Position numbers and translations under genes: made by a program | Origin: Candidatus Undinarchaeota archaeon | Lineage (GTDB): Archaea > SpSt-1190 > JASMDC01 | Length of the DNA stretch: 22,895 nucleotides | Assembly: GCA_964519305.1 (NCBI GenBank) | Contig: CAZFHY010000020.1 | Coordinates: 58,666-81,560, forward strand | Reading direction: 5' to 3' | In this document: positions 1 to 22,895 of the stretch, piece after piece | Position numbering within the stretch: the stretch's first letter is position 1 | Layout: each line of letters begins with the position of its first letter | Notes under the pieces: generated by a model | Told to the model about the DNA's origin: nothing | Seen by the model: only the letters and a program-made list of their open reading frames with translations | Databases searched by the model: none

Positions 1-1
1 G

Positions 2-721
2 GAGGTCATCCGTGGTGTGGACGGGTTCGAGGACCACGGGAACCAGTCCGCCACCGCTCTTGTCACCCAGTCGCTCCAGGTGATGAAGGGCATGCACGAG
101 CACGACGTCTCCCGCACGGACGCCGTGGAGCTCCTACGCGCAGTGGACAGCTTCGAGGACCATGGTGTATCAGGGACTACTCTTGCTACCGAGACCGTCC
201 GCTTCATGCAGGGCATGGAGCAGTACGGGATTGGCCGCACCGACGCCGTGGAGCTCATGCGCGCCGTGGACGGGTTCGAGGACCACGGGAACCAGTCCGC
301 CACCTCCCTCGTTACCGAGACCGTCCGGCTCATGGAGGGTATGGAGAAGTACGACGTCTCGCGCTCGGACGCCATCGAGCTCATGCGCGCCGTGGACAGC
401 TACGAGGATCACGGCAACACATCCGGCACCGTCATGGTCACCGAGTCGGTCCGGCTCATGGAGGCCATGAAGGAGTACGGTGCCTCCCGCACAGACGCAG
501 TCGAGCTCATGCGCACTCTAGACAGCAGCGAGGAGCGTGGCTCGGACAGCGCAACATCCCTCACGGATTCCACCATCAAGCTCATCAAGGTCATGAAGGA
601 GACGGAAACCTCCCGTTCCAAGGCCATCGAGTACATCGGTATCGCCGACAAGGTCAACAGCAGCCAGAGCGCAATATCTCTCGCGGACGAGACGGTGAAG
701 GCGCTGCGGGCACGGGAGTGA
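2..721 (+). CDS. 5'-truncated 42-aa helical repeat protein (paralog of the downstream gene)
   Basis: The frame is open from the window edge (EVIRGVDGFEDHG...), so GTG at 17 is an internal Val. Five visible 41-42 aa units of the form VDxxEDHGxxSxTxLxTETVRLMxxMxxYxxSRxDAVELMRA, then a C-terminal cap. The stop TGA at 719-721 overlaps the next GTG start (GTGA). Confidence 0.85.
   Translation, partial: EVIRGVDGFEDHGNQSATALVTQSLQVMKGMHEHDVSRTDAVELLRAVDSFEDHGVSGTTLATETVRFMQGMEQYGIGRTDAVELMRAVDGFEDHGNQSATSLVTETVRLMEGMEKYDVSRSDAIELMRAVDSYEDHGNTSGTVMVTESVRLMEAMKEYGASRTDAVELMRTLDSSEERGSDSATSLTDSTIKLIKVMKETETSRSKAIEYIGIADKVNSSQSAISLADETVKALRARE
17..643 (+). repeat. Coding tandem repeat, 126-nt unit (one unit 123 nt), 5 visible copies
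   Basis: Units start at 17, 143, 266, 392 and 518. The 39 nt GTGGACGGGTTCGAGGACCACGGGAACCAGTCCGCCACC are identical at 17 and 266. Confidence 0.9.
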
Positions 722-2409
722 CGACGGTGTACGAGCTGGACCTGACGGACGCTGGCTACGGCTCCACAGATGGTGCCGACGGCTACGCCCGGGCCGAGGA
801 TCTCTCCTCAAAGAACAAGGCCGGCGTCGTGCTTACGGCGCTCGGGTTCGGGCTGTTCGGTCTCATCAAGGTCGCTGAGCATGGCAACGAGATGGACGCT
901 GAAGCCGAGCAGGTGGCCGGTAAGTACGATGGTGTCTCTGCCGACCAGGCCGAGTACGTCATGCGACGTGTCGCAGGCTCCTTCGCCATCGACGACGATC
1001 CCACCGAGCTCGCGCGGACGGCCGACAAGGTGCTAGAGAGCGCCACTGAGCACGGCTACACCGGCAGCCACACCGGCTTCCTCCTCGACTACTGCATGGA
1101 CAAGGGCATGGACGTGGACAGTGCCATAGGGTACATGACCGGTGGTGAGGTCACGGACGTGCTCACCACGGCCTACACAGAGGTGGGCCAGCAGGTCATC
1201 GTGGACGCCATCACCAGCAATGCGTCGAAGGTCGCGTCCGCCGAAGAGGCGACGGCCTTCTCCCGCGAGCTCATCGGTCGGCTCGTCCAGGAGGACCATC
1301 TTCCAACACCAAAGGACGTGGCCGGGCTCATCGGCAACATCGCCCGGTACGCCGACACCACACCCACCAGCACCGAGCTCATCGAGGCGGTGAGCGTGCT
1401 GGGCAACACGAGCGCTGCCACGGGCATTCCCATCGACAAGGTGGGGCAAGTGCTCCAGAACCTCGACTACCACAAGGACACCGGCTCCGACGGGGCCATC
1501 GCGCTCGCCAAGGCCACCGCACAGGTTGTCGACGCGGCTCACGAGAACGGCGTATCCATCGACGACGTGAAGGACCTCATATACAAGGTGGACCATTACG
1601 AGGACACGGGCGATGACACCACCGACATCCTCGCCAACAACACGGTCAAGCTTATCGAGGGCATGAAGGCCTACGACGTGTCACGCAGCGAGCTCTCCGA
1701 CATCATGTGGTCAGTTGACCGTAACAACGACACTGGCGGACAGACCGCCGACACAGTTGTGGCCGACACGCTCCGCATCGCCAAGAGCATGCACGAGAAC
1801 GGTATCAGTGAGGACGACGCCACCGACCTCATCTGGAAGGTCGACAGGTACGAGGACACAGGCGGACAGACGAGCGGTCAGGTAGTAGACGCAACAGTCA
1901 AGCTAATGGACGCTATGAAACGCAACAGCGTGTCCAAGAGCGATGTATCCGACCTCATGTGGGCCGTCGACAGGTACGAGGACACTGGTGGTCAGACCGG
2001 AGCGGACGTGGTGGACGCGACCGTGAAGCTCATGGACGCCATGGAGCGGGACGGTGTGTCCGAGGACGATGTCACCGACATCATGTACGCCGTGGACCGT
2101 TACGAGAACACCGGGGGCCAGACCGGCGTCGATGTGGTGGCCGAGACGGTCAAGCTCATGGACGCCATGAAGACCTACGGCGGCTCCGAGGACGACGTCA
2201 CCGACCTTATGTACACCGTGGACCGGTACGAGGACACAGGCGGCGACACAGGTACCACCGTGGCGGACAACACCATCAGGCTCATGGAGGCCGCCCACAA
2301 CAAGGGCCTGAGCCTCGACCGGATGGAGGAACTGGTCAGAGAGGCAGACCACGGCACCTCGGGCCAGACGTCCACCCAAGTGGTCGATGAAGTGCTCAAG
2401 CGTCTGTAG
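718..2409 (+). CDS. Membrane-anchored acidic 42-aa helical repeat protein, 563 aa
   Basis: GTGA overlap with the upstream stop. Hydrophobic segment AGVVLTALGFGLFGLIKVA near the N-terminus. Seven 42-aa units of the type VDRYEDTGGQTGxDVVxxTVKLMDAMxxxGVSEDDVTDLMxA at an exact 126-nt period. Confidence 0.85.
   Translation: MTTVYELDLTDAGYGSTDGADGYARAEDLSSKNKAGVVLTALGFGLFGLIKVAEHGNEMDAEAEQVAGKYDGVSADQAEYVMRRVAGSFAIDDDPTELARTADKVLESATEHGYTGSHTGFLLDYCMDKGMDVDSAIGYMTGGEVTDVLTTAYTEVGQQVIVDAITSNASKVASAEEATAFSRELIGRLVQEDHLPTPKDVAGLIGNIARYADTTPTSTELIEAVSVLGNTSAATGIPIDKVGQVLQNLDYHKDTGSDGAIALAKATAQVVDAAHENGVSIDDVKDLIYKVDHYEDTGDDTTDILANNTVKLIEGMKAYDVSRSELSDIMWSVDRNNDTGGQTADTVVADTLRIAKSMHENGISEDDATDLIWKVDRYEDTGGQTSGQVVDATVKLMDAMKRNSVSKSDVSDLMWAVDRYEDTGGQTGADVVDATVKLMDAMERDGVSEDDVTDIMYAVDRYENTGGQTGVDVVAETVKLMDAMKTYGGSEDDVTDLMYTVDRYEDTGGDTGTTVADNTIRLMEAAHNKGLSLDRMEELVREADHGTSGQTSTQVVDEVLKRL
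1462..2343 (+). repeat. Coding tandem repeat, 7 x 126 nt
   Basis: Units start at 1462, 1588, 1714, 1840, 1966, 2092 and 2218, each encoding [VL]DxxxDTG (one NTG). Confidence 0.9.
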
Positions 2410-2412
2410 ACA

Positions 2413-3240
2413 TCAGAGGGCCCTGAAGGCGTCCCGCAGTTTCAGCGCGTCCCCCTCGATACTGGGGCTCTCGCAGATTAGCATACCGGTTACACCATAC
2501 TCCTTCATCACCGAGAGGAGCTCGCGCCAGCGGAGGTCCGAGTCGGCCAGGTCCACGTGACGACGCTCGCCCTTGGCCGTGTACTCGATGCCCGCCACGT
2601 GCATGTGCATGTCCTTGAGCGCTTCCTTCCCGAGCACGTCCTCGACACGGGTCAGGACGGCGCGGAACTCCTCGGACGTGTTCACCTTCCCCCCGCTCCT
2701 TGCATGGAGATGTGACCAGTCGATGGTGGGCCGGACCTGCTCTATCTCGGCGCTGAGTGCTAGCAGTTCCTCCAGCCCCGCGAACTGCGACGGCTTGCCC
2801 GTCGTCTCGGGGCGGACCCAGATAGGATTCCCCTCGTCCTGGAGGACGTGGACGATACCCTTCAACCGGTCGCGCACCGCCGCGTACACAGTATCTGCAG
2901 GCCGCCCCTGATAGAAGGCGGCGTGGAAGGTACACGAGTACGCACCGCAGGCATGGGCCGTCCGCGCTGTGGCCAGCACCCTCTCCACCGAGGCGCTCGT
3001 CTTCGCAGGGTCCTTGGAGAACAGGTTGATGTAATAGGGGCCGTGGGCCGTCAGCGTCAGTCCGAGCCGCTGTGCCTTATCCCGTACAGCGACGGGGTCC
3101 TCTGCCATCCGGACGCCACGGACGAACTCCAACTCCATCCCGTCCAGTCCGAGCTCGACGAGCCGGTCGAGACCTGCCGCCCGGGTCCGGGCATGTGACG
3201 ATGTAGGGCTGCCGGCGGTACCGAAGAGCAGACGGTCCAT
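2413..3240 (-). CDS. nfo: Endonuclease IV (archaeal-type AP endonuclease family 2, TIM barrel)
   Basis: Motifs FGTAG, ELEFVRGV, AHGPYYINL, FHAAFY, PETTGKPSQF, IDWSHLHAR, HMHVAGIEY, GERRH and ICESP match archaeal Nfo, including the His/Glu/Asp metal ligands. Confidence 0.92.
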   Translation of the reverse strand: MDRLLFGTAGSPTSSHARTRAAGLDRLVELGLDGMELEFVRGVRMAEDPVAVRDKAQRLGLTLTAHGPYYINLFSKDPAKTSASVERVLATARTAHACGAYSCTFHAAFYQGRPADTVYAAVRDRLKGIVHVLQDEGNPIWVRPETTGKPSQFAGLEELLALSAEIEQVRPTIDWSHLHARSGGKVNTSEEFRAVLTRVEDVLGKEALKDMHMHVAGIEYTAKGERRHVDLADSDLRWRELLSVMKEYGVTGMLICESPSIEGDALKLRDAFRAL

Positions 3241-3263
3241 GCCCGGGCCGTCCCGCGCCCAGC

Positions 3264-3278
3264 TTTAAACAGGTTTGG
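3264..3278 (-). promoter_or_regulatory. Putative BRE/TATA promoter for a leaderless nfo transcript
   Basis: Minus strand CCAAACCTG-TTTAAA, with the first T 29 nt upstream of the ATG at 3240. The TATA overlaps the TAA stop of the upstream gene. Confidence 0.55.
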
Positions 3279-4818
3279 TCGAGCTCGCTTCGCGGAAGCC
3301 CGCTACCTCGTACAAGGCCAGCGAGTAGTCGAGCCCTGGCTCTTCATGGACTGTCCTGAGGACGTAGTCGACGTGCATGCGCCTGCAAGATCGTGCGCGT
3401 TCCGGGAACTGGTAGAGGTAGGCCTCGTCGCAGAACACGTTCTCGTAGAAGTACAGACAGGTCCCGTTCTGAACGTAGTCGCGGATCTCGTCGGCAAGCG
3501 AGACGTGGACGACACGCCGGTCCCATGCGTTGTTCACGAAGAAGGGCAGCTGTGTCACGACCAGACACCCGGTGGACACCTGGCCCCTGACCTGTTCGGC
3601 GAAGGCCACCTCGCGCACCAGGGGACGGTCGCACCCCTGGCAGATATCGTAGAGCCCGGACGTCTGCCAGAGGAGCACGGCGCACAAGGCCACCGCAAGG
3701 GCAGGGTATCGACGAGCGATCTCGACACCGCCCATCCCCGCTAGTAGCAGGAAGGGCAGGTAGCTGGGGAGCATGTGACGGTCCTGGTCCCCCTCGCCGA
3801 GGTAGAGGTTCTGGACCGTGAACAGCGCTACGAACACCATGAACCAGGTGATGAACAATAGGCGCCGTCCCGTTCCTTTGATACTGGCAAGGCCTGCCAG
3901 CGCCATAAGGAAGATGACGGGACTATGATGCGCCTCACCCACCCACCAACGTGCCTGAATGTCGATGTTCTGACCGTTGAAGCCGCCGAAGGAGACCCTG
4001 CCCGTCTTGGCCAGGAGAGAGGGCGCTGCCAGCAGAGTTACCACCAAGGGGACTATCACGATGGCGGCAGCCTTCCTCGAGGGGCCGAGGGAGAGGAATA
4101 GTAGCACTGGGGCGAGCAGGAGGAGGTTCTCCGGCCGGACCGTCCCGGCATAGGTGAGCGCGAGAACACCGGCCCAGAACGCTCGTCGCGAGCGCGTGAC
4201 GCGATACGCCCCGAGGAGGGCGAACACCAGGGCGACGAAGAAGAGAGATGTCACGTCAGACGAGCGGGTCGTGGCGTACCTTACATGGAGAGGAAGGAGC
4301 GACAGGAGCACGGCTGATGCTGCTGCAGCGTCCTCGTCGCGGAGCACGTAGAGTCCGACTACGAAGAGCAGGGGGACGGTGAGCACTGACAGCGCGAGCG
4401 ATACCCACTCACCCCCACCAAAGGGTCCGATGGCACCGGTCGCCATGGCCACGAGCATGGGATACCCCGCCGAGTCGGACATGGGCCAGCGCAGGATGCA
4501 CTGTGCCGCGCTCCCCTGTGCACAGATCGCGCCCCGGTGGTCGAGGAGGAGGAACTTGGCCACCTCTGAGTACTGCCACTCGTCAAAGAACACCATCGGT
4601 CGGAAAGGATCGATAGAGAGTCTAAGGATCAGAGCGACGACCGTAGCAGCGAGGACAATCTTACGGTTCCGGTCACGAGTGCGTCCGATCCGCCTGGCCA
4701 CGATATGGAGCGTCGGTACGAGGAGCGGGACGAGCAGGAGCAGCAGAAGATAGAGAAGGCCGTACTCGACCGCCGAGCCCTTGATCTGAGAGACCGAGAA
4801 CAAGAACACGGAGGCCAT
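3265..4818 (-). CDS. GT-C fold membrane glycosyltransferase (PMT_2/ArnT/GT39-like)
   Basis: Many hydrophobic helices, a DExxY motif after the first loop (FFDEWQY), GYPML, LSVLTVPLLF, RPEN, RHMLP and a Cys-containing C-terminal soluble domain. I placed the start at ATG 4818 because a GGTGA SD lies 5 nt upstream; the ORF track starts at TTG 4830. Confidence 0.8.
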   Translation of the reverse strand: MASVFLFSVSQIKGSAVEYGLLYLLLLLLVPLLVPTLHIVARRIGRTRDRNRKIVLAATVVALILRLSIDPFRPMVFFDEWQYSEVAKFLLLDHRGAICAQGSAAQCILRWPMSDSAGYPMLVAMATGAIGPFGGGEWVSLALSVLTVPLLFVVGLYVLRDEDAAAASAVLLSLLPLHVRYATTRSSDVTSLFFVALVFALLGAYRVTRSRRAFWAGVLALTYAGTVRPENLLLLAPVLLFLSLGPSRKAAAIVIVPLVVTLLAAPSLLAKTGRVSFGGFNGQNIDIQARWWVGEAHHSPVIFLMALAGLASIKGTGRRLLFITWFMVFVALFTVQNLYLGEGDQDRHMLPSYLPFLLLAGMGGVEIARRYPALAVALCAVLLWQTSGLYDICQGCDRPLVREVAFAEQVRGQVSTGCLVVTQLPFFVNNAWDRRVVHVSLADEIRDYVQNGTCLYFYENVFCDEAYLYQFPERARSCRRMHVDYVLRTVHEEPGLDYSLALYEVAGFREASSTKPV

Positions 4819-4862
4819 GGACATCACCAATCTTTAAAGCTGTTCGAGTCGCGGGCGGTATC

Positions 4863-5558
4863 TCAATCGTTCTCGAGGTAGACCTCGACAACGTTCCCGT
4901 CATCGTCAAGCATACGGACCTTCTCCAGCCGCTCCTCCACGGGTCTCTCCTCCGGGACAGGAGGGGGCGGCGGGGGCGGAGCATAGTACGACTGGGCGTA
5001 CATGTTCGCGTAGTAGGACTCATAGGTAGCGAGGTTGGTCTCCGGTTCGTCCTCGACGACGTGGGGCGTCTCGACCTGTCTGAGCTTCAGGAAGAGTATA
5101 AGGAACAATGCAAAGAGAACGAAGATCACCACTCCGATGGCCCCTGCTACCATAGGGCGGGTCTCGATGAGGACGTGCACGCTGGACCTTACATCGATCC
5201 AGGGTAGGAGGCGGTTCAGGCACATCGACCGCCGGTCCTCATCGGCAAGCGACCTGCATGCGGTCATCCCCTTCTCGGGTTCGTTCTTGGCGACCTCGAT
5301 GGCGGTCAGTCGAAGACAGCCGTCCCGGCGTCCGCTGTCGCTGATGTCGCGGCACATCGACAGTGCCTCTTCCGCATCGTCCCACGCCGTGTAGGGAGCG
5401 AGCCTGGACAGGCACCGGTCACGCTCAGGGCCTTCCTCTTCCAGGTCGCACTCCAGCATCTCCGGAGCAGGAGGGCGTTCGGCCGTCGGTGTGATGCAGC
5501 CGGCGAGCAGCAGCGCGGCCAGGATAATGACGAGCGCTGTGAGAGAACGCATGGTCAT
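4863..5558 (-). CDS. Hypothetical lipoprotein-like membrane protein with Cys-pair repeats and a Tyr/Pro-rich tail
   Basis: Lipobox-like LLLAGC. Three Cx11C units (CDLEEEGPERDRC, CRDISDSGRRDGC, CRSLADEDRRSMC). TM helix VAGAIGVVIFVLFALFLILFL, then YESYYANMYAQSYYAPPPPPPP. The start could be 5552. Confidence 0.75.
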   Translation of the reverse strand: MTMRSLTALVIILAALLLAGCITPTAERPPAPEMLECDLEEEGPERDRCLSRLAPYTAWDDAEEALSMCRDISDSGRRDGCLRLTAIEVAKNEPEKGMTACRSLADEDRRSMCLNRLLPWIDVRSSVHVLIETRPMVAGAIGVVIFVLFALFLILFLKLRQVETPHVVEDEPETNLATYESYYANMYAQSYYAPPPPPPPVPEERPVEERLEKVRMLDDDGNVVEVYLEND

Positions 5559-5573
5559 TCAATTAAGCCTGGT

Positions 5574-6182
5574 TCATCCATTAAATGCGTATTCCTTGCA
5601 CATGCGGCAGAACAGGCGGTGGATACGCGTGTCGTCGGTGAGCTCTGGGTGGAAGGCGAGTCCCAGGACGTTCTTGCGCTGGATGGCCACGATACGTCCG
5701 TCGAACATGGCCAACGGCCGGGTGTCACCCCACACGCGCTCCACGGCGGGCGCGCGGATGAAAACACCGTGACAGGTGCCCACGCCCTCGAGCTCCAGCT
5801 CGGCCTCGAAGCTCTCGCGCTGGCGGCCGAACGCGTTCCGGTTCACTTCGGCCTCCAGCAACCCCATGAGCTGTTGACCTGTGTGAGCGACCTGTTCACC
5901 GCCCGAGGCGGATATGATGATGAGGCCCGCGCAGGTGCCCATGATCGGTAGCCCGGCCTGGCCCAGGTCCCTGAGTGGACCGAACATCCCTCGCTCCTGG
6001 AGGAGGTCGGAGATGGTCGTGGACTCGCCACCAGGCAGTATCACGCCGGTTATGTCATCGAGCCCGGCGAGCGTACGCAGCCAGAACACCTCGCCGTCGA
6101 TACCCTCCTCACGGAGGGCCTGCTCGGACATGGTTATATGTTCCGAGACGGCCCCCTGGAGCCCGACTACACCGATGCGCAT
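5574..6182 (-). CDS. pdxT: Pyridoxal 5'-phosphate synthase glutaminase subunit PdxT
   Basis: GLQGAVSEH, PGGESTT, GTCAG (catalytic Cys), RNAFGRQRESFE, FIRAP and FHPELT (His-Glu of the triad). Starts 4 nt downstream of pdxS. Confidence 0.97.
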   Translation of the reverse strand: MRIGVVGLQGAVSEHITMSEQALREEGIDGEVFWLRTLAGLDDITGVILPGGESTTISDLLQERGMFGPLRDLGQAGLPIMGTCAGLIIISASGGEQVAHTGQQLMGLLEAEVNRNAFGRQRESFEAELELEGVGTCHGVFIRAPAVERVWGDTRPLAMFDGRIVAIQRKNVLGLAFHPELTDDTRIHRLFCRMCKEYAFNG

Positions 6183-6186
6183 GCCT

Positions 6187-7080
6187 TCATACGCCCCGCG
6201 CTTGGAGCCGCTGGTCGTCTGAAAGCGTGGACATCTCGATGCCCTTCATGGGCTCGCCGAGCCCCTTGGCGGCCTTGGCGATCTCTTCAGGCTCATCGAA
6301 ATGGTTCACGGCCTCAACGATCGCTCTGGCAAATCGAGGCGGATCATCGGACTTGAATATACCGCTCCCCACGAACACACCATCAGCGCCCATCTGCATC
6401 ATCAGCGCAGCATCTGCTGGTGTTGCGATGCCGCCCGCGGCGAAGTTGACCACGGGGAGCCGGCCGAGCTTGGCGGTCTCCTTCACAAGGGAGATAGGGA
6501 CGCCGTACTCACGGGCCTTGCGAGCAAGGAACTCGTTGTCCTGTCCGCTCAGCGCACGTAACTCGTCGGCGATCTGGCGGGTGTGGCGTACGGCCTCGAC
6601 AACGTTACCGGTTCCTGCCTCGCCCTTGGTCCGGATCATGGCAGCACCCTCGTTGATACGTCGGAGCGCCTCGCCCAGGTCACGGGCGCCACACACGAAC
6701 GGCACGGTGAACCCGGACTTATCGACGTGGTTGTTCATGTCCGCGGGGGTGAGCACCTCCGATTCATCGATCATGTCCACGCCGAGCGTCTCCAGAATCT
6801 GCGCCTCGACGAAATGGCCGATGCGGCACTTCGCCATGACGGGGATGGTCACGGCATCGACGATGGCCTCGACCTTTGCAGGATCGGGCATCCGGGCGAC
6901 ACCGCCCTGCGCTCGCACGTCCGCGGGAACGCGCTCGAGCGCCATGACAGCGACGGCACCGGCCTTCTCTGCCACCAGGGCCTGCTCGGCATTGGTGACG
7001 TCCATGATGACGCCGCCTTTCTGCATCTTAGCGAATCCTCGCTTGAGACGATCTGAACCGTGGACTATCTCGGGGATCAT
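6187..7080 (-). CDS. pdxS: Pyridoxal 5'-phosphate synthase lyase subunit PdxS
   Basis: [61 protein letters not shown] and [11 protein letters not shown]. Confidence 0.98.
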
Positions 7081-7086
7081 GTCGGC

Positions 7087-7116
7087 TGGTCATTTGACCA
7101 AAGGTTTTAAGGCTTC
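7087..7116 (-). promoter_or_regulatory. pdxST promoter (BRE/TATA) with a palindromic operator-like site
   Basis: Minus strand GAAGCC-TTAAAA, 30 nt upstream of ATG 7080. Perfect inverted repeat TGGTCA-TT-TGACCA at 7087-7100, between the TATA and the start. Confidence 0.6.
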
Positions 7117-7137
7117 TCGTGAGGGCCGATGGGCCCA

Positions 7138-7767
7138 TCATCCACGTTTCAGCTGTACCAGAAGGGCTGGCAGCTTGGACACATTCTCGATAATATGGTC
7201 GGCACCGGCGCCCTCCAGATCCTCGCGCGAAGCATAGCCCGAGAGCACTCCGATTGTCGTGATCCCGGCGTTGCGCCCGGCCAGGATGTCGAGGGTACTG
7301 TCCCCCACCATCACAGCAGGTCCGCCGCCCAGAGCGCCGATGATCAGCTCGACGCCGTCGGCGAGCGGTTTTGGCGGTGCGTCCTCTCGTGTGATGACCG
7401 TCTCGAAGAAGGTGCGGAGGTCCAGCCGCTCGAGGCAGCGGTCCACAGCAGGACGGCAGTTACGGGAGAGGACGGCCATGCGCAGGCCACGGTAGCGGAG
7501 CTCCTCCAGCGCCCCCCGCGTACCAGGGATCGGGCTCGCGTTGTCCGCAGCGGCCACCTCCGTCTCCTCGAGCCGCGCATGGAGCGTTCGGCCGAGCTCG
7601 GGATCGCCCAGTGCAGCAGCACCCAGTGCGATCTTCTCCACTATACCGAACTCATCGGACACGTCCACGCCACGCTCGGTGAAGATGGTGTCTATCTCGC
7701 GCTTTATACCGTCCAGGTTCAATCGTCCAGCGGTGAGCGTTCCGTCGAGGTCGAAGATGACTATCAA
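7138..7767 (-). CDS. HAD-superfamily hydrolase (phosphoglycolate phosphatase-like, C1 cap)
   Basis: Motif I FDLDGTL, motif II VLSRN, motif III PKP and motif IV VGDSTLDI. TTG start preceded by a GGTGAG SD. Confidence 0.9.
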   Translation of the reverse strand: MIVIFDLDGTLTAGRLNLDGIKREIDTIFTERGVDVSDEFGIVEKIALGAAALGDPELGRTLHARLEETEVAAADNASPIPGTRGALEELRYRGLRMAVLSRNCRPAVDRCLERLDLRTFFETVITREDAPPKPLADGVELIIGALGGGPAVMVGDSTLDILAGRNAGITTIGVLSGYASREDLEGAGADHIIENVSKLPALLVQLKRG

Positions 7768-7791
7768 GAGGACCGCTCACCACAACGGAGC

Positions 7792-7804
7792 TTATAACGG
7801 TTTT
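7792..7804 (-). promoter_or_regulatory. Putative BRE/TATA promoter of the HAD gene
   Basis: Minus strand AAAACCG-TTATAA, 30 nt upstream of TTG 7767. Confidence 0.55.
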
Positions 7805-7806
7805 GT

Positions 7807-8535
7807 TCAGTACCGCCCGTACACGTTCGCGTACCCGCCGCGGCCCGCGTAGTACGAGCTCCCCTGGTAGGCGGGGTACTGGTACCCGTAATAGCCGGCC
7901 TGGGCCATGGCGGTAGCTTGTTGCTGCTGCTGGAGAGCCGCCTGCTGTGCGATCGCCCTGCTCCTGGTGAAGAGCGCCAGACCCATGATGAGGACTATGA
8001 TGACCAGCACGATCCCGATGAGGAAGCTCATACTGGAACCTCCCCCGTCGTCCGTGCCACCGCCCGCCGTGGCGGTTGCCGTCGCGGTCGCGGTCCCGCT
8101 GGCCTCGGGACCTTCGGACGGTTCCGCGCTCGCCGTCGCCCCTTCGGCAACGCAGTCCTTCACGACGATGACTATCTCGCGTTTAACGGTGAACTGGGGC
8201 GAAATCGCAGGATAGGCCACGAGGGGGAGCGAGTACCGGCCCGGATCTAGTCCGAGGGGTGGTGTTAGATCGTACCGATGGTCCACGTACTCGGCTGCAC
8301 CCAAGGACACCTTGTAAGGGTTCTTCTTCTGGTAGAGTCCATGGGGATCATCGAGCTTGACAACGAAGATGGCAGGGTCCTTGAGGAGGCTCTCGTACTT
8401 GGCAACGACGCTGATCGTTTCTCCCCGACACCCCGACTGCTCGGGATTCTCAACAACGAGATTGAGGATCTCGAGGGAGGATCCCATGACGAGGAGGAGC
8501 GCAAGCACGACTGATCCCATCCTCTTCATCGACAT
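7807..8535 (-). CDS. Hypothetical single-pass membrane protein (signal peptide, Ig-like domain, Thr/Ala linker, TM, Gln/Tyr/Gly-rich tail)
   Basis: I placed the start at ATG 8535 (MSMKRMGSVVLALLLVMGSS, AAGGGGG SD upstream) rather than the track's 8592, which runs through a TATA box. Beta-rich domain with PGRYSL, linker GTATATATATAGGG, TM FLIGIVLVIIVLIMGLALF, tail QQQQQ...YYGYQYPAYQGSSYYAGRGGYANVYGRY. Confidence 0.75.
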   Translation of the reverse strand: MSMKRMGSVVLALLLVMGSSLEILNLVVENPEQSGCRGETISVVAKYESLLKDPAIFVVKLDDPHGLYQKKNPYKVSLGAAEYVDHRYDLTPPLGLDPGRYSLPLVAYPAISPQFTVKREIVIVVKDCVAEGATASAEPSEGPEASGTATATATATAGGGTDDGGGSSMSFLIGIVLVIIVLIMGLALFTRSRAIAQQAALQQQQQATAMAQAGYYGYQYPAYQGSSYYAGRGGYANVYGRY

Positions 8536-8574
8536 AGGAGCATTCCCCCTTATAGGTTGTGATAATGGAGTGTT

Positions 8575-8622
8575 GAAACTATAAATAGACACAGGCGGCT
8601 CGCCGTGAAACCTATTTAAACG
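8575..8622. promoter_or_regulatory. Divergent promoter region (two TATA boxes)
   Basis: Minus strand TTTATA at 8585-8580 for the leftward gene. Plus strand GAAACC-TATTTAAA at 8607-8620, about 31 nt before GTG 8646. Confidence 0.55.
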
Positions 8623-8645
8623 AAGTAAGCCACTCCAAATGCCCA

Positions 8646-9644
8646 GTGTACTCCCGGGTCCGTCTCGTCGGCGTCCTTCTTCTTATAGCGCTCACGCTCC
8701 CCTGTATTGCTGTTGGGAAGGAGGGCCGCGTCTATGATGCGTACAAGATGCGTATCGACGTGATGCCGAACGGCACATGTCGGGAGACCATCGACATCCA
8801 TCTTCGCAATACCGGCGACGAGCCGCTCCGCAACGCCTTCTTCACGGTAGTCCGTGACGTCCAGGATATCGAGGTCACCGGTATCGGCGAGGACATCTCA
8901 TGGACCGTCGCCGAGAACGAGTGGATCAAGCTCGTGAACATAACCTTCACCTATCCCGTGCTCCCGGACAAGGACCGTCATTATACCATCTCATTCACAA
9001 CCGATCAGTTCGTACGGCGGGAAAAGGACGACCTTGAGTTCCGAACGACCTATAATCCGTCAACGCCCATCACGGACTTCAGTCTCACCGTATCGCTCCC
9101 GTCCGGTTATGTCCTTCCCGTGGGCGGGATGGCGGCTCAGACGCATTCCGTTCTGTTCCCGCCAGCAGAGCTCAAGACCGACGGACAGCACCTTCTCCTC
9201 GTATGGAGCCGTACCAACGTTACTGCTGATGACAGCATTGGTGTGTTCGCCCGGTTCACACGCCCGAAGGAAGAGGTCAAAGAGGCATGCTATCCCATCA
9301 CCCCTCAAGGTATCGCGGTCGGTATCCTCCTTGGAGGGGTACTGTTCTTCTTTGGTAGATGGGCCACACAGAAACGGCCCTCCGTCCTATCTGTTTTCAC
9401 AGAGGACGAGCAGGCGGTCGTCGAGGTCTTGATACACGCCGGTGGGCGACTCAAACAGCGCGACCTGCTGGTAAAGCTCGACATCTCCAAGTCCAAGCTC
9501 AGTCGTCTTGTCATGGACCTCGAGTCACGGGGCGTGCTCCGCAAGGAGCGCATGGGCAACACGAACCGCCTCGTCCTCCGCGATGACCTCAAGCGCGCAC
9601 GGATCGATAAGAAGGAACATGAAGCGACCGATGTCGGTTCCTGA
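8646..9644 (+). CDS. Membrane-anchored winged-HTH regulator (COG2512-like: signal peptide, extracellular beta domain, TM, cytoplasmic HTH)
   Basis: N-terminal hydrophobic signal, beta-rich region, TM GIAVGILLGGVLFFFG, then TEDEQAVVEVL...GGRLKQRDL...ISKSKLSRLVMDLESRGVLRKERMGNTNRLVL, which is typical of archaeal membrane-associated HTH proteins. Confidence 0.85.
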   Translation: MYSRVRLVGVLLLIALTLPCIAVGKEGRVYDAYKMRIDVMPNGTCRETIDIHLRNTGDEPLRNAFFTVVRDVQDIEVTGIGEDISWTVAENEWIKLVNITFTYPVLPDKDRHYTISFTTDQFVRREKDDLEFRTTYNPSTPITDFSLTVSLPSGYVLPVGGMAAQTHSVLFPPAELKTDGQHLLLVWSRTNVTADDSIGVFARFTRPKEEVKEACYPITPQGIAVGILLGGVLFFFGRWATQKRPSVLSVFTEDEQAVVEVLIHAGGRLKQRDLLVKLDISKSKLSRLVMDLESRGVLRKERMGNTNRLVLRDDLKRARIDKKEHEATDVGS

Positions 9645-9658
9645 AAGCTATTTAATAC
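9644..9658 (+). promoter_or_regulatory. Putative BRE/TATA promoter for the 9690-14689 gene pair
   Basis: GAAAGC-TATTTAATA directly at and after the HTH gene stop. The spacing favours ATG 9690 (GAGGT SD) over 9672. Confidence 0.5.
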
Positions 9659-9689
9659 TTGGAGCCCGTAGATGCGTAGAGGTAGTGAT

Positions 9690-12600
9690 ATGAGTAGACA
9701 CGGTCTGCTGGTGTTCCGCGGTGCTACTGCACTGCTCCTCACACTCCTCTGTCTCGCCTCAGGATACAAAGGTTACCTCGTCGCGGACAGTATCCTTGAA
9801 TCGGTGGAGGTGCTAAATTTCAAGCACGCCATCATCTCTGTGGATTACGACATGAGCCCGTCGCCCGGATACGTGGACGAGCTCGATGAGCTGGCGCTCC
9901 AGACGCGCTTTGATTTGTTCGACCATACCTACTCGACGATCACGAAACAGGAGGAACTGGTGAGGTTCACCATGGGAGAGGTACCCCGTATCAGTTTCAA
10001 TACGTTCACGATCGAAGGAGAGAGCCTTGAGGTCGAGTTCACGCTCCACTACCGGCCAAAACAGTTCGACCTCATCCCTGGTGTGTTCACCTACGGCAGG
10101 AAGCTGCGTATCACATATCCTTCTCTCTATACATTACGGGTGGCCAACGTCACAGATCTCACACTGGAATCGAACTTCACCCTGGCAGGGCGCTTGGTGG
10201 ACATGGAGGCCTTCGCCCTAAAGTCGTCCGATCAGGGCGACCACATCGTTGGTGACACAATCGGCATCGAGAAGATAGGTGAGGTTTCCGGTAGCCTCAA
10301 GTTCTGCATCGCGGCACTCACGGAACGAGGAGATGACCGACCGGTCGCCAAGGCCTTTGGATCGTCCTGCGAGAAGCTCGTGATCCCCACCGATGGTTCC
10401 ATGGACGCCGTTCTCTATGATCTCCATATAATCGGCGTTCGCGGTGACGCCATGGGATATATCAAACAGGAGTTCAGGCTGGCCGAACCCCCCCTGGCGA
10501 TACGTCTCGTACCAGAGCGGACATCCGTCCGTCTCGGGACCGGTCTCGCACTGGACGTCCACCCGGCACAGCCTTTGGAAGGATGCACGGTGAACGTCTA
10601 TGATTCGTTCTGGACCAAGAAGAACACCCTGGACCTCCAGACATGCACGAACGTGGTCGTGGGTACGTCCACATCGTGGGCGCCCGGCACTTACCTCGTG
10701 GAAGTAGAGGGCTATCACCAGGGACTTGTCGGCCGTGCTACCGCCCGTTTCGAACTGATCGGGGTCGGCGGAATTATGCCCGCGGACACGAAGACCGACA
10801 AGGATGTGTACAAGGCGGGCGAGGATGTCTCACTCTATACTGACGCCCCGGGCGATATCTGCAGCGTCCAGGTTTTCAACCAAGACGGTATCAAAGTGAT
10901 GGAGGAGGAGTCGCTCGGATGTGGCAATGCCGAGCTAAGCCTCGATCCATCGCTCGATCCGGGGGCCTACACGATCCAGACCACGGCATACCGCGACAAT
11001 CAGAACGTCGGCGGTTCGGTTAACATGATCGAGGTTTCGGAGTGGCGACCCCAGCTCCGCACACCGCAGTCAGAAGTGTGCGAGGGCGGTTCCATGCATG
11101 TTCTCGGCGCCACCCTCCCGTGCATCCAAACAGGACAGACCTGCACTCCTTCATCCTCCGACATCCCACTTTGCCTCTGCTTCGATAAGGAGACAGGTGA
11201 CGTCCTTGACGTGTGCGAATACGGAAGATACTGTAGCCCTACCGATTGCACCGAGCAGCGTATCAAGAGCCCGTTCATCATCATCGAGACCGATGGAGAG
11301 TGCATGGCCAAGAGCGGTCTCCAGACGCTCTCATGCATCGACATCGGTGAGGTATGCATGGGTACCTGCGTCTGCCTCGGCAAGGATAAGAATCCCGAGG
11401 CCACCTGCGTTATCGGTGAGATGTGCGCCACTGAAGGATGTGCCCCGTCCAACCTCGAGTTCTCGCTCATCGATCTCGAACCCCGTCATATCAGATCGGA
11501 CGTGCTCCTGACGGATGGGGTTAACGTCATATGGCGCGGGAACATCAGGTACGAGGGGGCGCTTCTCGAGGAGGGAGCTCTCGCTGACCTCAATGTGAAC
11601 GCGTCACTCCACGTACTGGATGCCTCCAGTGCACCCACCATCAAGCGTGTGCACGACGATCAGGCCGGTGGCTGGACGATCGAGGCATCCTTCATAGCGG
11701 ACCTGCCTCCCGGAGAGTACGAGGTCTTCATCGTGATCGAGTACAAGGGCAACATCCATGTCATTCGTCGACCGTTCGAGGTATGGTACCCCGAGGACGA
11801 GTCGTTCCTGCGTGTGAGCCAGCACGATATCGAACCTGACAAGGTGCGTCCCAAAGACTTCGAGATCGGTTTCCCTCTACAAACCGATGTGGTCGTCCAG
11901 GATCTCAACGGAAGGTCCGTGGTGAACCTACCCAAGAAAGCCTTCAACATCACTTTCGGAGAGCTCGCACCCGCAAGCTTCACACCGACGTACAACAAGC
12001 TATCGGACCGCTGGCAGCTGTCGACGACGTTCATGGACACGCTCCTCTTCACCTGGGATGATGTACCTGGCCCAGACAATGGAAAAGTGCGGAGCTATCT
12101 GCGACGCACGTTCGGTGAGGACTGGATGGAGCATGCCGATATCTCCAAGAGCAGTGATGAACGGACCATCACCATGGCATCCGGTAACGATTGGCTCGAG
12201 TTCGCCCTGGACGGGAACAATATCAAGGCCACGGTCCGGACGGACGACGGAGAGGGCCATGAGCTTGCCGTCCGTGAAGAGATGGATCGCCTGATCGTAT
12301 ACACCGCACTTCCTACCGAACAAGCCATCTCCGTAGCGATCGAGCACCTCGGGCGCAGCGGGAACTCGAAGGAGCCAATCGAGGTGACGGACTACGTTCC
12401 ACTCGACTTCAGGATACAGCGAGCTAGTCCGGGTAACGACAATGAGCCGCTCATCCATTATCTGGCCGTGATGGGCTTCAATCTCGACATATTCCTTCAG
12501 ATCAAGGGGACCATCGATGTCTCCGAACGTAACTTCCATGTGTTCATCGGGGAACGGAACGTTACAGAGAACCTGGCCTATCTTGTCAGCACGACATCAG

Positions 12601-12770
12601 GTGTCAGGCTGCATCTTTCTGACATCTCTCTATGCCCTCATCCACCGAACGGCGGTAGCACGGTGGAGCTGCTCGTTGAGATCCATACCCCACAAGGAGT
12701 CATCGAATCGAAGCGGACGGACCTCCAAGTGAAGTCCAATCCCGGTCGATACGTGGTGGGATGCACATGA
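9690..12770 (+). CDS. Large secreted multidomain surface protein (~1026 aa; Ig/MG2-like domains, two Cys modules, inserted domain)
   Basis: Signal peptide (ATALLLTLLCLASG). Ig/MG2-like motifs TDKDVYKAGE, PGTYLVEV, PGAYTIQT and PPGEYEV. Duplicated Cys module at 11079-11441. No C-terminal TM. Confidence 0.8.
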   Translation: MSRHGLLVFRGATALLLTLLCLASGYKGYLVADSILESVEVLNFKHAIISVDYDMSPSPGYVDELDELALQTRFDLFDHTYSTITKQEELVRFTMGEVPRISFNTFTIEGESLEVEFTLHYRPKQFDLIPGVFTYGRKLRITYPSLYTLRVANVTDLTLESNFTLAGRLVDMEAFALKSSDQGDHIVGDTIGIEKIGEVSGSLKFCIAALTERGDDRPVAKAFGSSCEKLVIPTDGSMDAVLYDLHIIGVRGDAMGYIKQEFRLAEPPLAIRLVPERTSVRLGTGLALDVHPAQPLEGCTVNVYDSFWTKKNTLDLQTCTNVVVGTSTSWAPGTYLVEVEGYHQGLVGRATARFELIGVGGIMPADTKTDKDVYKAGEDVSLYTDAPGDICSVQVFNQDGIKVMEEESLGCGNAELSLDPSLDPGAYTIQTTAYRDNQNVGGSVNMIEVSEWRPQLRTPQSEVCEGGSMHVLGATLPCIQTGQTCTPSSSDIPLCLCFDKETGDVLDVCEYGRYCSPTDCTEQRIKSPFIIIETDGECMAKSGLQTLSCIDIGEVCMGTCVCLGKDKNPEATCVIGEMCATEGCAPSNLEFSLIDLEPRHIRSDVLLTDGVNVIWRGNIRYEGALLEEGALADLNVNASLHVLDASSAPTIKRVHDDQAGGWTIEASFIADLPPGEYEVFIVIEYKGNIHVIRRPFEVWYPEDESFLRVSQHDIEPDKVRPKDFEIGFPLQTDVVVQDLNGRSVVNLPKKAFNITFGELAPASFTPTYNKLSDRWQLSTTFMDTLLFTWDDVPGPDNGKVRSYLRRTFGEDWMEHADISKSSDERTITMASGNDWLEFALDGNNIKATVRTDDGEGHELAVREEMDRLIVYTALPTEQAISVAIEHLGRSGNSKEPIEVTDYVPLDFRIQRASPGNDNEPLIHYLAVMGFNLDIFLQIKGTIDVSERNFHVFIGERNVTENLAYLVSTTSGVRLHLSDISLCPHPPNGGSTVELLVEIHTPQGVIESKRTDLQVKSNPGRYVVGCT

Positions 12771-14689
12771 GCCGAAAAATGACACGAGGACAGATTGCCC
12801 TCTTTGGCATCATGGCCTTGGCTTTCGTGGTCATCTTCGTGCTCTATACGATGTTCTCTGGACAGAAGACGGAATCGGAGGTACGTCGACAGGAGATACA
12901 ATCGGAAACGGTCCGCAAGGAGCTCGAGTCCGTGCAGTCCTCTCTGGAGCGCTTCCTCGAAGCCGCTATCCACGAGGCAGCGGAGGAGATGGCCGCGCAC
13001 GGAGGTTATACCAAGGAGAACCATCCGCCGCTCAGCCATCTGGGCGTCCCCTACTGGTTCTATGAGGGGAATATCGTTAACATCCCGACAAACAAGGTCA
13101 TGGAACAGATGATGGTACAGGAGATCGAGCGCAATGTCAAGGACCGTGTCCTTGAACTGCAGAAGAGCCTGCGCAGGGACCTCTATTCCTTCGGGTTCCC
13201 AAAGGCGAACGTCACCCTCCTGGACAACTCAATCACGGCACGAATGAGCCTTCCGGTCCGCATCAGAGCAGAGGGTGAGGAAGTCAAGACCGATATCGAT
13301 TTCGATGTCAACGTACCGCTCCGGCTCAAGTTCCTGCACGACATCGCAGTATTCTATGTTCAGAGCTATATCGATGCCCGGACCATGGAGGACTCAATCT
13401 TCGACAGCATCACTTCAGACCCGCGCATCCCCAAACCGGGAGGTGACTGCTGTAAGGGCATCCCCTCATGCGATGCAGATGCCCGATACGAGATTAGTGT
13501 GATATCGACCGATGGGAATCCCCTCTCAAAGCATGGGGACCTCATCGAACCGTTCCGTGAGCATTCCCGACTGGCCGTGGCTAACGAGATGCGTCGTGTA
13601 AGGAAGGCCGACTTCAGTCCGGTTGAGACGTTCACCGGGATGGAACAAGCGGATATCGAGAAGGTCATGGAGTTCGTGGAGTGGACCTTCGACCTGTATG
13701 AGAACGAGTTCAAGTTCTCCTTCATCGCCAATGAGGACAAGCCTGATTACCGGTCCACCGACACAGTGCACTTCTTCAGGCTCGGACCCTTCGGCCTGTC
13801 ACCTTCGGGCGATTGTACGGGCGGGTACAAGATGAACTATTCCATCCACTTCCCCGTAAAGATCATCCTTCGTGATCTCCTGCCTTCTGCAAAAGTGGTC
13901 GGCGCCGCCGGGACATCGTCCGAGATCAAGCCACTGGAGTTCAAGTTCTACATGGAACCATATCTACAGAAACTGTCCGCAGCGACAAACGAGTCGGTCT
14001 CAGCACCCAAGTTCATCGAGGACCAGTGTCAGGGCGCCTGCGCCCTTACAGTGGACCTCGACCCCCCTGCGATGGAAGGGTTGCTCCGGATCGACTCCTG
14101 TCGCTATCCTTCTAACGATGTTGAAATGAGCTATTCCTCGGGAACTACCTGGGAGGGAGTCCCATGCGGCGTCCATGACATCGTGTTCGAGGCAGACGGG
14201 ACCGAGTACGCGAGATCGAGCCTGAAAGAGAAGATCGAGGCTTCAAGTCATGTCACCCTCCCCGTACGTAAGTTCGGCTCCATTTCGAGCCGTGTGATCA
14301 TGAAGAACTACGTCTACTGTGTGTCATCTCAGACAATTGATGAACGGGAACCGATACCTCTCGGCTATGTCGATGGGAGACCGCCGGCGTACATCGAAGT
14401 GTACCTCTTCCCCATGGACACTACCCTTGGGGACGTCGTCAGTGCAATAACCGACGAGGACGGAAAGATCGAATTCCCAACCGTGAACCCCGGTAAGTAC
14501 CTACTGCTCGCGGTCTCGTCCAAGGATAGCTCGGACCGCGCCATCTACTCGGTCCTTCCGAAGGGCATGATCCTCGATGTGGACGAGGGTACGAGCTCGC
14601 TCCCGGACATCGCGATGAAACCAATCACGGTGGAGCTCGACCGGAACGGGATATACCACAATGTAGCATCCCGTGATGAGAACTGTTGA
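12767..14689 (+). CDS. Class III (pilin-type) signal peptide protein, ~640 aa
   Basis: ATGA overlap with the upstream stop. MSRKMTRG/QIALFGIMALAFVVIFVLY fits the archaeal prepilin-peptidase pattern. Followed by a helical stalk, GGY...VPYW.YEG...IPT...ME, and a C-terminal prealbumin/carboxypeptidase-regulatory-like segment (TDEDGKIEF..VNPGKYLL). Confidence 0.75.
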   Translation: MSRKMTRGQIALFGIMALAFVVIFVLYTMFSGQKTESEVRRQEIQSETVRKELESVQSSLERFLEAAIHEAAEEMAAHGGYTKENHPPLSHLGVPYWFYEGNIVNIPTNKVMEQMMVQEIERNVKDRVLELQKSLRRDLYSFGFPKANVTLLDNSITARMSLPVRIRAEGEEVKTDIDFDVNVPLRLKFLHDIAVFYVQSYIDARTMEDSIFDSITSDPRIPKPGGDCCKGIPSCDADARYEISVISTDGNPLSKHGDLIEPFREHSRLAVANEMRRVRKADFSPVETFTGMEQADIEKVMEFVEWTFDLYENEFKFSFIANEDKPDYRSTDTVHFFRLGPFGLSPSGDCTGGYKMNYSIHFPVKIILRDLLPSAKVVGAAGTSSEIKPLEFKFYMEPYLQKLSAATNESVSAPKFIEDQCQGACALTVDLDPPAMEGLLRIDSCRYPSNDVEMSYSSGTTWEGVPCGVHDIVFEADGTEYARSSLKEKIEASSHVTLPVRKFGSISSRVIMKNYVYCVSSQTIDEREPIPLGYVDGRPPAYIEVYLFPMDTTLGDVVSAITDEDGKIEFPTVNPGKYLLLAVSSKDSSDRAIYSVLPKGMILDVDEGTSSLPDIAMKPITVELDRNGIYHNVASRDENC

Positions 14690-14873
14690 AACGGATATAT
14701 TTCCGCCTATTTGTACAATAGAGCAATAATTTTATTATTGGGACGACTTGGGACAACTTCCGCCTGATTAATGGGGCGAGCAATCTGAATGAACTATCGT
14801 GGCCCGTTGTCCCAAGCCGTTGCGAGAAATCGTTTTAAACGCCATAAGCAGAGTATATTACAGGGGTTTATCA
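14690..14873 (+). promoter_or_regulatory. AT-rich regulatory region upstream of the giant gene
   Basis: GAAATCG-TTTTAAA (TATA at 14833-14839), an AGGGGT SD before ATG 14874, inverted repeat CAATAAT-TTT-ATTATTG, and direct repeats (see findings). Confidence 0.55.
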
Positions 14874-17800
14874 ATGGGATTCAGTACCAATCGAACAAGA
14901 CATACCTACGCACTATTCATGGCGTTCGTGCTCTGTGCGCTTCTCACATTGGCGACGAGCACCGCAGAGGACGACATGGGTGCGTTCATTTGTGAAGAGA
15001 CAATCGAAGACACGCATCTGAGTATCTTCTGCTATCATACGGAGACCGCCTCTACGATCGGTATCTTCGTCAAGGTGGACGACGCATTTATCGCGGATTT
15101 CCTTTGCGATAAATCCAAGTTAACGTCCGACGAGACTCCAGAAGCGGATTATTGCTGGAGTTCCACGATCGGGAGAGCCACCGTAAAGATACCATTCACT
15201 GCGTACGACGGTAAGCTCGGTAAGCTGAAACTATTTGGCGACCGTGCGGGGAACGCCCCCGACTCTTCCTTGAGCAATCTCAAGACCTATTCATTCGATA
15301 TTACGAAACCAGAGGAAACTGCGGAAGAAGAGGAGACAACCCCTGAATCCCCGACACCCCCGCAGAACATTGAAGCCTATACGAGCAGGTGCACGGACAA
15401 GGTCTTCATCGGTAAGGAATTCACCTATACGTCCGGTAATCCCACTGAAAGGGAAAGAGCAAAGGAGGAAGCCCTTCAATATGCCAGGGACCACTGCCCC
15501 GACTACTGCAAGAAGGGACGACTGGCGGTTTTCGATTACGGGACCGATCCCCCCTACTTCAAGGGACTTCAGGCCTGCTACGACCCCCGTATCTGGGAAC
15601 CCGCTGGCGGCATTGACAGGGACGACTCGAAGGGGACGGATGACGCGGCCCTCGCCGAGGTCAGTGCAAAAGAGATAGAGAGTTGTAAGGCTCTATGCGA
15701 GCAGGTCTATTCAGACAAGGCTGCTACATTGTTCACGCCTTTGATCATGAACTTCCAGCGAAAGGAGGATGTCAACGGCCCCATCAGGTTCGGGTGCTTG
15801 TGCCAGTTCCGATCATGCTCCTGCTGTCACATCCCCGGTAACGATAACTACCCCTATCGCTGGGTCAAGGATGTGGGCACATGCACCGGGGACACTTCAA
15901 ATAAATACGGCCCCGGCCACACCGTCGATCCCAATCTCTGTACGGACGCACCTTTCCACGAGGATAATGAAGGGACATGCGCATTGCCCCGTGCTGTGAA
16001 GCCCGACTGTCTCCACTGCTGCAACAAGGGGACCTCGGATGATCCTGTGTACGACTGGTTGCCTACATCATGTGCTGCAGATGGGTACACGGATGCCGCA
16101 TCCAGGATGGACTGCTGCGAGACCCAATCCAGTGACGGTCTGTCGTGCACCACGTGGAAAGATGCCTCGGGATGCAACGTCATCGAGGATCCTGACACCT
16201 ACACCCTCAAAGGGAAGGTATGTTGCAGGGCCCACGGTGACACCTATGCATGGCTGGACATCGATCCGGACGCCGGTATCACCTGCCCGCTATCGGAACG
16301 GGCTGCAGATCAATCATTATGTGGTCCCAGTGACGACAGTATGGCGTGCTGTGTGCTCAGGAAGGACGACAACACGGCCGATTTCCAATTAATGAGCCGA
16401 GAGGAATGCGCTACCAAGCTCGAGGGCGAGACGGGGGTCATGTTCTCCTCGGAGTACTGTGAGCTAGACATCACGGGTACATGTCAGGGTGACCAGGACC
16501 TGCCGAAGGTCTATCTAGCGGCCATTTATGCCGACGACTGCAAGGACGGCTCTGACGAGCGCAAGATAGAGTGTTATCAGGGTGGATCCGGTTCTACCTG
16601 CGAGACAGTTGAGGGTCAGAACCTCGCCTCCAAGGTGGATCCCGACGAGAAGGCCGAGCTCCGCATCACAGGTGGTAAGAAGGATGATAACGATTGTCAG
16701 GTCACGCTGGTCATGAGCTTGACCGAGCCATCAGATAATGCGGTCCCGGAGTCAGGTATCTGCGATGGTGCCCGCACGTTCGGTGGACACTGTTACAAGA
16801 TGACCGATAAGCTGGAATGGCCCGCTGCGAAATCGAAGTGCGAGGCGTGGAACGCTCATCTCGTGACCATCGACGATGCGCTGGAGAACGAGTTCATCAA
16901 GAAGACGTTCGCTGAGAACCTCTGGATCGGTTACAATGACCGTGAGCAAGAAGGGCGATATGTCTGGACTACGGATCCGGCGACCGGTGACCTACCCGCA
17001 GTCTGTAGCGACGGCTACTTCTACAATGGTCACTGCTACAAACCCATATCGAACACCGATTGGGACGACGCAAAGACCACGTGCGAAGCATGGGGTGGTT
17101 ACCTCGCGACCATCGAGGATGCGGACGAGAACAAGTATATCATGGACCAGTTCAATCAATATACATACAAGTGGATCGGCCTGAACGACAAGACCACTGA
17201 GGGCACATGGGCATGGTCACACGGTGCATCAGATTATCGGAACTGGAAGAACGGCGAACCGAACGACCATGATGGCAACGAAGACTGCATTGAGTTAAAG
17301 GGAGCGGGCAAGTGGAACGACGCGAAGTGCACGAACAAGCATGGTGCGATCTGCGAGTCCGACGGACCCCCGAACACGAACAGGCTCTATTCGAACTGGA
17401 ACAATCACGAGCCGAACAACTGGGGACGCAACGAGGACTGTAGCCAGATCTATACCTCCGGTCTCTGGAACGACAACAATTGCGACCATGATTTCAAGGC
17501 TCTCTGCGAGTCGGAGGATGGTGGTGATCCCGGCTATGTCCTGCGGGTGTTCTTCGCGAACGAAGATGTGAAGGCCGATCAGTACGATGTCGATCCATAC
17601 ACCATGACGATCGCCTATCTCAGGCTCCTGGAGCACCGGCCATCCGCGGAGAAAGGATGCCTCGGGTGCAAGGTCAAGCATGTATACGATGGCGGATTCA
17701 GCGATCCGAACGATGATGATACGACCACCAATGGTATGAAGTATGAAGTGTGCATCTCACCGGATCCCGATCTAACCAGTGGTTGTGACAGGGATGCCTG

Positions 17801-20800
17801 TATCACGCAACTCGAGGGCTTCCTTGGTGATGAGCTCATCAGTATCGAAGCTGGAGCCGCGGACAACCTCAGGATATTCAAGGTCAAGAGCTCGATCCTT
17901 AAAATCGGCGAATGTTCCTTGGACCAGGACGTCATTGGCGAGGATATAGACCACATCACGATAACTGACTATGAAGGTGATGCCGAGCAGAAGACGATCG
18001 CCAACAGGCTCGACAAGATCAAGTGCAAAGAGGGTGGCATCCCGGCCAAGAACAACTTCGCGGACTACCTCAAGGAAGTGAAGACCTTCCAGGAAGGTGC
18101 CCACGAGTTCTACACCGACCTGCACGCCAACCTCATCACGATGCTGGACGCTCTGGAGAAGCAGTGCGACTCATGCAACACTGCGCTCACGGATTTCCTT
18201 GGCACTGGTTACACTGCCTCTGAGAGCACGGGGCAGCAGCAAATCCCCTCGGGTGTTAAGATCAATATCGACGATGTGGAGATCGAGTTCACCTTCGGCA
18301 CGGCCGTCGACCTGGACGACCTGCCAGACAAGGACTCCGAGGACAACGACTTCAACTGCAAGACGGCATTGAAGAACAAGGGCTATCAGAACTTAGTGTT
18401 CTTCCGGACCAAGAACACGAACGATGTCAAGGGATACATGAACAAGAGCAGTACATCAATTCACATCGACCTTGCTCCGGGTGGCACTGATTCGGGCGTC
18501 GCTTCAACCGGTTGCGACTTCACGCGTGACTCCTATGCCTGGATCACATCCGATCCCCCCAGTAGCACCTCCACAGATGTCCCGTCGGTCTGCAGCCCCG
18601 GTGAGTTCTGTGCATGCGATGCGGACCTCGGTCTGGAGACCTATATCACAGAGGACTTCGTAGCCAGTGACGCGTTCGGCCCCGGACTCTGTCATAGGGG
18701 CGTCCAGGAGATCTGCCTAAAGGACAGCCTGACCTTTTGCCCCGCACGGGAAAGCGATATCACGGCCCGAAGTGAGGAGCTAGCCACTGCGATGGGATGC
18801 CCCGTCTGCATCCAGATACCGTGCGTTGCAGGAGTGAAAGTATGGGATGGAAATACAGGCAGCTTGACCTGTGATTCGAACGAGATGAACGAGGAGGACG
18901 ACGGTACAGAAGGGAGTTGTTGTGACACTGATGCTACCGATCCTGACAAGTACGTCTGTTCAGCGCCCGCTGTACCTGACGCGTCCAAGGACCTTGGGTA
19001 CGCAGGAGCGACGAGCAACTGCGCCCTCCCGACCGTTACCGATGACTGTCGTAAGTGCACAAATCCCTGTGACGACGGCTGCTGCGGCTACTGCACCAAC
19101 GATGAGACCGATACGAAGTCCGGTGTGCTCGAGGTCAAGTACCGCACCAACGTCGCCATCGTTCCCGCCAAGCTCGTGGAATGTCAGCAGCAGGTCTCCG
19201 ACCTCAAGGACCTGTGCACGGTTGACGGCGCCGAGGACCTGTACGACGGGATCAAGGCCGGCCCGTGTCGCACGCGGGACACCGTCCAGAACGTCGTCAC
19301 CACGCTCAAGAGCCTCATGGACAAGCTTGCGGAGGGGATCGTCGCCATCGACGCCCTCATCGTGGAGTACGACGGATCCACGACAGAGGATGGGAACGTA
19401 GTGAGCGATAAACTCTCTACCCTGAATGAAAAAATTTCCGATATCGCTAACACCGGCGCATCCGATTTGTTCCGCAAGAACCTCAAGAACTCGGTCGCCA
19501 TGGTCGACAGGATCATCACGGACACTGATGACAAGAACGAGCAGGGTACGGTGACACAGTACCAGGGCATCGAGTCGATCGGGGCAGGGACCGCGGACTG
19601 GAAGTTCAAGGACGAATGCCCCGGCATCATCGACCGGTACCTAGAGCTCGGCTACTCGGGCGACTGTGCTTACAAACCCAAATACCATCTGCCCGAGGAG
19701 CGCGACGCGCTAATCGAACCGTTCTATGAGAATGTACTACAGTACCTCACTGGCCAGCCTGCGAGTTCAGGCCCTCAGCCCTATGCCCGGGACTCCCGGT
19801 GCATCATCGACAGCACCATCACCAGCGACAAGCCGATCGGCCGGTGCGAGATGGGCGGAACCGAGGACAAGACCATCGACGACCAGCAGTTCGATGACTG
19901 GGGCACGAAGCAGGACACTGCGCTGAGCAAGCTCAACGCTATCGACTCTTCGACCACACCAATCCAAGACAACACGCTCCTCTACGAGATCCACCAGTCG
20001 TGCATGTCCTATACGACGACGGGCGGTCAGACCATCACACCTGACACGGACGACGACGTCGATACCGACACGGACACCGACACGGATACTGATACGGACA
20101 CAGATACGGATACGGACACCACCACGATGGGTGTCGGCCAAGGGTGCAACAGGAACAGCGACTGCCCCTCGGGCAACTGTATTAACAGCATCTGTTGCGC
20201 GAACGGTAAGTACTGCTGTCTTTTCGACAGTCAATGCTCGATGTTCGGTACCGACGCCAAGTGCGATTCGAACACATTCTACTGTCGTATGACCGTCGGT
20301 GGCAGTGCATGTCCGTGCGCCGCGAAGATGGACGATGGTGGCGACTGTGACAATAACGATGAGTGCAAGAGCTCGAACTGTAGGAACAACATCTGCTGCA
20401 AGCGTCACGAGCAGTGCTGCGATGGCCCGCAACACTGCGCGACGTCCTCCGGACGGATATGTGGTGGGGATAACTACTGTATAACCGATCCGGACTACAT
20501 CGAGGACGGTTCCTTAGACAACGGTGATCCTTGCACGGACCCGAACCACTGCTTCAGCCGTAACTGCAAGAACGGTATTTGTTGCTCGACCCTCGGTGTA
20601 TGCTGCTCGTCGAACTCCCACTGCCTCGAGAACCTGGGCGAGGTGTGCGACCAGTCGCTCCATTTCTGCATCACTCCCGAACCGACGCCTCCTGAAGAGG
20701 ACCCGAGCACCGATGAGTACTGCGCTGCGTTCTGTCGCAACTCGTGCGATCCCAGCTACAGCGAAGGCCGGTGCCATGTAGAGCTCGGGTACTGCGTCTG

Positions 20801-22763
20801 CAACATAGGTTTCGGGTGGAAGGGTACGAGCCAGAAGTGCGATCCTCCAGAACTGCCCGCTGACGTGAAGAACAAGATGCTCGCGTGCTGCAACAACCTC
20901 TTTGACTTCGATCCTGACACGCCGGGCCTGCCGATCTTCGATGTCCCATCCAATCCATCGTGCGCAAGCGCCGGGGTCTTCGGTGATGGGAAGGTGCACT
21001 TCGACAAGTGCAGATCCAAGTACTCGGAGCTGAACAATTACTGCTGTTTCCAGGGCGAGAGGGAACTACCGCTCACCGAGAAGTGCTACAACATGGACCA
21101 GTACGCGACATGCAGAAGGGCCTGTCAGGACATCTACCCGTCGAACGTGGACGCGTGCGAGACCGCATGCAAGGAAGCGAACATCGACTGCGAGAAGGCC
21201 TGCCTCGAACCGCCCATCCCACAGGACACTGCAACCCGCCTCAAGTGCATGAAGGGCGGGATCACCAGCATGCCTGATTGTGGGGCCAACGATAAGGTGT
21301 ACAATAAGATAATCGGGTGCTTCCAACGTAGCCCCAGCACGTATTCCTTCGACGAGAACGTCAAGTGCGCACAAGCCATGAAAGGGATGCTACCGCGGTT
21401 CACCATATCGAAACTGGGGGTCTACAAGGACGATATCGCCCAGACCACGGTCTATGGCGGTGACGTGGCGGCCGTGAAGGCCGACATCACCAATGCGGGC
21501 GCTCTGTTCTTCAGTGGACGGGTCACGTTCGGAGTGATCGTACTGCCACCATGTCCCGAAGAAGGATGCAACGAGGAGGACTACATCGAGTACTTCACCC
21601 TCGGTACGAACCCGATGGACAACACGATCGACCTCCTCCCTGCGGCCACGGTCGCTCTGGAGAGCGAGCCATTCGACATTGATCCGTCCTGGATAGGTAA
21701 CGAGATATGGGTCATACTGGGCGTTCGTGACATTTCAGGTGCCATCGGTGATTATGACTCGGCGACGGGCGTCAAAGTGCTCAAGATGGGCGTCATCGCA
21801 CCAACGGATGCGTTCTTCAACGATGAGCGGATCATCACAGCTTACCCGTTCCAGGAAGTGACCGGTCACGTGAAGCTCGTGTCCGAGTACTTCCCGCTCA
21901 AGGCCGAGGTCTACCTGACCGACACGAACAACCGCGAGATCGAGGGCACTCGTGTAGCGCACGAGTTCTCGGCCAAGATCTCGGATGAGGTCATCATAAA
22001 GACCAATGCGTTCACGGTGCCCAAAGAGTACGCCTACTTCGGCAACATCCTGCGCATCGGGTTCGAGGCCTTCGACAAGGAAGACCAGCTCGTGGCAAAG
22101 TCCATCCTCTCCACACCGGTGATCTGCGAGACATGTCCGGAAGACTACATCAACGTCCAGATGCAGTATCCCGACGCCTACCTGAAGGTCGAGAACCCAG
22201 AGCTCAAGGTGACCAGCGCGAACTTCATCGACGCGGACGGCGAGCACATCCCAGCGACAGGTCTCTACCAGAGACGGGACGTCAGGGCCCAGGTCACGGT
22301 GCGCAACTCTGTGGACGTGGTCTTCGATGGGACCGTGAAGGTGACCGTACTGGACGAGTCGGGGACCGCGATAACGGCCACCACAGCGGACCTCAAGGAC
22401 AATACGCTGGCCAAGGACGGCAAGTACACGATCACGACCGACGCCTTCCTTGCCGAGGAGGGACACTCGTACAAGACTCTGGTGCACGCGATCGCGGACG
22501 ATGTGGACTGGTTCAAGCGGCAGCTGTCGCGGATCACCTATCCGTACGCGGTGCTGGACGTCCAGGACCTATCCACTGTTCAGGGTGAGGGTCCCAAGGA
22601 CTACACCATCACCTATGCACTGGGGACCTGTGTGCTGCGTGTTGAGTGCACCGCTTGTCTGCCCACCTGCGAGATCCTGGTGGACCAGCCGACGTGCACG
22701 TTCCGCTCAGAGGGCGTGTGCGATCCGCCCGGCGGCACCTGCTCCTGCATAGCGGCAGCGTAA
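14874..22763 (+). CDS. Giant secreted Cys-rich protein with C-type lectin domains (~2629 aa), putative adhesin
   Basis: Uninterrupted 7.9-kb ORF. ATG 14874 gives a signal peptide (RTRHTYALFMAFVLCALLTLATSTA); the track start at GTG 14799 lies upstream of the TATA. Contains CTLD motifs (GHCY, WIG, EPN, WND), a DT tract, Cys repeats and C-terminal beta-sandwich-like domains. Confidence 0.9.
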   Translation: MGFSTNRTRHTYALFMAFVLCALLTLATSTAEDDMGAFICEETIEDTHLSIFCYHTETASTIGIFVKVDDAFIADFLCDKSKLTSDETPEADYCWSSTIGRATVKIPFTAYDGKLGKLKLFGDRAGNAPDSSLSNLKTYSFDITKPEETAEEEETTPESPTPPQNIEAYTSRCTDKVFIGKEFTYTSGNPTERERAKEEALQYARDHCPDYCKKGRLAVFDYGTDPPYFKGLQACYDPRIWEPAGGIDRDDSKGTDDAALAEVSAKEIESCKALCEQVYSDKAATLFTPLIMNFQRKEDVNGPIRFGCLCQFRSCSCCHIPGNDNYPYRWVKDVGTCTGDTSNKYGPGHTVDPNLCTDAPFHEDNEGTCALPRAVKPDCLHCCNKGTSDDPVYDWLPTSCAADGYTDAASRMDCCETQSSDGLSCTTWKDASGCNVIEDPDTYTLKGKVCCRAHGDTYAWLDIDPDAGITCPLSERAADQSLCGPSDDSMACCVLRKDDNTADFQLMSREECATKLEGETGVMFSSEYCELDITGTCQGDQDLPKVYLAAIYADDCKDGSDERKIECYQGGSGSTCETVEGQNLASKVDPDEKAELRITGGKKDDNDCQVTLVMSLTEPSDNAVPESGICDGARTFGGHCYKMTDKLEWPAAKSKCEAWNAHLVTIDDALENEFIKKTFAENLWIGYNDREQEGRYVWTTDPATGDLPAVCSDGYFYNGHCYKPISNTDWDDAKTTCEAWGGYLATIEDADENKYIMDQFNQYTYKWIGLNDKTTEGTWAWSHGASDYRNWKNGEPNDHDGNEDCIELKGAGKWNDAKCTNKHGAICESDGPPNTNRLYSNWNNHEPNNWGRNEDCSQIYTSGLWNDNNCDHDFKALCESEDGGDPGYVLRVFFANEDVKADQYDVDPYTMTIAYLRLLEHRPSAEKGCLGCKVKHVYDGGFSDPNDDDTTTNGMKYEVCISPDPDLTSGCDRDACITQLEGFLGDELISIEAGAADNLRIFKVKSSILKIGECSLDQDVIGEDIDHITITDYEGDAEQKTIANRLDKIKCKEGGIPAKNNFADYLKEVKTFQEGAHEFYTDLHANLITMLDALEKQCDSCNTALTDFLGTGYTASESTGQQQIPSGVKINIDDVEIEFTFGTAVDLDDLPDKDSEDNDFNCKTALKNKGYQNLVFFRTKNTNDVKGYMNKSSTSIHIDLAPGGTDSGVASTGCDFTRDSYAWITSDPPSSTSTDVPSVCSPGEFCACDADLGLETYITEDFVASDAFGPGLCHRGVQEICLKDSLTFCPARESDITARSEELATAMGCPVCIQIPCVAGVKVWDGNTGSLTCDSNEMNEEDDGTEGSCCDTDATDPDKYVCSAPAVPDASKDLGYAGATSNCALPTVTDDCRKCTNPCDDGCCGYCTNDETDTKSGVLEVKYRTNVAIVPAKLVECQQQVSDLKDLCTVDGAEDLYDGIKAGPCRTRDTVQNVVTTLKSLMDKLAEGIVAIDALIVEYDGSTTEDGNVVSDKLSTLNEKISDIANTGASDLFRKNLKNSVAMVDRIITDTDDKNEQGTVTQYQGIESIGAGTADWKFKDECPGIIDRYLELGYSGDCAYKPKYHLPEERDALIEPFYENVLQYLTGQPASSGPQPYARDSRCIIDSTITSDKPIGRCEMGGTEDKTIDDQQFDDWGTKQDTALSKLNAIDSSTTPIQDNTLLYEIHQSCMSYTTTGGQTITPDTDDDVDTDTDTDTDTDTDTDTDTDTTTMGVGQGCNRNSDCPSGNCINSICCANGKYCCLFDSQCSMFGTDAKCDSNTFYCRMTVGGSACPCAAKMDDGGDCDNNDECKSSNCRNNICCKRHEQCCDGPQHCATSSGRICGGDNYCITDPDYIEDGSLDNGDPCTDPNHCFSRNCKNGICCSTLGVCCSSNSHCLENLGEVCDQSLHFCITPEPTPPEEDPSTDEYCAAFCRNSCDPSYSEGRCHVELGYCVCNIGFGWKGTSQKCDPPELPADVKNKMLACCNNLFDFDPDTPGLPIFDVPSNPSCASAGVFGDGKVHFDKCRSKYSELNNYCCFQGERELPLTEKCYNMDQYATCRRACQDIYPSNVDACETACKEANIDCEKACLEPPIPQDTATRLKCMKGGITSMPDCGANDKVYNKIIGCFQRSPSTYSFDENVKCAQAMKGMLPRFTISKLGVYKDDIAQTTVYGGDVAAVKADITNAGALFFSGRVTFGVIVLPPCPEEGCNEEDYIEYFTLGTNPMDNTIDLLPAATVALESEPFDIDPSWIGNEIWVILGVRDISGAIGDYDSATGVKVLKMGVIAPTDAFFNDERIITAYPFQEVTGHVKLVSEYFPLKAEVYLTDTNNREIEGTRVAHEFSAKISDEVIIKTNAFTVPKEYAYFGNILRIGFEAFDKEDQLVAKSILSTPVICETCPEDYINVQMQYPDAYLKVENPELKVTSANFIDADGEHIPATGLYQRRDVRAQVTVRNSVDVVFDGTVKVTVLDESGTAITATTADLKDNTLAKDGKYTITTDAFLAEEGHSYKTLVHAIADDVDWFKRQLSRITYPYAVLDVQDLSTVQGEGPKDYTITYALGTCVLRVECTACLPTCEILVDQPTCTFRSEGVCDPPGGTCSCIAAA
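16761..17510 (+). other. Two C-type lectin domains, one nested in the other
   Basis: Outer N-half at 16761-16976, complete inner CTLD at 17004-17357, outer C-half at 17388-17510. Confidence 0.9.
20061..20120 (+). repeat. (Asp-Thr)10 coding microsatellite (GAYACN)
   Basis: Ten hexamers GAY-ACN with varied third codon positions. Confidence 0.95.
20145..20669 (+). repeat. Three 10-Cys protein repeats
   Basis: Pattern C-x5-C-x4-C-x4-CC-x5-CC-x5-C-x7/8-C-x5/6-C occurs three times (CNRNSDCPSGNC..., CDNNDECKSSNC..., CTDPNHCFSRNC...). Confidence 0.9.
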
Positions 22764-22788
22764 GAAAGGGGTCATATGAAGGGGGTTC

Positions 22789-22821
22789 CCTCCGGGCGGG
22801 CCGACAGGGCCCGTCCGGGGG
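22789..22821 (+). terminator. GC-rich stem-loop downstream of the giant gene (terminator or 3' stability element)
   Basis: CCTCCGGGCGGGCC-GACAG-GGCCCGTCCGGGGG forms a 14-bp stem with two G-U pairs, 25 nt after the stop. There is no U-tract on the plus strand. Confidence 0.4.
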
Positions 22822-22895
22822 ATGACAATAAATAGTTCTCGGTACAGAGCGAGTCCGAGAAGTGCCCGTCCATGCCGGGTGTTGAGCGCACCCCA

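Follow-up and report, generated by a model that had tools for sequence, protein, structure and literature searches.

Gene content of the locus

The stretch of DNA analysed here (hereafter the window; 22,895 nucleotides) comes from assembly GCA_964519305.1 of a Candidatus Undinarchaeota archaeon and contains four open reading frames, P1 to P4. All four lie on the + strand with the starts and ends given in a first-pass annotation, which had described them as co-directional envelope genes. The genes and the features discussed below are as follows:

8612..8619, + strand: TATA-like element CTATTTAA, 34 nt upstream of the P1 start
8646..9644, + strand: P1, 332 aa, GTG start
9648..9655, + strand: second CTATTTAA element, 42 nt upstream of the P2 ATG at 9690
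9690..12770 (alternative start 9672), + strand: P2, 1026 aa (or 1032 aa)
12767..12770, + strand: ATGA overlap of the P2 stop and P3 start (ATG at 12767, TGA at 12768-12770), translational coupling
12767..14689 (alternative start 12761), + strand: P3, 640 aa (or 642 aa)
12767..12865, + strand: class III-type signal of P3, MSRKMT-RG then Q, then a 22-residue hydrophobic stretch
14874..22763 (alternative GTG start 14799), + strand: P4, 2629 aa (or 2654 aa)
16761..17510, + strand: nested C-type lectin domains (CTLDs) at about P4 residues 630-879, an outer CTLD split by a complete inner CTLD
20694..22760, + strand: conserved C-terminal module, P4 residues 1941-2629, with a Cys-rich tail at its end, common to 25 giant proteins

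The ATGA coupling of the second and third genes, noted in the first pass, is present at 12767-12770, and an A/T-rich gap of 110 nt lies upstream of P4. Our hydropathy scan also agrees with the earlier description of the 1026-aa and 2629-aa proteins as carrying signal peptides, which we read as Sec-type, but no C-terminal transmembrane (TM) segment. On the synteny check proposed at that stage, a congener (G001) has all four genes in identical order between identical flanks, with identities of 84, 91, 92 and 76% for P1 to P4, and the arrangement is therefore not a product of chance.

The source genome (G000) measures 3.6 Mb at 60% GC; known Undinarchaeota genomes average 0.66 Mbp in the portion of the source available (PMC7414124), and a description of a large-genome Undinarchaeon was not found in the literature searched. 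A search for sequencing runs containing window positions 8500-16500 returned no RNA run and 8 DNA runs, from 2 marine/seawater metagenome studies that are possibly the source.

A class III-type signal on P3

The class III signal that the first-pass annotation had assigned to the 640-aa protein is borne out by an RGQ motif and the hydrophobic run behind it. The N terminus reads MSRKMTRG/QIALFGIMALAFVVIFVLYTMF, and hydropathy places the sole hydrophobic segment of the protein there ('MTRGQIALFGIMALAFVVIFVLYTMF'). P3 therefore combines the features of a class III (type IV prepilin-like) signal: a basic N-region, a Gly or Ala, and a Gln at the head of a hydrophobic run. Among aligned P3 paralogues (alignment A1), R7 and Q9 are invariant and G8 nearly so; a regular expression for [KR][GA][QS] plus a hydrophobic run matched 18 of 21 paralogues, or 20 of 21 with two read by eye. 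The 28 remote homologues in a second alignment (A3) have 'KRGQVTxFII' in common, and hhalign joined A1 to A3 with a probability of 99.9 (E 9e-36, 475 columns). The P3 signal thus reads as a genuine class III type.

In the P3 model (pLDDT 75), residues 7-77 form a helix. A conserved alpha/beta N-domain, whose four strands lie within 140-183, is followed by a middle domain and, towards the C terminus, by two beta-sandwiches (residues 424-500 and 501-628), the second of them transthyretin/CnaB-like. Structural matches to residues 501-628 include 5aq0_B (Z 9.7, rmsd 1.6 over 81 residues) and the minor pilin GBS52 (Z 8.9), and a P3 sandwich also matches a domain of SlaB (8qox_B; Z 8.4, rmsd 2.5 over 87 residues). 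Residues 46-185, searched within the full-length model, had no pilin match, the best Z of 6.7 being to unrelated proteins at noise level. P3 lacks an acidic residue at position +5.

Family databases had little to offer: Pfam returned only a sub-threshold CarboxypepD_reg match for P3, NCBIfam had no match for P3 or its remote relatives, and neither profile was significant against PDB sequences (best E 0.69 for A1, and 0.039 for A3, to a 70-aa fimbrial protein). In the ESM Atlas, P3 matched only unnamed archaeal clusters (score 0.94). A profile search returned 1643 representatives at E ≤0.001, some of which match only the common sandwich domain; other relatives, about 250 aa long, consist of the N-domain alone. 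Twenty-four of 27 remote relatives had no Pfam match and, at E up to 1, no Pfam family was common to more than 2 of the 28 A3 members. P3 is a member of a broad family of KRGQ-signal proteins without a Pfam model. The family occurs in small archaeal genomes, and large secreted proteins recur there as its partners. Three such large secreted neighbours of remote P3-like genes showed no detectable homology to P2 (hhalign probabilities of 0.1-0.6 with the P2 alignment, A2), and no ATPase or platform gene was found within the flanks retrieved for four remote P3-like loci. Word-index searches with P3 (4 matches), P2 (A2; 5 matches) and the giants (A4, longer lengths; 3 matches) retrieved close orthologues only and so carry little information on the range of the families.

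Pairing and duplication of P2 and P3

P2 has a single hydrophobic segment, at its N terminus, and no match in Pfam or NCBIfam. Its model (pLDDT 79.5) is an all-beta string of Ig/macroglobulin-like sandwiches with a cysteine-knot module at about residues 460-590 and a low-confidence insert, specific to the window copy, at about residues 785-875. The best Foldseek match was the neck of a grappling-hook protein (9flp_A, 1.9e-15), with TM-scores of at most 0.16. The P2 profile found nothing significant among PDB sequences (best 0.028, an S-layer Sap domain), and the best ESM Atlas score (0.76) was not meaningful. P2 has 22 paralogues in the genome and was found in 2 of the 61 genomes searched (G000 and G001).

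The locus had been taken for a single dedicated four-gene apparatus, a view that does not survive the genome-wide picture, in which the locus counts among about 20 paralogous P2-P3 cassettes. P2 is the immediate neighbour of P3 at 21 of 21 P3 genes, and the two genes overlap by 1-140 nt in 20 of 20 pairs, with P2 ahead of P3 in 15 and behind it in 5. Distances among P2 paralogues track those among P3 paralogues (Mantel r = 0.85; none of 2000 permutations as high), and a TATA-like element precedes each of the cassette paralogues. P2 and P3 are thus supported as a functional pair. For a physical contact between them, complex prediction for P2 633-1026 with P3 35-640 gave weak support (median ipSAE 0.47; runs 0.47, 0.00 and 0.56), with the best of 3 controls at 0.00, a partner pLDDT of at least 71, run agreement of at least 0% and no interface reported. 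In calibration, 116 of 157 solved complexes scored at or above the mark, as did 2 of 215 mismatched pairs, and scores of 0.60 or below accounted for 18 of the 157 solved complexes plus both passing mismatches.

Two further ideas about the pair were set aside. An intermolecular disulfide through conserved C-terminal cysteines of P2 and P3 was dropped because the conserved Cys counts allow intramolecular pairing. The machinery-linked pair at the C2 locus (see below) was considered as the founder copy; in a single quick FastTree rooted on the remote homologues it is nested in the crown group, with the C25 copy and then the C27 and C6 copies branching earlier.

The giant protein and its C-terminal module

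P4 contains 159 Cys residues, and its hydropathy profile shows a signal at the N terminus and a weak patch internally, but no TM segment at the C terminus. Lectin_C (PF00059) matches in three stretches (1.3e-36; 126 bits against a cut-off of 22.6), rising to 133.7 bits for the excised segment. Both nested CTLDs have an EPN (795 and 846) and a WND (814 and 865), all of them kept in G001; we take EPN to be of the mannose type, and EPN plus WND to be Ca/carbohydrate site motifs. P4 orthologues retain Lectin_C, and the inner CTLD is the fastest-evolving stretch of P4 except for residues 1301-1400. A diversity-generating retroelement targeting the lectin was considered and rejected, there being no direct repeat of at least 40 nt at window positions 8000-22895.

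The C-terminal module (C-module; 650-690 aa) occurs in 25 open reading frames of the genome and, like P2, in 2 of the 61 genomes searched (G000 and G001). Fourteen of the 25 giants are contiguous with P2/P3 genes, compared with a roughly estimated chance expectation of less than 1, and 11 lie away from any pair; seen from the other side, a giant directly flanks 8 of the 21 P3 genes. In 8 cassettes, C-module distances correlate with P2 distances (r = 0.59, 9 of 5000 permutations) and with P3 distances (r = 0.55, 17 of 5000). The giant, P2 and P3 were duplicated together. Co-duplication of neighbouring genes is expected even without physical interaction.

Among 22 large proteins scanned for payload domains, three giants carry M23, two carry NlpC/P60 and one carries FG-GAP. 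One giant holds a P3-like ectodomain. The giant profile (A4) had no significant match among PDB sequences (best 0.23), and its alignment with the P2 profile (probability 46) is limited to an Ig-like stretch. These data support P4 as a lectin-bearing surface protein that belongs evolutionarily with the P2-P3 pair.

A membrane-bound winged-helix protein upstream

P1 exceeds the Pfam cut-offs for a DUF7343 winged helix (1.2e-14; 54.3 bits, cut-off 27.6) and a DUF2207 N-terminal domain (2.2e-5; 25.2 bits, cut-off 24.4), with further weak Sta1/Lrs14-type matches. Hydropathy indicates an N-terminal signal and one TM segment at residues 217-241, ahead of the winged helix at 253-311. Domains and topology together are those of a membrane-bound winged-helix regulator (DUF2207-N, TM, DUF7343), and P1 is a candidate membrane one-component regulator with an extracytoplasmic DUF2207-N domain and a cytoplasmic DUF7343/MarR-like winged helix.

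The octamer CTATTTAA has exactly 2 matches in the window against 0.07 expected, and none of 100 shuffles had 2 or more. Its second occurrence, ahead of P2, implies a separate P2-P3 transcript; P1-P4 is not a single operon. A P1-like gene flanks 4 of the 21 P3 genes, and 7 of 11 mapped P1-like genes adjoin P2/P3 genes or other large secreted proteins, as read from the map. Control of the apparatus by the HTH membrane protein, as the first-pass annotation envisaged, is weakened by these few adjacencies and by the promoter-like element of P1's own, which leave the two loosely linked. Transcribed separately, P1 may instead regulate nearby surface genes without being a fixed member of the cassette.

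Type IV filament machinery in the genome

As noted in the first pass, the window has no pilus ATPase or prepilin peptidase: neither T2SSE nor Peptidase_A24 matched there, and the nearest candidate, a T2SSE match below threshold, lies on the contig some 25 kb upstream. The genome search that the annotation called for found all three components elsewhere, with 4 Peptidase_A24 and 6 T2SSE matches over the Pfam cut-offs together with T2SSF platform genes. With peptidases, ATPases and platforms encoded outside the window, the absence of a prepilin peptidase, which would have counted against the original proposal, does not arise. Peptidase_A24 and T2SSE matches are likewise present in all 4 other P3-holding genomes tested (G001, G024, G035 and G058).

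At one locus, C2, the P2 and P3 genes sit tightly together on a single strand with genes for a FlaI/TadA-like ATPase and a 726-aa membrane protein that is platform-like, an arrangement kept in G001. This is the only one of the 20 pairs in an operon with an ATPase and platform, and the operon has no obvious major pilin. Against the bindosome BasE model the C2 ATPase scored 5.6e-11, far under the cut-off. The C2-type ATPase occurs in 35 of 61 genomes and the P3 family in 5 of 61, which indicates that this ATPase is independent of P3.

Proposed function and alternatives

From the observed gene anatomy, paralogy, coupling, co-duplication, domain content and genomic machinery, we read the window as one copy of a lineage-specific surface-display cassette, a P2-P3 pair plus a giant payload, expanded about 20-fold (probability roughly 0.55). 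P3 would be cut after the Gly by one of the genomic Peptidase_A24 enzymes and held by its hydrophobic N-terminal helix, either staying in the membrane or being raised by a type IV filament machine in the manner of a bindosome subunit or a minor or tip pilin. Being 640 aa long, P3 does not qualify as a major filament subunit. The stalk that its beta-sandwiches form would point outward, and P2, a secreted, anchorless Ig-like string, would bind it and lengthen the scaffold. P4 would leave through Sec and dock by the C-module that it has in common with 24 other giants, leaving the N-terminal region as the working part. In P4, the two nested EPN-type CTLDs may bind mannose/GlcNAc-type glycans on another cell in a Ca-dependent manner, and the sister cassettes have M23 or NlpC/P60 murein hydrolases or FG-GAP repeats as payloads. 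Murein hydrolases are of no use to an archaeon on its own wall, and the payloads of the sister cassettes point to contact with, and attack on, bacterial envelopes. The cassette probably grips the surfaces of other cells, which other copies probably digest.

In a rival account the P3 N terminus is a plain signal-anchor, cut or uncut, rooting an envelope stalk in the membrane with no filament machine involved. We think this unlikely. The absence of an acidic +5 residue would suit it, as would the linkage of ATPase and platform to just 1 of 20 pairs, the remote P3-like loci with neither gene in their flanks and the sparseness of type 4 filament systems in DPANN reported in the available part of a survey (PMC13705601). 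However, the basic residue, the Gly/Ala and the Gln ahead of the hydrophobic run show strict conservation even in distant homologues, and a plain anchor would not need such a prepilin-peptidase signature; moreover, 4 of 4 other P3-holding genomes tested have Peptidase_A24 and T2SSE, and the C2-type operon unites ATPase, platform, P2 and P3. That operon, with no obvious major pilin, and the anchorless giants could alternatively fit an export device, in which P2-P3 forms the tip of a pseudopilus-like piston (compare type II secretion) that drives cognate giants across the envelope. For most pairs, though, any ATPase is a long way off, the evidence is the same for export as for display, and to our knowledge a pseudopilus piston of this kind has no archaeal precedent; we consider it highly improbable.

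In the original proposal, P3 is part of a type IV pilus or sits at its tip, where it tethers P2 and P4 under the control of P1 as a dedicated sensor/regulator. The identical four-gene order in G001, the octamer common to the P1 and P2 upstream regions and the class III signal with pilus machinery in the genome all speak for it, yet about 20 paralogous copies of the pair exist, some accompanied by giants and HTH genes and some not, a P1-like gene adjoins only 4 of 21 P3 genes and no pilin fold was found for P3, which makes a single apparatus quite unlikely. An equally poor prospect is a coat of alternating S-layer-like pairs (SlaA/SlaB-like) serving surface variation, with the giants as independent neighbours. 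The P3 sandwich does resemble the SlaB domain (Z 8.4), P2 has a weak profile match to S-layer Sap domains (0.028) and each of the many paralogues is preceded by a TATA-like element; but the structural likeness is limited to a common beta-sandwich, the anchor is C-terminal in SlaB and N-terminal in P3, the giants are co-duplicated with the pairs, and lectin and murein hydrolase payloads are not coat functions.

A bolder extension of the display cassette would make this large-genome relative of the tiny-genome Undinarchaeia the bearer of a polymorphic, modular weapon for cell contact, an undescribed archaeal organelle for seizing and opening bacteria. About 25 giants would carry N-terminal payloads that can be swapped, namely EPN lectins, M23 and NlpC/P60 murein hydrolases and integrin-like repeats; the C-module would dock each of them on its cognate P2-P3 stalk; and the prepilin-type signal would anchor the stalk, with the FlaI/TadA-like ATPase and platform that are conserved in the class servicing it. 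Taken jointly, these claims are doubtful; if true, they suggest predation or aggressive epibiosis by an archaeon.

Returning to the display cassette itself, three families without a Pfam model (P3, P2 and the giants' C-module) make up a unit that is repeated and has duplicated as a whole. Beyond the source genome, the P3 family is of interest for small-genome archaea, whose host-contact machinery is little described. The cassette gives a testable molecular entry point to the attachment of DPANN-related archaea to bacterial cells, which they possibly also breach, and its approximately 20 copies form a natural set of cognate pairs for docking specificity.

Relation to known systems

The cassette is a new form of class-III-signal surface display. 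Among the papers listed for DPANN giant proteins, C-type lectins and the cell surface, none describes a P2-P3-giant system. The type IV pili of Streptococcus sanguinis include modular minor pilins, PilB and PilC with PilA, which in the accessible text of two papers (PMC8179133, PMC9934059) are similar in joining a large module, functional or adhesive, to an N-terminal helix of pilin type with a class III signal and in lectin-type glycan binding through a subunit complex. We found no sequence or structural homology to these proteins; the system described here is archaeal, its lectin sits on a separate Sec-secreted giant, and there are about 20 paralogous sets as opposed to one. The Sulfolobales bindosome, in the available part of the survey (PMC13705601), comprises class-III-signal substrate-binding proteins with a dedicated ATPase and platform, and is thus comparable as a set of large non-filament surface proteins with prepilin-type signals that need a type-4-filament-like core. 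Here, in contrast, the payload would serve adhesion and hydrolysis and not solute binding, and P3 lacks a substrate-binding fold. The same portion of that survey describes archaeal loci for type 4 filaments that also encode 'adhesin-like' or hook-like proteins with Ig folds, and that are rare in DPANN; these loci and Aureispira GhpA resemble the present one in placing a multi-Ig secreted protein beside class III proteins, an ATPase and a platform. P2, in contrast to the proteins of such loci, was found in only one genus among the 61 genomes searched, and with TM-scores of at most 0.16 it shares only a tandem-sandwich architecture with the grappling hook GhpA.

PilY1/PilC is a tip adhesin held with minor pilins in bacterial type IV pili, and P2 is like it in being a Sec-secreted, anchorless protein of about 1000 aa that would be held by a class-III-signal protein. 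PilY1 has a C-terminal beta-propeller; the P2 model is beta-sandwich throughout with no beta-propeller noted, and PilY1 was absent among the Foldseek matches listed for the full-length search. P2 may nonetheless be a tip adhesin of this kind. The SlaA/SlaB pair (PDB 8qox) is likewise a two-gene unit of a large outer protein and a smaller stalk of beta-sandwiches and a long helix; SlaB, however, is anchored by a C-terminal TM segment, which P3 lacks, having an N-terminal class III segment instead, and the similarity comes down to one sandwich domain. Lastly, SPEARE-type giant surface proteins of Nanohaloarchaeota are reportedly secreted and combine adhesion and hydrolytic domains for host contact. 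Compared by description only, they are similar as giant, secreted, adhesive and hydrolytic proteins of DPANN-related archaea, whereas those of the present genome are marked by a C-terminal module specific to their family and go with P2-P3 pairs.

A repeated cassette and its copy in the window

The locus at 8646–22763, which the first-pass annotation had proposed as a single four-gene attachment apparatus, is one of many cassette copies in the source genome. Its four open reading frames (ORFs) are co-directional, as annotated, and the ATG at 12767 shares bases with the P2 stop codon, bearing out the reported ATGA overlap of P2 and P3:

8646–9644, +, P1, membrane HTH protein, ORF of 332 aa
9672 or 9690 to 12770, +, P2, Ig-like protein, ORF with two possible starts
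12761 or 12767 to 14689, +, P3, class III signal protein, ORF with two possible starts
14799 or 14874 to 22763, +, P4, giant lectin, ORF with two possible starts

The best-supported reading is a modular display cassette made up of a class III signal stalk (P3), an Ig-like partner (P2) and a giant payload. The class III signal of P3 would be cut and the protein would act as a stalk that P2 may bind, with the giant docking through a common C-terminal module; the payload of the window copy would be two EPN lectin domains with a presumed ligand and target. The closest known kinds are modular minor pilins, the bindosome and adhesin-bearing archaeal type 4 filament loci (PMC13705601), but the cassette is not homologous to them.

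P2 and P3 are paired throughout the source genome, where tblastn and phmmer found 22 P2-like and 21 P3-like ORFs. A P2 gene is the immediate neighbour of the P3 gene in all 21 cases and the two overlap in 20/20 pairs, in the order P2>P3 in 15 and P3>P2 in 5. Distances among P2 and P3 paralogues are correlated (Mantel r = 0.85; 0/2000 permutations). Free-standing pairs have TATA-like A/T elements 25–45 nt upstream, and pairs with a giant in front abut its stop codon. P1-like genes number 11–15 depending on threshold, and only 4 of the 21 P3 genes adjoin one; by map reading, 7 of the 11 that were mapped lie next to a P2 or P3 gene or to the gene of another large secreted protein.

Gene layout and conservation

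Hydropathy indicates a signal peptide and a single transmembrane (TM) segment (residues 217–241) in P1, and a sole, N-terminal hydrophobic segment in each of P2 and P3; P4 has a signal peptide. The earlier view that P2 and P4 lack a C-terminal TM segment thus stands. Pfam matched P1 to DUF7343 (1.2e-14) and DUF2207-N (2.2e-5) and P4 to Lectin_C (1.3e-36, in three stretches), the latter alone recurring when P4 was rerun in five pieces; P2 matched no Pfam family and P3 gave only a sub-threshold CarboxypepD_reg match.

GC content is 0.53–0.59 across P1–P4 versus ~0.63 upstream, and the window, C20:58666-81560 of the source genome, ends with its contig. The octamer CTATTTAA occurs twice in the whole window (expected 0.07; two or more copies in 0/100 shuffles), 34 nt upstream of the P1 start and 42 nt upstream of the P2 ATG at 9690. 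Because of these two copies and a 110-nt A/T-rich gap before P4, the locus may be read as three transcription units: P1, P2–P3 and P4. A search for expression data on the locus returned none.

In the congener genome, P1–P4 keep their order and their flanks (a membrane protein, a HAD hydrolase and PdxS), with identities of 84%, 91%, 92% and 76%, respectively. Past the giant, the congener has convergent genes for a DsbA/thioredoxin-like protein of 700 aa and a dCMP deaminase, which indicates that the cluster ends with the giant. P4 is most conserved at residues 2301–2629 (0.87–0.97) and least at residues 1301–1400 (0.42), followed by 701–800 in the inner lectin domain (0.55).

Other genes lie upstream of P1. 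A 261-aa membrane protein without a Pfam match is encoded divergently at 7807–8592 (−); its linker is rich in Thr and Ala, its cytoplasmic tail in Gln, Tyr and Gly, and it is 88% conserved in the congener. At 1–2409 (+), a protein of >800 aa with an open 5′ end carries ~37-aa repeats ('VDRYEDTGGQT...VKLMDAM') and has weak, sub-threshold Pfam matches to phage tape-measure and minor-tail families; an overlapping second frame at 2–721 has a resembling repeat.

P2 and P3 structures and the P3 family

The P3 model (pLDDT 75.2, pTM 0.57) comprises a helix (7–77), an alpha/beta domain to ~220, a middle domain and two sandwiches (424–500 and 501–628). By Foldseek and VIA-align, its C-terminal half groups with the transthyretin-like/CnaB domains that form stalks in adhesins and in pilins of Gram-positive bacteria (5aq0_B, Z 9.7, rmsd 1.6 over 81; GBS52, Z 8.9; SlaB, Z 8.4), whereas these comparisons gave no fold assignment for the N-domain. 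P2 was modeled as an all-beta string (pLDDT 79.5, pTM 0.47) with a cysteine-knot region at residues ~460–590; Foldseek returned tandem-sandwich proteins (GhpA neck, alpha-2-macroglobulin, complement proteins and titin) at TM-scores ≤0.16, so the likeness is of architecture only. The window P2 and its congener orthologue have a ~90–100-aa insert (12040–12310, residues ~785–875) that is missing in the other 20 paralogues and is of low confidence in the model (pLDDT <50).

Complex prediction, which took in only residues 633–1026 of P2 with residues 35–640 of P3, gave a median score of 0.47 (runs 0.47, 0.00 and 0.56; best control 0.00), with partner pLDDT of at least 71 and run agreement of at least 0%. 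In calibration, the tool's mark was reached by 116/157 solved complexes and 2/215 mismatches, and scores ≤0.60 held 18 of the 157 solved complexes and both passing mismatches; the prediction thus lends weak support to a P2–P3 contact.

Among 12 aligned P3 sequences, R7, Q9 and eight cysteines are invariant and G8 is nearly so. In an exhaustive profile search, 1643 representatives scored E ≤0.001, part of which match the common sandwich domain alone; 90 scored ≤1e-10 and 31 scored ≤1e-30. The remaining relatives are either ~600–700 aa and matched over their whole length or ~250 aa and matched at positions 5–200 only, and those inspected start with K[KR]GQ, after which comes a stretch of hydrophobic residues. 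A profile of 28 remote full-length relatives matched the 12-sequence alignment with probability 99.9 (E 9e-36, 475 columns); no Pfam or NCBIfam family covers the P3 family. At four loci of two genomes with remote relatives, G058 and G035 (GC 0.31–0.40), 5/6 P3-like genes abut or overlap a gene for a Sec-signal protein of 519–1734 aa, and these partners have no detectable kinship to P2. The source genome also encodes large class III signal proteins of another family with canonical pilin-type N-termini: one of 1242 aa on the window's contig (C20:20641-24369, 'RRGQGSMEFLMTYGW...') and one of 999 aa (C14:62959-65958, 'RKGQASLEFLMSYGW...').

Giant proteins and their payloads

When the final 689 residues of P4 were used as a jackhmmer query, 25 ORFs proved to share a C-terminal module of 650–690 aa that ends in a conserved Cys-rich tail; 14 of these ORFs directly adjoin P2/P3 genes, and the other 11 stand apart from them. 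Across eight cassettes, module distances correlate with those of P3 (r = 0.55, 17/5000 permutations) and P2 (r = 0.59, 9/5000), and three identical sister pairs recur in all three, indicating that cassettes were duplicated as whole units. Giant, P2 and P3 thus have a common history, which says nothing on binding. One 2638-aa giant (C1:22048-29964) has a P3-like ectodomain (P3 residues ~53–504) near its N-terminus as well as the module, and is a natural fusion joining the two families.

Pfam was run on 22 large proteins from cassette loci and matched Peptidase_M23 in three giants, NlpC/P60 in two and FG-GAP in one; a neighbour without the module has Discoidin, TSP3 and a binary-toxin-B-type Ca-binding domain, and 14/22 had no match at 1e-4. 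Module-bearing giants with Peptidase_M23 and/or NlpC/P60 are:

C19:1070-7414
C10:99461-105112
C12:99634-106695
C6:32554-38532

Since an archaeon here secretes proteins that carry murein hydrolases, the targets of such giants are probably bacteria; its own wall is not expected to contain peptidoglycan.

In P4, sequence reading and the three Pfam stretches show a nested lectin region at 16761–17510, with a complete inner C-type lectin domain in a loop of an outer one. Both carry EPN and WND motifs, all kept in the congener; EPN is the motif of mannose-type Ca-dependent binding. The inner domain is ~55% identical to its congener orthologue, compared with 76% for P4 as a whole. Retroelement-type diversification of the lectin region inside the window was rejected because 8000–22895 contains no direct repeats of ≥40 nt. 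At 19900–20000 (residues ~1690–1710), a perfect (Asp-Thr)n linker, 'DTDTDTDTDTDTDTDTD', precedes three ~60-aa Cys-rich repeats, which recur in several further proteins that the source genome encodes for secretion.

Distribution and host genome

A P3 query against 41 genomes matched only the source genome (30) and its congener (29). Among 61 genomes, the P2 profile matched these two and, weakly and partially, G034; the giant module profile matched these two only; and the remote P3 profile matched five (these two, G024, G035 and G058) and 0/15 small genomes of the same class. Word-index searches found orthologues of P2, P3 and P4 in a few related populations, in which the giants keep Lectin_C; NCBI labels two of the orthologous proteins 'Candidatus Undinarchaeales archaeon'.

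The source genome spans 3.63 Mb in 42 contigs (~60% GC, completeness 99.8%, contamination 4.3%). The 15 sampled genomes of its class are all 0.6–1.2 Mb, and described Undinarchaeota average 0.66 Mbp with ~38–43% GC (PMC7414124). It is either an outlier large genome in its class or mis-binned or mis-placed.

Pilus-type machinery

The source genome has four Peptidase_A24 matches and six T2SSE matches over cut-off, three of these ATPases being adjoined by T2SSF genes. Canonical pilin-like proteins with the pattern 'RGQAALEFLMTYGW' are encoded there as well. Both Peptidase_A24 and T2SSE were matched in 4/4 other P3-holding genomes tested (the congener G001, and G024, G035 and G058), the set to which this count is confined. 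At C2:1045-10170, genes for an ATPase, a polytopic protein, P2 and P3 are packed on one strand, as they are in the congener. The 767-aa ATPase matches T2SSE (1.7e-14, ~54 bits) and, under its cut-off, the FlaI model (1.9e-30); the 726-aa polytopic protein is jackhmmer kin of T2SSF-matching ORFs, and platform proteins of this type are not recognised as T2SSF by Pfam. ATPases of this type occur in 35/61 genomes, including 15/15 of the same class at 38–57% identity, and G058 and G035 hold both ATPase and platform without a P3-like gene after them. In archaea with small genomes, the ATPase–platform pair may represent a type 4 filament system of its own. In C2:1045-5533, G058 C7 and G035 C1, it consists of a divergent FlaI/TadA-like ATPase of ~760 aa and a platform-like membrane protein of ~730 aa.

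What the first reader, a model, noticed from the sequence alone, without database searches (positions are those of the whole stretch)
12039..12302. ~88-aa mobile domain inserted inside an Ig-like repeat
Seen: the preceding repeat reads WTIEASFIADLPPGEYEVFIVIEYKG...PFEV. The next reads WQLSTTFMD-[TLLFTWDDVPGPDNGKVRSYLRRTFGEDWMEHADISKSSDERTITM...DDGEGHELAVREEMDRLIVY]-TALPTEQAISVAIEHLG...PIEV, so a discrete block interrupts it. From memory, the block resembles a promiscuous 'LFSWDxVPGND...LNIY' segment attached to unrelated proteins in Methanosarcinales/ANME archaea; this is unverified. It lacks intein ends. Inference: an in-frame mobile coding module, possibly acquired from a methanogen-like partner.
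Basis: partly seen in the sequence, partly recalled or inferred. Interest (0 to 1): 0.7.

Follow-up and report, generated by a model that had tools for sequence, protein, structure and literature searches.

The report
Fossil protein-coding transposon inside surface protein
The 88-residue block is an old, immobilised copy of a small jumping-DNA element that carries its own self-folding protein domain and lands in frame inside genes; the family is still moving in methane-oxidising archaea, and I found no paper describing it.

Summary
Residues 790-877 of a 1032-aa secreted repeat protein (window 9672-12770) form a discrete block. Two 47%-identical homologues lack precisely these 88 columns; three closer ones keep them.

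Named genomes with canonical copies are mostly ANME-1, ANME-2/3 and Methanoperedens.

At the DNA level the canonical unit is a MITE. It is 262 bp long, with 14-bp terminal inverted repeats and 8-bp target-site duplications, so each insertion adds 270 bp, or 90 codons. A 1.5-1.6 kb IS66-family insertion sequence in Methanoperedenaceae has the same inverted repeats and the same duplication length. Two Methanoperedens genomes show clean filled and empty sites inside one open gene.

Hosts include AlaRS, GyrB, CDC48, primase, H+-PPase, transposases, STAND/KAP NTPases and baseplate proteins. Copies also nest inside copies. The domain folds confidently (pLDDT 94) and has no clear PDB relative.

The window's copy has lost its repeats, and the genome has no detectable IS66 transposase. 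The copy is under purifying selection (dN/dS 0.19). It is a fossil of an in-frame coding MITE. The closest precedent is Rickettsia RPEs.

The parts
9672..12770 (+). Host gene: 1032-aa secreted or surface repeat protein with an N-terminal hydrophobic leader. No Pfam or NCBIfam family.
   Evidence: ORF list and translation; no family hits; homologues P0004, P0161, P0162, P0163.
11448..11786 (+). Repeat unit A (aa 593-705), the uninterrupted paralogue of the interrupted repeat.
   Evidence: hhalign against the insert-less repeat B: probability 78%, E 1.8e-5, 97 columns. Atlas neighbours are MG2/Big_3_5-type clusters at 0.86-0.91.
11787..12038 (+). Repeat unit B, part before the insertion (aa 706-789, ends ...WQLSTTFMD).
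   Evidence: Alignments A2 and A5; hhalign.
12039..12302 (+). The inserted block (aa 790-877). Codons 791-877 (window 12042-12302) correspond to the 87 codons of the canonical element. Codon 790 corresponds to the variable codon made of target DNA plus the element's first base.
   Evidence: 88-column gap in P0162 and P0163. An HMM built from 66 TIR-bearing copies of other genomes matches residues 791-877 end to end (profile 2-88), domain E 1.2e-21 among 31,001 ORFs of this genome. dN/dS 0.19 against the same-genus orthologue.
12303..12395 (+). Repeat unit B, part after the insertion (aa 878-908, TALPTEQAISVAIEHLG...PIEV).
   Evidence: Alignments A2 and A5; hhalign.

Best explanation
[quoted passage not shown] It is bounded by 14-bp terminal inverted repeats, GTAT(T/A)TGTTTAGCT. 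These repeats themselves encode the conserved YLFS and KLNIY ends of the domain. The element makes an 8-bp target-site duplication, so every insertion adds 270 bp, exactly 90 codons. Only one of its six frames is open.

It is most likely moved in trans by an IS66-family transposase, whose 1.5-1.6 kb insertion sequence carries the same repeats and makes the same duplication (inferred, not tested). Copies that land in frame, in a tolerant loop, are translated as an independently folding domain of about 87 aa (helix plus six-stranded beta-meander). They then persist as part of the host protein.

In this genome the element entered a loop of the second of two beta-rich repeats of a surface protein. 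This happened before the three insert-bearing homologues diverged. It has since lost its repeats, taken on the host's GC content, and been kept under purifying selection as a passenger or exapted domain.

Shown: the family, its DNA anatomy, the matching IS, filled and empty alleles, the presence/absence at this site, and purifying selection. Inferred: mobilisation by that transposase, retention of the domain in the mature protein, and that this particular copy arrived by transposition.
For: (1) Discrete presence/absence at this site: the block is present in 3 of 5 aligned homologues and absent as an exact 88-column gap in 2.

(2) The same genome holds the domain in about 9 unrelated proteins, among them H+-PPase. 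There the Pfam H_PPase match is split at profile position 601 of 645. The same-genus genome G001 has an H+-PPase without the insertion. The G000 insertion there is 1+87+2 = 90 residues.

(3) The family is large: 1986 representatives at E<=1e-3 and 1273 at E<=1e-10. An HMM made only from 66 canonical copies hits the window block at domain E 1.2e-21.

(4) DNA identity between copies in unrelated genes is 82-98% over about 262 nt and falls to 18-40% in the 60-nt flanks.

(5) The consensus ends are TATTTGTTTAGCTGGGA and AAGCTAAACATATAC. With the preceding G (42 of 63 sites) they form a 13/14 inverted repeat.

(6) 8-bp duplications at 63 unique sites: mean 4.57 of 8 matches, against 2.57 +/- 0.16 in 1000 permutations (maximum 3.11). 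At least 7 of 8 match at 14 sites, against a control mean of 0.39 (maximum 3). Six sites are perfect.

(7) 55 of 63 copies are exactly 261 nt after the G. The coding frame is stop-free in 55 of 55. The two other sense frames average 12.1 and 7.5 stops.

(8) Partner IS: L113 has the exact repeat, then a DUF2080 gene (PF09853, 1.3e-15) and an IS66-family DDE transposase (PF03050, 1.2e-17). Of 10 transposase loci from the family of G035, 8 carry the repeat and 4 show both ends (1464-1615 bp). Three of those 4 have perfect 8-bp duplications.

(9) Orthologous regions of two Methanoperedens genomes, 95-97% identical, show two clean filled/empty sites. The target octamer appears once in the empty allele and twice in the filled one, and the host ORF stays open (1022 and 1111 aa).

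(10) Nested copies, N-part + whole copy + C-part, occur in 9 places among 151 representative proteins, some with duplicated linker residues such as NSK...NSK.

(11) The domain folds confidently: mean pLDDT 94.4, pTM 0.83, from 37 aligned rows.

(12) The window's insert has dN/dS 0.19 (dS 0.49) against the G001 orthologue. Its identity across homologues (83% and 63%) tracks the rest of the protein (87-89% and 63-70%).
Against: The window copy itself shows none of the DNA hallmarks. Its ends read CTCCTCTTCACC... and ...CTGATCGTATAC. No target duplication is recognisable. It adds 88 codons, not 90, relative to P0162 and P0163.

The genome has no PF03050 hit (0 of 1; 99.8% complete) and no exact copy of the inverted repeat.

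Its copies are only 23-39% identical to each other and to canonical copies. They sit on branches of 1.1-2.7 changes per site, so their origin cannot be placed.

All 31 DNA-level copies in two Methanoperedens genomes are sense, in frame and inside ORFs, and none is intergenic. A plain MITE would not be expected to behave this way.

The matching IS was not found in G031 (0 matches). G032 has only a weak IS66-family hit, without the repeat in the stretch fetched. The IS66-family loci of two ANME-type genomes show no such repeat in the stretches fetched.

One of three polymorphic sites is not a clean empty site: 15 unrelated nt lie in its place. One of four complete ISs has no duplication.

No transposition assay exists, and no protein-level data show that the domain stays in the mature host proteins.
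Confidence: 0.8

Rival explanations
1. The domain is a useful module, for example a binding or adaptor domain, kept because it benefits its hosts. The transposon is only its vehicle. On this view the copies in this genome, including the one in the window, are functional parts of their proteins rather than tolerated passengers.
For: 31 of 31 DNA-level copies in two genomes are in frame and stop-free, and none is intergenic. The window copy has dN/dS 0.19. Seven insertion sites are shared by G000 and G001. Tandem arrays of up to 10 stretches occur on NB-ARC/STAND, KAP NTPase, Baseplate_J and Tail_P2_I proteins, in positions where sensor or binding repeats usually sit. Canonical copies in different hosts are 45-75% identical.
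Against: The hosts have nothing in common. They include AlaRS, GyrB, CDC48, primases, H+-PPase, subtilases, FKBP, patatin, transposases and a multihaem S-layer protein. Some are predicted to be exported, such as the window host with its N-terminal hydrophobic leader, and others are known cytoplasmic enzymes. No conserved polar pocket or catalytic residue stands out beyond the ends that double as inverted repeats. There is no fold relative that hints at a ligand. Purifying selection is equally expected for any folded insert whose misfolding would harm an essential host.
Confidence: 0.3
2. Ordinary domain shuffling. The copies in this genome spread by recombination or gene fusion, and their likeness to the MITE-borne domain reflects only common protein ancestry, not transposition into this gene.
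For: No inverted repeats, no duplication and no IS66 transposase in this genome. The copies are very divergent. The block adds 88 codons rather than 90.
Against: The block matches the element end to end (profile 2-88) with the element's exact length. The H+-PPase copy adds 90 residues relative to the same-genus orthologue. Insertions sit inside conserved catalytic domains, which fusion or exon-like shuffling does not easily produce. Nine copies in unrelated hosts in one genome is the pattern of a dispersed repeat.
Confidence: 0.12
3. The block is ancestral to the host protein family and was precisely deleted in the lineage of P0162 and P0163.
For: Only five homologues are known, and the two without the block may be sister paralogues on one contig, so one loss would suffice.
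Against: The paralogous repeat A lacks any such block. An exact in-frame loss of a whole domain is less likely than a gain by an element shown elsewhere to insert exactly this unit.
Confidence: 0.07
4. An intein-like or other self-removing protein element.
For: It shares host types known for inteins from general knowledge (GyrB, AAA ATPases, primases, aaRS), it is nested, and it is in frame.
Against: There is no Cys, Ser or Thr requirement at either junction. The residue after the terminal Tyr is K 33, E 31, D 22, N 19, S 17, T 17 of 227, and Cys is not among the eight most frequent residues listed. The family ends in I-Y, not H-N. No intein or Hint family is found in Pfam. The size is 87 aa.
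Confidence: 0.02

Closest known systems
Rickettsia palindromic elements (RPEs; Ogata et al. 2000, 2002, as summarised in the MITE review PMC10969869, passages read)
   Same: A small repeated mobile DNA that sits in frame inside many unrelated, often housekeeping, protein genes and is translated as part of them. Insertions are thought compatible with the host fold.
   Different: RPEs are about 150 bp (review passage) and encode a short conserved peptide. The passages read name no partner transposase, no target duplication and no independently folding domain. They occur in Rickettsia. Here the unit is 262 bp. It encodes a complete domain of about 87 aa with a confident fold, has defined inverted repeats and 8-bp duplications, has a matching IS66-family IS, nests in itself, and lives mainly in ANME/Methanosarcinales archaea.
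Conventional prokaryotic MITEs (for archaea the review lists Sulfolobus, Halobacterium, Haloquadratum and others)
   Same: Non-autonomous, short, with terminal inverted repeats shared with an autonomous IS, target-site duplications, and multiple copies.
   Different: MITEs are described as mainly intergenic (abstract of PMC11602168, listing). In the two genomes surveyed here, 31 of 31 copies were inside ORFs in the one open frame.
IS66-family insertion sequences (Pfam PF03050 transposase; single-transposase forms with a DUF2080 gene)
   Same: The 1464-1615 bp ISs in L121, L122, L126 and L127 carry the same 14-bp repeats (one-base variant in L126 and L127) and make 8-bp duplications.
   Different: The 262-bp element has no transposase. 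Its interior encodes a domain with no detectable likeness to the transposase or the DUF2080 protein (hhalign probability 0.2).
Inteins
   Same: In-frame genetic parasites of conserved essential proteins; nesting occurs.
   Different: No splicing motifs. Presumably not removed from the protein. Spread by transposition rather than by homing.

Membership tests
MITE (non-autonomous DNA transposon), tested on the canonical copies of the family | Short element with terminal inverted repeats | tested here: met
   262 bp. 5' GTATTTGTTTAGCT against the reverse complement of the 3' end, GTATATGTTTAGCT, matches 13 of 14. Consensus over 63 unique sites.
MITE (non-autonomous DNA transposon), tested on the canonical copies of the family | Target-site duplication of fixed length | tested here: met
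   8 bp: mean 4.57 of 8 matches against 2.57 +/- 0.16 in permutations. 14 sites match at >=7 of 8 against a control mean of 0.39. The octamer is single in empty alleles and double in filled ones at 2 sites.
MITE (non-autonomous DNA transposon), tested on the canonical copies of the family | Autonomous element with the same ends | tested here: met
   IS66-family ISs with identical 14-bp repeats and 8-bp duplications (L121, L122, L126, L127; L113 partial). Mobilisation itself was not tested.
MITE (non-autonomous DNA transposon), tested on the canonical copies of the family | Multiple dispersed copies with unrelated flanks; insertion polymorphism | tested here: met
   10, 19 and 13 DNA matches in three Methanoperedens genomes. 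Flank identity is 18-40%. Filled and empty alleles were found.
MITE, tested on the copy in the window | Inverted repeats and target duplication at this copy | tested here: not met
   The ends are degenerate and no duplication is seen. Membership rests on end-to-end protein homology (domain E 1.2e-21), unit length, and presence/absence. It is filed as a fossil derivative.
Intein / Hint | N-terminal Cys/Ser, C-terminal His-Asn, nucleophile at +1 | tested here: not met
   The family starts Y-L-F-S-W and ends N-I-Y. The +1 residue is variable and mostly K, E or D. No Pfam hit.
Intein / Hint | Hint fold | tested here: inconclusive
   No Hint chain is among the listed fold matches. Best Foldseek E 0.081; best VIA Z 5.2.
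Rickettsia palindromic elements | Sequence family and palindromic DNA of about 100-150 bp | not tested
   Compared by description only. The size and the encoded product differ.
Ig-like / macroglobulin-type beta-sandwich (the host repeat) | Recognised family profile or fold | tested here: inconclusive
   No Pfam or NCBIfam hit. Atlas neighbours are MG2, MG4, Big_3_5, Big_1 and Big_7 at 0.86-0.91. The AlphaFold flanks have pLDDT below 50.
Any curated protein family for the 88-aa block | Profile match | tested here: not met
   Pfam-A and NCBIfam give 0 families at E<=1 for the block. No repeated DUF was reported at E<=1e-5 or 1e-6 on 55 + 53 carrier proteins.

The most novel reading that the evidence does not exclude
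The element is a transposon counterpart of an intein. It is a DNA parasite whose cargo is a 'stealth' domain shaped by selection to fold on its own, so that insertion into loops of essential proteins is survivable. Its terminal inverted repeats double as the codons of the domain's conserved ends. By repeated and nested insertion it has also built the tandem arrays seen on archaeal and bacterial STAND/KAP NTPases and baseplate proteins. That would make transposition a direct, ongoing route of domain accretion in prokaryotic proteins.
Probability: 0.45. Interest if true: 0.9.

Novelty: new variant of a known kind. Interest (0 to 1): 0.85.

Why it matters
In-frame coding MITEs are known essentially from Rickettsia RPEs, whose mechanism is still obscure. 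Here the whole chain can be read from sequence: the ends, the target duplication, a candidate transposase, empty and filled alleles, a confident fold, and old domesticated copies such as the one in this window.

The finding explains a conspicuous unannotated domain that interrupts core enzymes of ANME and Methanoperedens archaea (AlaRS, GyrB, CDC48, primase subunits, H+-PPase) and will confuse annotation and alignments. It gives a concrete, testable case of transposons creating protein domain architecture in prokaryotes. It also offers a natural, loop-tolerated insertion module of about 87 aa.

Tried and rejected
- Pfam and NCBIfam on the block and the host: nothing at E<=1.
- ESM Atlas on the block: no usable hit.
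- Earlier-findings look-ups by sequence and by words: nothing.
- The search for related loci with the own-genome alignment A1 failed because no stretch was conserved enough. I built A3 from 16 closer copies and reran it.
- Fold searches of the domain model: Foldseek best E 0.081; VIA-align best Z 5.2, below the tool's stated background of 7-8. No fold assignment was made.
- AlphaFold of the interrupted host repeat with 5 rows: too poor to judge the sandwich.
- hhalign of the domain against the IS66-type transposase and the DUF2080 protein: probability 0.2 each.
- Canonical copies in viral contigs: 0 of 89 candidate stretches confirmed. Plasmids and phages by tblastn: no match.
- Tree of 83 copies: mostly unresolved, with the G000/G001 rows on long branches. 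It was not used for origin or direction.
- Search for the repeat next to IS66-family genes of two ANME-type genomes and G032: none in the stretches fetched.
- Search for solitary repeats: 7 of 8 fetched places were chance-like or ordinary copies; one (L113) led to the IS.
- Complex prediction, sequencing-run look-ups and the RNA tools were not used.
- Literature: five full-text searches found no description of this element (terms included ANME, in-frame, MITE, Methanoperedens, IS66, DUF2080 and the motifs LFSWD and KLNIY). Supplements were not opened.
Full report
**The observation**

Window 12039-12302 is an open, in-frame stretch of 88 codons. It encodes residues 790-877 of a 1032-aa ORF at 9672-12770 on the + strand. 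The ORF has an N-terminal hydrophobic leader and no Pfam or NCBIfam family.

A search of 5.8 billion proteins found five homologues, which I aligned. The window's own cluster, P0004 (87% identical) and P0161 (68%) carry the block. P0162 and P0163 (47%; 934 and 931 aa) align on both sides and have a gap of exactly 88 columns, 790-877.

The flanks belong to one repeat unit. The preceding repeat (aa 592-705) aligns with the insert-less form of this repeat at hhalign probability 78%, E 1.8e-5, over 97 columns. The block falls between the 'W..s.F' strand and the 'lP....v.v' strand.

Whether that unit is an Ig-type sandwich is only a lead:
- Language-model neighbours of repeat A are MG2, MG4, Big_3_5, Big_1 and Big_7 clusters at 0.86-0.91.
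- The AlphaFold model of the interrupted repeat, from a 5-row alignment, was poor: mean pLDDT 58.5, flanks below 50.

**The same unit elsewhere in this genome**

A search of the window's own assembly (3.63 Mb, 42 contigs) and a jackhmmer run over its 31,001 ORFs of at least 60 aa found the unit in about nine proteins:
- the H+-translocating pyrophosphatase;
- a primase-polymerase-like protein;
- an A24 prepilin-type peptidase;
- a protein that looks by eye like a metallophosphoesterase (no Pfam hit);
- a protein with three tandem copies;
- two proteins of unknown family;
- a surface protein with partial copies;
- the window's host.

The copies are 23-34% identical to the window copy. In the pyrophosphatase the Pfam H_PPase match (E 4.7e-247) is split, with profile positions 1-601 before the insertion.

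The same-genus genome G001 encodes the pyrophosphatase without the insertion...KKYIESQERTY|DPKDKK... against ...KKYIESHENSY|I-A-LFNWD...LMIY-V-L|DPEGEP.... That is 90 extra residues at the junction, plus a 4-residue length difference further along the loop.

Of ten G001 copies examined, six lie at sites shared with G000, and the window's host makes a seventh. Four are G001-only. None of the other 29 relatives searched had the unit. Those relatives include 15 same-class genomes of 0.6-1.2 Mb.

**The family at large**

A profile of nine own-genome copies, run against 1.84 billion cluster representatives, found 1986 proteins at E<=1e-3, 1273 at E<=1e-10 and 92 at E<=1e-30. I re-scanned 151 proteins: the 150 listed there plus P0004. 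They hold 394 stretches, up to 10 per protein.

The consensus of 208 full-length copies is YLFSWD.IPGnDn.rLieFLk..fgIdWvktAkIeKiDDgkTI...kNSlsL.LNdeKtKv.LkIdDGRTdEfivK.ENGKLNIY.

Pfam on 55 of these carriers shows NB-ARC/STAND and KAP NTPases (with HEAT or prokaryotic YEATS), Baseplate_J, Tail_P2_I, HNH, pentapeptide repeats, GAF, RAMP, primase large subunit, FHIPEP, and trypsin-like + AAA_16. It shows no family for the unit itself.

A pattern scan of one genome per species, confirmed by tblastn, gave 163 confirmed stretches from 248 candidates. Of these, 80 were kept, giving 76 loci. By record title they are:

| Group | Loci |
|---|---|
| Methanophagales / ANME-1 | 13 |
| Methanosarcinales (ANME-2/3, Methanogaster, Methanovorans, Methanosarcinaceae) | 14 |
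| Methanoperedens / Methanoperedenaceae | 20 |
| One Altiarchaeales single-cell genome | 12 |
| Labelled only Methanobacteriota, Halobacteria or Halobacteriota | 13 |
| Hydrothermarchaeales | 1 |
| Thermotogaceae | 1 |
| Omnitrophota | 1 |
| Unclassified archaeon | 1 |

This scan used patterns from canonical copies, so it is biased towards them.

I scanned 53 of the carrier ORFs in these loci with Pfam. Hosts identified include:
- alanyl-tRNA synthetase (catalytic-domain match split);
- four CDC48-type AAA ATPases;
- gyrase B (the Toprim match is stretched over 200 residues);
- two subtilases, primase large subunit, a UvrD-like helicase fragment, an FKBP, two patatins, and an N6 DNA methylase;
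- a DDE transposase;
- a multihaem cytochrome/S-layer protein;
- KAP + TIR and STAND NTPases, tail and baseplate proteins, and pentapeptide + ion-channel proteins.

**The DNA anatomy**

Copies in unrelated genes are 82-98% identical in nucleotides over about 262 nt. Identity falls to 18-40% in the 60 nt on either side.

I analysed 63 unique insertion sites. Before counting I dropped nine identical copies of one Altiarchaeales repeat and collapsed seven orthologous duplicates. The results:
- The ends are invariant, TATTTGTTTAGCTGGGA... and ...AAGCTAAACATATAC.
- The base before TAT is G at 42 of 63 sites.
- Read with that G, the ends form a 13/14 inverted repeat, GTAT(T/A)TGTTTAGCT. The conserved YLFS and KLNIY codons therefore are the terminal inverted repeats. 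Synonymous choice there is nearly fixed (Ser AGC 98%, Ile ATA 92%, Lys AAG 89%).
- The eight bases before the G repeat after the last base: mean 4.57 of 8 matches, against 2.57 +/- 0.16 in 1000 permutations (maximum 3.11). At least 7 of 8 match at 14 sites, against a control mean of 0.39 (maximum 3). Six sites are perfect.
- 55 of 63 copies are exactly 261 nt after the G.

So 262 bp plus 8 bp adds 270 bp, which is 90 codons. The coding frame is stop-free in 55 of 55 copies. The other two sense frames average 12.1 and 7.5 stops. The antisense frames average 3.7, 1.15 and 6.4 stops, and one antisense frame is open in 15 of 55 copies.

**A partner insertion sequence**

One solitary exact repeat, in L113, is followed by unrelated sequence that encodes a DUF2080 protein (PF09853, 1.3e-15) and an IS66-family DDE transposase (PF03050, 1.2e-17).

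Searching 53 genomes of that genome's family with the transposase found matches in 9. Of the 10 loci returned, 8 carry the repeat and 4 show both ends:

| Locus | Length | Repeat | 8-bp duplication |
|---|---|---|---|
| L121 | 1615 bp | perfect | AAAAAAAC twice |
| L122 | 1614 bp | perfect | none |
| L126 | 1464 bp | one-base variant | GCCTTATT twice |
| L127 | 1466 bp | one-base variant | GATTTTTT twice |

The 262-bp unit thus has the ends and the duplication length of this IS. It has none of its genes, and its domain is not detectably related to either IS protein. Mobilisation in trans by this transposase is an inference.

**Movement caught in the act**

Orthologous regions of two Methanoperedens genomes, L108 and L097, are 95-97% identical. 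They differ at three places inside one long ORF:
- L108 4227-4488 is filled, and L097 has ...GAG CAAAAATT TACC... once. In L108 the octamer flanks the element on both sides.
- At L108 1557-1815 the target GCTGGAAC is single in L097 and appears as GCTGGAAC/GCGGGAAC around the element.
- At the third place L097 is filled and L108 has 15 unrelated bases. That site is not a clean empty site.

The ORF stays open in every allele (1022 and 1111 aa).

Among the 151 representative proteins, nine places show an N-terminal part, a whole copy and the matching C-terminal part in that order. The entry points lie between positions 32 and 50, and some have duplicated linker residues such as NSK...NSK. These are copies inserted into copies.

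**The protein**

With 37 aligned copies, AlphaFold gives mean pLDDT 94.4 and pTM 0.83. The model has a short first strand, a helix at 14-25, a short helix, and six antiparallel strands.

Neither Foldseek (best E 0.081) nor the all-against-representatives aligner (best Z 5.2, below the tool's stated background) finds a clear relative. I therefore assign no fold or ligand.

Junction residues rule out intein chemistry. The residue after the terminal Tyr is K 33, E 31, D 22, N 19, S 17, T 17 of 227.

Between G000 and the G001 orthologue:

| Region | dN/dS |
|---|---|
| Window insert (dS 0.49) | 0.19 |
| N-terminal rest of the protein | 0.087 |
| C-terminal rest of the protein | 0.026 |
| Repeat A | 0.22 |

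Identity of the insert across homologues (83% and 63%) tracks the rest of the protein. The block is maintained as protein.

**Status of the window's copy**

An HMM built only from 66 repeat-bearing copies of other genomes matches residues 791-877 end to end, at domain E 1.2e-21. This is the best single copy in the genome.

At the DNA level the copy is degenerate:
- Its ends read CTCCTCTTCACC and CTGATCGTATAC.
- No duplication is visible.
- GC is 0.57, like the host gene.
- It adds 88 codons, not 90, relative to the distant insert-free homologues.

The genome has no PF03050 hit and no exact repeat. Its copies sit on branches of 1.1-2.7 changes per site, against a median of 0.27 over all 83 rows of the tree, and cannot be placed.

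I therefore read this copy as an old insertion that predates the split of the three insert-bearing homologues and has since been immobilised and retained. The pyrophosphatase copy has the lowest GC (0.49) and is absent from G001. It may be the youngest copy in this genome.

**What does not fit, or is open**

- All 31 DNA-level copies found in the regions around every BLAST match of two Methanoperedens genomes are sense, in frame, stop-free and inside ORFs. A neutral MITE should leave intergenic copies. Selection through the protein, rapid loss of non-coding copies, and targeting are all open.
- The matching IS was not found in G031, and only a weak IS66-family hit was found in G032, although these hold the youngest copies. 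They are draft genomes. In the ANME-type genomes tested, the IS66-family loci fetched show no such repeat.
- Retention of the domain in mature proteins is inferred.
- That the pyrophosphatase loop is cytoplasmic is my recollection of that enzyme's structure, not a result here.
- The donor of this genome's copies is unknown. No copy was found in viral contigs (0 of 89 candidates), plasmids or phages.
- Earlier notes of this scan call the genome an Undinarchaeales-like DPANN archaeon. I did not test that.

**Literature**

Five full-text searches found no description of this element or motif.

I read passages, not whole papers:
- A 2024 MITE review (PMC10969869) presents Rickettsia RPEs as the extreme case of in-frame MITE insertion. 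It lists archaeal MITEs only for Sulfolobus, Halobacterium, Haloquadratum, Desulfurococcus and 'several other' genomes.
- The ANME comparative-genomics paper (PMC9012536), a MITE survey (PMC11602168), a Methanoperedens extrachromosomal-element paper (PMC13444090) and an archaeal IS survey (PMC13343696) do not mention it in the passages found.

Subscription journals and supplements were not searched.

**Verdict**

The block is a fossil of an in-frame, domain-encoding MITE of an IS66-family element. It is a new variant of a known kind (coding MITEs such as RPEs), with an unusually complete mechanistic trail.

Noticed in passing
window 1-8500 against 8500-22895: GC drops from 0.59-0.66 to 0.50-0.60 at about 8.5 kb. 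That is where a run of same-strand genes for very large secreted proteins begins (332, 1032, 642 and 2654 aa).
   Followed up: no
window 14799-22763 (+): A 2654-aa Cys-rich protein with three C-type lectin stretches (PF00059, 1.3e-36), a (DT)n run, and no other family hit.
   Followed up: no
window 8646-9644 (+): The gene just upstream of the host encodes a membrane protein with a DUF2207 N-domain and a C-terminal DUF7343/MarR-like winged helix.
   Followed up: no
L076-L083, L085, L086 (one Altiarchaeales single-cell genome): Ten contigs end 159 nt after an identical copy of the unit. The shared repeat extends 600-950 nt upstream and is an ORF that looks transposase-like by eye, with no Pfam hit at 1e-6. 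This would be a multi-copy element whose own gene carries the insertion. L094 shows the unit inside a DUF4277 + DDE_Tnp_1 transposase.
   Followed up: partly
L061 (Omnitrophota MAG) against L063 and L090 (Methanoperedens): Copies are 84-85% identical in nucleotides across a bacterial and an archaeal record. This is either recent cross-domain transfer or a mis-binned contig.
   Followed up: no
L102, L109, L110 (Methanoperedens genomes G032 and G031): In three ORFs the copy sits 1-10 codons from the ORF start and reads M-Y-L/I-F... The target bases plus the element's first G may supply an ATG start.
   Followed up: no
G000 against same-class genomes: G000 and G001 are 3.6-3.8 Mb, while the 15 same-class genomes listed are 0.6-1.2 Mb. 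Earlier AI notes call the genome Undinarchaeales-like DPANN. If so, this is a very large genome for that group.
   Followed up: no
L097 1429-1695 against L108 2655-2669: At one polymorphic site the allele without the element carries 15 unrelated bases instead of a clean empty target. This may be an excision footprint or later divergence.
   Followed up: partly

Follow-up and report, generated by a model that had tools for sequence, protein, structure and literature searches.

Gene Organisation and Integrity of the Locus

The window, i.e., the whole stretch of 22,895 nt of DNA analysed here, carries on its + strand, as all the features given below, (i) the gene of a membrane-tethered winged-helix regulator (8646..9644) with a DUF2207-like ectodomain, a second TM helix and a DUF7343 HTH, (ii) p1032 (9672..12770), encoding a secreted protein of 1,032 aa and constituting the first gene of a recurring p1032-p642 pair, (iii) p642 (12761..14689), just upstream of the giant gene and encoding a protein of 642 aa with a type-IV-pilin-like (class III) N-terminus, and (iv) the giant gene itself (14874..22763; 2,629 codons plus stop), which was delineated from the ORF listing, selection relative to the L005 orthologue and contig spanning. 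The listed open frame runs from 14799 to 22763, where the ATG at 14874 gives a product of 2,629 aa and the start Met is the same Met in the orthologues. Tape-measure-like matches of the window's first ORF stay below threshold. The host is an uncultured marine archaeon with a large genome, related to the tiny DPANN archaea, and this genome is 99.8% complete.

The giant gene is real and non-chimeric. An independently assembled single contig covers positions 12000-22870 with zero mismatches in three of four runs, a full-length syntenic orthologue sits mid-contig in a 229-kb record of a named archaeal MAG, and synteny with pdxS/pdxT is kept across 18 kb in a second species. Against the L005 orthologue, dN/dS ranges from 0.05 to 0.32 in 18 of 18 windows of 150 codons, i.e., along the whole length, which indicates purifying selection at the codon level. 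As such, the contig misassembly or chimera envisaged in a preliminary description of this DNA is not borne out, and its designation of the protein as archaeal is upheld by an archaeal SSU rRNA in the genome, synteny with the named archaeal MAG and a GC3 typical of the genome (0.729; genome median 0.746). A horizontal-transfer island was ruled out because the GC3 is genome-typical. The GC content drops from 0.63 to 0.53-0.59 over the giant-gene part of the window, and the stop codon lies 132 nt from the contig end, which corresponds to a 1,682-bp high-depth repeat.

Modular Architecture of the Giant Protein

The preliminary description, made from the letters alone, listed a signal peptide, Cys repeats, nested C-type lectin domains (CTLDs), a (DT)10 tract, three 10-Cys repeats, CxxxC motifs, about three Ig/CARDB-like domains and a Cys-rich C-terminus in a heavily disulfide-bonded protein, all of which were recovered as detailed below. 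The putative Sec-type signal peptide (residues 1-31; 14874..14966) combines a basic N-terminus with a hydrophobic run over residues 13-31, its boundary being a prediction. Out of 159 Cys, 158 lie beyond residue 31, an even number, and 148 of these are invariant in three orthologues compared to 883 of the 2,296 non-Cys columns, a truncated gene call alone accounting for four of the ten non-invariant ones; with orthologues that are 50-76% identical, this agrees with heavy disulfide bonding.

Ahead of the lectin region, four Cys units of the form CC..[YF]x[WL]..C (residues 317-512; 15822..16409) start at residues 317, 382, 450, and 492 and were identified by pattern match; none of 2,000 shuffles matched, a control that is biased because the pattern was taken from the same sequence. 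Past the lectin region come three blocks common to the paralogues, namely block 1 (residues ~1057-1113; 18042..18212), block 2 (residues ~1256-1326; 18639..18851), a Cys cluster that includes the hydrophobic stretch CPVCIQIPCVAGV, the hydrophobic Cys-bearing stretch at residues 1303-1321 being invariant, and block 3 (residues ~1394-1540; 19053..19493). A (DT)10 linker found by pattern match (residues 1730-1749; 20061..20120) then leads to three ten-Cys repeats of ~62 aa (residues 1755-1940; 20136..20693), which were recognised by segment self-similarity and pattern match, since a self-BLAST of the whole protein returns the diagonal only and the internal repeats come from the segment search. 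For residues 1040-1740, the protein atlas gave no usable match. Segment-wise searches of the giant protein against Pfam (E<=1) and NCBIfam returned nothing besides Lectin_C. The earlier wording of a eukaryote-like mosaic is thus overstated: it holds for the CTLDs and, at motif level, for one EGF-like unit, but the remainder is without Pfam or NCBIfam match and, judging by sequence comparison, its non-lectin bulk is part of a family specific to the lineage.

A C-Type Lectin Domain Nested in Another at Sequence Level

Pfam Lectin_C (PF00059) matches the giant protein with 126.1 bits against a cut-off of 22.6, in three pieces each above that cut-off (84.8, 38.5, and 33.1 bits). In order along the protein, they cover profile positions 2-60, 3-106, and 61-106, corresponding to (i) the N-half of an outer CTLD (residues 630-701; 16761..16976), (ii) a complete inner CTLD (residues 711-828; 17004..17357; the 84.8-bit piece), and (iii) the C-half of the outer CTLD (residues 832-879; 17367..17510). 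Each outer half resembles the corresponding half of the inner domain, residues 617-699 pairing with 700-782 and residues 802-830 with 853-881 in self-similarity, and the nesting follows from this profile order and self-similarity taken together; the same three-part Lectin_C pattern occurs in the lectin region of a second genome (G001).

Six Cys are found in the outer CTLD (630/640/656/856/870/878) and six in the inner CTLD (711/721/737/805/819/827), all invariant in four of four orthologues, and both domains bear a WIG motif (WIGY and WIGL), consistent with a six-Cys long-form framework in which the disulfide pairing is a prediction. The site residues are E795-P-N (EPN 795-797), E803 and N815-D816 in the inner domain, and E846-P-N (EPN 846-848), E854 and W865-N-D (WND 865-867) in the outer one; the EPN/E/ND residues of both domains are invariant in four of four orthologues, the exception among site residues being W814. 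The reading of EPN/WND as a calcium and sugar site is an assumption based on work on animal lectins that may not hold here, EPN being presumably a site for mannose/GlcNAc/fucose-type sugars. On that basis, the CTLD pair appears to keep the canonical calcium- and sugar-binding residues, from which its sugar specificity can be proposed. As such, the term adhesin, used from the outset, is plausible given the EPN...E...(W)ND arrangement kept in both lectin domains of the four orthologues. The best solved relatives of the CTLDs are animal carbohydrate-recognition domains (CRDs), i.e., those of DC-SIGNR, CD23, MBP-A and the mannose-receptor family. For the lectin fragment, a word-based search for homologues scored only 81 candidates and gave four matches, which is not enough to build a phylogeny of the domain. 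An AF2 model of residues 600-1750, computed from a 4-sequence alignment, has a mean pLDDT of 34.5, too low to be used, so that the CTLD fold with the split outer domain closing around its insert, as well as the helical segments of the preliminary description (residues 1050-1720), are putative.

The C-Terminal Module

The last part of the protein (residues ~1950-2629; 20721..22760) is a module found in 22 giants and composed of a putative EGF-like unit, a Cys-stapled helical part, three beta-sandwiches and an 8-Cys terminal domain. The EGF signature C-x-C-x2-[GP]-[FYW]-x4-8-C, as in PROSITE, is matched once, as C-x-C-x2-G-F-x8-C at residues 1974-1989, where short hairpins are modelled with pLDDT 73-84; Pfam EGF models at E<=1 gave no match over residues 1727-2029. 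The CxxxC motifs are located at residues 2080, 2095, and 2106. An AF2 model of 690 residues of this C-terminal part (mean pLDDT 77) places, within 20721..22760, three beta-sandwich domains at residues 2176-2304, 2308-2412, and 2436-2564 and the 8-Cys terminal domain at residues 2575-2629. The sandwiches find structural matches of Z 8.7-11.4 (11.4 to 5axg, 11.1 to 8f9l, and 8.7 to the CARDB domain 3idu), and such matches dominate the structure-search results of the model; the beta-sandwich is nonetheless a generic fold without functional meaning, and over residues 2170-2629 Pfam at E<=1 returned no family, CARDB and Ig included. The last 55 residues form a small Cys-rich beta domain ending in TCSCIAAA, a CxC-ending domain that may resemble those for cystine-knot dimerisation in mucins and von Willebrand factor. 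A PDB sequence search with the profile of the module found no relative.

That the protein has no anchor, as first described, stands in the narrow sense but not as a description of its C-terminus. No C-terminal membrane helix and no sorting signal of the PGF-CTERM kind, as such motifs are defined, was found, nor any membrane helix beyond the signal peptide, known wall-binding domain or recognised sorting signal; on the other hand, the last ~680 aa constitute the module common to the 22 paralogous giants. Moreover, hardly any change is seen in the C-terminal 330 aa, even in the orthologue whose overall identity is 50%, and this degree of conservation suggests a conserved docking partner.

A Genus-Restricted Family of Giants with Variable Payloads

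Searching with the C-terminal module retrieved 22 matches in the host genome (G000) and 20 in G001, every one of them inside a giant open frame, but none in 39 other archaeal genomes; against 1.84 billion representatives, the module profile gave 57 matches, 32 of them at E<=3e-17. Among the genomes searched, this 22-member giant family is thus, by sequence similarity, confined to one genus. In the host, the 21 paralogues are spread across 11 other contigs, and the 22 giants, of 1,067-2,846 aa and 3.6-9.8% Cys, make up 3.5% of the genome. The family chassis consists of the three internal blocks and the ~680-aa C-terminal module, in which inserted "payload" domains vary. While the protein considered here contains lectins and no hydrolase, a payload scan of 20 paralogues found NlpC/P60 in four and M23 in three, together in five proteins, other payloads being FG-GAP repeats, unknown domains and one weak glucosaminidase match. 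Since 13 of the 20 paralogues have no recognisable payload, the proposed aim at bacteria rests on five proteins. The NlpC/P60 and M23 families recur in 27 members from the database. The 99.8%-complete genome gave no Mur-ligase match, so that the hydrolases of the giants are unlikely to act on a wall of the producer itself.

The Linked p1032-p642 Pair

The genome contains 19 p1032-p642 pairs, with p1032 and p642 each present in ~20 copies; 13 of the 22 giants adjoin such a pair and nine do not. The C-termini of adjacent p642 and giant proteins share a duplication pattern (Mantel r 0.86, reached by 3 of 5,000 permutations), a co-duplication that denotes linkage and not contact, and one giant contains a fused p642-like domain. 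A class III signal peptide comprises a basic residue, G or A, then ~20 hydrophobic residues. Among the 21 p642-family N-termini printed, 16 show, by eye, R-[GA]-Q ahead of a hydrophobic run, and the genome gives four prepilin-peptidase (Peptidase_A24) and six T2SSE ATPase matches above cut-off; by its N-terminus and the prepilin peptidase encoded in the genome, p642 qualifies as type IV pilin-like, with cleavage predicted. The remaining matches of p642 are weak and all below cut-off (CarboxypepD_reg-like, protocatechuate dioxygenase), and the protein atlas returned for it only feature-level look-alikes in DPANN clusters, with recognition below the set mark. For p1032, a PDB sequence search found no relative.

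Oxidative Folding

The genome answers only in part to the strong oxidative folding system that was anticipated: two proteins each present two CPFC DsbA-like domains behind one membrane helix, but DsbB and VKOR were not found in the genome search. With ~79 implied disulfides, DsbA-like proteins without a DsbB/VKOR match and a named relative whose source is anoxic water (PMC10936187), the locus raises a question of protein folding.

Comparison with Known Systems

The CRDs of animal C-type lectins, e.g., DC-SIGN/DC-SIGNR, CD23, mannose-binding protein A and the mannose-receptor family, are, like the CTLDs of the giant, long-form with six Cys, WIG, EPN and (W)ND, and single-CRD PDB matches reach E ~1e-19. 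In contrast to them, the giant has one complete CTLD inside another, is archaeal and 2,629 aa long, and has other modules that are unknown, its sugar binding being predicted. A narrow literature search on C-type lectins found no nested CTLD.

Very large extracellular proteins with Ig-like stalks and ligand-binding modules are also represented by the Marinomonas ice-binding RTX adhesin, SPEARE proteins and halomucin, and Foldseek matches of the C-terminal model of the giant include the ice adhesin (5irb, 4p99) and PrgB. RTX adhesins are Cys-poor proteins of the type I secretion route, whereas the giant family is predicted to be Sec-exported, has 3.6-9.8% Cys and possesses its own common C-terminal module. 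SPEARE proteins, proposed to be host-attachment factors of DPANN archaea (PMC6642349), combine a membrane helix near one end and LamG domains with a type III restriction-enzyme part in the cytoplasm, all three of which the giant lacks; membership was ruled out, there being no helix past the signal peptide and Lectin_C being the only Pfam match.

As for the secreted archaeal peptidoglycan hydrolases of Strock et al. (2025; PMC12352652), M23, NlpC/P60 and a weak glucosaminidase likewise appear in the paralogues, in an archaeon without Mur-ligase match, but the lectin giant itself has no hydrolase; the abstract and a term search of that article yielded nothing on Undinarchaeota, giant proteins, NlpC or C-type lectins. 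Finally, the variable proteins of diversity-generating retroelements (DGR) in DPANN archaea share with the giant a lectin-fold ligand-binding domain, a surface location as proposed here and a DPANN-related host. Those proteins are of the FGE-type CLec subclass and depend on a reverse transcriptase together with a template repeat (PMC7443923), whereas the domain of the giant is of the canonical Lectin_C type. The host genome gave no RVT_1 (reverse transcriptase) match, no direct repeat of at least 35 nt lies inside the giant gene and no repeat pair in the window, and a DGR variable protein was thereby ruled out.

Proposed Function and Alternatives

The reading we favour, with a probability of about one half, is that of a calcium-dependent glycan adhesin that would be displayed on the surface as one of the arms of a modular apparatus, with bacteria as the probable target. 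Its working part would be the lectin pair, one domain being inserted in a loop of the other. The giant protein would be exported by Sec, after which its Cys would be oxidised by the tandem DsbA-like proteins anchored in the membrane. It would be kept on the cell surface by the conserved C-terminal module, possibly via the co-inherited pilin-like p642 and secreted p1032, so oriented that the distal lectin pair could bind glycans of another cell, most likely a bacterium, while sister giants with hydrolase payloads would cut peptidoglycan alongside the lectin giant. Surface retention, orientation, binding to p642 or p1032, sugar specificity and target organism are all steps that we infer.

Considerably less probable is a released giant, i.e., a member of a diffusible, bacteriocin-like targeting or lytic family, where the lectins would aim at a prey glycan and the C-terminal module would have its role in export, in oligomerisation or at the target envelope. 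A giant without any known anchor, the peptidoglycan hydrolases in its paralogues and the invariant hydrophobic Cys-bearing stretch at residues 1303-1321, which could touch membranes, are all compatible with it, as are the secreted bacteria-killing archaeal peptidoglycan hydrolases that are documented (PMC12352652). Nonetheless, lengths of 1,067-2,846 aa and three stalk-like beta-sandwiches resemble surface adhesins, the giant genes show tight linkage to, and have duplicated along with, the pilin-like, membrane-inserted p642, and the near-invariant C-terminus would fit a conserved docking partner.

Somewhat less probable again is that the giants, p1032 and p642 form a coat or intercellular matrix of the producer, whose own glycans the lectins would bind and which the hydrolases would remodel. 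The very large size of the family (22 giants, 3.5% of the genome, with p1032 and p642 at ~20 copies apiece) and, in the lectin giant, the acidic, Ca-binding-like composition and Ig-like stalks would suit such a role; NlpC/P60 and M23, however, are peptidoglycan-specific in a genome with no Mur-ligase match, a coat is usually built of few, highly uniform proteins, unlike the giants with their differing payloads, and the family is limited to one genus. An artefact or foreign gene, be it a chimera, a contaminant contig or a viral or mobile-element gene (receptor-binding or DGR-diversified lectin), is largely refuted and most improbable: the stop 132 nt short of the contig end, the GC drop, the sub-threshold tape-measure-like matches and the C-type-lectin-fold DGR targets known in DPANN archaea (PMC7443923) are outweighed by the spanning single contigs in three of four runs and the high-depth repeat at the contig end, the pdxS/pdxT synteny and native GC3, the missing reverse transcriptase match and DNA repeat pair, and the 21 paralogues on 11 other contigs.

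Taking the surface-displayed adhesin further, a tentative and rather unlikely extension is an arsenal of ~60 genes in three parts for contact-dependent hunting or farming of bacteria, in which the pilin-like protein and its secreted partner would mount interchangeable giant, disulfide-locked arms, some with lectins that would grip cells through their sugars and others with peptidoglycan hydrolases that would open them, with oxidative folding in oxygen-poor water relying on an oxidant other than the known DsbB/VKOR. The nested lectin is in itself of interest to structural biology as a natural domain-in-domain insertion conserved down to 50% identity. To our knowledge, very little is known of how archaea seize or attack other cells, and the locus offers a concrete and testable candidate apparatus for it, with a nested animal-type lectin, wall-hydrolase sister proteins and a common scaffold without named family.

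Assembly, Synteny and Selection of the Giant Gene

A long open frame of the window, at 14799..22763 on the + strand, encodes a protein of 2,629 residues from the ATG at 14874, the same methionine being the start in the orthologues. As the window forms the final 22.9 kb of a contig of 81.6 kb, with the stop codon of the giant gene 132 nt from the contig end, a chimera was a concern that led to three tests, namely (i) assembly, (ii) synteny, and (iii) selection. The stretch is present in eight public runs from two studies, each a possible source of this DNA, and four runs were examined; in three of the four, positions 12000-22870 are covered by a single independently assembled contig (16.9-22.6 kb) with zero mismatches or gaps, and in the fourth the stretch is tiled by three contigs. 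The assemblies fork at 22841-22847, where they enter a 1,682-bp element with roughly ten-fold depth. This element, probably a repeat or insertion sequence in multiple copies, explains why the window's contig stops there, leaving 22841-22895 as the remainder of the window. L005, a 229-kb record from a second species, aligns with positions 4873-22843 at 81-84% nucleotide identity, and its orthologue of the giant gene sits mid-contig with 10 kb of sequence downstream. Relative to this record, dN/dS is 0.05-0.32 in all 18 windows of 150 codons along the giant gene (dS 0.3-1.7). The gene is thus real, all three tests arguing against the contig misassembly or chimera envisaged in the preliminary description.

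Across the giant-gene part of the window, GC content decreases from 0.63 to 0.53-0.59; the GC3 of the gene (0.729) is nonetheless typical of the genome (median 0.746; 41st percentile, n = 1,553 long ORFs), and the drop therefore reflects an Asp/Thr/Asn-rich composition and not a foreign origin. The spanning contigs, the typical GC3, the lack of any reverse-transcriptase match in a genome-wide search of the source genome and the lack of direct repeats of 35 nt or more inside the gene largely rule out an artefact, a viral gene or a DGR target.

The source genome (3.63 Mb in 42 contigs, estimated 99.8% complete) carries an archaeal SSU rRNA (1,508 bits), and the closest orthologue of the giant is annotated [quoted passage not shown] Genomes of this genus reach 3.6-3.8 Mb vs. 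0.6-1.2 Mb in the 15 genomes of the same class searched, and the window-containing runs bear marine or seawater metagenome labels. Exceptional genomes of ~4 Mb, possibly free-living, are described amid otherwise small DPANN MAGs in a study of oxygen-deficient-zone archaea (PMC10936187).

Elsewhere in the window, a 5′-open 802-aa ORF (1-2409, + strand) consists largely of 126-nt (42-aa) tandem repeats, with sub-threshold tape-measure and minor-tail matches and similar repeats directly upstream on the contig. The - strand at 3265-4830 encodes a protein of 521 aa for which six membrane helices are predicted; it matches more than 20 paralogous sites throughout the source genome and, apart from these, gives only a weak DUF6044 match.

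Cysteines and Nested Lectin Domains

As originally proposed, the giant starts with a signal peptide, i.e., a basic N-terminus followed by a hydrophobic stretch at residues 13-31, and is Cys-rich, with 158 of its 159 cysteines in the mature part. Across three orthologues (76, 64, and 50% overall identity), 148 of these 158 cysteines are invariant vs. 883 of 2,296 non-Cys columns, a signature of structural disulfides. The four CC..[YF]x[WL]..C units, the (DT)10 tract, the three ten-cysteine repeats and the three CxxxC motifs were all found in place. The EGF-like module is a candidate, with one EGF-signature match at the expected position; like the other small motifs it has no matching Pfam or NCBIfam model. 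The 19 residues at 1303-1321 (window 18780-18836) are hydrophobic, with a CPVCIQIPCVAGV core and three cysteines; this stretch is near-invariant in orthologues and belongs to a block that paralogues also have.

The claim of nested C-type lectin domains (CTLDs) is well supported, at least from sequence: Pfam Lectin_C is matched in three successive pieces (profile 2-60, 3-106, and 61-106), residues 617-699 resemble 700-782 and residues 802-830 resemble 853-881, and the three-piece pattern recurs in the second genome of the genus (G001). In the orthologue alignment, six Cys of each lectin domain are invariant, as are its EPN, its Glu and its (W)ND, which we take by analogy with animal lectins to be a calcium site for sugars that carry mannose-type hydroxyls; among solved structures, the closest relatives are animal sugar-binding CRDs. 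Of the few sequences compared, the nearest to the inner domain is a 680-aa protein from another archaeon with a small genome (41% identity), followed by the outer half of the same giant (39%). Lectin_C is rare in archaea, being found in 5 of 301 genomes searched, source genome and G001 included, and in the source genome it is confined to the window's giant gene. In G059, a small archaeal genome, partial Lectin_C matches occur at C1:271287-271466 and C1:382993-383334, one of them within an 8,891-aa open frame; a second Lectin_C pair there, lying in a 905-aa frame, is arranged with its C-half ahead of its N-half.

The C-Terminal Module and the Giant Family

The Cys-rich C-terminus, initially viewed as lacking an anchor, calls for revision, as it is no loose end but a module common to 22 giants of the source genome. 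Hardly any variation is seen over the last ~330 residues, including in the orthologue 50% identical overall. When this piece was searched in 41 genomes, the source genome had 22 matches and G001 had 20, whilst the remaining 39 genomes had none; all matches fall within giant open frames. The 22 ORFs of the source genome (1,067-2,846 aa, 3.6-9.8% cysteine) together make up 3.5% of the genome; 17 have a signal-peptide-like start by eye, and the last 14 residues contain CxCxC in 16 and at least CxC in 20. Similarity of paralogues to the window's giant extends from residue ~1950 to the end, with three further common blocks (~1057-1113, 1256-1326, and 1394-1540 in its numbering).

For the final 690 residues, an AF2 model (22 sequences, mean pLDDT 77) predicts a helical part stapled by cysteines, three beta-sandwich domains and, at the terminus, a small Cys domain. 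Fold searches with this model retrieved generic Ig-like, CARDB-like and adhesin-repeat domains, in keeping with the suggestion of about three Ig/CARDB-like domains, and a profile search of solved structures yielded no sequence-related one. Against 1.84 billion representatives, the module profile matched 57 proteins, 32 of them at E ≤ 3e-17, the weaker ones being mostly repeat matches confined to the sandwich positions; by profile, the module defines a narrow, unnamed family.

Regarding payloads, i.e., the variable inserted domains, 20 paralogues were scanned: NlpC/P60 occurs in four and Peptidase_M23 in three (five proteins in all, one with a weak glucosaminidase match), FG-GAP repeats in one and a sub-threshold match alone in another, and no payload domain was recognised in 13. 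In 27 database members, the scan gave M23 in three, NlpC/P60 in two, a C39-like peptidase in one, FG-GAP in one, and no payload domain in 21. Mur ligase has no match in the source genome vs. matches in 12 of 14 control genomes, so the hydrolases of the giants are unlikely to serve an own cell wall. Bacteria-killing archaeal peptidoglycan hydrolases have been demonstrated experimentally (PMC12352652); in the available part of that article, a term search for Undinarchaeota, giant proteins, NlpC and C-type lectins returned none.

Pilin-Like Neighbours and Oxidative Folding

Upstream of the window's giant lie three genes, encoding a membrane-tethered winged-helix protein, a secreted 1,032-aa protein (p1032) and a 642-aa protein (p642). 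The source genome has 19 adjacent p1032-p642 pairs, and 13 of the 22 giants adjoin one whereas nine do not. In most p642 paralogues, R-[GA]-Q opens the sequence and ~20 hydrophobic residues follow, presumably a class III (type IV pilin-like) signal; above cut-off, the genome has four prepilin-peptidase and six T2SSE-type ATPase matches, one such ATPase being 3 kb upstream of a p1032-p642 pair. Identity matrices of giants and p642 from eight adjoining sites are correlated (Mantel r 0.86, reached by 3 of 5,000 permutations), which shows, on sequence grounds, that giant and adjoining p642 duplicated as a unit and speaks to linkage, not contact. At C1:22075-29964 of the source genome, a paralogous 2,629-aa giant has a p642-like domain fused inside its N-terminal region (residues ~345-759). 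Single-sequence queries with p642 and p1032 matched only the source genome and G001 among 41 genomes; the p642 orthologues are 92, 89, and 74% identical, and their longest contigs match in length those of the three giant orthologues, which suggests without proving it that the giant-p642 linkage is conserved in four genomes.

The strong oxidative folding system expected for such a protein is half borne out: DsbA-like oxidoreductases are present, but a re-oxidising partner was not found, VKOR and DsbB having no match in the source genome. Tandem pairs of DsbA-type domains are found there in three unusually large proteins, each anchored by a single N-terminal membrane helix (C18:66986-69298, C9:94073-95950, and C3:80478-82949; 626-824 aa frames), two of which possess two CPFC sites each and the third one CPYC. 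A membrane-anchored VSR_TRX/DsbA protein of ~700 aa (C4:1844-3943; L005 19772-21871, - strand) has two thioredoxin-like domains with CPFG in place of CxxC, and in L005 it lies ~2 kb downstream of the giant's orthologue. DsbA-like domains are found in 24 of the 41 genomes of the relatives set, with most matches in G001 (nine) and the source genome (six) vs. zero to four in the others; the source genome also has two DsbD/CcdA-type matches.

A Proposed Modular Surface Apparatus

The giant modular adhesin is a known kind, exemplified by the SPEARE proteins and halomucin (PMC6642349), as well as by the bacterial adhesins among the fold matches of the C-terminal module. What appears undescribed so far is the family of scaffolds, the canonical lectin in nested form and the association of giants with pilin-like partners. 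Narrow searches found no literature combining Undinarchaeota and C-type lectins; in the DPANN papers examined, C-type lectins came up solely as a fold adopted by DGR variable proteins, and archaeal giant cysteine-rich extracellular proteins gave only unrelated titles and abstracts.

Two other functions can be considered for the window's giant: a targeting factor released from the cell, which is less likely than the favoured reading, and a self-binding matrix protein, which is slightly less likely again. The reading we favour, with a probability of roughly one half, is a modular surface apparatus in which the giant forms a calcium-dependent arm for glycan binding. Domain content, family membership, gene linkage and selection have been demonstrated; cell retention, orientation, partner, sugar and target are what we infer: the conserved C-terminal module would hold the protein on the cell surface, the lectin pair would bind glycans in a calcium-dependent manner, and the giant would act together with its hydrolase-bearing sister giants, most likely on bacteria.

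Follow-up and report, generated by a model that had tools for sequence, protein, structure and literature searches.

A C-type lectin domain nested inside a second C-type lectin domain in a giant protein of a Candidatus Undinarchaeota archaeon

In the 22,895-nucleotide stretch of DNA analysed here (the window), a fragment of the forward strand (16761-17510) encodes a complete C-type lectin domain (CTLD) lying between the two halves of another one, in the order N1-[CTLD]-C1. At the level of Pfam matches, this nest is confirmed as real. The translated fragment comprises 250 residues, corresponding to residues 655-904 of one 2654-codon open reading frame (ORF), and it reproduces the residues quoted in an initial annotation of this DNA, within ORF 14799..22763. 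It is likely, in our judgement, that these two nested CTLDs form a two-site glycan-binding adhesion head in a secreted, cysteine-rich giant protein. The features to which we refer are the following (all on the + strand).

9672..12770, +, upstream gene of 1032 aa; 25 Cys, hydrophobic segment at the N-terminus, without known family, syntenic with the giant gene in the congener
12761..14689, +, upstream gene of 642 aa; hydrophobic segment at the N-terminus, without known family, syntenic with the giant gene in the congener
14799..22763, +, giant ORF of 2654 codons from GTG, with ATG at 14874 as the likely true start; 160 Cys
14874..14966, +, probable signal peptide or N-terminal anchor (MGFSTNRTRHTYALFMAFVLCALLTLATSTA); hydrophobic residues 35-53 (Kyte-Doolittle), putative cleavage site
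16761..16976, +, N1, N-terminal half of the outer CTLD (beta0-beta1-alpha1-alpha2-beta2 and the 'RYVW' strand); 3 Cys; Pfam 2-60, AF2 pLDDT 88-98
16977..17003, +, outgoing linker PATGDLPAV, variable (18-44% identity among orthologues), pLDDT about 66-80
17004..17363, +, inner, complete long-form CTLD; 6 Cys; EPN at 17256-17264, WND at 17313-17321
17364..17387, +, return linker GPPNTNRL (75-88% identity of the orthologues to the window; G, P, P, T and R invariant)
17388..17510, +, C1, C-terminal half of the outer CTLD (YSNW, EPN at 17409-17417, NEDC, WND at 17466-17474, beta3-beta5); 3 Cys

The nested order was observed with two independent models of the domain. With the Pfam profile PF00059 (Lectin_C, 107 positions, curated cut-off of 22.6 bits), three matches were obtained, all above the cut-off: N1 (16761-17003) matched positions 2-60 (E-value 6e-10, 40.3 bits), the inner unit (17004-17363) positions 3-106 (6.3e-24, 85.2 bits) and C1 (17364-17510) positions 64-106 (3.4e-9, 37.8 bits). 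A six-frame search of the genome with the same profile gave 2-60, 3-106 and 61-106. This is the pattern that the initial annotation had predicted, one full match between two complementary halves, and the order is indeed N1-N2-C2-C1, as annotated, and not that of a tandem pair. The second model, of length 126 and built from 300 other CTLDs, was matched at 8-80 by N1, at 5-126 by the inner unit and at 82-126 by C1. In the Pfam comparison N1 and C1 complete each other with no column lost or repeated. By the coordinates of both models, the partial matches complement each other, and both are much stronger than chance would give. A continuous CTLD is thus flanked by complementary parts of one parent domain within a single ORF, and the same was found in three orthologues.

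Both units have the four core cysteines, the two extra cysteines and the WIGL-type motif of long-form CTLDs, and all of these are invariant in the four orthologues. In fragment numbering, the cysteines of the inner unit are C82, C92, C108, C176, C190 and C198, with a WIGL motif, and those of the outer unit are C1, C11 and C27 in N1 and C227, C241 and C249 in C1, with a WIGY motif. An odd number of cysteines in each half of the outer unit is expected if the alpha1-beta5 disulfide, a pairing presumed from the usual CTLD pattern, joins the two halves. The outer domain is interrupted in a hairpin turn of the long-loop region, between the EGxYVWTTD strand and YSNW; the initial annotation had placed the break at the start of the long loop and has to be corrected on this point. 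The outer and inner units are homologues, 45-50% identical in both halves. With regard to an internal duplication, we observed that the nearest non-orthologous N-halves of N1 are those of inner units (45-49%), that unrelated CTLDs reach 45%, and that C1 displays no preference.

The N1-[CTLD]-C1 order is kept in three orthologous giant proteins, P0152 of the congener (genome G001), P0081 and P0153, at 72, 54 and 55% identity, respectively. For the individual parts, the identities in the same order are 96, 67 and 57% for N1, 56 (56-58 according to the comparison used), 41 and 47% for the inner unit, and 76, 56 and 59% for C1. All 12 cysteines (three in N1, six in the inner unit and three in C1) are invariant in the four orthologues, as are EPNN, NEDC and WNDN of the outer unit and EPN, E and ND of the inner one; in P0081 the inner unit contains VND in place of WND. 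In the comparison with the congener, where 100-residue windows of the gene span 49-96% identity, N1 is 96% and the inner unit about 58% identical. The corresponding rates are dN = 0.064, dS = 1.16 and omega = 0.055 for the outer unit (omega = 0.036 for N1 alone), and dN = 0.318, dS = 1.48 and omega = 0.21 for the inner unit, the omega values being rough since dS is close to saturation. Both units are under purifying selection.

The assembly of this region, on which the initial annotation had made its proposal dependent, was found to be sound. Contigs of four runs from two studies each span 16500-17800 in one piece, with 0 differences and without joints; as these runs may be a source of the same DNA, it is the three orthologues from other assemblies that provide an independent check. 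The archaeal host proposed in the initial annotation is likewise borne out by archaeal SSU and LSU rRNA in the assembly and by the PdxS encoded on the contig, whose nearest relatives are archaeal ones at 71-73%.

With a 40-row alignment, AF2 predicted a structure of the fragment with a mean pLDDT of 92.7 and a pTM of 0.71 (mean pLDDT of 91.5-92.7 for the five models). The pLDDT is 88-98 in N1 and 92-98 in C1, and low only in the linkers (66-80). With the four orthologues alone the mean pLDDT was 48.7 and the model unusable. The N1 and C1 columns of this 40-row alignment came from different repeats of multi-CTLD animal proteins. What stands behind the predicted outer unit is its likeness to the profile and the network's memory of the fold, not covariation. 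In the 40-row model, each DSSP element of the outer unit has its counterpart in the inner one (E68-69/E151-152, E213/E162, H221-223/H170-172, beta3, beta4 and beta5). From the definition of pTM, a value of 0.71 should be beyond the reach of a lone 120-residue body in a 250-residue chain. This value, together with the conserved return linker GPPxTxR, gives no more than a hint of the 'rigid' head announced in the initial annotation, the pLDDT of both linkers being only 66-80.

In VIA structure comparisons (best 50 of 672 chains aligned, and best 50 of 48,161), the inner unit (model residues 78-200) superimposes on 9qy1 with Z = 22.3 and an rmsd of 1.2 Å over 122 residues, and among the matches listed ASGR, CD23, CL-K1 and DC-SIGNR have Z values of 19-21. 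Both best-50 lists consist of inner-unit alignments or of rigid-body mixtures at an rmsd of 13-15 Å, and a CTLD fold was found by structural superposition for the inner unit only. When N1 and C1 were submitted to ESMFold2 as separate chains, the score was 0.55 versus 0.00 for the best of three controls. This pass counts as weak support for their pairing and may reflect the likeness of these halves of a textbook fold to solved CTLDs. The pass mark is reached by 58 of 80 solved complexes and by two of 110 mismatched pairs; seven of the 80, and both of those mismatches, do so with a score of at most 0.60. The N1/C1 runs agreed in at least 96% of contacts, with a partner pLDDT of at least 63. These predictions suggest weakly and indirectly that N1 may be packed on C1.

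The EPN and WND motifs pointed out in the initial annotation are present in both units, at the positions given in the list. In each unit, a Glu is found eight residues after the E of EPN and an Asn-Asp pair 12 residues after that Glu, a spacing that we take to be like that of rat MBP-A. The residues of the inner site are E166, P167, N168, E174, N186 and D187, and those of the outer site E217, P218, N219, E225, N237 and D238. Together, these residues are the signature of a Ca2+-dependent site for mannose, GlcNAc or fucose. On the basis of these motifs, the module is probably a two-site, Ca2+-dependent lectin of the mannose/fucose type, carried by an adhesin-like secreted protein. Since EPN, Glu and WND occur in both units, the head would have two sites and could draw avidity from two glycan epitopes.

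In the CTLD fold the N- and C-terminal strands lie side by side, so that an insert can enter and exit through one turn and leave the host undisturbed. We propose the following working. The outer domain would be discontinuous, N1 providing beta0, beta1, alpha1, alpha2, beta2 and the WxW strand, and C1 the YxNW segment, the Ca2+/sugar loop and beta3-beta5. The complete long-form CTLD, with its own six cysteines, would occupy the turn of the hairpin that links 'RYVWTTD' to 'YSNW' in the outer long-loop region. The outer unit evolves slowly and may act as a constant site or scaffold; the inner unit, whose rate is about five times higher, may be a specificity-tuning tip. The archaeon presumably has many giant extracellular proteins, and this one would most likely mediate adhesion to glycan-bearing cells or particles in seawater.

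Other explanations of the same data can be considered. Only one unit might be a working lectin, and the other, most likely the outer one, a rigid pedestal in which EPN and WND are kept for Ca2+-dependent folding. The insert is located in the long-loop region of the outer unit, which builds the sugar site, and could distort or shade this site; in addition, the outer unit is much more conserved than the inner one, as a scaffold would be. However, the outer ligands E217, N219, E225, N237 and D238 are invariant in four orthologues that are 54-72% identical, which is beyond the usual needs of fold stability, and we regard this explanation as unlikely, although it is the most serious competitor of a two-site lectin. 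A module whose ligand is not a glycan but, for example, a lipid, a protein or the surface of ice or of a mineral, with EPN and WND being misleading, seems improbable to us. Many CTLDs do bind such ligands, the structural neighbours listed include type II antifreeze proteins (2zib, 2py2), ovocleidin, lithostathine and NK receptors, and the inner Trp of WND is lost in P0081. Nevertheless, the best matches listed are sugar-bound CRDs (Endo180 CRD2 with methyl fucoside, ASGR, CD23 with GlcNAc-Man, and CL-K1), and the full set of Ca2+ ligands is present with canonical spacing in both units, whereas CTLDs that do not bind sugars have usually lost the ligands of the Ca2+ site.

We give equally little credit to a pairing of N1 and C1 between chains, a 3D domain swap in which the split outer domain would be an oligomerisation device, much as in the loop-swapped CTLD dimers of snake venoms. 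Closure within the chain is favoured by the proximity of the two ends of a CTLD, and the monomer is predicted with confidence throughout (pTM of 0.71); on the other side, the linkers are short (nine and eight residues), and the first of them varies among orthologues and is predicted with low confidence. Loop-swapped CTLD dimers do exist (snaclec review PMC6468738), and 1iod is among the structural matches listed. Finally, the nest has hardly any chance of being an artefact, whether of chimeric assembly or of an insertion that destroyed a domain and left N1 and C1 as decaying remnants. The sequence comes from a metagenome bin with an estimated contamination of 4.29%, but three other assemblies show this very order in proteins that are 54-72% identical, both junctions are crossed by contigs of four runs that differ nowhere, and omega is 0.036 for N1 and 0.055 for the whole outer unit. 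A two-site lectin made of two nested CTLDs is the explanation that we regard as likely.

The CTLD module is the only recognised domain of the giant protein; when the rest was cut into seven pieces, nothing credible was found in Pfam/NCBIfam. The N-termini of the orthologues align from Met26 of the giant ORF onward, which bears on the start at ATG 14874. With its N-terminal hydrophobic segment and 160 cysteines, the protein is probably secreted and cysteine-rich. The two upstream genes, of 1032 and 642 aa, are 91 and 92% identical in the congener, where they adjoin the giant gene (G001:C29), and searches of Pfam, NCBIfam and PDB sequences gave nothing credible for either. The genome of this archaeon, of 3.6 Mb, contains 58 ORFs of at least 1500 codons. 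We also considered that the CTLD could be the target of a diversity-generating retroelement, which implies a template repeat and a reverse transcriptase gene. This was rejected: no CTLD-related direct repeat of at least 25 nt was found in 14000-22895, and a scan of 11 upstream ORFs revealed no reverse transcriptase family.

Among archaea, CTLDs of the canonical EPN type are rare: we found them in three of the 151 genomes searched, including this archaeon and its congener. The archaeal CTLD is 35-48% identical to CTLDs of marine deuterostomes, which makes it relevant to gene flow between archaea and marine eukaryotes, and the nested lectin bears on how an unusual archaeon contacts other cells. 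Few glycan receptors have been studied as thoroughly as CTLDs, and, to our knowledge, their multivalency has always been described as tandem arrays or oligomers. If our proposal is true, nesting one homologue inside another would offer a third means of holding two sugar sites in a single rigid unit, and the loop position, which would tolerate an insert of 120 residues, could be useful for the engineering of CTLD scaffolds.

The topology, which the initial annotation took to be undescribed, is not particular to this protein. One of 152 unrelated CTLD proteins, a transcript of a marine protist (P0056, from MMETSP, in a cluster of five sequences), displays a three-level nest, N-N-[NC]-C-C. It resembles the archaeal form by its nested order, its complementary profile coordinates and the three plus three cysteines of its split halves. 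However, it is broken right after WIGFxD, at HMM positions 69/71, about 10 residues before the archaeal break (80/82), and we therefore regard it as an independent event; moreover, its innermost unit lacks EPN and WND, whereas both archaeal units keep both. In a distant archaeon (genome G059, locus L107), we observed a circularly permuted CTLD which is opened at the same hairpin as the archaeal nest, between WxW and YxNW, its natural termini being joined by an 11-residue linker. Unlike the nest, this is a single domain in a different protein, with the C-half before the N-half, no insert, and EPS for EPN. The opening of the permutant at this position suggests that the turn of the WxW-YxNW hairpin is a permissive site of the CTLD fold.

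Among proteins of 137-438 aa, no short nested form was found with the 250-residue query, four proteins from 42 candidates covering 40-48% of it. A metagenome scan with the four-sequence alignment and two very specific patterns gave one locus (L008), which has no ORF of at least 80 aa and probably corresponds to eukaryotic exons, and the ESM Atlas yielded ordinary CTLD clusters only. Outside subscription journals and supplements, where an earlier description is possible, the literature yielded no account of a nested or permuted CTLD, nor of any CTLD in Undinarchaeota.

Three forms, the archaeal two-level nest, the protist three-level nest and the archaeal circular permutant, lie behind a broader reading that we put forward tentatively, as a speculation rather than as the expected outcome. 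The opening of a CTLD at the WxW-YxNW hairpin, or at the adjacent start of the long loop, might be a recurrent and unrecognised route to multivalent heads of fixed geometry. In this large-genome relative of the tiny Undinarchaeota, an animal-like EPN lectin might have been taken from marine eukaryotes and rebuilt as a two-site 'scaffold plus variable tip' receptor for eukaryote-type glycans.

Among known systems, the module is closest to the CRDs of the mannose-receptor family and of collectins (Endo180/uPARAP CRD2, MRC1, MBP-A, CL-K1, DC-SIGNR), with which it shares PF00059, the six-Cys long form, WIGx and EPN...E...WND; the inner unit is 30-36% identical to them, with an rmsd of 1.2-1.6 Å. 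These CRDs are single or in tandem (N-C, N-C) and belong to animal receptors, whereas the archaeal outer domain is interrupted and hosts the other one, in a 2654-residue orphan protein. In snaclecs, two chains swap their long loops, and the Ca2+/sugar site has disappeared. In the archaeal module, too, plasticity resides in the long-loop region, which departs from the domain body, but a single chain has received an entire domain as an insert, and EPN and WND are kept in both units. Split domains which host inserts, for example split PH domains, usually contain an insert of another fold. The archaeal outer CTLD is likewise a discontinuous parent with two halves around a continuous insert but, unlike in split PH domains, parent and insert are homologues.

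The segment 16761-17510 gives a stop-free translation of 250 residues (residues 1-250 below), identical to those quoted in the initial annotation. It belongs to a giant open reading frame, for which the ATG at 14874 is a likelier start than the GTG because the N-termini of the orthologues align from Met26. The encoded protein has a secretion-type N-terminus and 160 cysteines. The features concerned are the following, each PF00059 piece having been scanned separately:

6187-7080, minus strand: PdxS gene, same contig
9672-14689: two genes lying upstream of the giant one, of 1032 and 642 residues, both with a hydrophobic segment at the N-terminus
14799-22763, plus strand: giant ORF, 2654 codons counted from GTG
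16761-17003, plus strand: N1, N-half of the outer CTLD (C-type lectin-like domain); PF00059 profile 2-60 of 107, E = 6e-10
17004-17363, plus strand: inner unit; PF00059 profile 3-106 of 107, E = 6.3e-24
17364-17510, plus strand: C1, C-half of the outer CTLD; PF00059 profile 64-106 of 107, E = 3.4e-9

Lectin_C (PF00059) is the sole Pfam family in the whole giant protein, where it occurs as three stretches. A six-frame family search of the whole 3.63-Mb assembly returned these three (profile 2-60, 3-106 and 61-106) and no other PF00059 match. We also built a separate CTLD HMM from 300 unrelated CTLDs, which placed N1, the inner unit and C1 at positions 8-80, 5-126 and 82-126 of 126. Since Pfam, the genome search and the separate HMM all give complementary halves, the nested order is confirmed: on either side of one complete CTLD lies half of another, and these two halves complement each other exactly. 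This is the N1-N2-C2-C1 topology initially proposed, with the predicted full PF00059 match lying between two complementary partial ones. The EPN and WND motifs reported for both units are indeed present in the window, and EPN is kept in a four-way alignment.

The last residues of N1 are ...WIGYNDREQEGRYVWTTD and C1 begins at YSNW, and in the uninterrupted inner unit the stretch corresponding to this break is ...WIGLNDKTTEGTWAWSHGASDYRNW. From this comparison, the insert takes the place of a hairpin turn, 'SHGASD', in the long-loop region, approximately 10 residues beyond where the long loop leaves the CTLD core, and carries linkers of 9 (outgoing) and 8 (return) residues. In a CTLD, the N-terminal strand pairs with the C-terminal one, which is the geometric condition for inserting a domain through one turn.

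The nested arrangement is not an assembly artefact. In four runs, which come from two studies, contigs span 16500-17800 whole and show neither differences nor joints nor loose ends. As these runs may be the source of the window DNA, the independent evidence on the assembly is that of the orthologues. The congener genome encodes this 250-residue arrangement too, with 72% identity and inside a 2684-codon ORF. A word-indexed search retained 3 of 6161 candidates as full-length orthologues of the whole protein, P0152 from the congener (76% identity), P0081 (64%) and P0153 (50%), and all three have the N1-[CTLD]-C1 order. In an exhaustive representative search, a single-stretch match to residues 1-250 was found only in P0081 and in P0005, a fragment of the same giant protein. 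Thus no sign was found of the misassembly considered initially, bridging contigs and orthologues being in agreement. The archaeal host stands as well: the assembly contains a full-length archaeal SSU rRNA (1508 bits) adjoining an archaeal LSU, and the best 50 matches listed for PdxS are all archaeal, the top ones at 71-73% identity. Among 151 archaeal genomes searched, PF00059 was present in three, including the window's genome and the congener. Genomes of this genus measure 3.6-3.8 Mb, versus 0.6-1.2 Mb in the 15 class-mates searched; this large-genome lineage stands beside a small-genome DPANN group.

We then compared the conservation of the different parts of the module.

Window versus the three orthologues, identity by region
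N1: 96, 67 and 57%
Outgoing linker: 44, 33 and 18%
Inner unit: 56, 41 and 47%
Return linker GPPxTxR: 88, 75 and 88%
C1: 76, 56 and 59%

All 12 cysteines, of which the inner unit has six and N1 and C1 have three each, are invariant in the four-way alignment, as are EPNN, NEDC and WNDN of the outer unit and EPN, E and ND of the inner one; in P0081, the inner unit has VND in the WND position. Against the congener (Nei-Gojobori), we obtained dN 0.064, dS 1.16 and omega 0.055 for the outer unit and dN 0.318, dS 1.48 and omega 0.21 for the inner unit, the omega ratios being rough because dS is near saturation. Taken together, identities and omega values indicate that both units are maintained by selection and evolve at very different rates. 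Over the whole gene, identity to the congener ranges from 49 to 96% across 100-residue windows; windows 701-800 and 801-900, which hold the inner unit, are among the more divergent (67 and 66%), and N1 by itself, with 96%, equals the best-conserved one. The last ~330 residues at the C-terminus of the giant protein (window 21600-22760), which end in ...CDPPGGTCSCIAAA, are near-invariant among orthologues that are only 50-77% identical overall, and pS against the congener is 0.21-0.32 in this part and 0.4-0.8 elsewhere in the gene. This conservation could correspond to an anchoring or assembly module, or to recent exchange.

With the four-orthologue alignment only, AF2 gave a pLDDT of 48.7. A deeper alignment was made of the segment and 39 whole proteins from the searches, mostly multi-CTLD proteins (~35 rows in every column), and yielded a mean pLDDT of 92.7 (91.5-92.7 over five models) and a pTM of 0.71. 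By block, pLDDT was 88-98 for N1, 89-98 for the inner unit and 92-98 for C1, low values being confined to the two linkers (66-80 and 67). There is a one-to-one correspondence between the predicted secondary structure elements of the outer and inner units. The fold-search matches listed superpose on the inner unit: for model residues 78-203, Endo180 CRD2 (9qy1) gave Z 22.3 and an rmsd of 1.2 Å over 122 residues, and ASGR, CD23, CL-K1, DC-SIGNR and others gave Z 19-21 and 1.2-1.8 Å. MAFFT had matched N1 with the N-half of one repeat, the inner unit with the repeat that follows and C1 with a C-half further on; as the columns of N1 and of C1 derive from separate repeats, the outer-unit model rests on profile likeness and not on covariation. 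When N1 (1-76) and C1 (205-250) were given to ESMFold2 as two chains, the score was 0.55, the best of three controls reaching 0.00, with at least 96% contact agreement between runs and a partner pLDDT of at least 63. Of 80 solved complexes, 58 attain the mark used, as do 2 of 110 mismatches, and a score of at most 0.60 while reaching it is seen for only 7 of the 80 and for both passing mismatches. This verdict of 'weak support' tentatively suggests that N1 and C1 pair; being halves of a textbook fold, they may owe the pass to their resemblance to solved CTLDs. A pTM of 0.71 should not be attainable by one 120-residue body within a 250-residue chain; the AF2 model therefore sets the larger part of each unit in a common frame, a hint, not proof, of a fairly fixed geometry between them. 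The rigid head proposed initially is thus hinted at and not proven.

Each unit contains E-P-N, a Glu eight residues on, and the N-D of WND twelve residues after this Glu, a spacing which we take to be that of rat MBP-A. Because these elements are so spaced in each unit, both would bind Ca2+ and sugars with equatorial 3-/4-OH (Man, GlcNAc, Fuc, Glc). The module would then be a bivalent head, whose conserved outer unit may be a constant site or pedestal and whose fast-evolving inner unit may be the tip that tunes specificity, on an adhesin-like giant protein, presumably surface or secreted.

No known family was found for the two upstream genes. In the congener, both occur, at 91-92% identity, directly upstream of the giant gene's orthologue. 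The two genes are members of paired paralogue families, with 14 and 12 tblastn hits in the window's genome, window copies included, and 44 and 29 matched places in the congener. The two-gene cassette occurs in the window's genome as 11 adjacent pairs, seven of which abut an ORF of at least 1500 codons, and its products may act with giant surface proteins as partners in export or anchoring. This genome has 58 stop-to-stop ORFs of at least 1500 codons in 3.63 Mb (the largest of 8478), many of them extremely cysteine-rich (639 Cys in 4178 codons, 348 in 5262). G+C is ~63% in window 1-8000 and falls to 53-58% from ~8000 onward, where the cluster begins that consists of an HTH/DUF7343 gene, both orphan genes and the giant gene. 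An ORF at 718-2409 (plus strand) weakly matches PhageMin_Tail (33.4 bits, cut-off 33.2) and, below cut-off, TMP_3, which are phage tape-measure and minor-tail families.

Canonical animal-type CRDs are the closest family to these units. Multi-CTLD proteins of amphioxus, crinoid, acorn worm and sea star are the top sequence matches, and domain-level identities reach 43-51%; a eukaryotic source of the CTLD is plausible. Abstracts of the open literature yielded no description of nested or permuted CTLDs or of CTLDs in Undinarchaeota. As regards uniqueness of the topology, the initial reading was too strong. Besides the three orthologues, one of 152 other proteins compared had the N-full-C pattern, the protist transcript protein P0056, a complete ORF whose cluster of five comprises three transcript assemblies of MMETSP and two contigs from JGI. 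With N(119-183), N(187-250), full(250-371), C(374-428) and C(433-483), it carries a three-level nest, N-N-[N C]-C-C, over residues 119-483. Its breaks fall directly after WIGFxD, ~10 residues upstream of the archaeal break, and therefore represent an independent event; they are near the conserved animal intron site that an excerpt of PMC514892 places 'downstream of the WIGL motif'. We regard the archaeal module as a canonical CTLD lectin nested in itself, a topology that is conserved within an archaeal lineage and has arisen at least twice. Internal duplication as the origin of the nest would be weakly favoured, for the N-halves only.

Two animal multi-CTLD proteins, P0004 and P0066, have CTLDs split at the long-loop start by stretches of 135 and 54 residues, in which the separate CTLD HMM recognised no domain; these stretches may represent further inserts in that region. 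Finally, a distant archaeon with a 1.0-Mb genome, G059, has a lone N-half inside an 8891-codon ORF and, at another locus (L107, G059:C1:381493-384621, ORF from 1411), a circularly permuted CTLD. There, a signal peptide is followed by the C-half (YTNW..EPS..NEEC..WND..ICE, starting at YTNW, Pfam 67-106), an 11-residue linker and the N-half (Pfam 2-62, ending in GGGWGWS), so that this permutant has its new termini at the very hairpin which, in the window, takes up the insert.
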